From NCBI GenBank assembly GCA_000934665.2, contig JYFJ02002827.1, forward strand, positions 1 through 50,296: a stretch of DNA of 50,296 nucleotides. Direction: 5' to 3'. Origin of the DNA: Catajapyx aquilonaris. Its lineage: Eukaryota. The notes under the pieces are model-generated. The model saw only the letters and a program-made list of their open reading frames with translations. It was not told where the DNA came from and ran no database searches. The translations under genes were made by a program, and so were the position numbers. Below, in pieces: positions 1 through 50,296 of this stretch (the first letter of the stretch is position 1; each line of letters begins with the position of its first letter).

Positions 1-82
1 ACGAAAATTGTCTCCAATGCATTCATAGTGCAGACTGTATAGTGCAGAGCATAAGTTATGTGTACTGTCAAAAAAGAACTGA

Positions 83-853
83 AATTAGATCAAAAACCTT
101 CCCTTCGGTAAAAAAAAGAGAAGTAAGACCTCCGCGGAGGAATAAAAGTGCTGAAACAAGGCAGGCGCACGTAAGACCTTCACCAATTGATTTAAGCTGT
201 ACCATAGGTCTTACTCAAGCAATTCTCAAGTACTGTATGGAACGGCTCGTAAAAATTACTGCTGCAAACTACTCAGAGCAGTAGGTAGGATTTTATTATG
301 AAAAGAAAAAAATGGGGGAAAAACTAAACCCATTCTAACAGACTTGGTCCAATCGAAAAAGACCCTTTAAAATTCACCAATTAACGTTTATATGTGAAAA
401 ATTAAACATTAGAGTTAAAATCCGCATCTAAAAGAGAGGTGACGATTCTGCATGAATGTTTCATGGCAATAATTCGCACTAATCGCATAGAAATTCAATG
501 TGCTTAATATTGAAGTTCCTAATTTCAGAAAACACTAATATGGAGTGGCTCATGGAAAACTAATACTGCCAATAAGAGCTAACTAAGATACTGCTAACTA
601 AGCAGTACCATTGCACTACACTGGTACTGCTAAGTTAGAAGTAACTAGTAGGACGACAGAAATTCCACAAATTTGTTTTCAGAAAGGAGACTTCATGAGC
701 AGTGAATTGGAAATTGCTTGAGTAACACCTATGGTACAGCTTAAATCAATTGGTGAAGGTCTTACGTGCGCCTGCCTTGTTTCAGCACTTTTATTCCGCC
801 GCGGAGGTCTTACTTCTCTTTTTTTTACCGAAGGGAAAGTTTTTGATCTAATT
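83..853. mobile_element. Non-autonomous DNA transposon / foldback element with ~142-bp terminal inverted repeats
   Basis: 83-224 is the near-perfect reverse complement of 712-853. This explains the shared peptide in ORFs 42..284(+) and 679..924(-). No transposase inside. Confidence 0.8.
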
Positions 854-910
854 AATTTTATCCTGAGACGGTTTATTTCTTCATATTTAAGCCAAATGAA
901 CGATACAAAG

Positions 911-1109
911 CAATAAGGGCCCAATTGTGAGCGTTAAAAGTATTTAAATGAAATATAAATTACAAGGACATTTCAATGAAAGTGCTGTTCATGTTGTACA
1001 TATCTCATTAGGTTTAGAGCACAATTGCCTACCATGAACAGAAACAGAAATAAATAGTATTTTTTTCGCTTCCTGGACATTTTCTATTTTCACAATTGGG
1101 CCCTTATTG
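911..1109. mobile_element. MITE, possibly PIF/Harbinger-like
   Basis: Perfect 20-bp IR caataagggcccaattgtga (911-930) / tcacaattgggcccttattg (1090-1109). TAA-GGGCCC...GGGCCC-TTA ends fit Harbinger-type termini. Confidence 0.65.
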
Positions 1110-1125
1110 AATTGTTGTCTTCAGT

Positions 1126-1303
1126 TCTGCCTTCAGATGTAAGAAGACCATAACTCAAAAACTAGTAAGGGTGAAAGTCGCATGCATGCCCTGCACTGAT
1201 CCTCTCTGAGTCCTCTGAGTCAAGGGGGGTTAGTGCAGGGCATGCATGCGACATTCACCCTTACTAGTTTTTGAGGTACGGTCTTCTTACATCTGAAAGC
1301 AGA
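1126..1303. mobile_element. Hairpin MITE (~75-bp arms)
   Basis: tctgccttcagatgtaagaagacc...gcatgcatgccctgcact pairs with agtgcagggcatgcatgc...ggtcttcttacatctgaaagcaga. Confidence 0.7.
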
Positions 1304-1498
1304 GTTGTAGGTAAGATGACCTCTTGTATCAGTCTGCACCCATCACAGTAAACTGTTATCACCTGTTACTAATATAGTTACTTTTATTGGCTATCAAAAG
1401 TAATAGAGCTCTGATAACATTAGGTCGTGTTGATAATAATTATTATGTTTGTGTTATTTTAGTCACCTATCCCAGCTCTGAATATTGCAAGGAATGTA

Positions 1499-2035
1499 CC
1501 GTATTACCTCTCATATTGTGGCACGCCGGTATAAAATGAGGTCGACCAGCATGCCAGTATAACCGGGGGTGGCTGGCATGCTGCAATAACCAAGGTAGAT
1601 TTCCGTAATTTTGACCCTTGCCCAATTTTTTGGAATGAGTCTGGTACCATACTAAAATAATGTTACAATGAAAATGGGCGAGTGTACAAGCTGTGAGAAT
1701 ATGCAACTTCTGTTGCACAGTGCATATAAAAAATGTAGAATGTGTGACCAATCCCATCGTCAGCCTGCTTTGACAGGGGAACCCCCTGCTCCAACATACT
1801 GTTTAAATAGAGATTATTGCCAGAAAATGTGCTTTTTTGATAGCCTTTAAGTGAATTTTGCTTTTCAGGCAAATGTCAAGTTGGGAAAGGATAATGTAAC
1901 TTATGTGAAAACCTCGCCTTATCCCAGCATACCTCGCCTTATACCGGCATGCCCGTATAGTCACCAGATCAAGCATTTTTTTAAACTGGTCGACCTCGCC
2001 TACACCGGCAAGCCGCAATATGAGAGGTTATACGG
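1499..2035. mobile_element. Tc1/mariner-superfamily (Tc2/pogo-like) MITE
   Basis: TA|CCGTATTACCTCTCATATTG ... CAATATGAGAGGTTATACGG|TA, i.e. TA TSD. Subterminal repeats of cctcgcc(t)tataccggca. Confidence 0.8.
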
Positions 2036-3522
2036 TACTGTACATACACTTATTTGCCGTGTTATGTAACATTTGTGGTCCAAAAAGAAACATGTAAGTA
2101 TCACTATATTAGAGTGAACCAAATGGTGCAACTGCATGAATAATCTCATCCCCCTCATATCATTTCAGTAATCTAATAATAAATAAAATATCTCAGACAT
2201 TGAAATTAGTGGCCTAAATCTAAGAACTTGACTGCCCCAGGACAATTAGTGTAGCCAGAACAAGTGGCTGAAGCTTGTTATGCATTGGTTCTGATATTGT
2301 TACCAAGAATGAATACATGATCAACAAGTTCTGGATCAATCCTACGTTCTGAGGGTAAGACAATAATTATGATGATCAAACTCTCAGGCATGGTTCAGGT
2401 TTTTCAGGTAGGCTGACCTGTCTAAAAAAAGTAAAAGATCTGCTTTTCATGTTCAATTACTTGACACACAGGCTTTATTTTTTTTCCATGAACATGAACA
2501 TTGTTCGGTTTTACACTACAAACACAGGGCAAAATCTTGTCAAAAACTACAATATCTTTATAATTGCTTACCTGTTTCTAAAATGTTAAATGAGGAAGTT
2601 TTCTTGTTCCTAATGCTACTTATACCATTGTTAGCACCAACCCTATAAGCTACACATTATCTTTTGCCATGCCCATAGGTTCACACACTTGTGAGTGTGA
2701 ATGTTACATTTGTCGGATACAAAATGGCAAGGAATCTTCCTCTGGCAAACAAAGCACCATTAAAAAATTGCTCAACTCAAGATTCTACCCTGATTTTTAA
2801 TATTCCTACACAGTATCAGTTAGGTACATTTACAAAAATGTCCCACAAAATAGATCAAGCCAATACTTAACATCATTTTAAAATGTGTCATGTTAGAATT
2901 TTAATGGCTACACTTTCATATCGGCTGACACCACACTTTTAACTACTTATTTCCTAGGCCTGTATCCGTTGAATGATTGGCCTGTATCTGCTGAAGGATA
3001 GACTGTCTGTATCCACTGGGAAGGAAAGTTAGATCATGGGTTATGTTGGTACAGGCGTACAACGTACCCCTACCCATCCCAAGTTTGGTCAGCCGATATG
3101 AAAGTCCTTCCTTTTTAACATTGTTATCATGTCCCTGCATATCACTGGTTTAACACACTCAAAAAATTGCAAGCAAAATAAATACAAACTAACACACAAA
3201 TACATACAAAATTCCTTCAGGTGCCCAAAACTCTAGAATAGCACAACTGGGCATACACACGTACAAGCTACTAGCCTAAATGTAAACATCTGGCATTGCT
3301 TGACTACACCTGCAGGAAAATTATATTACTCGAGATCATACTCTACAAGATCAAATCTTGCAGTTTGTTCTAAATTATTAGAGAAAAACTTGGCACATGG
3401 ACATTTCTCCCACCTCAGAGTCCAAAGAAAAATAACTAAACCAAATACTACAAAGTAATGCAAAATGCTCAATATCCTCAATCCTCTTTATGTATACTCC
3501 TACCTACACATGTGAAAAATGA

Positions 3523-3940
3523 AGGCTGCATAGCAACTGTTGTATTCTAAATTAGCTTTCCCAATATGAGAAAGGAGTACATTACATCAAAAGAATTCAA
3601 GTTTTGCCATTTTTGTCCACAAAATGTAGTAAAAACACACATCAAAACAAACCTTGATACAAAATATATGGCAGAAAATATATGGTATAATTCCACTTTA
3701 AAGTGCAGTAGAAAAATCATCCTTGCGCTGGTTCCATCCCAAATCTACTGCACCTTGAAGTGGAATTATACCATATATTTTCTGCCATATATTTTGTATC
3801 AAGGTGTACACCTTGTTTTGATGTGCGTTTTTACTACATTTTGTGGACAAAAATGGCAAAACTTGAATTCTTTTGATGTAATGTACTCCTTTCTCATATT
3901 GGGAAAGCTAATTTAGAATACAACAGTTGCTATGCAGCCT
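3523..3940. mobile_element. Foldback element: near-perfect hairpin with ~190-bp arms and ~31-bp loop
   Basis: 3523-3712 is the reverse complement of 3744-3940 apart from a few mismatches and one ~7-nt insertion. Confidence 0.85.
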
Positions 3941-3983
3941 GCACTGAAAGTTGTGGTACAATTGTACCACAACTTTCAGTGCA
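3940..3983. repeat. Perfect 44-bp spacer-less palindrome
   Basis: tgcactgaaagttgtggtacaa|ttgtaccacaactttcagtgca. Confidence 0.95.
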
Positions 3984-4324
3984 CCAATACCACTCCATAT
4001 GAAAGCTGCCATGTAGCCAAGACTCTGGAATCTACACTTTGCGCAATGTACTCTAGATCTTAATGCGTATGTGCTTATTAAATATCAGGGTATTGGTATA
4101 CAGTAAATGCCCGTCCCAATAGTTATATCTTTCGCACTCTGCCTTCAAAGGATTTGATCGTCTTATTTGTGATATTCTCCTGACTACCAGTTGAGGTCTC
4201 TACAGAGAAGTTGTCGCAACTGCCATGCCAAATAAAAACCGGAGTGTGAAGAGCACGAGGAAGAGCATTATAACATGAGGACATATCATTTATATAGGCA
4301 GTCGTATCAGGTTAGATACTCATC

Positions 4325-4428
4325 GGTACTATATCGCTCAAAAACATAGAGATGATATTTGATTCAAGTGCAGGCTGCACGTGAGTCAAATGCAAAATGG
4401 TCTCTATGTTTTTGAGCGATATAGTACC
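4325..4428. mobile_element. Mini-MITE with 28-bp IR
   Basis: ggtactatatcgctcaaaaacatagaga (4325-4352) / tctctatgtttttgagcgatatagtacc (4401-4428). Confidence 0.7.
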
Positions 4429-4684
4429 TAGTGTAACTGACCTACAGTAACTATGTTATAATTTAAAGAGGACTGCTGTTTTTTTTTTCCTTTTAGGATA
4501 TAAAATCATTTTCTACATGTTCTATGCCTTAAGTGCAATGGGTATATATATATATATGTTCAAACATTCTAAAGGATGTGCAATGGGTGTATGACCTTAA
4601 AGCTGCAGGTGCATTTTTACGTAAAATCCTGTATAATATTCTTAATATTATACTGAAATACACCCAAGAAAGATCCACAAGTGA

Positions 4685-6454
4685 TTATGAAAGTGGACCC
4701 TCCAAATGGCCCCCTGGTCCCCTGACCCCCCTGACTCCCGTGACTCTTTGTCCTGGTGATAATGACTTCTGCTTGATTTCGTCTAGTTGTTTAGCAGAAA
4801 TCTTGACAAATGTTCCCTTTCTTGTAGTCATCACCTCGGAAAACTTTATGCCAGATGGCATGGGAATGCTCTGACGACTGCCATAGTTGCGCCGAATCAA
4901 CATCTGTCCAGCCGGTAATCCTTGCCCTGGAGGTGCCTTTCCTTGACCACTACCTGCAGATGCAAAAAACTTTTGTGTTGGGAGGTAAACATTAAATGTA
5001 GATGATGACTTGCCTGATGGGGTTGGTTGCACTGATGAGGGTTGTGGTCCCACCAGCTTGAGAGACATCACCTCCTCATCATTTTCATCTCTGATGGTTA
5101 AGGCTGGAGGAAACTGGTGAGGTGACTCTGGGGTGTCCTCCGGTTCATACTTCACCTCTTCAGTGCGTTCTCCATACCCCCGGTCAAATATGACACGCCC
5201 ACCCCGTCCTATTCGGCGTCGTATTATCCCGACTTTGGAAGGGGCCTGCGAAACTGGAATATCTGGTACCTCTGGTACATCTTTTGGTGCTAGGTAGGTG
5301 CAGTTCTCCCTTGGGCGAAATGCAAATGGATCTTCATCAGCTGACTCATCATCACTTTCTTGGTCATATTGCTCAGGTAGTGCATGAAATCTAGTTTTCC
5401 CACCGGTTGACAAAAACCGCTTAGGAACAGTTGGTGGTGTATCCTTCAGGTTCACCCAAGAAGGCTTGCCAGGATGGAACTTCTGTGCCGGAAATTTTCC
5501 ACCCAGTACCCAGTCTGCATCATTACCATGCTGCAGCGGTCCTAATGATTTGCCTTTTAGTGGTGCTCTTGCTGGTGATGGAGGTGTCACCTCACGAATC
5601 AACTTGCCGTCAAAGTCTCCTGCACTGTATCTTGCCTCAAATATCTTCAGATTCATCTTGAGCTTCTCTTTTTTCATTGTTTCCCGACGAGACACTAAGT
5701 CAAGCAGTGTCTGCACTTGACGTGTGTCATGTTGCAAGTCCAACATTTTCTCATATGATCCTTCATCATTCTTTCTATTGCGACGTGTTTGCATACGTCC
5801 AGAGTGACGGCGAAAAGCTACATATGGGTGGTTACCACTGACAGGTTCCGTCTTGGTACGTATCAGAAGAGGGCGTTGCAGTACCAAACGCTTATTCAGC
5901 CAATAGTTGTACACATTCGTTACAACATCATTAGGGGATTTAATAAATAACTTTTGGGCTTCCTCCAGTGGAACCACCTTATTTACACTTTGTGCCTCCA
6001 AACGATCTACCATTCCCTCAAATGCAAGGCCTTCCACATCATTAGCTGAACACCACTGCTCATCATCCGAATCCATGTCATAGTCCGGCGGTGTTACATC
6101 CCCACCGAGTTGTTCTGCACGTATTAACTGCTCCGGTTGTGTGTAGTTACATGGATAGCACCGATCGTATTCTTCCGGATCAGATATGTCAAGTACCCCT
6201 GGGGTTGGTATGGGATTTCCTTCATGTATAGCTTTTTGCAGGTGGTGCTCACATTCCTCATCCTTATCCATGCCAGTAGGCATCTGCGGTACACCACGGG
6301 TGATTCCAGTTTCTGGCAAGTCAGACCTGTCCTCACCAGCATACATGATCGTCATTGGTCTAGAAGGGTCCAGAGCACGTGCACGAAATGACAGCTTGTT
6401 CTTTGCAGGACGTGAAGTCGCACTCGTTGAAGTTGAAGGGGCCGTGGGACTCAT
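4685..6454 (-). CDS. EPC: Enhancer of polycomb-like protein (NuA4/TIP60 scaffold family), 589 aa, single-exon CDS
   Basis: EPcA motifs KLSFRARALD, VPQMPTGMDKDEECEHHLQ, PDYDMDSDDE, HPYVAFRR, MQTRRNRKNDEGSYEKML. EPcB motifs DPFAFRPR..TYLAP and RRRIGRGGRVIFDR. gccATG context; splice acceptor (ttttcag) just upstream, exon starting at 6487. Confidence 0.93.
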   Translation of the reverse strand: MSPTAPSTSTSATSRPAKNKLSFRARALDPSRPMTIMYAGEDRSDLPETGITRGVPQMPTGMDKDEECEHHLQKAIHEGNPIPTPGVLDISDPEEYDRCYPCNYTQPEQLIRAEQLGGDVTPPDYDMDSDDEQWCSANDVEGLAFEGMVDRLEAQSVNKVVPLEEAQKLFIKSPNDVVTNVYNYWLNKRLVLQRPLLIRTKTEPVSGNHPYVAFRRHSGRMQTRRNRKNDEGSYEKMLDLQHDTRQVQTLLDLVSRRETMKKEKLKMNLKIFEARYSAGDFDGKLIREVTPPSPARAPLKGKSLGPLQHGNDADWVLGGKFPAQKFHPGKPSWVNLKDTPPTVPKRFLSTGGKTRFHALPEQYDQESDDESADEDPFAFRPRENCTYLAPKDVPEVPDIPVSQAPSKVGIIRRRIGRGGRVIFDRGYGERTEEVKYEPEDTPESPHQFPPALTIRDENDEEVMSLKLVGPQPSSVQPTPSGKSSSTFNVYLPTQKFFASAGSGQGKAPPGQGLPAGQMLIRRNYGSRQSIPMPSGIKFSEVMTTRKGTFVKISAKQLDEIKQKSLSPGQRVTGVRGVRGPGGHLEGPLS

Positions 6455-6818
6455 GGCTGATCCAACAATGAAACCAGTAGAGTCAGTCTGAAAAAAGCAA
6501 GAGCAAACTGCAGAATTTCTAATATCAGCATGTATGCAGTCATGTGAGCCAAAGAATATGCAACCGACCAGACAGCATATTAGTAAGAATCATCCTCTAA
6601 GCATGTGGGTCGTCATTGCCTGACCCAGCAATCCCATCTACACATCCTCTTTCAATCCCCCAAAACCAATATAGTGGCAGGAACTTGAAGGTCATGTAAA
6701 CAAATTATTACGGCCTGTTCATTTTGTTGGTGCATGTTACAACTGCCCCATTACAGAAGTAAACTCCAAAAGTGTCCCAGCTCTTAACTGCCAAAATAAG
6801 TAAAACCTAGCTACATGC

Positions 6819-6886
<68 letters not shown>

Positions 6887-6925
6887 CATCATCATCATCA
6901 TCATTATCATCATCATCATCATCAC
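6819..6925. repeat. Compound (AAT)n-(CAT)n microsatellite
   Basis: Directly visible trinucleotide runs. Confidence 0.95.
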
Positions 6926-7125
6926 CGCCACCACCATCACGACATTTTCCTATAAGTAGGCCTATAAGGGGTCAGCGATGAAGGGAGGACGCAAGCTAAC
7001 CCCACATATGAACTAATTAAAACTTGTGAAAATAAAGCTATAAACAACCCGTCCACACCCCACCCCTGCCCATTTCAGACGACAGACACTGAATATTAAA
7101 TTTTAATATGACACTATGCAACACA

Positions 7126-7553
7126 GTGCAGTACTCCGCCATATCAAGTCCCCCTCCTCACCACCAGCCACTACTCCGGACACCCTGGCCACGCCAACGT
7201 GTATGGCACCACCCTTGCACCTCATCGACCCCGCCAGGGACGTCCCCTCTACTCGCCAGAGCGAAGGAATCCTTATTCTCAGACCTATCTACCTATTTAC
7301 CCATTAATTAACCTACGCCATTTACACCTATCCAAACAAAGAACCTTAGCCTCAGCCACATCCATGGTCCCTACTGACACATGAACATCGGCTTAACACT
7401 ACCAACACCGTTAAGACACTGACTCACCTGGTCTAACCATGTCTTCCTAGGCCTACCCTTTCCCCTCTTACCAACTACTCCACCCAAATAAACCTTCTTC
7501 ACAATCTCCTCCTCCTTCATCCTCTCCACATGGCCAAACCACCTTAGAGTAGA
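7126..7553 (-). mobile_element. 5'-truncated RTE-clade LINE 3' fragment
   Basis: Minus-strand translation TLRWFGHVERMKEEEIVKKVYLGGVVGKRGKGRPRKTWLDQV, then after a frameshift MDVAEAKVLCLDRCKWRRLING* (stop 7297-7299). Typical RTE ORF C-terminus; 3' boundary approximate. Confidence 0.85.
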
Positions 7554-8358
7554 CCTACACTACCTGAGGGCTGCAGGCTCCACTCTCGAAGTAATACTTG
7601 TGAAAAGTTAGGTACATGCTATGATAAGGTAATTGCAACCCAATAAAATTGTTTTCTATCCTAAATAAAATTTTTGGAGCATGCCTCCAAATCGCCTGTT
7701 ACAGTTGGCAGCCATGACAATTGTGACTGGGCACAAAAACATCAGATGCGAATGGAATGCATATAGGATTGAACAGCATTTACTGCTGCATCGGGGGGAT
7801 ATGTTTCCCTCATTTTAACCCTTCTTATTAACATTCCAATTCTAGACTCTCAGTTGACTAGGAAGTAGCTTCATATCCACCTTAAACGAGCCCATGGCAG
7901 TAAAATAAGTAAATAAACATTCCACCTTATTCCCTTACACATGCATCTAAGTACAAGTTAAATAACCAGGGAGACATGACACAACCCTGCTTAACCCCAA
8001 CACTAATGTTAAACCAGTCAGAGAAACCCCCACTAGTTCTAACATATAAGCTCTATACTCTCTTCATACAATGACATTACAGCCTCCAACAGGCGACCCT
8101 TCACTCCATAGAGACTCAGAACTTCCCACAAACCTTCCCTACTTATTACTGTGTCATAGGCTGTCTCTATAAGTCTACAAAGGCAACATAAACCTTCTTA
8201 TTGTTTACAACTAAATACTTTTCTATCACGAGTCTCATACAGAATATCTCATCTACACAACTCTTCCCGGTTTTGAAACCAGCAATGCTGGTATGCTGGT
8301 GTTTGCTGGTCTTGCTGGTTTCAAAACCAGCACGAAAAGTGCATGCTAAGGATTTGAT

Positions 8359-8395
8359 AGAGAATACTGAATATTCAGAGTGGGTTTATGTCGGG

Positions 8396-8426
<31 letters not shown>

Positions 8427-8867
8427 TCTCTCCCTCTCTCTCCCTCTCTCTCCCTCTCTCTCCCTCTTTCCCCCCCCTCTCTCCCTCCCTCCCTCCCTCC
8501 CTCTCTCATCTCTCTCCCTCTTTTCCCCCCTCTCTCTCCCTCTCTCTCTCCCTTCCCTCCCTCCCTCTCCCTCCTTCCGGCGGGGGGAAAGGGAGAGAGA
8601 GAGAGAGAGGAAGGTGGGAGGGAGGGAGGGAAGGGAGAGAGAGGGGGGGAGAGAGAGGGAGAGAAGGAGAGAGAGAGAGAGGAGAGAGGGGGGGGAGAGG
8701 GAGGGAGGGAGAGAGGGAGAGAGAGAGAGACTTTCTTTTCTTTTTCTTTGTTCTTTTTTTTCTCTCTCTCTCTCTCCCTCCCTCTCTCTCTCTCCCTTCC
8801 TTCCTTCCCTCCCTCTCTCCCTCCTTCCGGCTGGGGAGAGAGAGAGTGGGAGAGGGAGGGAGGGAGA

Positions 8868-8938
<71 letters not shown>

Positions 8939-8975
8939 CCCGACATAAACCCACTCTGAATATTCAGTATTCTCT
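8359..8975. mobile_element. 38-bp inverted repeats enclosing CT/GA microsatellite tracts
   Basis: agagaatactgaatattcagagtgggtttatgtcgggt (8359-8396) / acccgacataaacccactctgaatattcagtattctct (8938-8975). Interior is (CT)-(GA)-(CT)-(GA). Confidence 0.75.
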
Positions 8976-9089
8976 GACTTGTGACCCTCTTATTCTATCA
9001 AAACCTTAGCCTACACTTTTCCTGGTACACTTAACAGACTAATGCTGCGATGATTCTTACATATAATAATAATAATGATGATGATGATG

Positions 9090-9125
<36 letters not shown>

Positions 9126-11011
9126 TAGGGTTGCAGCCTTTTTGCACCGCTGCAAGTTAATAGTTATACGTAACCGTAGCAATTAACCCCCGTACCCACA
9201 CCCATTATTCTCCGTACTCCAGCACATACCTATGATACGACGTGAGTACACCGTCGGTGAAAGCGCGTGGTCGCTATTCTCTTCGGGTGGCACCCACCCT
9301 TGGACAGAGGACACCTGCTCTCCTCTTCTCGGATGGTTGTTCTTAACTGGAGATATGCTCCGGTGTGGATGGGATGGGGATGACGGCCATTGTGATGCCT
9401 GCCACAGCCCAACCGGCCCAACCGACACGCGAAAAGCCGGAAACTGACGTGGAACGTCAGAGTTACCGTATCCGGGTAGGTGAGCTTTATTTATTTTGTC
9501 AAACGGCAATTTAATTAATATCCGTATGTGCCCTATGCATGTACAGTACTTGTCGTCACATGAAAGGCAAAGTCGACTGCGGAACCACATAATAAATCAG
9601 CCAACTACCTTGACGACAATGGCAACTCTGTAGTGCGCTTGATTTGAATTGTTCAGGTGAAATAACGGCGGAAAAATTCAAAATGTGCCACACCCATTTG
9701 CTGGTCATGTAAAAATAAATGCGCAGGTAGTACAAAGACACTGCAGAGCCGTGCAGAGCATTGTAGTACGCATTCGCAACGCCATTCATATAACCATATG
9801 TAACACTCGGCTTGGATAATTATTATTATTATACACTGTGTTATACTGGTTATACTGCTCCAGCCAACTCTCACAGCATCAAGGCCTTTATAAAGAACTA
9901 GCAGGGGACCCGTTCTTCGCATGATAAATGAAAAAAAGCAGAAAGAAGTTTCTAGAACCTGCATAATAATTATGGTCACCATAGAAACAGTTGCTACGGT
10001 GTTTTGCTCCGCAGATGACCATATCCTTCTGTTGGCATTCTGATTGTTTATACCTACACCTGGGCTGGAAGGTGTTCCCCACAGCAGACCTGTGGCCAGC
10101 TAGGAAGTATATGTAGTGGAACAATCGCTTCAGACCTGAGTTCCTATATTCATTTTCTGCATTGATGTGTGTGTTCTAGTCCTAGGAGGATAGATACAAA
10201 TAGCGGGTAAGGAATTATACAGGCCGAGACGGGCATAGCATAAATTATGATGAGTGCTGGTGTGGGGTTGTTAGTATATGTCCTCGTGCAATCATTTTGT
10301 AGTTCTGAAATAGATTATAACTTGAGAAGAATATTGAGACAAAATTCATATAGGCTAATTATAATCATCTGCATTTGAGATTGATTCCTTACATACTGCA
10401 TGATTGTATTAGACCCTTTATAACGTAGTTATTGGTTTGCCGAAGAATCTCCACCATATCTGCAGTACTTCACAATAAAATATGGGTTATCAACTAAATT
10501 GTTGAAGGATCTATACAAATATATTATGCAATTGAATGATTCACTGATATTACGTATAAGTCCAATAAGGTAGTACAAGGTGGGAATTTAAGTACACATG
10601 TTCTTGGATTCGGCATCCAATAAATGTTCAGTTCAATAAACATTTTTTGTTATTGTTCGGATAGTCCCTTTGGTGCTATTTTCACGTCGAATGAGTATTA
10701 GGCCTATTACTAACTTACTTTTGGCTCCAACATAGATATTAAAGGAGCTCCAAATATCTTTAATGTATTTTGCACCCCCACTATTTTGATACGCTGCTGT
10801 ACTTCGGCCATTGTTTCCTTGGTGCCGATTTCGCCTATCTATTTACTGACAGTTAAAAGTTAAAGGTAATTTAAGTGCCATAACTAACTTAAGCTGCAGT
10901 TAGCTCTTAACCGTCTGTGTAATGGATGTAAAAACCGGGCATGGGCCAAAACACATTTAACATAAGAGCTCTGTAACATCTCCGAAATTTTAATGTGCTT
11001 AACAATGATGC

Positions 11012-11032
<21 letters not shown>

Positions 11033-11080
<48 letters not shown>
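11033..11080. repeat. (TTA)n microsatellite
   Basis: Directly visible. Confidence 0.95.
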
Positions 11081-11082
<2 letters not shown>

Positions 11083-11775
11083 GGTCACGAAAGTATTTTT
11101 TTCGCTATTATTATGATTGAGCACAAAGCTTGAGAAGGCCCAGTGCATGGGCGAAATAACTAGCCTAATATGATGCCTTTTTCTGTACCAAACATCCTCA
11201 ATTCCTCATCCACACAATATATATATTGCGTATAAACAAAATATGTTGGTGATTCATGGTGCCAACAACACGCATTCAGTCCTTGTATCCGGGTTGCTGA
11301 GACTATAGTTTTGCTGCTGGTTTTGAGCGGAGCAGTTGTGGTGACAAAATGACTGCACTTACCAAGAGATACTGTATATTATTTCGTAAGGTGTTGAAGG
11401 CTGCGAAGGTGCGAAGACTAAAAATAATGTAAGTGGAATGTGTGTGCAGATACATTCAAAGTAACTTACATTAATCTTGGTATGTTAATTTCATTCTCGG
11501 CATGGAAAGACACCCGCAGTGTCCCTAAATAATTGCTTGGATACTTGTTACGAACAGGTTACGAAGCTGAGATGTACCAAATAAGGAACGGCTGTTGAAC
11601 TGGATGACGCTAAAGCGAACGAACTGAAAAATATGTTTAAAAAATCAAACAATAGGTGTCAGAGAGATTGGAGAAATGCAGCATGCACTATTCAGTTAGT
11701 TACCCTCCTGATTCTTGACTCGGAGTAGCTCACGAGAGAATTTCTTTCACAGGAGCTTGTCTGGAAGATCCATCA

Positions 11776-12729
11776 ATGATGACGAAGTTCTTTCTACGAG
11801 TAGTTTCTGTTGCTATTTTTGTGTACGCCGTGACAGTGATGGTTACAAACACCGCCAGAGCTGTGCACGACCTGTACCGTGTCCTGATGGTTTTTTTCCC
11901 CAGCCTTCCTGTTATTGAGGACGATGTTTACCATGTTGTAAACTCCGTGATTGCAGTGAGGAGATACGCCGTCCAAGCATGTTTCCTTGCGGTTCTGTTC
12001 ATAGTGAAAGGTAAGGATACTTTCGCCAAAATTTATGGGGCGGTATGTTTGCAGTATAGGTACTGTACCTAATGCACTAACATATCCTGGAAAATGTAAG
12101 CTTCTTTAACAGGAATCACATGAGCACAGGCTGGCCAGTTTGACTATACTGTATACCTTAGCACAAGGCTATTAAACATGTTGTCTTTGTCTTTTAGAGA
12201 GCTGGGCACTTCTGATACTTGGTTTGGAGTTATGCGGCAGTGGTGTAGCAGGTCTGGGCCTAATCCTGGTAGCTCTATCGAGACGTCTTGTGGCTTATTT
12301 CATATGCCTGGCACCGATACTTGCAGCAACGGGTGTTGTAATTTTTGCCTGGTGGAAGGCAAATATGAAGAATACTAGGCCTACTACTAGGCCTACAACG
12401 TTCAGGTAGGCATATTTTGATACAGCTTGCTATAAATATTGATGGATTTTGGGGATATGTTTTTAACTCCCTTGATCTCTGCATCTTCCGATAGGGTAAA
12501 ACGTCGCAGACACAAGATACCAAGGGAATTGTTGTGCGTCATTTGTATGCATCAAGTCAAATCAGTACTAATGGTGCCCTGCGGCCATTTGATTGTGTGC
12601 AAGACCTGTCGACATCTCATCACCTCCAAGCAATGCATCGTGTGCAGGCAAGATATAAGGGGGATGATTGGCAACATACATTTCGAGGCTAACCCCTTCC
12701 TGGCATTGAGGACACAAGCTCGCCTATAG
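11776..12729 (+). CDS. Multi-pass membrane protein with C-terminal C3HC4 RING (RNF26-like E3 ligase), ~225 aa
   Basis: Exons 11776-12010, 12198-12405, 12495-12729 join in frame via GT-AG introns (phases 1 and 2). Four hydrophobic segments, then CVICMHQVKSVLMVPCGHLIVCKTC...CIVCR. ATG choice is an inference. Confidence 0.8.
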
Positions 12730-13203
12730 TATGAAAGAGAGAAGAGGAGACGGTTACGAGAGTAATGTTCGACTGGGTGAATAAATTACTGATGGGCATC
12801 AGATGGGCGAATGAGGCATTTTGAAAATAATATCCATGTAATTTTTGTGATTAAGTTAGTACTCTCTGGACTATCAAACTGCACAGTCCTTCTGATGCAC
12901 CCCATCATCAAGAAGTTACTGTTACATCCACCTCGATCTCCATAATTTTGACGGATATTGCATTTTGATTATTAGTAATTTGACAAAATTATTAGAATAT
13001 CATAAATGAGAGGTTTTATAGCAATACACTGCATATATCGTAAACCAAATAGGACACATGGAACTCTATTTGGACCAGATGACTCAACGTCAATGGTGAT
13101 TATGTCTGGAGGTGGAATTGGGAGTCGAGTTGAAGATTACGAGCCAACATACGGTACCGACAGAGTGTTATTGTGTTTCAGATTCTTGATTTTTTTTACG
13201 TTA

Positions 13204-13538
13204 CCCCGTGATAAGGCGGAGCCTTTTTAGGGGAGGTGGCACACTACCATCAGTTTTCTCTGTATATTATACTTTTCTTCATTCACCGGTGCAAGGAGTC
13301 AAGGATGTAGGGTAGGGGTAGGGATTTTTGGGGAGGGAACATAGGTGCAAGTGCATGGTCTGTAAATGGGTCATGTGCTGTTCCCCAGGAGGTTAGGTTA
13401 GGTTGCCAGACACCTCCTTGGTGCAGGTCAGAGACCCTCCTGACGCAGGTGAAAGGAAAGTTCCCCAGGCGGGGATCGAACCTGGGGCCTTTCACTCAGC
13501 AAGCCGAGACGTTACCATCTCGGCCATCTACACCTCCC
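13204..13538 (-). mobile_element. tRNA-derived SINE, full length (family A copy 1)
   Basis: Minus-strand head with A box TGGCCGAGATGG and B box GGTTCGATCCC. Body matches 38203-38511. Confidence 0.85.
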
Positions 13539-13591
13539 AGGATTCTTGATATTTGAGTGTATTACCACTATTACGTACTTCCTGGCCTTCC

Positions 13592-13911
13592 CAGCGCCGG
13601 ATGTACCCCCCCCCCCGCCCCCGGCCCCCCCAGGCATGACGCTTAAAAATTCCCTTTATTCTTGTGCTCTTTCCTTTATTTTATTTTAGTTTATTTTATT
13701 TAAAAAATTATGTGCGTTAGTAAAAGTTATGGCCGCCCTCCAGCAATTACCTTTTCTGCCTGTACTCGTAGAGGCAAATAAAGCGCTAAAAATGTGATTT
13801 TCTTTGTGATCTCGTCTTTATTTCCTATTATTGTATTTGAGAAATATTTGTTGCAACTCGCGGCAACCCCTAGGCTAGTGCCTACTGTGACTAATGGTAA
13901 ATCCGGCACTG
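13592..13911. mobile_element. hAT-type MITE with 8-bp TSD
   Basis: TSD GGCCTTCC at 13584-13591 and 13912-13919. TIR CAGCGCCGGAT / ATCCGGCACTG. Confidence 0.85.
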
Positions 13912-14260
13912 GGCCTTCCTGAACCGGTATTGTAGAATACTTAGTTTTGATGGAGGTATTGAAAAGCAACAGATTGCTCGTCGTACCACTCACAGACTGT
14001 TTTAGTCATGTGCACTCGGAAATATACAGTACTGTCGTCCTAGAAGATTGGGTATCCATAGGATATGTTCTGCCTTGAGATGCTGAACAAAACTCAACAC
14101 TGGGTCATCCAGAATATCCGAATATGGCCATGTTGGTTCAAGTGCAGCACAATCACATCAACCAAAGGCAGGTAAAACAAATTATTCTTCCTTCTTCTCG
14201 TTGGAGGGGTCTATACCTTTACCCGTGTATCCTCTTGCATAATTATGAATTCAAATGAAA

Positions 14261-14335
14261 CACACTAACTGTAAGTCCACTTTTGGCAGTTTCAAGTATA
14301 CTTGAAACTGCCAAAAACGGACTTTTGTTAGTGTG
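14261..14335. repeat. Palindrome with perfect 36-bp core
   Basis: ttttggcagtttcaagta|tacttgaaactgccaaaa (14281-14316), with outer pairing aagtcc/ggactt and cacactaac/gttagtgtg. Confidence 0.85.
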
Positions 14336-15251
14336 CATACTTTTTTTGTTATATCGCCTGTTGAAGTCCACTTAGTCATAAAGATTTACAGTGGGCCAGG
14401 AAGGCAGGATCATCTATCTTCACTAGCATGTAAACAAGTGCAAGGTCAAATCATTGCTTTGGATTATCTCGAAACTGATTTTTTATTTATTTAATGTATT
14501 TCACTTGTATGCCGACCATTATAATATATGTCACGGCGTCTTCCTGCACTGAACACTTACACAATAGGCTTCGATGGGGCTATATATATGGCCAGGCACT
14601 AGAGTTGTTTACCTAGCCTCTGCCACGTATCTTTAAGTTTAAAACACTTTTTTGTCTTTTTAAGTTTTTCCTCTGCTTAAATTTTGAGAATCAAAAGCTA
14701 ATCCTATCAATTGCACTGTAGATAATAAATTGTTGGTAAATAACCAGATTCTCAACGATGTACTGCACATACGGACTTTCATCAACACATCTTTCCATAT
14801 GTTGCAATATTGATTGCAGCATCCAATTCAGTTTTGAATGAATTCAATATTGGACAATTTAAACCTCAATAATTTTGTCGGAATTAACTCGGGGACGTGA
14901 CTCAAGCCCTCCAAGATTCCAATCGACTTTGGCCGCCCCCATGAGTCAGCCCGGAGGCTCCATGCCGTCTGACAATCGGCCAAAACCCCACCATCCGCCA
15001 GCAACACATAAATAAGAAGAGGCGCAGGCGCCACTGTAACTGGCGCCACCACTGTCCCTGTTCCCTTTTAGTCGGGCCTGAAGCCTCCTGCTGCCATGCC
15101 AACACCGACCTGACCTCCTGTCCCAGTCCGACTGACCAACCCGACCTACCTCGACCTTACACCCAAACTCTCATCCCTTCAGGCCATCCTAGTCCCATTA
15201 TCCAAAAAGCCAATCAACCAACCGCCGAATCGATCCAAGAAGAAAGGAAAC

Positions 15252-18200
15252 ATGGCGCTGGACTTCGCCGCACCATACAAGATCCTGGTGCTGGGCGATT
15301 CCAATGTCGGCAAAACGTGCATAGTGCATCGGTTTTGCGACGAGAGATACTACGATACATACATCTGCACAATAGGTAAGGCTCGGTGTGACAATGGCTG
15401 ATAGCCCCTAAAATGTATCGAGCGGTTTTTTGCAGAATAGTACACGCTGCACGTTGGAGATGGAAAATGTTCAATTGATAGGTGCGTGACGGAAGGTGGC
15501 ATGTATTAATTATGCTGCGATTAGCGACGCAGATTTTGGGCGTGTGCGAGGTTTGTTTTACGATGGTCTTTCTTTTGCGTTGGTTTAATAGACTGTTGTT
15601 TGCCTGTTGGGAGTGTGGTTACGGTATATCTTCAGTTTTATGATTTAGGATATTTTTAAAAATGTGTTTGGAGTGGTTTAGATTGTCCAGTAATGTCGTT
15701 TGTGTTAATGCAATGAGCGCAATATTGTGATGGAACATGTTAAAAATTTCAGTGCGCTATCATTAATATTTTTGTCATGGAATTGTTGAAATGCTGTGGC
15801 AATTTTACCTTTGTTTGACTCTCAATAGGACGGTGTTATGCAATAATGGGTCAACCCACAATAATGTCATAATTTAGTTAATCACGGGAACATACACCCA
15901 ATGAATAGTACTTCATTCAGTTAAAATCAAGGTGGCGAAATCTGCATATGTCTGCCATAAATGACCGAAAAGAACACTGAATTAATGTTACAGATATCAC
16001 CTTCAAAGCCCCTTTTCTCAAAACTGTTCTCGCGTGGGTTGACTCATTATTGCATAACACCGCCCAATTTTGGGGGGAAACCCATACAGCACGTATAGGC
16101 ACTGCTATACAATTAAAAATCATATTACAAAAAATAACAACTGATAAAGAATGACAACACTATCAGTATCTCAATGTGCTTAAATTATGGTCAAAAATAA
16201 CGAAAATGATCAACGTCACAATATCGATTTTAGTTAATGTTGCATCTGCTGTAGTGCAAGGTAAATTTTGTGTTAAAATCTACAAACTAAAGCGAGTTGG
16301 CCAAGGAAAAGACTACACAGCTATGAGTTGTTTTTTTCCCGGAATTTTTGACCCCTTCACCTCACCCCCCACCTCACCTGACACCCTCACCTCGTTCCAT
16401 ATTTATGTTTGCCCTGAAGAACTTTAGAAATGTATGTACAGGTGCCTGGTGGGAAATGTTTTCAACACTGTGAGTAATTTTTGTAATTAGCTTATTTTTT
16501 TGTATTTATTTGTGTCTGAAAGTCTACTTTCAAATCTCACAAAATCCCGGAATGACCATACGATACGAACTCATGTGAGGTGGCCAATTAGCATAATATA
16601 TTGGGGGATGCGTTGACTTTATGGTGATGGGACGTGTAAAAAAAAAGAGACGCGCAAGATATATTGCTAGGTATTGTTGCGCAAGGTCATCTTCGTGGGA
16701 TTGAGATTTGAAAAATAGTAATTGTTGGTTATTGTTATTAATGTTGATATATTAATATTGTTAATTGGGTTATTATGGAGGGTTCCAGATAGAGGAATCG
16801 GGAATATGCGCAGTTAGGCTCATTTTCAGAAGCTGAAACATGTGCCATTAAATTCCTCGAAAAAAGTAACCCCCGATGAGCTAGAGGCGGTGTATAGGGG
16901 CATATTCCCCTGGATTTCTATATAGCGAAGCCACAAACAAACAACACTACAAACAAATCGACAAACTCACAAACAAACTAAATTATAGATATAGATTTTA
17001 GCACTTTTCTGTAATAAAATTATTACTGTAAGAATAAATAGCATATTCATTGTCAATAGACTGCAGTGACAGCGCATTGCATAATACTTAGGGGTGGAGA
17101 AGGTGAGCTTTGTCATCCTCTTAGACTTTCTTGCTTTGGATTTTCTAAGGCGAAAAACGATAATAATAATTAGTTGACTTAGGCAGTTCCGATTCAATTA
17201 TGGAAATATTTTCATTCGTCACCTTGGTCCGGATAGTGAATAATGTTAATCTCCTGCATTCTGCTGGATATTACACCACTCCATAGATATTGCACCACTA
17301 AACAGCCGGTCTGTTTTCCCAGCAAGAGACATACTCCAAATCGGCAGGTGGCTGATGTCATGAGAATTAACAATCTATTGTCTCCGTAATGAAGCCTAAA
17401 GCGGCAAATTCAACTAGAATTTCCTCCCGAGCTTGTGTCCCAGAGGCATCTAAAGAGGAAGCTAATTATGTTTTTCCCCCGCTGAGCTTACTTCAACGAC
17501 ATACATTTCTGTAAATATGATTATAAAGTAGTCGATACAGTGTCCTATACTCGGAGGAAAAATTATGCAAGTTCCTCCAGAATAATAAATTGAGCCCTAG
17601 AGACGAACGACTCCTGTAATTTTGTACAAAACATAACAAGCAGCACAAAATGATTGTAGGCCTATCAATCACATTAATATGATAATAATGTACTTCAATA
17701 TTCATGTGCAGGGTTGGACTTCAAGCAGAAAATAATTGACTTAGACGGAACACCAATCAAACTTCAAATATGGTAAGAAATTTATAAATATTATCACTTG
17801 CACAATTTGAGCTGACATATAAATATTTTACAGGGACACTGCTGGCCAGGAAAGATTCAGGACGCTAACGACTGCTTATTACCGTGGTGCTATGGGGATA
17901 CTCCTAATGTACGACGTGACTAACTTAGAATCATTTAATCATCTTCCTTACTGGATGAAGAACATAGAGGAGGTAATAGGTCGAAGCGCAGAGTGGATAA
18001 CATCATTATGCAAATTGTCTCTTCATTACCTCCCCAGAATGCGTCGCCGGATGTGGTGAAGGTTTTGGTGGGCAACAAATGCGATGCGACAGATAAGAGA
18101 TTAGTTGAGACCGAACGAGGTCAAAAGGTACGTATATAGGGTCGTGGGATCGACTGATGTTGTTCCGCAGAGGGGAGGGGGGGAAGGAGGAAGTTTCATT

Positions 18201-19591
18201 AGAGCTGTCAAAGTGGAGAGGATGTCAATTTACAACGGTGACATTTCTTGAACGAATGCTTTGTTACGTACCGTGCAGGGAAGTACAAGATGTTTTTCAT
18301 TTTGGTGATTTTACCGTAAATATTATTTTGCTGGGAGTATTGACACAACGAGAACTATAAAAAAAGCATTTTGTTTCGATATGGTATTGATTGGGTGTGC
18401 TGCCTCAAATGTAGGGGAAGAGGGAAGAAATAGAACGGAGAGCTTAGTATATATCATTGAATATTTGTATTTATTATTGTTTGTATAATAGCAGCAACAA
18501 CAGCATTAATAACATTATTAATAACAACAATAACAACAGTATTTGGGGAGAAAAATGTTATTTATTGCAGTTTTAAATTGAATTTGTTGGGATCAGTGAA
18601 GCATTTTCCAATAGGTACAGTATATAATGTACTACTTTAGTTTGGGGGTGGTCACATTTAATTAGACAAATTGTCGAAAAATTTGTTTGTAGTTGATTGA
18701 GAAACTACAGGCTACACAGTGAAACAGGCAGCACAGGATTAAAATTATTATCAGCCCAATCAGATGTTATCCTGAATTATTCTTGTTATTCAATTAAAAT
18801 AAGAACATTTTTTTCATGGGAAATACCATACCTGTATAGAAATGAACTTCACTGTTTTTTTCCCTGTTGACCATAATGAAAATGTCGCTACAATAATTAC
18901 AGGAGACACCTCAACTTATTAAAGTTGTATAAGCCTAAACTTACGTGACGACGAATGTGAGAAAAATGCCCCATATACGCCACACCCGTGTCAAATTAAC
19001 ATGTGTACAGTCTTAGTTTTGACCTCCGTCTAGATAAAGATAATGACAACATAATCTTCCAATTAGCTAGAGTAGGCCGGGTATTTTAAAATCTCTTTGA
19101 AGAGTAAGCCCTCTGCGGAACTAGTCCCCTAATCGATGCATAAATTATGCAGCTTTCAATTTTGCTTCGATCCCCGTAGCTCAGATGGTAGAGCATGGGC
19201 GCACGCATGCCCAAGGACCCGGGTTCGAACCCCGGCGGGGTTCAAGCTTCATGCTCGACGGTTTGGCAATTAACAGATATACGAATTTCGTATCACAAAA
19301 ATCCTGGTTCCTCCATTTCTTTTCAGATGGCAGAGAGCTTCGACATGCCTTTTTATGAGGTGTCATGCAAGCATGACATCAACATTCATGAAGCTTTCGT
19401 CACTCTAGCCAGGGAGATTCGTGAACAACGGCAAAGGATGGTGAGCATATTATTTTTGAGTACCCTATCCTTTTATTTGACTGAAATAAAACGTATTTCC
19501 ACAGCCCACTCCTATGGATTCACCAGATCATCCAAGTTCAGAGGTGGACCTATCTCAGACGCGTTCTCCTGGAGGGCGCTGCTCCTGCTGA
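15252..19591 (+). CDS. RabX4: Rab GTPase RabX4 (Rab8/10-related), 204 aa
   Basis: Exons 15252-15375, 17712-17772, 17834-17972, 18038-18127, 19327-19440, 19505-19591, all GT-AG and in frame. [55 protein letters not shown]-terminal CSC prenylation motif. N-terminus matches recalled Drosophila RabX4 (MALDFAATYK). Confidence 0.93.
16293..16995 (-). mobile_element. Non-autonomous Helitron, 3'-truncated copy in RabX4 intron 1
   Basis: Reverse-complement homology to 47129-47810. Minus-strand 5' end A|TCTATATCTATA followed by gtttgtttg repeats. Confidence 0.8.
19170..19243 (+). pseudogene. tRNA-like cloverleaf (tRNA-Ala-derived pseudogene or SINE head) in RabX4 intron 4
   Basis: D arm GCTC-AGATGGTA-GAGC; anticodon stem TGGGC/GCCCA with 8-nt loop GCACGCAT; T arm CCGGG-TTCGAAC-CCCGG; acceptor ATCCCCG/CGGGGTT with one mismatch. 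No oligo-T terminator. Confidence 0.7.
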
Positions 19592-21896
19592 GCGACCATC
19601 TTGTTCTAGGGCCATATTGCAAGAGAAGCATCGTTCTGCCGCATTGCAAAAATGGCATCCGCACTCAACATCTCGCTTTACTCTTACCTGTGCGTGTGCT
19701 CTAACAGGAAGAGGACATCTAGGATGGATCGAAGGATACGTGACTGAGAGAATGAATGGGTGAATGATTGGATGGAAAGATGGATTGGATAGCAGGATGG
19801 GGCTCCACAGACATTACTGTCTATAGGTGGCCATTGCTTTTCTTTTCGCGCAGGAACACTCTGTTTCTCATCCTTCATTTTTGTTTAAAGTTTCTGTGCA
19901 AACCCAAATTTTGGTTGGTTTTTGTGCAATCCACAGCTTTCGTAGCACTCCTGTCTGTGTTACTCCAAAAATCATGGGATGAAGTTGCGGTTTTGTCTTG
20001 TTGATGTTGTGTAGAGAAAATAGCAGCATCCTAATGTTTCCCTTTACAGCTCCTGTTATGTACTATTGTTCGATTTCTGCGCTTAGAGCAACTTGTGGGA
20101 GTGGAGGTAGAAAAGTGTTGGAGCCTCACATGTTGCAGTTTAGGTGAGAAGAGACTTAAGAGAAACCGTTTCTAGTGCCTGCAGGGGGGGCAGGGAGAAA
20201 TGTCTTCCCAGGTGACTGCCATATTGTGAGATTCAGATATATGAGCAGCATTGCATACAACAGCATTTTTTGTCGCTACAGTGTGCCAAGGCTAAACTAA
20301 TAGCTACAGTCGAGAAGTATTGGATTTTTTTCAATATTTCCTAGGCCTGTTTTTTCATGCTCCCAAATCATGCGAATAAGTGACCACCCCATTCATTTCA
20401 CCAAAACTAATGTTCCATGTTGCTCAAAAAAAAAAGTGAACTCGTGTAAAATACTTTCTTGATCATCATTTGTTTCATTACTTGGACTGCATTGGCCCTT
20501 CATTGGTGCAAAATGACTATTTAATTGTTAAAATTTTTGGCTTGATGAAAATGATAAAACATTGTTGGCTGAGATAAAGACTTCATTTTTATGTGATCTG
20601 TTTGCCTCTCTCCATTTTATCCTGACGTAATTTGCACGTGCCCTGTAAAAAAAATAACCTGGGAAAAAGAATACCAAAAAATGTCCTAAGGTCATAAACA
20701 GTGCTATAATAGTGGGCTGATGTAGTGACCTCTGCATTCTCTGGGCTGGTAGTCCAATAAGAGGCGTGATCAGAAAATGTTTGTATTCTGACGTAAATAT
20801 GCCAACCTCTCGGTTCATTGGCATGTTTGGTACTGATTTATATGCTCGGGGAGTAACGTTATAGATCAAAGAAGGGAGAAGGACTTTTATCCACTTCTTA
20901 TACTACTAAAGTTGACGTACATTTTTGGTACCAAAACTTATGCTAACCCTTCTGTTGGATGTTTCAGAAAGCTTTTATGATCACGATACAAACATTTCAA
21001 TCCTCAATCGTTTGTGATGTGGGATAAAAGAATCGGTTTTACTTGAGGTTACGCCGCATAAAGGCTCACTGTTTCAGTCAGTGATATTATTGTACAGCAT
21101 TTCAAATAAACATGACCTGGCTCCTTCATCACGACATCCACGTATCACCTGAAGGGATTTTTTTGTCTCATATCAGCCCTTTTTTTTAAAAAAAATGATC
21201 AATAACGTATGGAGAGGACTAAACCACACGCACGCATTACCTGGAGACCGCATTGCTATTCTCTTTCATATCGATTGGCCAAATCAAAAGGAAGGAAGTG
21301 AGTGGACAGCGCAGTAAGGACAAAGCATGGCAATCAAGCGTGAGTATTTATAATCACTGTGATAAATAGTTCAGTAAAGCACATTATTTTTCTTAGAGCA
21401 CAATAATTAAATGTAATTTAAAACGCTACAGTACATTTATGCAAAGTGCTGTGTCCTAATTGCAGGAATTGACTGTATTTTTTTTAGATATGTTACGTTG
21501 CACTCAGAAAATGACTTTTATAATACCTAAACACCAAATATTTTCTCCATGATTAGTGGGTATAAACTAATAAGAATAATACGAGTCAGGTGTTGGGTCT
21601 GGAAAATGCAACTTAGAATGGTTGTATGGACTCAAATTAAGGGACCACCTCCATTGTCTATTGTAAAATCATATGCATAATCGGATATTTTTCCTCACTG
21701 CGCTGACTTGGATAAATTGCTAATTCCATCTTCTCTGATTCAATCTAAACTACTAAAAGCAACATTACTGTAATAGCCTTACCGTGACAAGGCCATACTG
21801 TAACTATTAGAACTGATGTGCGCTGTGGTTTCAAATAGATCTACAGTGGCAAAAGTAAGCAATAAGAAGTAGCTACACTATAGTATACCCGAAGTA

Positions 21897-22179
21897 CAGT
21901 GCTGGACATTCATTCCGTCATACTGCTAGTGACATTTTCCGATGCGGCAGACGTGCAAATCGAAGTGATAGAGTGCGAACCGTGCTAAAAAACGGTAGCC
22001 CTTGGGTGACGTCACTGGCTAGAGACAAGCCTTTTTTTCCATTGCCCCCCAGCCGGTGACGTAACTCAAGGCCTACCTCTTCTTACTCACAACAGCGCAC
22101 ACTCTTATCACTTCGATTTGCACTTCTACCGCATCATAAAATGTCGCAAGCAGTATGACGCGCTTAATGTCCAACATTG
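21897..22179. mobile_element. Degenerate Tc1/mariner-like foldback MITE
   Basis: TA|CAGTGCTGGACATT ... AATGTCCAACATTG, with long imperfect arms (e.g. gtgcaaatcgaagtgata / tatcacttcgatttgcac). Confidence 0.7.
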
Positions 22180-22341
22180 CACATGGTATTTATAATTGCG
22201 AACTGTGGCACTCTTCTTGATCTGCAGGATCCATATCGGCCAACTTTAGGGAATGCTGCTGCTTTAGGAAACATTGTGAACAGCTGTTTCTCTCAGTGAC
22301 TTTTATCTTTACTAGCCTAGAGATAACCATACTGTTCAAAA

Positions 22342-25300
22342 ATGGCCAATGAAAACCTGCGCCCAAGGCAACTGGTGCTTGCTTCAACGCGAGCTCCTCA
22401 TCTGTCCCAAGTCACTTCAGCACTGCGTCCTGATACCATGTTAATCAACTACTCATACGAGGATGATGCTCTTCCAGACATCCTGAGTGAGTCACTATAA
22501 TAGTGATATAACGCAATCGAAGTAATAAATGAAAAATTTTGGTTTCCCTTTAGATTTGGCCAATAAAGGATTGGGAAACGTGAAAGTAGAAAGTGTAGCC
22601 TTTCTCACACACAGTTCTGAAATGGAAATTTTTATATCCTCGCCTGATAGCAAGGTAAGATTTTTAGAGTGGTAAAATGTGTTACCACTCCCTCCCAGAA
22701 TTATATAACTTAACACACCACAATTGTTGGCTAGGTACTGACAGCACAATCTGCTAAGTCGGATGAGGCTATTAGGGACTTCATGAAGAACTTGGTCAAC
22801 ACTTTTGTGGACAGAAACTACCCCCAACCTCGCCTGGATTTTCTGTGCTGTTACGCTGCATTGCATTTCCATGGCCTAAGAGTTGCTCACGAATTAGACA
22901 CACTTTTAAACGTAAGTTTTAGGCCAGATTGCACCAACCGTACTTGGGTTTTCCTCTTACTAATCCTTGTTATATCCGTTAAAGAAAAGTATCCCAGATT
23001 TATTATTCATATAATCCAACTATACCTATATGGTCAACATTTTGTCAATATTTAGATTCCAGTGGGAATCTGCAAGGACTTGCTGGGCTTGGAAGCTCAA
23101 GTTGGGCTTCATCCTCTCCCAGCATGTTCCCTTGGGGAAGTCTATTTCAACGTCGTTGTGCTGGAAGAGAAACTGAAAGAATCCATGGAAGGGTCACCCA
23201 AACATATAAAAAACATGGATGCGTACGAAAAGATCCGTACTGTAGGAAAAGGTGATATTAGCAAATTCGTGCAATACAAACAGTCTCTAATAAGTATGGC
23301 ATGTCTATTACAGGAGCTTTTGGCACGGCAGTCTTATACCGAAGGAAAGACGACGACTTTCTTATTATTGTGAAGGAAATCAACATGCATGATTTGACAG
23401 CTGCTGAGAGACAGCTAGCGTTGAACGAAGCGCAGATGCTTTCCTTGATGGATCACCCCAATATAATTAGGTAAATGAGCAGTTGATGAAGTGGCTTCCA
23501 GCTAGCTTAATGTGCCGCATTACTTACAGTTACTACGACAGCTTCGAACACGATGGTACTTTGATGATTCAAATGGAGTATGCCGATGGCGGTACATTGT
23601 CCCAGTACTTGAGGAAACAAAATAATCATCTGAGTGAGATGGAAATTTTGGGCATTTTCAGACAAATAGTGATGGGAATACGCTACATGCATGAGCAAAA
23701 CGTATTGCACAGGTGAGTGGACTGTTCTTATTTGTTGATTTGGGGTCAAACACCTATTACTCATCTTTTCAGAGATCTTAAAACTGCAAACATATTTCTG
23801 AAGAAAGATGGATCTGTCAAAGTGGGTGATTTGGGAATAGCAAAAATGCTCACCACAAGACATGGAAACGCTCAGACTGTACTGGGAACACCATATTACA
23901 TTAGTCCAGAGATGGTAATTATAACGTGGTCATCCCTTATAAAATCACATGCATCAAAGACAGCAGAAATGGGCTGATTCTGTGACTTTTACCTTATCAA
24001 AGTATTATTTTTATACTTTCAGTTAGCAATTAGGCAATTAATGGCTCTGTAGGCCCTATACAGTAATGTGAAGTAGCCTATTTCTTCTCAGAAGTTCTAC
24101 TGCTCCAAGAGTACTTGATTTTTAACAACACAACTATAAAATATAATAATTACTGAGACATGAGTTATTGTTACGAATTTATTGTACCATAGTATTTTAA
24201 AAAATTTAATCGTGCTGATTATATGAGTCCATTGCACTTTAATAACAACAAGTTCTTTTGACTTTCGTATAAACTGAATAAAAAAATCCATACAAATAAT
24301 ATAAGTAATATCCTTTATACCATCTTGACAGTGTGAAGGGAAAACGTATGATAAAAAATCGGACATTTGGGCATTGGGATGCATAATCTATGAAATGGCA
24401 TGTCTTCAGAGGACATTTGAAGGCTCCAATCTTCCTGCTCTTGTCAACAAAATAATGAAAGTAAGTTATAAGGTAGGTTATAAGTTATTTAACCAATATT
24501 TTGATTTCCGTATTTCTAGGGGCAATTTCAACCCATACCAGGGGATTATTCCCCTGGATTTCGTCATATGATACATGATCTCTTGCAAAGAGATCCTGAC
24601 TTTAGACCTTCAGTAGAAGAACTGCTCGAAGTCCGACTGCCTTCTTTGATGGGCTCTCAGTACGATGTGAATCGTGAATACAAAAGTTTATCCGCTAATA
24701 TTAGTGCAAAGACATTCTCAAAAAGTTTTACATCAGAAAGTCAAAATTCAACGGATCGGTAAGTAATTTTTTTTATTTGGTCGGCTTTAAGGCGAAACCC
24801 TACTGAAAATATCTCGATTTTGACTGAAAAATGCGATTTTTAGTTTTCTTTGGTTTTTTTAAAGCTTCTCTGGACCCTAAACTAATAGGAAACATCCAAT
24901 TTAGTATACCTGGCGACTCATGAAAGTGCTTTAAAAATTCCCCAGAATACCGCATCACATCCAAATCACCAAAATGCAGGCATTCCTTGATTTCTATTAT
25001 TTAATTTTTCTGCATGGTCCCAAACCGTCTCATAAATAGGCATAACGAGCGACCAATTTCAAATTCCCGGCCGAAATTTTTCTTTTGAGTGAGCCATCTA
25101 CTGGTGGGCAGTCAAATCTGGAGCTAAGCATAAGGAAAGGAAGTTGAGTAATAGTTTGTTCATTTGTTGTTGTTGAGACTGCGTCGTACTTGAGGATTGG
25201 ACTGTACTGCCGTTACCCGTACGGCCGTACTCTTCTCCAACGTTGCTGAGCAATAGCAAGTGGTGTGGGACTACCAACCAAAACAGGCACCCAAAACAAC

Positions 25301-28300
25301 GCTACAGTAGGGGTAAGATAACTCGTGCGTTTGGGGAGGTGTAGGTGGCTTATTGTGTCCTTGACAACCATAATTAGACCCGCTCGCTGTTGAGTTTTTT
25401 TTGTATGGAATTTAGAACGATTGGTGGGGAAATATTTCCCCTCTTCTGGGCGTAAAGTGTACACAAACTCATCTCATTCCTGAGGTTTTAGACATAACGC
25501 CCATCTCCTTTGAAATCGAATCCTGATTGGTCAACTGGTAGGGGGCGGGGCTAATAATTATGGTTGCCAAGGACACAAGCCACCTCCCATAACACATGAG
25601 TTATCGTGTCCTTACTGTACAAGGGGAAGCCCTGTCTGAAGCTACCATTGCTCTTAGCAAGAGAAGGGATGAGAGGAGGAAGAGTGAGGTACGAAGTGAA
25701 GCTGTAGCCAAGAGAGAGCGCAAGAAAATTCACAGGGCCAAGAAGACTGATGAAGCTGCCCAAAAAAAGAGGAGGGACCAACATATGGGGCTGCAATGTT
25801 CTGAAAAATTGAACAAATCTGTTTATCAATTTTCATACGTGTTTTTCTCAAAACAACCTTTTTCAGCGTTCTAACCGTTCCATGTGTCTCAGTTTTTGTC
25901 GTAGAGGGTTAGGTATATGCACAAACCATGTTTAAGGTGTGAGGAACAAAACTGAGCATGGCCATTATCGTTACTTGACAACTTTTTTTAATGCAAATAT
26001 TTGTTCGAGGAAATTTGCCATATTTTGATATTTTACTTTAGTACGTGCACATAAAAAAATCTGCAGATGAATTTGCTCAACATCTGCTATTGCCAATGCT
26101 CAGTTCTGTTTATTAAGATTGTATTAGTGTGTGAGAAAATATCTGATGTCTGAATCACTTTTATAGACGCATGGAGCGTTTACAAGTTATCAATGAAGAA
26201 TGTGTTATATAGGCCATAAAATCTTAACAACTGAACATAACTAATTAAAAATTGTTTTAGGATATTCTTAAAGTATCTTCAACATGGTACTAACATGATG
26301 CCTTGATACGTTCAGTATCAACAAATATATTTTTTTCAGTAGGGTCTCGCCTTAAGTTCTTTTCATTATAAAGTTAAGTTCATTTTGTTTCCAGCAGTAA
26401 ACACATAATAAGCGGGGCAGTTGGGGTTATCCGATATTATAATGTCTCTACAGGGTGTCTAAACTTTTTTGTCCGATAACTGATCGGACAAAAAAGTTGA
26501 GACACCCTGTATATACTCTAATGATGCTTTTTTTTTACATGTTAGTAATGCATATTGTTAATTGCCATTTAATTTTTGCATGCCTCTCTGGTACAGGAAA
26601 ACAACACAGACACGGTACTGTATATGTGTTGTACTACGAACATAGTTATCTAATTGCTTTGTGAAAACGTCCTTAACCCTTAACTAGTAACGTGGGGTCA
26701 TTTTTGACCCCAAGCTTGCGGAAATTAGCACTGTCAAATAACTGGTTAATCAAGAGCCAAAAGCTTGTGTGTATTCCTCGATCACATCTTTGTTTATGTG
26801 TTAATAACCTTTAAATTTTTCAAAAAAAATTAATAGCGGTCCAAAAACGGCTATAACAAAGGTTATGTGCGGCTGGGGTCAAAAATGACCCCACGTTACT
26901 AGTTACGTTTGGATTCCTCATTCCTCTTGGATTCATGCCTGCCAGTGAGAAGCTTTTATTTTTTTGCTTCAAACGGTCAATGCAGTTACCTCTATCAATG
27001 AAATTTGTAGTCATCAACCTTAGATACTTTACAATACAGGTGGCCATGTACTAATGGCAAACCTGCCATAGACGATGCAATAATAAAGTTTTTTGCCCGA
27101 GATATTAATAATACAACTATTAATGTAGAGGAAATATATTCATCTTTTTACACACCTAATATATATAAAAATTTGTAAATAGTTTCAGATATGGGTTTGG
27201 CCTGCGCTCTCTATACTTATACACTGTCATATAGCCGTTATTTTGAAAGTATTACTTGTATGGCATTTAATGTAGAGGACATATCATCATCATTTGAGAC
27301 TTTATATAGAGAAAGCGTATTTATGAATTGTTAGCGTTGGCGGCTGCTGAGGTATCTATAATTATACGCAGTTGACGACTATTTGCATAGATATCACACT
27401 TAGTAACGTGACCTATAAGTTTCTTTTATTACCTACGCATCGTCCATAATGTAAACTTAATTTGCATGGCTTTAAAATTTTAATTTTATGAATTCGAGAT
27501 CAAATATAATTCAATTACCACGTGGGGTCAAAAATGACCCCACGTTACTAGTTGCGTTGCTCGAGTTCACATTACTAGTTAAGGGTTAATTATTTTGGTG
27601 CTATGCAATAAGAGGTTATTAACGAAATAATTGGCACATCTAAGGCTATACGTAAGCTAACTATTGCAGTAAATATAGTGTTTAGAAACTGTTATTATCG
27701 ACTAATAGTTTTCTCTGTAACATCTGGAGTGCTCTGACGTTGATTGTAATCATGCAATGCAAAAATCGTGTCAAAATAATTCAATCCTCTTTGTACAGGT
27801 CTGTAGTATATCATATGACAGCTTATGAGTCGGGCATATCTCTAGCTCCAGTTCCACTTCCTCCACGTAGTCGGATCAAAGAACTCTCCGTGAGCAACAG
27901 TCACATGATCGCATTAACTGCAGGTATGTTATGGATTTTATTTTACTATGCCTGGAAATTCGAAGTAAAAGTCGTCTCAAACGTATTTTCAAAATTGGGT
28001 TCGAACCCAAGACCTGACTATCCCGACTTTTTTCAGAGTGGTTGGTATTCACTTGGGGAGAAGATCGTAAAGGTCAACTGGGTCACGGTCAGTTGGAGCC
28101 GTGGAGATCACATCCTGAATGTGTAGAAGCACTCAAAGGAAAAGCCATAACTAGGTAAGATGGAATGTAAGAGATTATTAGTAGCATAATTATAGCCGTT
28201 TATGGTCACTAACGACTTGTCAATTTTCAGGGTGGGTGCAGGTGAAGGATTCAGTGTGTTTGCCAGTGACACAGGCATGATGATGACTTGTGGAGACGGT

Positions 28301-31300
28301 ACCTTCGGATGTTTGGGGCATGGTGACTGGAACAGCACATCTCGTCCCAAACTCATTGGTAGGTTACTCCAGAATTCATCTTCATGGCATAATAGAGCAT
28401 ACCATTTGGTCTATTAGTAACATTGAAATCACTAAAATGTGAACAAAACGAGTTGCCTCTGGGACTATAATAAATAATCGTCACTAGTTTTGGGACACAA
28501 AAGTGTCCCCGAACGATATTTTTCTTTCCATTTGTTTCTACCGTTTGTCACGCGGTTTGGCATAATGACTCGAACTTCGGGACCATTTTTAATAAACACT
28601 ATACCTTTAGGACCAGTTTAGGACGCTTCAGTAAAGTATTTTAAACTCACCTTCTCTTTATGATGAGTCATGAACGTTGCATTTCAGAAACTCTTTTAAG
28701 TGTAGATGTAGCCTTAGTGAGTTGCGGACCTCAACATGTTCTGATTGCAAGTGGTGAAGGAGTCGTATACTCCTGGGGTCGCGGCGATGGAGGTCGCCTC
28801 GGTCTGGGTCACGAAAATGACTGGTGAGAGTTCACTTGATTTGAGAGTTAACATAAGTTATATTCAGTGTACGCTAGTAAAATTCATTGATTTCAGTTGC
28901 TTGCCACAGGAAGTCATTTTGCCAGAAGATGTAAGGATCAGAAAAATTGCATGTGGTGGAGACGGAACAATTTTAGTTGCAGAGGATGGTGTTATGTATG
29001 CTTGTGGCAACAATGCCGCAAATAAACTTGGATTGGAAGAGAAAAAAGGAATCATGGCTTTTGCACGTCTTGTACCTTTGAAGGTGAGCTACACCATATA
29101 CTTAAGTTAATATATTTTGATTATGTTATAACCAAGTAATTGCATGACACAATTTGACATGGACATACAGTAGGCCTACTGTATAAGAACACTAGGTTGA
29201 ATCTTCATTCAACACCTTGACATTTTTTCATGGTCACTTGGAGTTTCAACTTACAAAGGCTATATAAGTTCCACTCTATTATTTTTTAAAAAAACTTTGT
29301 TACAATATTGCTACAGTATTGTTACACCATGGCTTCCCTATTGCGTAATAAACCCAGAAACGACGTCCCTGCTGTAACATGTGGGTTTCTTTACTAGATG
29401 TGTTGCCTGCCTCGAAACAAGCATGAACGATCAAACAATACAGAATAGTGATTTATTTTCGAATATTTAAATGGATATGTTTATATGTTTTATATGTTTA
29501 TATGTTTTTTTCTCTATAGTCCAGAGATGAAAAGGTGTTAAAACCTCGAAAGATTCGGTCAGTTCCTTGTCCTGTGGTGGAAGTTACCATGGGCCCTACC
29601 TTCACTGCTGTTCTCACAAATGAGGGAAACGTCGTGACATTTGGAAACAACAGTGAAGGTCAGCTTGGAAGAGGGAACTCCTATTACTCACCAAGCCCTG
29701 CACCTGTCAAAATAATGGACAACAAAGGTGTTTCTGTAAGTGCCGTAACTTATCAGATGAAAAGCGACTCCCACATAAGCTTACAGGGTGATCATTTGAC
29801 AGCCAATAAAATAACCATGCAAAAGTAACTTCTAAAAATAAGCAATCATGCCAACAAATAGCCATAGCGATCGGACAAGTATTTTGGATCACCCTGTATA
29901 CAGGGTGGTCCAAGTTCAAGTGTCGTTTTATAACGGCGATTAATAGAAGCACTTAACGATGACGTAGCAGCGACGTGTAAAATTTCCCACTTCGATTGCA
30001 CCGAAGATGTGCCGAAGTGGGACATTTTACGCTTCGCTGCTACGTCATCGCAAAATCACTGCTATTAATCGCCGTTATAAAGCGACACTTGAACTTGGAC
30101 CACCCTGTATACTCGTACAGTAGTAGTGCTGAAGACAGCAAAAATATTATATTGTTAATCTTCTCTCCCAGATGATACAATGTGGGCCTACATTCATGAT
30201 GGCAGGTACTGCTGACAATGCCCTGTACATGTGGGGAACCACATACATAAACCCCGATACGCCATCAGAGGTGAGTGTGAATTAAATAGGCCTACACGGT
30301 GTACTATCCCTATATGTTGATGATCCTCATATAGGGGACACCCCTGGAATTCAAATGCGAAATATTTCTGATTAATTCTTCTACTCTTTCCACCTCCCCT
30401 CTGGGGATTGTTAACATGGTATGTGACACCCTGTATATGTCCAAAACATGGCCTACTGTATAAATAATTGTCTTTTGTTGGGAACGATTTAAAAAAGGCT
30501 TCTTTCCAGCTCTCTGATTTGACCACAACAGGATCATCTTTGATACCAGGATCCTCTGTTCCATCATTGCCTCATGATTTTGAGGTGTAGTACCTATTGT
30601 CATTTCTTAGAGATATGTCTTACAATAACTATGTGACTGAATTCCAGAAGCAGAGGGATTCTGATTTTAGCGGCAGTAACCGCAGTAATTCACGTCTGCT
30701 CTCCTCTTACAAGCAAGACATCCGACTGCGACAAATAGTCACCGATCCTCAGGAAATTTTGGCGTAAGGTTTATGGTGCAAAACTTTGAAAGTTATGATT
30801 GAGAGACCCCTATACTGGTGGGTATTTGAATTTCTGTTGGACTAACTGTTTTAAATTACAATAACTGATTAATAATAGTAATAAATTGCTTAGTCTAAAC
30901 ATCTCTAGCCACTGTCAATGATGCTCTGAAAGTAATAATCAATTACCGCACTTCTTACAGACTGTACTCATCACCATCTCAAGTCCATTTGGGAGAAACG
31001 GTGAACTTGGTCAGCTTGCACTCCCAACACCAAAACGTCTACATTATGGTCGACACCACAGCTCCTCTTGCTAAATTGCCTGCAAACCTAAGGCCCCTTG
31101 AATCCGGGACACAGGACACACTTATATCAACTACAGTGACGCAGAAGAATAGCCAAGCTACGTCCCTTGCACCACATGTAGAAATATCTGAGGATGAATA
31201 TGAAGCTACTGTAGGACCGGTGAGAACTTATCAGATGACCTATAAAATGCTTGATTTACTTACAAAAATACCATATCTCATGGAGCAAGCCTACTAAAAG

Positions 31301-31711
31301 ATAGGGTCTGCAAAAAAGTTTCCAAACATAATTGGCATTTATTTTAGCACTGTATTAGCAAAGTACCTTCTTAGCAATCTCCCCCTCCTTGTATTCTTCA
31401 CATTTCAAAAGTACTGATGGTTGTAGTAGGTATAGCTACAAACTGGATAGGTGTGTAGGAACAGAACATTATTCGGCGTATAGTAAGCTTACTTGCCTAT
31501 ACCTTTCTTGATGCCATTCTATGTATGAGTATGTTAAAATTACTGTCATCTTGTCCAGGTACCTCAGTGGGTGCAGGCTGAACTCGACTCTTCGGATGCA
31601 GCATGGAAAGAAGAGAAATGGAAGGAACCATCTTCTCATCCATTTGGAATGAGCGAAGAAAGCACAGAACATGAACATGTTCCAGCAATAAATTCGGGAA
31701 TAACAAAGTAA
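22342..31711 (+). CDS. NIMA-related kinase of the NEK8/NEK9 (niki-like) type: N-terminal DUF4347-like domain + Ser/Thr kinase + RCC1 repeats, ~1001 aa
   Basis: 19 exons: 22342-22486, 22554-22654, 22735-22911, 23056-23251, 23314-23470, 23530-23712, 23773-23914, 24332-24460, 24520-24758, 27799-27923, 28037-28154, 28231-28358, 28688-28823, 28897-29083, 29520-29735, 30172-30270, 30648-30763, 30961-31219, 31559-31711 (3006 nt, phases consistent). Kinase motifs GKGAFG, VKEI, HRDLKTANIF, DLG, GTPYYISPE, SDIWALG. RCC1 motifs FTWGEDRKGQLGHG, YSWGRGDGGRLGLG, TFGNNSEGQLGRG. The C-terminal end is less certain. Confidence 0.9.
24791..26351 (+). mobile_element. Internally deleted Kolobok-type DNA transposon in NEK intron 9
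   Basis: TTAA|GGCGAAACCCTACTGAAAA ... TTTTCAGTAGGGTCTCGCC|TTAA (TTAA TSD, RR/YY ends). Remnant basic transposase tail at ~25620-25804 (RRDERRK...KKTDEAAQK, then frameshifted EEGPTYGAAMF*). Confidence 0.75.
26451..26509. mobile_element. 59-bp TIR-only Tc1/mariner remnant
   Basis: TA|CAGGGTGTCTAAACTTTTTTGTCCGAT-AACTG-ATCGGACAAAAAAGTTGAGACACCCTG|TA. Confidence 0.8.
26677..27585. mobile_element. Non-autonomous piggyBac element
   Basis: TTAA|CCCTTAACTAGTAA ... TTACTAGTTAAGGG|TTAA. Internal palindromic motif TGGGGTCA-(A/T)3-TGACCCCA at ~26693, ~26875 and ~27523. Confidence 0.88.
29784..29896. mobile_element. Short Tc1/mariner MITE
   Basis: TA|CAGGGTGATC ... GATCACCCTG|TA. Confidence 0.7.
29901..30107. 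mobile_element. Tc1/mariner foldback MITE abutting the previous element
   Basis: TA|CAGGGTGGTCCAAGTTCAAGTGTCG ... CGACACTTGAACTTGGACCACCCTG|TA; arms pair over nearly the whole length. Confidence 0.88.
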
Positions 31712-31980
31712 TAGCTCCAATACGACCAATTTTAATCCAATTATGATTATATTTATAATAAAATCAATAGTCAATGATAAGTGCAGTCTGTGAAAGTGTT
31801 GGTTATGTAGAAAAGTGGAATTTTTTGTCATTAGACTTCTCGGCATGGTCTAATCATTGTTTGGTCCCGTCGAATAAAATTAACTCCAAAGAATTGCCAA
31901 GTGTTGTAAAGAAAATCGTGATGAACACAGCCATGAAAAAGCAGTAGAGCATCCAGTCATCCCAGGAACCAAAAAAGACT

Positions 31981-34900
31981 TCAATAACGCCTGCGACGTT
32001 TGTCTGGGATGCCTGTTTTGGGACTTGGCACGGAATATCCGGGTGACCTCTGAAAAAAATGCACAATTCTTAATTGCATTCGTGCAAACTTTTCCACCAA
32101 ATGCTAAGATCTGCGTTATGTAAATCTATGTTATTCACTAGTATTTACAATAAATAAATACTTTGTCACTGTCACTTCTGAGCCAGAATGAACAAATGTT
32201 GAGTTTTTACTGTCTTTGAATCTGTAATCTTATAATGATAAAAGGGTTTTCATTGCATTTTTTTTTTTTAAATTCATACCCCGTTATCAGCTCTAGGGGG
32301 GAAGTTTTTTTTTGTTTTGCCTGGAACTCTGCTTTCATTTTACTGCGCTTCTTGGGATAGGATAGGGGCGGAAGGAAGCGGCTGTGGCCTATTATAATTA
32401 CGGAAACAACTCCGGAATTTTCCTGGAAGGACCGTGGGAAACCACAGAAAACCACGGTCAGAGTTGCCGGCCCCGGGATTTGATCCCAGGACCTCCCGAT
32501 TAGCAGTCGGACACCACATCCCCTACTCCAAACTGCTTCGGTTTTTCATTGCATAATGTAAGAGATACATGAGTATTACCGCTCTTTCAGCAAAGGCTGA
32601 CAGTCCCATATGCAAAGCTTCCATCGTCATACCCTGCTGAACTGTGATAGCCATGATTCCCATACTTTGAGCCTCTACAATTCCAGATATGTCTTCATCG
32701 AAAAACAACACTTCGTGGGGTGAAAATTGTGATACACGCAGGATCCTAAGGAAAACAACACATTGGAATTAGCTGTAGCCTACACACTTCGCCCTCATAG
32801 TATTACCCTAGCAGGTTACCCGGTGCGGGTATGTTGGGGTGCTGATAAAGGTATAGGGGTACGTATAATTTATGAAGTTTGTTTGTAAAATGTGTGTACC
32901 AAATACCATACACTCGAAACTCAATATGCCTTAAAATAGGCCTTATTACAAGTCACAATAAGCCAGAGTTAGTCACTATCTGTGATAGTTTTCTCTTATT
33001 GCGTATTGTGACGTCTTCCATTTGACCTACCCTTTTGTCACACGGACTGACCTTCTTAAAGTGGTTACGGCCACTTTCTCCTTGTAGGTTCTGTTGGGGG
33101 GAATTTTCGGCTTGGAAGCCACTCCACATGTCCGCCGGACGGTCGGTCGGCCGTGCGTGGCCATGAACCATTGTGTGGGTTCCAGAATATGTTTCGGAAG
33201 CTACACCACATTGCTCGCACCTTCGCTCTACCCTCACATTACCCCCGCCCCTTACAAATTTCCTGGCTACGCCGCTGTAAGGAGGACCTAGCTGCTCCTC
33301 ATTATCCGCTGGCACCCCAATATTTGGGAAAAGCCATGATGTATATGAATGAATGAATTATTGTGAATGCCATCTACATATTATATATTATATAATACAG
33401 TATTATAGTATTGGCTTCTTAGCCATTGAAAATGAATTAAAGTAAAGTTGTACCCGGCACAGCTATTATCATATCGTTTAACTGTTATACAGGGACATAT
33501 AGCATAATGGTAAAATATAGTTGACATTGTAATGTGACTAATGTCTATCATATTGTAGGCCTAATATAGTTGACATTGTAATGTGACTAATGTCTATCAT
33601 ATTGTAATATAGTTAACATTGTAATGTCTATCATATTGTAATATAGTTAACATTGTAATGTGACTAATGTCTATCATATTGTAGGCCTAATATAGTTAAC
33701 ATTTGTAATGTGACTAATGTCTATCATGTCTATCATATTGTAATATAGTTAACATTGTAATGTCTATCATATTGTAATATAGTTAACATTGTAATGTCTA
33801 TCATATTGTAATATAGTTAACATTGTAATGTCTATCATATTGTAATATAGTTAACATTGTAATGTCTATCATATTGTAATATAGTTAACATTGTAATGTC
33901 TATCATATTGTAATATAGTTAACATTGTAATGTCTATCATATTGTACTGTAATATAGTTTTCATTATATTTTGTCATAGTAGCGGTGATTATGGTAGCAG
34001 TTATTTGTCAATCGCGCATATATGCACCTCCCTGTGTGTGACGGTTATTTTTTCCAGGTGACGTCAGTCGCGTCACGCGTCAGCATCCAAAATCAAAGAT
34101 GGCGACGTGCTGATTTATATTATTCCTTGTTTTGTTTGCGGATTTCCCTGGTTTGCCATGTTTTAGCGAGGCAAAAGGCCGTTGGCGTGAAGAAGGTAAA
34201 AAGAAGCAAGGTGAGTGGTTCAATAATGCTGTCAGAATTCGGTCGTGAAGGGCTCTAAGTCTTGGCTCTTGAGCGAGTCACATTTCATGCTGACTGCATT
34301 TTAATGAAAGTGTGAAAGGTACTTGTGTTGGTGTTGTCTGTGTGGCCTTAGAGTGACCGCACCAGTACTGTCCGTCTTGTGGGTCCCGCCCAGCGAACGT
34401 CATTGTGGCTCTGCCAATAAATAAATATATAACGAACACGTGGCCTCTCAGTCTTTTCCTGGGCCCCTGCAGTATGTAGGTAAGGTTTGCAGTTTGCAAA
34501 GCCACAATCATGTGTCCATGGCGGGTATCAGGAAACGAAAATGTGCAGTGTTAAATAGTGGGATCGTAATTAATGAGTGAAAATGCTAGATTGTATAACT
34601 TGCTGTATTAAGTGATTTTCAGTATTGCACTGCATCTGTTGCAATTGCCTTATTTTTAATCATTTTCAGGGCCATGTCGTTGGTGGAAAAAATCAAGAAG
34701 GAGATCAAGGAGGAAGAGGAGGAGGAGGAGGAGGAGGAGGAGGAGGAGGAGATCAAGAAGGAAATCAAGGAGGAGGAGGAGGAGATCAAGGATGAGATAA
34801 CGACAGAGGAGACATGGCTTCTTCAGATAAAGGAGGAGATGCCTTCCTGTCTGGAGGATGACCCCAACTTTTCTGATGGCTACCTTACAGGGGATAAGGC

Positions 34901-37900
34901 AGGTGTTAAAGTGGAGGAAGTTGAAGGCAGTGGGGTTGAGGTAATAAGCTTGTGGAATATCTCTGTTAGTTAGTTAGTCTGTAAGGTATATGGGTGATTC
35001 TCCAAAAACTTACCAATACTATTTCCCGGCATAATAACTCAAAAATGGATTGACTGAGAGAGTTGATTTTTTTAAACGTTTGTAGAAGCAGTTGACACCT
35101 AGCCATCAACATGCAAACAAAGAAACTGCAAAGAAATGTCTAATGGCCTAAAATCACTCCTCTTGGCATGTCCCAATCTTATTTTAAAGCATGCTATATT
35201 TTCTTACAATTTTATCATTAACATTAGACAAGTTCCAATACTATAATTAAATTGTACACACTTGAAGGCATAAAACAACATTTTAAAAACAATTTAATCA
35301 TTTGGCACGACCTTGCTGCATCACTCCAAATGTGTCCCAAGTTTTCATGTTACTCTCCCGGATCAGGATATTTTTTCAAAATTTGCAATGAAACAAAGGG
35401 ATTTTTAACTCAGCTATTTGGCAACACTGCTTCTCCATGACACCTTGATTTAACTACGGATCGCTGTGCAAGAGGTACGTCTCCTAGTGGGTTAAAAAAT
35501 TAAGGAGCTTTAAATTCAGTTATGTAGCACATTTTGCGTTCACACTCCTGGCTCACTTTTCTATGGCACATAATAACTCAAATGTTTTGAAATAAATGTG
35601 ATTCCATGGCATGAAGGAATGTTATCACCTGACAGATTTCTAGAGTCAACGTTTATTCTGGACATTGATATAATTATTGATATTAAGCCAGATACATCCG
35701 AAGGGAATTCTTCCGACTCCCAACATTCCTGACAATAATATTTAATAATATTAATATTTTAACAAAATTATCGTTATTGAACAAGATGCGACTGAAAAAA
35801 TTGGCCATCATCAACTAGTGTCTGAAAAATTAATATTAAAATTCCGGTAGCTTTTTAGTGCCTGCTGTGGCCATGTCAAGTGCAAAGAAATTGCAAATTC
35901 TCGACTTTTGAGCCCAGGTTTTCACTACCTAGTTCACTACTTGCGGGACAGATATTTAAAAACTGAGTTTCACTTTTTGATCTAATATTATGAGGAACAA
36001 CGTCCAATAAAAATTATTGCGGTTAACTGCAAACTCAATCCTGGAAGGTTCCAACCGGTTTCAAGCATTTTAGAATATGAGAGTTAGGTCCCCCTATTTT
36101 TACCTTGTTTGTGACCTCATATAGAGTAAATGTGAATTTTTCCTCATTTTAAAAACAAGTTTTGAAAGTCATTAATTTTTGCTTTGAAAATGGCAAGTTT
36201 TTGGAGAATCACCCGTATATGAGAGTATATGTGTAAATCAGATCATAACCGTGATATCAGAGGACTGCTCATTGTCGTCCTTAATATGACACTTAACCAT
36301 TACAAGCATTTAATTTCAGCCATCAGTGGGACATGAATTGTTGTCAGAGGACAGTGGTTTGATCCGCACTGTCAGTGTCAAACCAGGATCAGAAGCAGTG
36401 GAAGGCCCTTGCAGAATGGAAATTCTGAAGAGTTTCAGGATGAAAAAGCAGACCCATTCAGAAGAAAGTCTGGAGAAAGGAAAGGTGGGTCACATGGCAT
36501 ACAAAGCAGAATTATTGTATTGTTAAAATTTTTATGCTATATTTTTTTTGTAGGCAAGCTCAGATCAAGAGAGCACTAAAGTGCAGACTTTTTTCCCTTG
36601 CTCTGTCTGCGAAAGAGTGTTTGATGAGGAAAAGAAGGCCAGAGCCCACAGACGTACTCACACTACTTACCCGTGTGATGTTTGTGGTAAGATATACAAG
36701 ACTTGGGGAACTCTGATCAGCCACAAGGAAGCCCATCCAGGAGAAAAGCCCCACAAGTGCACCAGATGTGACAAGTCATTTTTTTCGGAGTTCAAGCTAC
36801 AGCTTCATGCTTCCTCCCATGACGCTGGTGATGGTGCTGAACTCGGGTGTCGCATTTGCAAGGTGACCTTCAGCAAAAGGAGAGCATTTTGGGCGCATAC
36901 CAAAGTTCATCAGCGAATTCATGTTTGCAATATTTGTGACAAGGCTTTCAAATCTGACTCTGACTTACTGAGGCATGCAACTGTACATGTGGAAGAGAAA
37001 CCATTTGCTTGCGATGTTTGCAACATAAGATTTAAATCTATGATGTCCATGAAATATCACAAGCTATCGGTGCATGTTGAGCAGGGGCAATTATTTAAAT
37101 GCAAATTCTGCCCCTCCACTTTCAAGAGAGAGGAATACCTCAACCGTCACTTGGGAAGATACAGGGGGACAGGCCCAGGGAGCACGAGGATACATAAGCA
37201 ACATCCACCAAAACCAGTCATTTGCCCCTATTGTTCTAAGGCTTTCAGAGGCAAGAGGGACGCAGAAGACCATATTCGGCAGAAGCACACTGGGGAGAGG
37301 CCTTACACTTGTGACATTTGCGAAAAAAGATTTGCAGGTAGACGCCATATCGCAAAGCATTTCAAGGATGTACACGTAAGGAAAAGCCACTCAAACAGCA
37401 ATAAATGAGTGAAATGTTTTTAAACTGACACTTGTGTTTGATTATTATGTGCGATGAATCCAAAGCAGTGCAGTGGTTGGGACATGGAATTTTAGATACA
37501 TTTTAATACTCTCAGGTCAAAAAATGTGCTATGATTTCTATTTTTTTAAAAAAAGGTATTCAGATGGCAAAAATAATGTAAATGAAAATTATGAGGCTGC
37601 CTACAAGCAGTCCTCTATTGGCAATAAGCATCTTTAGCCTACATCAACTGTTTTTACTTCTTTCAGACCTATTTTACTGCTTGCATACAAATGCTGGTGA
37701 AATCTCCATTAAACATAATAATAAATAATAATACAGCAATTATGTAACTAATGTACTATATCATATTATAACTAATATGATATAATAATATGATTAACAA
37801 ATATACTGTGCATTATAACCAATATGTCGTGGTATTATGTACTAATATCTAATGTCATGTCATGGAACACTAATATTTTTTCATGATATAGAGGCTAATA

Positions 37901-40900
37901 CATAACCAGTATGCACCAACATTATAAATAATATACCTAATACCAAGCTACTACAATATAGTAATGTAATATTTAATGTTTTAATGATATTTTTGTCATA
38001 GTAGCCAGTAGCAGTAATATTGATGGTTGCAGTTATTTTCTAAATCACGCAGCTCTTTTCAACTGCTCAGCGACAGCGATTCATGTCCCATCACTACTAC
38101 TTGATCATGCCTTTACAGAACATGCGTCAGGTGTGCTTCAGGTAATTAATCGTCTATGTGTATGTATGTTTATATATACCGTACTATATATATAGACACA
38201 CACCCCCCCGTGATAGGCCTCCACGGGCTTTTTTTGGGGGGGTGGCACACCACCATCAGTTTTCTTATATTTTTTCTTCATCTCCGGTGCAAGGAATCAA
38301 GGACATTAGGTAAGGATATGGATTTTCGGGGAGGGGATACGGGTGCAGGTTCAATGACTCAAGTTTGGGCCATGTGCAGTCCCCCAGGAGGTTAGGTTGC
38401 CAGACACCTCCTTGGTACAGGACAGAGACCCTCCTGACACAGGTGAAAGGGAACTCCCCAGGCGGGGCGGGGGCTCGAACCTGGGGCCTTTCACTCAGCA
38501 AGCCGAGACGTGGTGCAGAAAACGCATATCCCCTGAGATAGTCCCACAATAATTTTGGCTGCCTCACCGTGCTGCGTATCTAATAACAACAGATCCCAAA
38601 ACAACCGGCAATAAATGGCATCAATTTTGATCTGATATTTTGTGACCTTAAACTAAAGAAATGTGCTGCCTTCAGCGATCGTTTTACTAAACCTAACTGT
38701 AGAGTACATCTTCCGAAAAGGCATATTCCCATACATCCTCGACTCGCATGCACTCGCATAGGCTAGCTATGTAGACCTAAATTATCAGCACACTTTCCGA
38801 CCAGGTTTTTCTATCTGCGCATAACAATTTGAAGAAGGGCGAATATCCATTAAATTTATTACACTTAAATAAATTTAATAATCTTCTAATAGTGACCGCC
38901 AAAGGAAATCGATGCATTGCTCCAAAGCAATCCAAAAATTTGAGCTTATACAGTGATAATACTGCGATTTGTGAGGGCGATTTTAAATTATTAGCTCTCC
39001 ACTAAAACTGAAATGGTCTAGTCGCCCTTTCTCCTTAATAGCGACGATATGTTGATTGGGTTTTGACCACTTCCAATAACTGAAAAATATTATTCAAAAA
39101 AGGCCCAATTTCCAAATTTTCGCGATTTTTTTCTCTCCCCACGGTATTTCGTAATTTAGCTGAAACTTGATATGCAGTGTTACGGCATAGGTTTGTACAG
39201 CTGTGATTCCCCCCCCCCCCAGCAAAATCCAAGATGGTGTAGCAACATTTCGGCCCAATTTATTGGGAAAAAACCCTTACATTTTGAAAATATGGTTTCT
39301 TGACTGCCCCGAAGTCAAAAACAAATTCCAGACAAAATGAATGGTCATTATGAGTTACGAGTGACCTAAGGAACATGGAAATAGAGATTAATTTCCATGC
39401 CGGACAGGAAAAAAAGTTGATTTTTGTTGCATAGTGCAATAATGGCAATAATTTACTTATAGGAATTAGGGCCCCAAAACGTGGGCCCGACTACCTGTTC
39501 ACTGCGGGAAAGAAAAATGTGTCTCATACTTGTGTATTAGCTCTTTCTTGGTTTCGAAGGAAAATGCGTCGTAATCAATCAAATGATTCCATCCAAAAAG
39601 AGCCAACAAAGTTGTGGTGCTCAGCACATCGGTAGTTCTGTTAATGGCAGCCATCTTGAATCCATAAAAATTTATAGCGTGGAGAATTTGGAGTACATCC
39701 TTGTAAGGGCTAATCAGCTGGTTGGCTCGATCAACAACGGAGCCATCTCTGTAACGGTGATTATATTAGTGTTATCAGTGGTATGCTCATCAAACGCATA
39801 ATAGAAAAGTACAAAGTGGCCAAAAAATCAGGATAGAGCCTGTACAGTACTAGTGTATTGCTGAGAGGGGAAGACTAGGACGCGTTTTATTCGTTTGATT
39901 GACGAGACGAATAAGTGAGGTGCCCATCGTTCCTGGTTGTACTGGTCAGGGTAACCTCCATGAGTGCCTCCCCCACCTAGAGAGGGTATGTCTCTCCGAC
40001 ATATTGGACCTAAATCAGATTGGATCTGCATGCAGTGAAAAAATGTCCTTGAAAAAAAAAATTTGGACGCTTGCCAATTTCCTATCCTCCAGCATGCAAT
40101 CTAGGTCTAATACGGACGCCCCATAAGGACTACGTGGAGACAATACCCTGGTTAGGGTGGGGGAGGCAACCATGTAGAGGACCCTGGTCCTGGTGAAGCA
40201 GCCTAACGTATTATTCTCATTGATTAAACATTTTTATGCACACTGTGCTATTATTTCGTGTTATTATATCCGTAGATAAAAAGGACACTGCACTTCCCCT
40301 CCCACGCCGATAATCCCTTCTGAAAATGACACCAACAACCTCGTCTGTACTTTTGGTGTTCCCACGAGAATTACATGTCCTTAGGCCTAAAGGTTAAAGA
40401 ATCAGCATGCTGCCAATAACCCACGTGTGAGGAAATTCAACGAACTTCGATATCTGGTTACCGTTACATACACCATTACGAATTTACGACACACATAGAT
40501 AAGAGCAAGTATCACAATCGGCCAACGCTGAAGATGCTTTGTCCTGGGCGAACATAATAAAATTCGTCCTCCCCATTGCAGCGGTTACATTTTCATTATG
40601 TATATTATCACCTTGTTTTTTTTCTGGATCACCTGGTTCACAATAAGTTATGAAGACAACTACTTATAATAGCAAGGAATGGGATGCCTGTGATATACTT
40701 CTGGTGCCTTTACACATGCCAGACACGCCCGAGACAAGGGTGGAATTTTCGTCGTACTATACTAGTTACTTCTAACTCAGCAGTACCAGTGTAGTAATGA
40801 CTTGCTCAAATAATGCAGACCTACATGTGTCCAGATTTTTTGGCCAGAAAATTGTTTTACCGATTTATGTGCAGCGGAGGCATCACCGCCAAATGGACGC

Positions 40901-41089
40901 ACATTGGCCAGGCTGTTTGGTCTATGGGCCAAAATTTAGTCTCATGTTAATAAATAACTGTTCACCACAAAAACCTCACGTAAAGAAATTGTCTATACTT
41001 GACTCACCTAGACTCATTATGACTAGTTTCGGCTTCGTATTGTCACAGCAGGAATAGGAGAAACCTGCTTTCAACTGAGCAGCCTCCAT
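31981..41089 (-). CDS. Magnesium-dependent phosphatase 1 (MDP1)-like HAD protein, probable pseudophosphatase, ~198 aa
   Basis: Minus-strand exons 41089-41008, 40921-40861, 39748-39530, 32745-32580, 32049-31981 (597 nt, phases 1,2,2,0). KPKLVIMSLDQTAWPMCVHLAVMPPL..DGSVVDRANQ..MAAINRT..LFGW..ETKK..VLFFDED..GMTMEALHMGLSAF aligns with recalled MDP1 (PKLAVFDLDYTLWPFWVD..DGTVRD..AASRT..IFFDDE..GMNL..L..GL..F). The last exon is the least certain. Confidence 0.82.
32274..32541 (-). mobile_element. tRNA-derived SINE with Deu/Nin-like central domain (family B)
   Basis: Minus-strand tRNA-like head (ggtcctgggatcaaatccc), then gtggttttctgtggtttccc...ccaggaaaattccgg...aggccacagccgcttccttcc, resembling the recalled Nin/Deu domain. 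Confidence 0.7.
33513..33958. repeat. AT-rich minisatellite (34-bp unit with longer variants)
   Basis: Unit aatatagttaacattgtaatgtctatcatattgt; 5' variants carry gtgactaat and aggcct inserts. Confidence 0.92.
34055..34210 (+). promoter_or_regulatory. Putative promoter / non-coding first exon of the zinc-finger gene
   Basis: CpG-rich patch with TGACGTCA (34059), YY1-like AAGATGGCG (34096) and donor AAG|GTGAGT at 34210. Confidence 0.55.
34674..37408 (+). CDS. C2H2 zinc-finger protein with acidic IKEE-rich N-terminus, ~428 aa, nested antisense in the MDP1-like intron
   Basis: Exons 34674-34940, 36320-36484, 36554-37408 (phase 0, 1287 nt). Eight intact fingers plus one degenerate; linkers HPGEKPH and HTGERPY. 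Confidence 0.88.
34991..36215. mobile_element. TA-flanked non-autonomous DNA transposon in zinc-finger intron
   Basis: TA|TGGGTGATTCTCCAAAAACTT ... AAGTTTTTGGAGAATCACCCG|TA. Confidence 0.8.
38203..38511 (-). mobile_element. tRNA-derived SINE (family A copy 2, A box missing)
   Basis: Colinear similarity to 13204-13511; B box GGTTCGAGCCC on the minus strand. Confidence 0.85.
39945..40190. repeat. Degenerate inverted repeat / old MITE
   Basis: tgcctcccccacct...agggtatgtctc pairs with gagacaataccct...ggtgggggaggca. Confidence 0.5.
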
Positions 41090-42334
41090 CACAAGCGACA
41101 AGGGTGCTCTCCGGACACAGAATATGATTTTTCCTACTGGCTTATAACTCTTGTAATCGGAGACGCCTCCACTGCTTTCTACTGAAAACATGAACCAGCC
41201 GCGCTCTAATATTAGGCGTATTCAGTAATTAGCGGAAAATCAGATTAGAGTCACGTGATGTCTGAGTTGCTGGCTCCGCCCGTTTAAGCTGATTTGCGAA
41301 CGGTTTGTTTGCAATAATATTTTCGAGGAAGGGCGGGTGGGTGGAGTGGCGTCTATTTCAAAAATTCCGCACTTCTGACCAGATAGTGCCGATATCGTGT
41401 TGGCCCATATTTTTGACGTTCCAAAATTAATTGTGGCGGTTATTCCATACGTATTACTACGTTTTAACATTGATAAATGTTAACAGTGACGACATCACTT
41501 GAATAAAATATAGACCTCACACTGCTTATTAAAATAGTCTGGTCTGCATTAATCAAATAGCCAAGAAGCGTTAGTCCATTTTCTCATTGCTGTCCTTAGT
41601 TCGACTTCAGTAGTGTTGCAGTTTGTAATAATTTGGCCCGCAACTTTCATTTAGAGAATGTTCCCTTGTCAGTGGGATCCAGCACGTGTTCATCGAATTA
41701 TTTTTATGCATTTTTCAGTCTCCACTAATCTTGGGAGTTTGTGGCAGATTCGAGTAGATTTGCCCAGTTCAAATCACAATAGTTAAAGGCACACAAGTGG
41801 TGAACTGGATATCGACTTGAAAAGACTTTTTAACATCACAATGACTATTACATCGTTTATTAAGACAAAATTGTCCTGTATGAGTGACAAAAAAAATTCA
41901 CGAAATTTGTTCAGCAAAAATGATGCCTTGTGAAATACCAGAGGCGCGTATTGGTTTTCTGACGGGTAGTTTGGTTGGCCCGCGCCTCCCTTGGGTTGGC
42001 TCCCCTGGGGTAGTAGCGGTTGGCGCGCTTGCGGAGGGGCCGCCCAGCGGGGGCATCGTGAAACAGGGAGAAGGAGAAAAAATTAATGGAACGTAAGAAT
42101 ATGTATACCAAATGCTGGCTTTTGAAGAGTGAGACAGTTTAGTATGAATTTTACCGTCAAATTAAAGTCAATCTCATAGCAGATTACTTGAAGCGGCTAC
42201 TTGTAAATGTCAAATTTAATAGCAGTTTAAGGTAGCAGCTTCTCAGAGGTAGCGACTACGAAGTAGCAGCTAAGCTACTTTCGTCCGATCATTGCTTCAG
42301 TGTTCAGTGTTCGGTGATCGTCTGGCAGTTGAAG

Positions 42335-43493
42335 ATGGAAGAGAAGGAGCCCTTGATCAGCACGGAGGAGTGCCCGGAGGAGGAGAAGGAGGAAACAATG
42401 GGTTGCATGCATTACAAAAGGAAATGCAAGCTCATTGTGAGTATTGTCAGAATGTATTTAGAATGTATGGGAATGTATGAGAACATTCAAATTGTTCCGC
42501 AGTCGCCATGTTGTGGACTCGTCTACACATGTAGATTTTGCCACGATGAACGTGAGGACCACACTTTGAACCGTCGGGATGTGCAGGAGGTTACCTGCAT
42601 GAAGTGTGAGGCTCGCCAGGAGGCACGGAGGGATTGCGAGAACTGCGGTTCTGTCTTTGGAGAGTACTTTTGCGCCTATTGCAAGCTGTTTGATGACATT
42701 GACAAGCAGCAATATCATTGCGATGGGTGCGGGATATGCCGCATCGGAGGCAGGGAGAATTTCTTCCATTGCGAGAAGTGCGATATGTGCCTCCCTGTGC
42801 AGCTCCAAAACAACCACAAGGTAATTGGCTGCTGTATGTATGAATAAACCGAGGGGTTAGTCACTTATGAAGTCCTTCGTACACCGAGACTGAAGTCCAG
42901 GTGAAGTCCAGCAGAACAAAGTTCGTGAGTCCTTGGAAGTCTGTGAAGTCAATCGTACACTACAGTATCAAGTGACTGACCCCTCAGAAAATATTATCAG
43001 TAGAATTGATATTAAATGTGCCATGTTTATGTTCCAGTGTATTGAGAAAGTGTCACGGTCTAATTGCACTGTGTGCCTGGAGGACATCCATACGTCCCGT
43101 ACACCCGCACACATTCCACCATGTGGACATCTTATTCACCGGAATTGCTTTGAGGATCTTCGCAAGGCAGGACATTACGCTTGTCCCACATGCCAGGTCT
43201 CCATGGTTGACATGTCAAGGGTATGTTTCATTACGCCAATGCAGGTCTTGGGACAGTTCAAACTAGATTCGTTGGTTCTTACAGATTTGGGCGCAGCTGG
43301 ATCATGAGATCCAGACGACACCAATACCGCCAGAGTGCCAGGACTACTGTGTCAACATCCTCTGTAGGGACTGCCATCAGGTAAAAGAAATGTGGTTGAA
43401 TGTGGCGTTGAGCGTTTTCCGTCCAAAATCAATGCCAGGTTTTTGTGTGTTATGATGAATATGGCTGTTTATAGGCATCCTAGATGGGGGGGG

Positions 43494-43526
<33 letters not shown>

Positions 43527-43928
43527 GGTGGGTGAAGTAAATTGTCTTCTGTCTGATTGAAATAGTTTCATCAGCTTTCATAGGATGTATCAAATGTAGT
43601 CCTGACGTTTGGCTCTTTTCAGGTGGTTTTGATAGAGTACCATGTGGTTGGTCTGAAGTGCAGCCTTTGCGGCTCGTACAACACATGCATGGAGGGAGCT
43701 CCGTACAGAGTACCAGGAAGAGGGACTGAGCAGTCAAACCATGGAGAAGTGGGCGAAGGAGGGGAAGGTGGCTCAAGGATGGACGCAAGCCCGTTGGTCA
43801 TCGATGAGAATGGCGAGGGTGAACAAGAGGATGATTACGAAGAATTTGCACAGGAGGTCAGCGAAGAGGAAGAAGGGGCTGTGGGTGGGGTTGTAAATGG
43901 AACCAGCAACGAGAACTCCGAATGTTAG
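42335..43928 (+). CDS. RCHY1: RING finger and CHY zinc finger protein (Pirh2), copy 1, ~334 aa
   Basis: Exons 42335-42436, 42503-42820, 43038-43220, 43285-43380, 43623-43928 (1005 nt). CHY (GCMHYKRKCKL..PCC..CRFCHD), CTCHY (YHCDGCGICRIGG), RING-H2 (CTVCLEDIHTS..PCGHLIH..C..CPTC), zinc ribbon (CRDC..YHVVGLKCSLCGSYNT), acidic tail. Confidence 0.95.
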
Positions 43929-44815
43929 TCTCAATCTTGGTGCACTGAGACTCTTGTAACTTATTCCAAAATTGGCAGCCTTTACCATGGTCTGCACTTA
44001 ATTTTTTCCAAAATACTCATATGGTGTCAAAAAAAAAAAAGTGGGATGGTAAATTGCAGTAGGCTGAACCATGGCTGTGTTAAAAAGAGATTGATGGATT
44101 TTAGATGGGTGGGGTATGGGGGAGAGAAATGCATTTCGTGTTTATGTGAGGTATCATAAAAAAATAAATTTAATCGATGTGTTAGGATTCATTTTCTGTC
44201 TGGATTTTAGGGACAGGATACAAATCACCATGTTATATGTTGCAATTTTTGAAGTGTTGAAATAATTTTAATTCCTTTGTAACATTGTGTTGTGCTGATA
44301 CCATCATCACATGGTGTGGAGTAATCATTACAAGCAGAATCTGTATGAGTAAGTTCTTCCCTTCATATTGCACTTCTTTATTTTGAACATTTATTTTTTT
44401 GGTATAAAAAATGGTCATTCAACATTGTTAATATCTCTCCCATTATGCTCCATCTCAATAAATTGCGCCTCAAAAAGCATTGTTTTAATGGCAGAAACAA
44501 ATGAGGACACTAAGTATGTTATCCTAATAGCCCCAAATTCCCTTCCTCCCAAAAAACTATGAAATAAAAAAAGAAGGTCCTAACAGTCTTGTGTTGTTTT
44601 GTTAGACAATAAAAAGTGACACCCTGAAAAGGCCGACAAATTAAATGTAGTGTTTCGCTACACTTAACTTGTCGGCCTTTTCTGAAAATCTTGTTCTATA
44701 TATGCTCTGCAATTGGAAGTGTTTCATACAAGCACGTGACCTGATATACCCTGGAACTCGTAGGGCTCGTAAGACACTGTATGTGCATCAAATACACAAC
44801 TCTCAATAATTGAAG

Positions 44816-45056
44816 ACCTCCGGGGAAGAACGATCAAGGTCCCCTTTTTGTCAAAAATGAGTTACAATATCTCAGAAGATACTTTCACTAGTGTAGAATG
44901 TGATAGTTCGGTCGTGGTTGAGGAGTTGTGGTCATAGGCCACAATGGAAGTCCCCAAAAGTGGGATTTACAAAGGAGCATTATGGGCCTTCGAAATTTAA
45001 AATTTGATTATCTCAGTTTCACCTAAGGTGGACCTTGATCGTTTTTCTCCCGAGGT
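44816..45056. mobile_element. MITE with ~27-bp imperfect IR
   Basis: acctccggggaagaacgatcaaggtcc / ggaccttgatcgtttttctcccgaggt. Confidence 0.6.
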
Positions 45057-45115
45057 TAATGATTTTGTTTTTCTTCACTTGACTACCTCAATAAAATGAT
45101 ATTTATTCATTTATT

Positions 45116-46397
45116 ATGCAGACGACATTATTTTACTTGGAGAGAATCCTCTATATCTACAGAAGATGATTGATGTTTTTTACAAATATACCTTACTCAA
45201 TCATATGGAAGTAAATATAACAAAGACTAAAGTGATGGTTTTCCGGCGAGGTGGTAAACTGTCCAGGTCAGACATATTTTTTGGGGGGCATCTGCCGTTG
45301 GATATCTAGGCGTCCCTTTCACGACGACGGTTAAGTTCCGTACTGCACCCACCTATTTTTTGAACAAGGCTATAACTGCGATTAACGCGCTTTGGCCCAC
45401 TTTAGTTAAAACTAAATTACGTACTATTAAATCAGCACTTAGAATTTCAGATGCCAAAATTTTGCCAATTATCCTTTACAATGCCCACATTTGGGGTTTG
45501 GCACACCTGGAGATCATAGATAAATTACAATAATTTTTTCTTAAAAAAGCTACTAAGCTTACCAAGATGTACCTCGGGCTATTTTGTGCATCTTGAAACT
45601 GGACGCAGACCACTCTCTGTTAATGTCTTTCGCCAATTATATAAATTTTTGATAACCAATTTGAATAGATCGGACAACACTTTGCAAAAACAAATTCTAA
45701 TGTATGCCATAGATGATGCTTGTCCTCACGAGAATGGTTGGTACCAGCCGGTTAATGATATGTTTAATTGCGCTGGTATATCCTTTCAAACTTGGTTAGT
45801 ACATAGAGATAAAATCAATTTCGTGGATCTCCTTACCACTCTTATTAGATGCACAGTAGATACTGACCTCAAACGCTTGGAAGATTCAACTTCTCGCTAC
45901 ACCCACTATAAATATATTAAACTTGATTACATGATGGAACAACATTTTCACTTGGGCCTCCCCCTCCCTGCATTACGTCTATTAACGAATCTGCGCAACA
46001 ATTCTAACACTTTTTGGTTAGATGGATATGTTGTTAGATTCGATGATATTCAGTTCTGTTCTCTTTGTAATGAATCCTCCTCCTTCTTTAACTTGCATCA
46101 CTTTCTTTACTCCTGTCGCTTTTTAAAAAATTGTAGACAGCGTTACCTAAGCGACATGCCTTCCGCGCCACCAAATAAATTCCATCATGTTTTCTGTGGC
46201 TGTTCTAAACCTGACATTCTTAACTTGTATAATTTTTTCACAGATGTAAATTATTGAAATTTTGTGATATTGTTTTGTAGAGTGCTCGGTTTGGACAACA
46301 TTTGTTATTTGTTAGTACTATATATGTGAGTCCCCCCCCTCCCTACTATGGAACGCCAGCTCCCTTTGGGGGGAGTATCAATAAATTTGATTTGATT
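45116..46397 (+). mobile_element. 5'-truncated, disrupted non-LTR retrotransposon (RTEX-like) with TSD
   Basis: YADDIILL..LQKMID..VNITKTKVMVFRRGG, YLGVPF, PIILYNAHIWG, LETGRRPL and C-terminal CSLC..HHFLYSC knuckle, with stops and frameshifts. AATAAA plus (TTTGA)n tail. TSD tgatatttattcatttatt at 45097-45115 and 46398-46416. Clade call tentative. Confidence 0.85.
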
Positions 46398-46881
46398 TGA
46401 TATTTATTCATTTATTCATTTATTCATTTATTCATTTATTTATTTTTCATTTACTGATTTACGGTATTACCCCGATGGGCACACAGTGGCCATTGCGGCA
46501 TTGGGGACACAGGATTGTAGGCTACTGTATATCACAAAATTGTACAATATAATGATACATGCATAGTATATATGCTATAAATTATGAATATAATAATCAT
46601 TATTACATATCATACTATTATGGTTTATTTTTTTTTACTTCTAAAGTAAGATTAACTAACTAATAGTCATTGCATGGCTATACATGCAAATGATTGAACG
46701 TGAATAGGTACAATAAATAAGAGCGGGATTCCGAAATATACTACTATTCTTGATGACGGCCATTTTTGGTGAATTAATTACGGGCTAATTAGAGCCTAAA
46801 AACTTTGGGCCTGGGGTTATTTACGTTCAGGAAGGGATGTAGTATCAGCACCGTAAATGGCATCTTCTCTGTCAGAAGTGC

Positions 46882-46937
46882 AATATTATTGTGACTTCCG
46901 ACCCCACTATAGTGGGGTCGGAAGTCACAATAATATT
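46882..46937. repeat. Perfect 56-bp spacer-less palindrome
   Basis: aatattattgtgacttccgaccccacta|tagtggggtcggaagtcacaataatatt. Confidence 0.95.
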
Positions 46938-46944
46938 TCAGTAC

Positions 46945-46968
46945 TGTTGCTGCTGCTGCTGCTGCTGC

Positions 46969-47049
<81 letters not shown>
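46945..47049. repeat. (GCT)n-(TAT)n microsatellite
   Basis: Directly visible. Confidence 0.95.
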
Positions 47050-47050
<1 letters not shown>

Positions 47051-47128
47051 GGTTTTGCACGGACGTTGACCCATCAGTAATAGCCTACTTAACTCAAGCT
47101 GGTGTGATATATACCCTAAGTTCAGATA

Positions 47129-48047
47129 TCTATATTTATATTTTAGTTAGTTTGTCAGTTTGGATGTTTGTCCCTTATAGAAATCCAGGGGAAGGCCCCT
47201 ACACCGCCTTAAATTAGCATATCGGGGGTTACATTTTCCAAGGAATCTAACGCCGTATGTTTCAGCTTCCAAAAATGAACCTAACTCCCACAACACGCAT
47301 ATTCCCGAATCTTCTCCCTACTTAACATAATTACATCAACTTCTATAGCAACAACAACAATTTATCTTTTCCCAAGTTCGCAATCCCATGGAAATGCCCT
47401 TATGCAACAATACCTATCAAAGTAATGCATTTGCATTGCATCTATATATCTTGCGCATCTTTTTTTTTTACAAGTCCCATCGCCGTAAATTATTCAACTC
47501 ATCCGCCAATTACGCTAATTGGCCCCCTCACGTGAGTTCATATGGTATGGTCATTCTGGGATTTTGTAGATTTGAAATTAGACTTCCCGACACAAATTAA
47601 TACAAAAAAAAATGATTTTTTTCTTTTAAATTACGCAGTGTTGAAAACAAAATTTCCCACCAGTCATCTGTATGTACATTTCTCAAGTTCTTCAGGGCAA
47701 ACAGTTGGAACGAGGTGGGGGTGTGAGGTGGGGTTGAGGGGTCATAGGGTCAAATATTCTGGGGAAAAAAACATGGCTGTGCAGTCTTTTCCTGGGACAA
47801 CTCCATCCCAATTCCTCTTTTTACACATCCATTCAGAATGTCTACATTGACTATACGCTATAACCAAAGCAGGCAATCTATCACAGATAGTGACAAACTT
47901 TGGCTTATTGTAACTTGGCCTTATTTTAAGGTGTATCGAGTTCCAGTGTACGGAACGCAAATTTGACAAACAAACAAACTTCCTAAAATATACCCGTACC
48001 TTTAACAGCATCCCAACATACCCGGGCAACGCCGGGTAACCTGCTAG
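47129..48047 (+). mobile_element. Full-length non-autonomous Helitron (~919 bp)
   Basis: A|TCTATATTTATA 5' end; 3' hairpin CCCGGGCAACGCCGGG followed by CTAG|T; second copy at 16293-16995. Confidence 0.9.
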
Positions 48048-48497
48048 TCACTCATATGCTCACTTTTTTATTTTCGAATAATTAAATCAACCTCGACAAT
48101 AATCGGCCCCGAGTTGGTGCAATACGCAGAGGATGATTGTCTTTACAACATATTAAAATTTGGAAAATTTTAATGTGGTTGTTTGAGAGGCGTAGTAACA
48201 CAAACTGCACTATTGCGACGAGAAGCAATGACCACGGGTAGGGTTTTGTATGTCCTCGTGTAACAGATTCCCTGCTCAACCTCTCGGATGGAGATGTACG
48301 GCATGAGACGGGGCTTGAGTGGGGCTTTCATTTGGTACGCATTGCATATTTTTAGTCCCAATAGGCGCCTCACAGTGACGGCGCAAAGATAGTCGGAATC
48401 CCCATAAGGCGCCACGCTAATTCGTATTCCCGCCTCCCTGCGCTTGCGCTTGATTGTAAACGGGAGGGGAGCGTCTACTGGTACATAATTACTAGTC

Positions 48498-48537
48498 TTA
48501 AGGCCATTTCACAAAAAATTTTGTGAAATGGCCTTAA
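48498..48537. repeat. 40-bp TIR-only palindrome (Harbinger- or Kolobok-like ends)
   Basis: ttaaggccatttcacaaaa-aa-ttttgtgaaatggccttaa; a related half-site (ttttgtgacatggcctt) lies at ~48833-48849. Confidence 0.8.
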
Positions 48538-49127
48538 TATTAATAAACACCTAATTACATAATTATTTTATAGTATCACTCGTGGTATCATTCTGGACTC
48601 TTGTGACCTCTAGCGTCAGACAGAGGAACTTGGGTTGAAAGCAGGGAGAGATAGTCAGAGGCGGAGAAAAAAAGTGGGTGCGTTTTACATCCGATTCGAC
48701 GTTATTCCGGTTCGACACTATTCCGGTCGNTGCAGCAAAATTTTTATTTATATTTATTATTGCCAACAATTGGCAACAATAAATATAAATAAAAAATTTG
48801 CCGCAAGTCGCGCCGTTTGCCGCGCGACATTTTTTTGTGACATGGCCTTTATTCCTTCGACACTATTCCATTCGACGTTATTCCTACGGTCCCAGTATAC
48901 CCATCGTCTTTCACAGCAGAGCAGCACAGTCACTGGCTGGCTTATTTCGTCGCTATGTTCGATTGTAGCAGATTACTTGAAGCGGCTACTTGTAAATGTC
49001 AAAATTAGTAGCAGTTTAAGGTAGCGGCTACAAAGTAGCAGCTACGCTACTTTCTTCCGATCACCACCGCTTCCCTTCCTCTTCTAGTGCTGATAGTCTG
49101 GCACACGGTCAGGTCTGGCAGTTGAAG

Positions 49128-50174
49128 ATGGAAGAGAAGGAGCCCTTGATCAGCACGGAGGAGTGCCCGGAGGAGGAGAAGGAGGAAACAATGGGTTGCA
49201 CGCATTACAAAAGGAAATGCAAGCTCATTGTGAGTATTGTCAGAATGTATTTAGAATGTATGGGAATGTATGAGAACATTCAAATTGTTCCGCAGTCGCC
49301 ATGTTGTGGACTCGTCTACACATGTAGATTTTGCCATGATGAACGTGAGGATCATACTTTGAACCGTCGGGATGTGCAGGAGGTTACCTGCATGAAGTGT
49401 GAGGCTCGCCAGGAGGCACGGAGGGATTGCGAGAACTGCGGTTCTGTCTTTGGAGAGTACTTTTGCGCCTATTGCAAGCTGTTTGATGATATTGACAAGC
49501 AGCAATACCATTGCGATGGGTGCGGGATATGCCGCATCGGAGGCAGGGAGAATTTCTTCCATTGCGAGAAGTGCGATATGTGCCTCCCTCTGCTGCTCCA
49601 CAACCACCACCAGGTAATTGGCTGCTGTGTGTATGAAACAACCGAGGGGTTAGTCACTTATGAAGTCCTTCGTACACCGAGACTGAAGTCCAGGTGAAGT
49701 CCAGCAGAACAAAGTTCGTGAAGTCATTGGAAGTCTGTGAAGTAAATCGTACACTACAGTATCAAGTGACTGACCCCTCAGAAAATATTATCTGTAGAAT
49801 TGATGTTAAATGTGTCATGTTTATGTTCCAGTGTATGGAGAAAATATCGCGGTGTGATTGCCCTGTGTGCCTGGAGGACATCCATACGTCCCGTACACCC
49901 GCAAGCATTCCACCATGTGGACATCTTATTCACCAGAATTGCTTTGAAGATCTCACCAAGGCAGGCCATTACGCTTGTCCCATATGCCAGGTCTCCATGT
50001 TTAATATGGCAAAGGTATGTTTCATTACGCCAATGCAGGTCTTGGGACAGTTCAAACTAGATTCGTTGGTTCTTACAGATGTGGACGCGGCTGGATCATG
50101 AGATCCAGATGACACCAATGCCGACAGAGTACCAGGACTACTGTGTCAACATCCTGTGTAGGGACTGCCATGAG
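49128..50174 (+). CDS. RCHY1: RCHY1/Pirh2 tandem copy 2 (partial; last exon beyond the window)
   Basis: Exons 49128-49229, 49296-49613, 49832-50014, 50079-50174. Same exon sizes as copy 1, intact frame and Zn ligands. Confidence 0.93.
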
Positions 50175-50296
50175 GTAAAAGAAATGTGGTTGAATGTGAC
50201 TTTGAGCATTTTCCTTCCAAAATCAATGCCAGGTTTTTGTGTGTTATAATATATTCTGATGAATAAATCTTTAATAGGCATCCTGGGGGGGGGGGG

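Follow-up and report, generated by a model that had tools for sequence, protein, structure and literature searches.

Vertebrate NEK8 and NEK9 consist of a kinase domain followed by RCC1 repeats, and NEK8 is a ciliary kinase. To our knowledge, neither protein carries an N-terminal DUF4347 domain (hereafter, the head), and the little work on NEK8 and NEK9 that we know of beyond vertebrates and nematodes stands in contrast to the attention paid to those two groups, both of which lack the head. ECT2L does have a DUF4347 domain, but there it is internal and the remainder of the protein contains no kinase. A recent preprint, in which predicted models were fitted into a cryo-ET map, assigns ECT2L to the transition-zone B-tubule (bioRxiv 10.64898/2026.06.11.731632). 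This preprint does not reveal the role of the DUF4347 domain, because the fitted density is described as containing multiple α-helices.

In bacteria, PA0256 (Tce1) of Pseudomonas aeruginosa is described as a DUF4347 protein in one report (PMC8262886). A 2026 study presents Tce1 and Tce2 (PA2372) as putative cysteine proteases, with models similar to the protease domain of TcdB and with dyads formed by His186/Cys240 in Tce1 and His65/Cys115 in Tce2 (spacing of 54 and 50 residues, respectively); the C115S substitution abolishes the toxicity of Tce2 in yeast (PMC13323088). Both are secreted type VI effectors that are loaded into Hcp rings, unlike the kinase head described here, and neither gave a sequence match to our animal profile at E ≤ 10. 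Giant surface proteins of cyanobacteria carry a head that belongs to the same family by profile comparison. Where examined, this head is found close to the beginning of a long open frame (residues 104–266 in the frame L132). It almost always keeps the SHG-PG and YGC motifs, and precedes repeat-rich proteins, not kinases. PF14252, the Pfam profile for DUF4347, was found in 38 of 151 sampled cyanobacterial genomes, often in multiple copies (up to 20 matches per genome) and in open frames as long as 12,749 aa.

We analyzed a 50,296-nt contig of Catajapyx aquilonaris (JYFJ02002827.1; hereafter, the window), which contains a plus-strand gene with kinase-coding exons followed by RCC1-repeat exons, the same order as in vertebrate NEK8 and NEK9. 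A preliminary description had proposed that three extra exons, mostly missed by the open reading frame track, splice in frame onto the kinase. The exons 22342–22486, 22554–22654, 22735–22911, 23056–23251 and 23314–23470 are separated by introns that are all GT..AG and have compatible phases. The start codon, ATG at 22342, has a good context (caaaaATGG); an in-frame TAA lies five codons 5ʹ of it, at 22324–22326, with no AG in between. Exon 1 (22342–22486, with a GTGAGT donor at 22487) supplies residues 1–48 plus one base, corresponding to the start codon and the first strand-helix-strand of the DUF4347 domain, and its open frame matches the ortholog domain profile with E 2.2e-6. Exon 2 (22554–22654; AG acceptor at 22552–22553, GTAAG donor at 22655; profile E 4e-5) encodes a strand with His68 at its end (VESVAFLTH), and a tblastn search with ortholog P0022 as query matched 22562–22642. 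Exon 3 (22735–22911; AG acceptor at 22733–22734, GTAAGT donor at 22912; profile E 3.7e-12) encodes the RLDFLCC strand, which contains Cys121, with a helix on either side of it. Exon 4 (23056–23251; AG acceptor at 23054–23055) matches positions 203–272 of the full-length ortholog profile and encodes the last strand of the domain (IPVGICKDLLG), together with the conserved linker (GEVYF) and the beginning of the kinase as far as the glycine loop. Since the single open frame that includes exon 4 (23056–23373) runs from the end of the domain into the first part of the kinase (YEKIRTVGKG), the fusion of head and kinase is independent of any splice.

The predicted gene model for 22342–23470 is confirmed by comparison, its junctions being based on splice signals and on collinearity with orthologs. 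The spliced product begins with MANENL, and its kinase glycine loop (GKGAFG) lies at residue 205. Hence, the in-frame joining proposed at the outset holds, but the extension is about 197–204 residues long rather than about 185. The longest open frame in the span 22342–23184 is on the minus strand (22495–22875, 126 aa) and crosses exons 2 and 3 and their introns. It had no match in profile searches and looks like a shadow frame, one that an open reading frame track would display instead of the real exons.

The full-length ortholog profile gave 18 collinear plus-strand matches in total, from 22348 to 31666. Kinase-coding exons cover 23314–24705 (profile positions 262–528, collinear) and RCC1-repeat exons cover 27779–30270 (profile positions 532–872); these limits are ranges of profile matches and give exon borders approximately. 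PF00069 was matched by all four kinase exons tested and PF00415 by all five RCC1 exons tested, in agreement with the initial reading of a kinase-RCC1 protein. Part of the C-terminal region lies at 30917–31666, where there are two weak collinear profile matches (E 6e-4 and 0.3) and a tblastn match to P0022 at 30962–31078. The C-termini of 15 of the 22 orthologs described below (P0002–P0022) have a CaaX-like sequence, S[KR][VI]Cxx[SQN] (e.g., SKVCVVS or SKICSLQ), which is absent from the aphid proteins. By the usual rule, such a C-terminus predicts that the kinase is prenylated. A short plus-strand frame at ~34480–34560 of the window that ends in ETKMCSVK, with its stop near 34544, is a candidate look-alike of this end.

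Several other features of the window surround the gene. An inverted repeat with 77-nt arms (21894–21970 and 22106–22182; 83% complementary and 135 nt apart) lies 160–450 nt upstream of the start codon at 22342, and is the only copy in the window. Its spacer contains two CRE-like octamers, TGACGTCA at 22007 and TGACGTAA at 22057. The repeat may be either a small transposon or a palindromic element of the promoter. Downstream of the kinase, a plus-strand multi-finger C2H2 zinc-finger exon at 36554–37408 (PF00096, E 7e-31), preceded on its 5ʹ side by a frame rich in Glu/Lys repeats (34599–34973), is probably the next gene. Near-identical plus-strand copies of a CHY zinc-finger and RING gene (42236–43928 and 49020–50101; PF05495 E 8e-15 and 1e-14; RING E 8e-9) form a tandem duplication ~6.8 kb apart. 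Just before the second copy, at ~48700, an X in the translation of the frame 48614–49024 marks at least one N, an assembly gap or ambiguous base. A long simple repeat of the CT/GA type at 8192–9009 can be translated without stops in several frames of either strand, giving SLSLSL or ERERER. A 634-aa open frame on the minus strand (4688–6589) had no Pfam match at E ≤ 1e-4; to the eye, it looks similar to proteins of the enhancer-of-polycomb type.

The architecture of this gene is already present in public protein sets. With one kinase exon as query, we recovered five long invertebrate proteins (from Capitella, two from Mytilus, and from two crinoids) whose N-termini align with the spliced product of the window. 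A profile of the head then recovered 22 proteins: seven from echinoderms, seven mollusc rows, two from annelids, one from Lingula, four from aphid-group insects and one other. The order head, kinase, RCC1 is found in all 22, across echinoderms, molluscs, annelids, a brachiopod and aphids. Representatives with the same order of parts as the window gene include P0018 of Owenia fusiformis, P0013 of Lingula anatina (LOC106159131) and P0026 of Acyrthosiphon pisum, which is named “Nek8”; the source names of the orthologs disagree, with both “Nek8” and “Nek9” in use. The leader of the window protein, at seven residues, is short, as in the aphid orthologs.

We built a head-core profile from the N-terminal cores of 19 orthologs, ending before the kinase-proximal linker. 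The spliced window product matched this profile with 129.7 bits (E 6.2e-39), and the alignment is gapless over 145 positions, with profile positions 4–148 corresponding to window residues 8–152. A match of this strength places the extension far beyond chance. When the same profile was compared with all 1,689 six-frame open frames of at least 20 aa in the window, only the three that contain exons 1–3 matched, and the next best had an E of 1.2. The window gene is a divergent addition to the family: its head is 28–34% identical to that of each ortholog, and its kinase exon shares 65% identity with the best-matching orthologs. The low identity of the head explains why searches with single exons came up empty. 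Exon 3 alone, in a word-indexed protein search, gave three candidates of which none was scored, with no usable shared words. An exhaustive HMMER search of 1.84 billion representatives with exon 3 gave a sole match, P0001, a 1,391-aa repeat protein that we took to be spurious. Six columns besides those of the His and Cys treated below (Arg115, Asp117, Ser62, Phe98, Tyr171 and Phe172) show no variation in 21 of 21 rows. The linker GE[LMV]YF lies directly before the kinase and is followed by KLKNW in most orthologs.

The preliminary description had assigned the head to DUF4347 and had likened it to the corresponding region of ECT2L. Both assignments were borne out, the first by way of the orthologs. 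PF14252 was matched by none of four single window exons. With the window head alone, the comparison with a bacterial profile was not significant (0.3 bits, E 0.65; 0.75% for a single-sequence hhalign), and membership of the window protein is therefore transitive. Fourteen of the 19 ortholog heads, scanned alone, matched PF14252 at E ≤ 1; the Owenia head reached 36.9 bits (the gathering cut-off is 24.6) over profile positions 1–161 of 164. Of three full-length orthologs compared with Pfam, only that of Antedon matched, weakly (E 0.017), and a precomputed PF14252 tag is attached to two of the 22 orthologs. Profile comparison by hhalign aligned the animal heads with bacterial DUF4347 domains from a cyanobacterial genome at 95% (E 3.8e-8, 151 columns). 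With the window as first row and 40 domains from 30 genomes as target, the result was 96.4% (E 1.2e-9, 125 columns). A protein-atlas look-up returned three DUF4347 clusters with a score of 0.76, as a lead only, and a search of prokaryotic genomes with the head alignment gave 10 pattern matches, none of them confirmed. For ECT2L, positions 6–181 of the head profile matched residues 289–460 of PDB chain 11xu_A1 with E 1.9e-9, and the ECT2L strings quoted in the preliminary description, including HVDFF, are all present in that chain. Judged by these profile comparisons, the head is a DUF4347 domain with an inferred descent from the bacterial fold and homology to the domain in ECT2L.

The predicted structure points in the same direction. 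A confident AlphaFold2 model of the Owenia head (pLDDT 87.9, pTM 0.83) consists of alternating strands and helices, and as modelled the head is a three-layer α/β domain. Foldseek returned no match in the PDB at E ≤ 0.001; the weak matches were SGNH hydrolases, short-chain dehydrogenases and small GTPases. The best and single standout structural match of the head is Tce1, so that the fold resembles that of the solved member of the DUF4347 family. Among viral models, the best match was a Hint-domain protein of Cafeteria roenbergensis virus (E 7.5e-6). Two VIA searches had no toxin protease domain or caspase among the 50 matches listed in each. The earlier suggestion of a protease-like module is supported in that the best structural match, Tce1, is a putative cysteine protease (PMC13323088). 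The fold searches do not clearly place the modelled head among caspase-like folds.

It had also been proposed that bacterial DUF4347 domains have SHG...LYGC-type motifs and that AFLTH and LDFLCC of the window protein occupy those positions. Domains that we fetched from a cyanobacterial genome do show SHG...YGC. By profile comparison, His68 (codon 22610–22612, plus strand) falls in the column of the bacterial SHG His, and Cys121 (codon 22849–22851, plus strand) in that of the YGC Cys. The two are 53 residues apart. In the Owenia model, the corresponding His64 directly follows strand 58–62 and Cys116 directly follows strand 110–113. Conservation of the pair differs between bacteria and animals. 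The cyanobacterial domains have the His in 39 of 40 cases and the Cys in 40 of 40. Of the animal kinases, 15 of 22 rows have the His, with Ser in all six mollusc rows and Leu in Capitella; the Cys is present in 18 of 23, with Ser in Sinanodonta and three aphids and Thr in P0022. Both are present in 11 of 22 rows, which include the window, seven of seven echinoderm rows, Lingula, Owenia and Daktulosphaira. In ECT2L, these columns are occupied by Asp and Pro. Hence, conservation in orthologs, on which the initial proposal had been made to depend, holds for half of the rows and fails for the other half and for ECT2L. That the dyad is lost in half of the rows while the domain is kept argues that constraint on the dyad has been relaxed in animals. 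In the mollusc orthologs P0003, P0004, P0014, P0015, P0019 and P0020, the Ser that replaces His is followed by a Cys at the next position (LSCS or MSCV). The lineage-wide occurrence of Ser in molluscs suggests that the site may still be under some constraint. Going by the residues themselves, the His and Ser of the aphid proteins could in principle still form a nucleophile pair, and retention of both ancestral residues in some lineages is compatible with selection for catalysis there.

Is the head of the window protein an active enzyme? It could be a clan-CD-like cysteine protease wherever His and Cys are kept, the window included. In that case it would cleave the kinase chain to which it belongs, in the manner of toxin protease domains, or else a substrate, and would so form a bifunctional kinase-protease. 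The position of His68 and Cys121 in the columns of a nearly invariant bacterial pair, each at the C-terminal end of a strand in the Owenia model, speaks for such an enzyme, as does the retention of both residues in all seven echinoderm rows; the spacing in Tce1 and Tce2 brackets that of the window protein, and a Cys mutation removes the toxicity of Tce2 (PMC13323088). Against this stand the absence of one or both residues from 11 of 22 rows in which the domain is conserved, and of both from ECT2L. Moreover, neither the Gly that follows the His nor the Pro-Gly occurs in the window protein, all three residues being invariant in the nine domains of one cyanobacterial genome. With only seven residues upstream of the domain, cleavage there would free nothing. 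Even Tce1 is presented as a putative protease, the study reporting no biochemical protease activity for it (PMC13323088). We therefore regard an active protease as unlikely; in the window species, activity is possible but improbable. A broader proposal, which we judge distinctly improbable, is that a protease head inherited from bacteria or giant viruses, and competent to this day, cuts its own chain or a partner, and has been kept in echinoderms, brachiopods, some annelids and the window species, with molluscs, aphids and vertebrate ECT2L retaining it as a scaffold only. If true, proteolysis and phosphorylation would be coupled in one, possibly ciliary, signalling enzyme.

Two further explanations were considered. 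Exons 1–3 could belong to another transcript or be unexpressed, with the kinase translated from ATG 23185 or 23215. Both codons are in frame within exon 4, and vertebrate NEK8 begins at the kinase. However, no stop interrupts the frame that begins at the acceptor at 23056, the final conserved strand of the head is itself part of exon 4, the spliced product gives a gapless alignment with 19 orthologs, and head and kinase are in one chain in 22 of 22 proteins. We consider such an artefact of the gene model very improbable; an additional shorter isoform is possible. Alternatively, the head could be a generic Rossmann- or flavodoxin-like α/β domain whose likeness to DUF4347 and whose His and Cys positions arose by chance, as might be supposed from the empty Foldseek result at E ≤ 0.001, the non-significant score of the window alone against the bacterial profile, and the absence of PF14252 from the four single exons. 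This is countered by an ortholog that scores above the curated Pfam cut-off and 14 of 19 at E ≤ 1, by profile comparisons of 95–96%, by a sole standout structural match that is itself a DUF4347 protein, and by His and Cys columns that are exactly those of bacteria. Chance resemblance is accordingly largely refuted, and we give it almost no credence.

The explanation that we favor, and hold to be probably correct, is that the window gene is an ortholog of a bilaterian family with a DUF4347 head, a NEK8/9-type kinase, an RCC1 propeller and a long C-terminal tail, in which the head is a mostly non-catalytic module derived from a protease. The head would have descended from the DUF4347 fold of bacteria, of which the solved example, Tce1, is a putative protease of the His/Cys type. 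In the window gene, the two columns of the ancestral dyad are still occupied by His68 and Cys121. Such a head would most likely be non-catalytic and would regulate or position the kinase, docking through the conserved linker that directly precedes it. A link to cilia is conceivable through ECT2L and the NEK8 family. RFX X-boxes (GTNRCC, 0–3 bases, RGYAAC), which would hint at ciliary regulation, were absent when the entire window was scanned for them.

How much of this has been described before? The preliminary description knew of no functional account of the architecture. In the literature that we searched, no paper joined DUF4347 to a NEK kinase or treated the head-kinase-RCC1 architecture, and none named PF14252 or IPR025592; mentions of DUF4347 in papers on Biomphalaria and Chlamydomonas were unrelated table rows. 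Nonetheless, the 22 proteins are in databases, two of them tagged with PF14252, so that novelty lies elsewhere: the new points are the link between the animal heads and putative proteases of the Tce1 type, and the mosaic loss of the dyad.

What is the significance of the head for this family? A kinase family that extends from echinoderms to aphids has a conserved N-terminal domain in common with ECT2L, and gene models that begin at the kinase would omit ~200 residues. DUF4347 in animals gains a concrete, testable origin in a bacterial fold that has been proposed to be a cysteine protease. The lineages with and without the His/Cys pair constitute a natural experiment.

Follow-up and report, generated by a model that had tools for sequence, protein, structure and literature searches.

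Two neighbouring Pirh2/RCHY1 genes of Catajapyx aquilonaris with divergence concentrated in the RING and zinc-ribbon half

In human Pirh2 (RCHY1) the groove for alanine-tail C-degrons is built for the most part by the CHY/CTCHY module. In fast-evolving paralogue arrays of ubiquitin-ligase components, such as the TRIM5/TRIM22-type RING ligases and the MATH-BTB/SPOP-like adaptors, the target-binding domain evolves fast and the ligase-docking half is frozen. Solved parts of human and mouse Pirh2 comprise the N-terminal region (2k2c/2dkt), the RING (2jrj/2ecm), the C-terminal domain (2k2d), and the N-terminal domain plus RING with an Ala6 C-degron (7ynx). Here we analyse a stretch of 50,296 nt from C. 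aquilonaris (contig JYFJ02002827.1; the window), which holds two adjacent genes predicted to encode RCHY1/Pirh2 RING-H2 ubiquitin ligases. Their domain order, CHY/CTCHY fingers, RING-H2 and zinc ribbon, is that of the mammalian protein. Unlike human and mouse Pirh2, the Catajapyx sequence has two adjacent copies that differ from each other at 26/101 RING-side positions, and a lineage-specific acidic tail. As in the TRIM5/TRIM22 and MATH-BTB/SPOP-like arrays, duplication appears to have been followed by rapid replacement restricted to certain domains while the other half stayed frozen. However, in the Pirh2 pair it is the degron-reading half that is frozen and the RING/CTD half that is fast, the copies in the window number two, and the two-sequence dN/dS of the C-half is 1.15.

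The start codons of the copies lie 6793 bp apart, and the homology (42177-43453 versus 48966-50247) extends over 1289 alignment columns with 92.2% identity (Table 1). Upstream of 42177 and 48966 the flanks are unrelated. All splice sites visible in both copies are GT..AG, the introns are all phase 0, and the reading frames are intact as far as the window reaches. Copy 1 encodes a protein of 334 aa; copy 2 occupies the window's final 1.57 kb, with no exon 5 before the end at 50296. A tblastn search within the window revealed no RCHY1/Pirh2 copies beyond these two, which are presumably arranged in true tandem.

Table 1. Features of the Pirh2/RCHY1 gene pair and its spacer; differences are counted between copy 1 and copy 2
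Feature	Position	Strand	Remarks
Copy 1 shared upstream stretch	42177..42334	+	homology start; probable core promoter/5' UTR
Copy 1 exon 1	42335..42436	+	34 codons, ATG, CHY finger start; 1/102 nt differ (M25T)
Copy 1 intron 1	42437..42502	+	66 nt, GT..AG, phase 0; 0/66 differ
Copy 1 exon 2	42503..42820	+	106 codons, CHY + CTCHY zinc fingers; zf-CHY 5e-15; 10/318 nt differ; divergent last 8 codons
Copy 1 intron 2	42821..43037	+	217 nt, repeated element inside; 8/217 differ + 1 gap column
Copy 1 exon 3	43038..43220	+	61 codons, RING-H2; zf-RING_2 1.3e-9; 21/183 nt, 13/61 aa differ
Copy 1 intron 3	43221..43284	+	64 nt; 0/64 differ
Copy 1 exon 4	43285..43380	+	32 codons, first half of zinc ribbon/C-terminal domain; zinc_ribbon_6 3.6e-9; 9/96 nt, 8/32 aa differ
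Copy 1 intron 4	43381..43622	+	poly-G/(GA)n microsatellite inside; 7/78 differ in first 78 nt
Copy 1 exon 5	43623..43928	+	zinc ribbon end, acidic tail, TAG stop; zinc_ribbon_6 2.3e-6
Degraded reverse-transcriptase fragment, spacer between copies	45115..45282	+	RVT_1 E=0.0014, below Pfam cut-off
Sole N in window	48730..48730	.	within high-copy repeat DNA, 236 bp before copy 2 homology start
Copy 2 shared upstream stretch	48966..49127	+	homology to copy 1
Copy 2 exon 1	49128..49229	+	alignment with copy 1
Copy 2 exon 2	49296..49613	+	zf-CHY 4.6e-15
Copy 2 exon 3, RING-H2	49832..50014	+	zf-RING_2 2.2e-9; public-run contigs
Copy 2 exon 4	50079..50174	+	zinc_ribbon_6 4.3e-11
Copy 2 intron 4	50175..50296	+	ends with window, in poly-G

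The Pirh2/RCHY1 identity of both copies, proposed in a preliminary description of this DNA, is borne out by Pfam domains and structure matches. In each copy exon 2 carries zf-CHY (PF05495, above the cut-off in both), exon 3 zf-RING_2 and exon 4 zinc_ribbon_6 (PF14599). The zinc ribbon of copy 1 is made up of exons 4 and 5, the latter matched by the same profile, and that of copy 2 is represented in the window by its first half. With copy 1 as the query, the full 106 residues of exon 2 can be aligned to 2k2c/2dkt/7ynx (E ~6e-38) with the Cys/His pattern kept, which covers the CTCHY continuation; exon 2 of copy 2 departs from it in the last 8 codons only. The best structure matches of copy 1 exon 3 are the Pirh2 RINGs 7ynx/2jrj/2ecm, and exon 4 matches 2k2d. 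Copy 1 exon 1 by itself matched no Pirh2 chain in the structure search. All 8 ligands of the RING-H2 (C3H2C3) are kept in both copies.

PMC10148881 names 21 degron-contact residues of human Pirh2. When these are mapped onto the Catajapyx proteins (Tyr23 by motif only), 16 are as in human in both copies, four are replaced alike, and one, human N129, differs between the copies, being Q in the first and L in the second. Every residue named there for the Ala-1 and Ala-2 pockets is identical to human in both copies. With only 1/21 of the contacts named in that source differing between the copies, the earlier label of "E2/substrate-facing" for the fast half is putative. Unlike human Pirh2, both copies have T-P at V157-V158, M at L124 and P at A127. 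The M and the P at the latter two positions are the consensus of our arthropod-dominated orthologue set, which has I at position 162 (V157) and P at position 163 (V158).

Divergence between the copies is lopsided, as the preliminary description had stated: 1/132 N-terminal codons carries a replacement (M25T) versus 26/101 following codons (p=8e-10). The 6793-bp offset, the perfect match of introns 1 and 3, and the segment and replacement counts were all reproduced on recount. Past codon 132, five of the final 8 codons of exon 2 are replaced, and the other replacements fall in exons 3 and 4, where purely silent codon differences number 4 and 1, respectively. The shared upstream stretch, with 21/141 mismatches and 38 gap columns, has diverged further than the coding sequence. 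Among 4949 orthologue pairs, 172 have an N-half identity of at least 0.97, and the lowest C-half identity in this group is 0.842, compared with 0.743 for the Catajapyx copies; the median C/N identity ratio of orthologues is 0.94. Because mean conservation among orthologues is alike in the two halves (0.76 versus 0.73), long-term constraint is similar and the contrast between them points to a post-duplication change.

The replacements are not scattered at random over the C-half, where they are mostly conservative. None of the 12 zinc ligands in codons 133-233 has changed (p=0.022), and mean conservation among 102 orthologues is 0.59 at changed versus 0.78 at unchanged positions (p=0.0003), a conservation of at least 0.8 being reached by 4/26 changed and 43/75 unchanged positions. 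Derived states are P151T, M215I and Y219C in copy 1 and some 13-15 sites in copy 2, and at position 182 the consensus Leu has been abandoned in both. With 96/102 outgroups, changes unique to copy 2 outnumber those unique to copy 1, but on the median counts (7 versus 3.5) this asymmetry is not significant (binomial p=0.34).

We estimated substitution rates (NG86) for codons 1-132 (N-half) and 133-233 (C-half); all rate tests rest on two sequences, copy 2 ending in intron 4. The N-half has dN 0.003 and dS 0.073, the C-half dN 0.129 and dS 0.113 (pN 0.118, pS 0.105). Nonsynonymous divergence of the C-half (28.5/240.8) exceeds that of the introns (15/425, p=1e-4), dN being ~3.6 times the intron divergence, and it also exceeds the local (p=0.0036) and all silent sites (p=6e-4). 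In contrast, there is no excess over the synonymous rate, either locally (dN/dS 1.15, ~1.1-fold, p=0.82) or for all synonymous sites (p=0.49). At orthologue-variable C-half codons pN is 0.183 versus a pS (all) of 0.086 (p=0.03, a value from one partition and one threshold) and versus 0.035 in introns (p=1e-7); for the corresponding codons of the N-half pN is 0.008. The diversifying selection suggested earlier is thus conditionally supported, against introns, pooled silent sites and, at orthologue-variable codons, synonymous sites, but not for the whole C-half against synonymous sites. Nonsynonymous divergence of the C-half is above the intron rate and level with the synonymous rate. Synonymous sites themselves have diverged more than introns (8.6% versus 3.5%, p=0.018), so that whether omega exceeds 1 in the C-half hinges on the choice of the neutral yardstick. 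Two nucleotide changes occur in 4/26 replaced codons; multi-nucleotide mutation events could inflate the C-half replacement counts.

The reading that we favour, and to which we give about an even chance, is that the copies are young head-to-tail paralogues whose ligase half shifted in rate after the duplication, positive selection most likely having contributed. Duplication of a ~6.8-kb unit would have given rise to two head-to-tail RCHY1/Pirh2 genes, in both of which the N-terminal CHY/CTCHY module would have stayed under strong purifying selection. The regime would have changed in the NTD-RING linker, the RING-H2 surface, the RING-CTD linker and the first half of the zinc ribbon. These segments would gain replacements at the neutral rate or faster in both lineages, and more rapidly in the downstream copy, while zinc ligands and conserved core are spared. 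The ligase/partner-binding half would have undergone subfunctionalisation or neofunctionalisation, and the two sequences, of which copy 2 is incomplete, suggest a recent split of function between the copies. If so, both proteins, presumably both expressed, would read the same kind of degron end and differ in which E2 they use, in self-association or in the partners bound through the CTD. We take the assignment of RING positions to E2 contacts from general RING knowledge, and the nature of the functional difference is predicted from sequence. The rate shift is a probable, rather than proven, adaptation.

Relaxed constraint, under which a redundant ligase half drifts neutrally in one or both copies, is the strongest competitor, although we consider it unlikely. 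It could take the form of partial degeneration to a ligase-weak degron reader or of early pseudogenisation of copy 2, for which no exon 5 is seen in the window. The C-half dN/dS is indeed not distinguishable from 1, the replacements are mostly conservative, and residues that are near-invariant among orthologues are gone, P151 and Y219 from copy 1 and H165 (H165S) from copy 2. On the other hand, the zinc ligands are intact, the replacements avoid conserved sites, variable-site pN surpasses both synonymous and intron divergence, and frames and visible splice sites are intact; we infer that positive selection, not mere relaxation, has most likely acted. The loss of P151, Y219 and H165 would also fit decay.

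A false duplication appears distinctly improbable; here copy 2 would represent the alternative haplotype of one locus, or a stray paralogue contig, placed after copy 1 when a heterozygous genome was scaffolded. As is typical of such heterotype duplications, the second copy is short and bracketed by the N at 48730, in a high-copy repeat, and by the poly-G window end; none of the contig pieces among the matches listed bridges the N, which is, however, likelier to be an ambiguous base than a gap. The silent divergence of ~4% would be within the allelic range of a very polymorphic invertebrate, and the 3' flank of copy 1 also has variant contigs that are 3-8% different. Depth was taken from coarse contig depths of public runs of one sample (three same-sample runs). 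Public-run contigs at copy 2 exon 3 cover 49874-50043 with 0 differences at a depth of 20.7-24.5, compared with 19.5-32.8 for unique spacer contigs, so that the half read depth of an uncollapsed haplotype is not seen, although with such coarse values the test is weak. Summed contig depth reaches ~245-290 in bin 42719-42989 (copy 1 intron 2) versus 39-117 in neighbouring bins, and ~10,000-12,000 in bin 48681-48951 around the N. In the same sample exon 3 occurs in yet another variant, with 43162 G>T at a depth of 30.7-48.4, hence more than two versions exist, at least three for exon 3, unlike in false duplications. As we read the sequence, this variant would restore the ancestral Leu at codon 182. 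A protein divergence of 26% in one half of a conserved gene, far above the normal allelic level, is hardly credible for alleles, and the unrelated upstream flanks likewise argue against this scenario. Further variants in public contigs around exon 5, at 43602 (intron 4, 21 nt upstream), 43626, 43627 and 43633, hint at Pirh2 variants beyond the two copies.

Together with 43162 G>T, these variants could be taken as traces of a donor. Such a donor would be another Pirh2 copy of greater divergence, perhaps a retrocopy devoid of introns, from which exon-limited conversion brought in the divergent patches while the introns kept the true young age of the pair. Synonymous divergence of exon 3 (5.5/39.7) is higher than intron divergence (p=0.006), and dense clusters of changes adjoin the unchanged intron 3. 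Yet the conversion tracts would have to end at either boundary of intron 3 with the intron not deleted, the exons are alike in synonymous divergence, and tblastn found no donor within the window. Moreover, the import itself would have an omega of ~1 over codons 133-233, which leaves the fast protein evolution still to explain. We thus regard this possibility as very remote.

Least probable of all is the patchy gene conversion considered in the preliminary description, in which the copies would have exchanged sequence so that their 5' half and short introns became alike while the RING-side exons escaped. Introns 1 and 3 show no differences and, pooled post hoc, are closer than the other silent sites (0/130 versus 26/429, p=0.0014), but divergence at synonymous and intron sites taken together is even between N-half (5/137.5, 3.6%) and C-half (21.5/421, 5.1%; p=0.65), the N-half, though frozen in protein, has 5 synonymous differences, the longest difference-free run of silent-type sites (110) is unexceptional (P=0.17, 5000 permutations), identity around intron 3 extends only ~2-3 nt past the intron on each side, and the shared upstream region is strongly diverged. 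Given even silent divergence and no over-long identical run, such conversion is unnecessary. In minimal introns of 64-66 nt, a large share of the sequence consists of splice signals. At the observed silent rates P(0 of 64) for intron 3 is 0.04-0.10, and the lack of differences in introns 1 and 3 carries less weight than it seems to. The upstream stretch of copy 1 contains repeated GTAGC(A/G)GCTAC-like motifs.

The window is eukaryotic DNA (G+C ~40%), and the closest protein matches, among those listed, are arthropod. Its last part holds a head-to-tail pair of segments, 42177-43453 and 48966-50247, which share 92.2% identity across 1289 columns and contain one RCHY1/Pirh2 gene each, here called copy 1 and copy 2. 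All introns of copy 1 are of the GT..AG type and in phase 0, without exception. Copy 2 reaches the window end in a poly-G run, the counterpart of which in copy 1 is a poly-G/(GA)n stretch. Both copies give Pfam matches to zf-CHY, zf-RING_2 and zinc_ribbon_6, and the nearest solved structures are those of the three Pirh2 domains and 7ynx, the Pirh2-Ala6 complex. All sequence features visible in the window agree with the predicted membership of both genes in the RCHY1/Pirh2 family. A tblastn search of the 50 kb window revealed no third Pirh2 copy, and Rfam gave no match in the Pirh2 locus.

Features of the Pirh2 pair and of the surrounding DNA
Feature	Position	Strand	Remark
Copy 1, five exons	42335-42436, 42503-42820, 43038-43220, 43285-43380, 43623-43928	+	334 residues
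Copy 2, first four exons as in copy 1	start 6793 bp downstream; window end (50296) inside intron 4	+	exon 5 outside the window
Open frame, 634 codons	4685-6589	-	stop to stop; no Pfam match
(ATT)n microsatellite	46950-47050		second match at 6819-6922
Repeat block	8359-8975		dense in direct and inverted repeats
tRNA match	19170-19243	+	Rfam RF00005, 46.7 bits; overlaps start of next feature
Open frame	19192-19704		weak, sub-threshold Ras-family match
RCC1-repeat exon	28745-29110	+	upstream of the pair
Tandem repeat	33514-33946		period ~49-126 nt
C2H2 zinc-finger exon	36554-37408	+	multi-finger; upstream of the pair

The amino-terminal half of the protein (codons 1-132, comprising the degron-reading CHY/CTCHY zinc fingers; N-half) differs between the copies by a single replacement, M25T. 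In the carboxy-terminal half (codons 133-233, the RING and zinc-ribbon side; C-half), replacements affect 5 codons among the final 8 of exon 2, 13 of 61 exon 3 codons and 8 of 32 exon 4 codons; purely silent codons number four in exon 3 and one in exon 4, and none of the Cys/His ligands is altered. The copies do not differ at all in intron 1 (66 nt) or intron 3 (64 nt); in intron 2, 8 of the 217 aligned columns are substituted and one further column is a gap. All of these counts, which had been reported in the preliminary description, were correct on recount. The NTD-RING linker carries nine replacements in codons 133-149, or ten in codons 133-151 if residue 151, which belongs to the first Cys pair of the RING, is counted too. 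Five positions are replaced in the RING (151, 165, 175, 182 and 191), and in the RING-CTD linker seven of nine codons (197-205), on both sides of the unchanged intron 3; the rest of the 26 replacements lie in the zinc ribbon, around its first strand. By analogy with RING domains in general, residues 151 and 191 would lie in the two E2-touching loops and residue 182 just after the E2-contacting helix position; an 'E2-facing' cluster of replacements is putative. After conservation weighting, clustering of the C-half replacements is not significant (P=0.083 in 9-codon and P=0.26 in 19-codon windows).

The contrast between the two halves is unusual within the Pirh2 family. A protein search with exon 2 gave a best match of 69% identity among 120 of 444 matches, and 102 of the 120 listed matches were used as orthologues, excluding 18 proteins of at least 460 aa; the codon conservation classes derive from these orthologues only. 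A near-length protein search with exon 3 returned four distant matches and no same-species fragments. Among the orthologues both halves are about equally conserved (mean 0.76 for the N-half vs 0.73 for the C-half; median C/N identity ratio 0.94). We compared 4949 of the 5151 possible pairs, namely those with enough aligned columns. In the 172 pairs with an N-half identity of at least 0.97, the C-half identity has a mean of 0.973 and a minimum of 0.842; the corresponding values for copy 1 vs copy 2 are 0.991 (N-half) and 0.743 (C-half). Since the C/N ratio relative to the orthologues is ordinary for copy 1 (0.955) and slightly low for copy 2 (0.896), the acceleration postdates the duplication. 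When changes are polarised by the orthologue majority state, copy 2 is derived at ~13-15 positions (e.g. Q134L, K140Q, S148C, N149D, H165S, R175Q and D198N) and copy 1 at P151T, M215I and Y219C, two of which are near-invariant in other orthologues. At position 182 neither copy has the consensus Leu, copy 1 carrying Arg and copy 2 Thr. Copy-2-unique changes outnumber copy-1-unique ones with 96 of the 102 outgroups (median 7 vs 3.5); on counts of this size the difference is not significant (p=0.34).

According to the Nei-Gojobori method (NG86), dN and dS are 0.003 and 0.073 for codons 1-132, and 0.129 and 0.113 for codons 133-233. We tested the nonsynonymous differences of the C-half (28.5/240.8) against five neutral yardsticks. 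They are in excess over introns (15/425, p=1e-4), over local silent sites (synonymous plus intron; p=0.0036) and over all silent sites (p=6e-4), but not over the synonymous sites of the C-half (p=0.82) or all synonymous sites (p=0.49). The verdict on positive selection, and with it the diversifying selection invoked in the preliminary description, hinges on the choice of the neutral yardstick. The accompanying claim that the RING-side exons diverge faster than their introns comes down to the replacement sites of the C-half, which outpace any silent class. Synonymous sites are more diverged than introns (8.6% vs 3.5%, p=0.018), and the two short introns, taken as a post hoc class, show 0/130 differences vs 26/429 in the other silent sites (p=0.0014). 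Their likeness could reflect splice-signal constraint, the introns being minimal.

Plain relaxation of constraint is the alternative that comes closest. The replaced C-half positions are less conserved among the 102 orthologues than the unchanged ones (mean 0.59 vs 0.78, p=0.0003); conservation reaches at least 0.8 at 4 of the 26 changed vs 43 of the 75 unchanged positions, and all 12 C-half zinc ligands are spared (p=0.022). The C-half has 54 orthologue-variable codons, and their pN of 0.183 is higher than the 0.086 of all synonymous sites (p=0.03) and also exceeds the divergence of introns (p=1e-7) and of the pooled silent sites (p=9e-7). In the N-half, with 50 such codons, their pN is 0.008. 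As relaxation alone lifts pN no higher than the neutral rate, this result, which comes from one partition and two sequences, favours adaptive change. Of the 26 replaced codons, 4 differ at two nucleotides, so that multi-nucleotide events may inflate the replacement counts. The locus most likely represents real young paralogues, the ligase half of which underwent a post-duplication regime shift. This shift is probably, albeit not demonstrably, adaptive.

Since copy 2 is confined to the window's final 1.57 kb, behind the sole N (48730), and this N sits in DNA of a summed contig depth of ~10,000-12,000, a false duplication has to be weighed, in which copy 2 would be a divergent haplotype of one locus. 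We consider this unlikely in view of the contigs from four public runs (three of a single sample, the fourth of a second study; none recorded as RNA), although these contigs are short (most 150-350 nt). Exon 3 of copy 2 (49874-50043) is matched with 0 differences at a depth of 20.7-24.5, which, as far as coarse contig depths allow, resembles unique spacer contigs (19.5-32.8) instead of half their depth. A third exon 3 variant, unlike either copy, is present at a depth of 30.7-48.4; according to our own reading of the sequence, its change, 43162 G>T, brings back the consensus Leu codon at residue 182. Two to four contigs around the start of exon 5 have other letters at 43602 (intron 4) and at 43626, 43627 and 43633 (exon), and some contigs along the 3' flank of copy 1 (43889-44484) are 3-8% divergent. 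These observations, from contigs that are not placeable and a sample that is possibly the assembly's own source, argue that a single sample contains over two versions and, if it was not pooled, over one locus. Those matching neither copy may be the unseen remainder of copy 2, alleles or more paralogues. The second-study run contains exon 2 of copy 1 (42562-42745) with 0 differences. At 49223-49493 copy 2 has almost zero contig cover, and among the few pieces listed no bridge spans the N or both copies, which weighs neither for nor against the pair. Two contig joints (43055->48498 and 48048->49637) were dropped as unreliable, with a side of only 21.

Patchy gene conversion sparing the RING-side exons, which had also been proposed, is rejected as unnecessary because silent divergence is uniform from one half of the gene to the other (5/137.5 in the first half, i.e. 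synonymous sites and intron 1, vs 21.5/421 in the second, i.e. synonymous sites and introns 2-4; p=0.65), the longest difference-free run is unexceptional (110 of 624 silent-type sites with 25 differences, matched or exceeded in 17% of 5000 permutations), and the upstream stretch common to both copies, with 21/141 mismatches and 38 gap columns, has diverged further than the coding sequence. The N-halves are thus alike because the protein is conserved, rather than through recent copying. The equal GC content of the C-halves (0.515 vs 0.512) gives no hint of biased conversion, and their transition:transversion ratio (17:18) is similar to that of the introns (7:8).

Acceleration limited to one domain after tandem duplication is a known type of event; its direction is the less usual aspect here. 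In TRIM5-type and MATH-BTB arrays the target-binding end is the fast-evolving part, whereas in the Pirh2 pair it is the RING/CTD half that evolves fast, next to a frozen degron-reading half. Pirh2 is a ligase of ancient origin. Among the papers listed by our literature searches, none dealt with Pirh2/RCHY1 duplication or fast evolution. The pair would exemplify an E3 in which the catalytic side, not the substrate side, evolves fast after duplication, and one degron reader with very different RING/CTD halves would be a natural experiment on the role of the second half (E2 choice, oligomerisation, extra substrates). If the pair were an assembly artefact or due to plain relaxation, it would be an ordinary case. 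It is also conceivable, yet improbable, that the pair belongs to a conflict-driven larger Pirh2 family with a constant Ala-tail reader and a RING/CTD face diversified by recurrent positive selection, driven for example by escape from viral or selfish-element ligase inhibitors or by pairing with different E2s. In that case the third exon 3 variant and the variants around exon 5 would belong to an arms race on the ubiquitin system across the whole lineage, and the TRIM5 or MATH-BTB pattern would be inverted.

One paper names Pirh2 as one of two E3 ligases that target alanine-tailed products of stalled ribosomes. We mapped the degron contacts through alignments to 2k2c and 7ynx, using the contact list in PMC10148881. 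Of the 21 human contact residues on that list, 16 are kept in both copies and 4 are changed alike in both; the last one, human N129, is Q in copy 1 and L in copy 2. For Tyr23 the placement relies only on the CHY motif and on an orthologue conservation of 0.94, because a PDB search with exon 1 alone returned no Pirh2 chain.

The genes upstream of the pair (C2H2 zinc-finger, RCC1-repeat and weak Ras-like) appear unrelated. Between the copies, the spacer contains a degraded reverse-transcriptase fragment, an (ATT)n microsatellite and several high-copy repeats. The single N is surrounded by nested repeats (48470-48900) that form hairpins and have a very high copy number, and public contigs link 48729 to 48849 via three other letters, i.e. 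a form without the central palindrome. Intron 2 of both copies (bins 42719-42989 and 49494-49764) holds a repeated element; in the three same-sample runs its summed contig depth is 245-290 in copy 1 and 206-294 in copy 2, compared with 39-117 in the bins flanking the copy 1 intron, and a third sequence variant has six changes at 42910-42935. Approximately 60-150 bp upstream of the ATG, a near-palindromic GTAGC(A/G)GCTAC-like motif occurs in three to four copies (42190-42275 and 48980-49050), which may be a conserved promoter element. Exact matches to its 11-nt version in the window are confined to these two upstream stretches, with a one-mismatch match at 33289-33299; three motif matches were reached in 8 of 100 shuffles.
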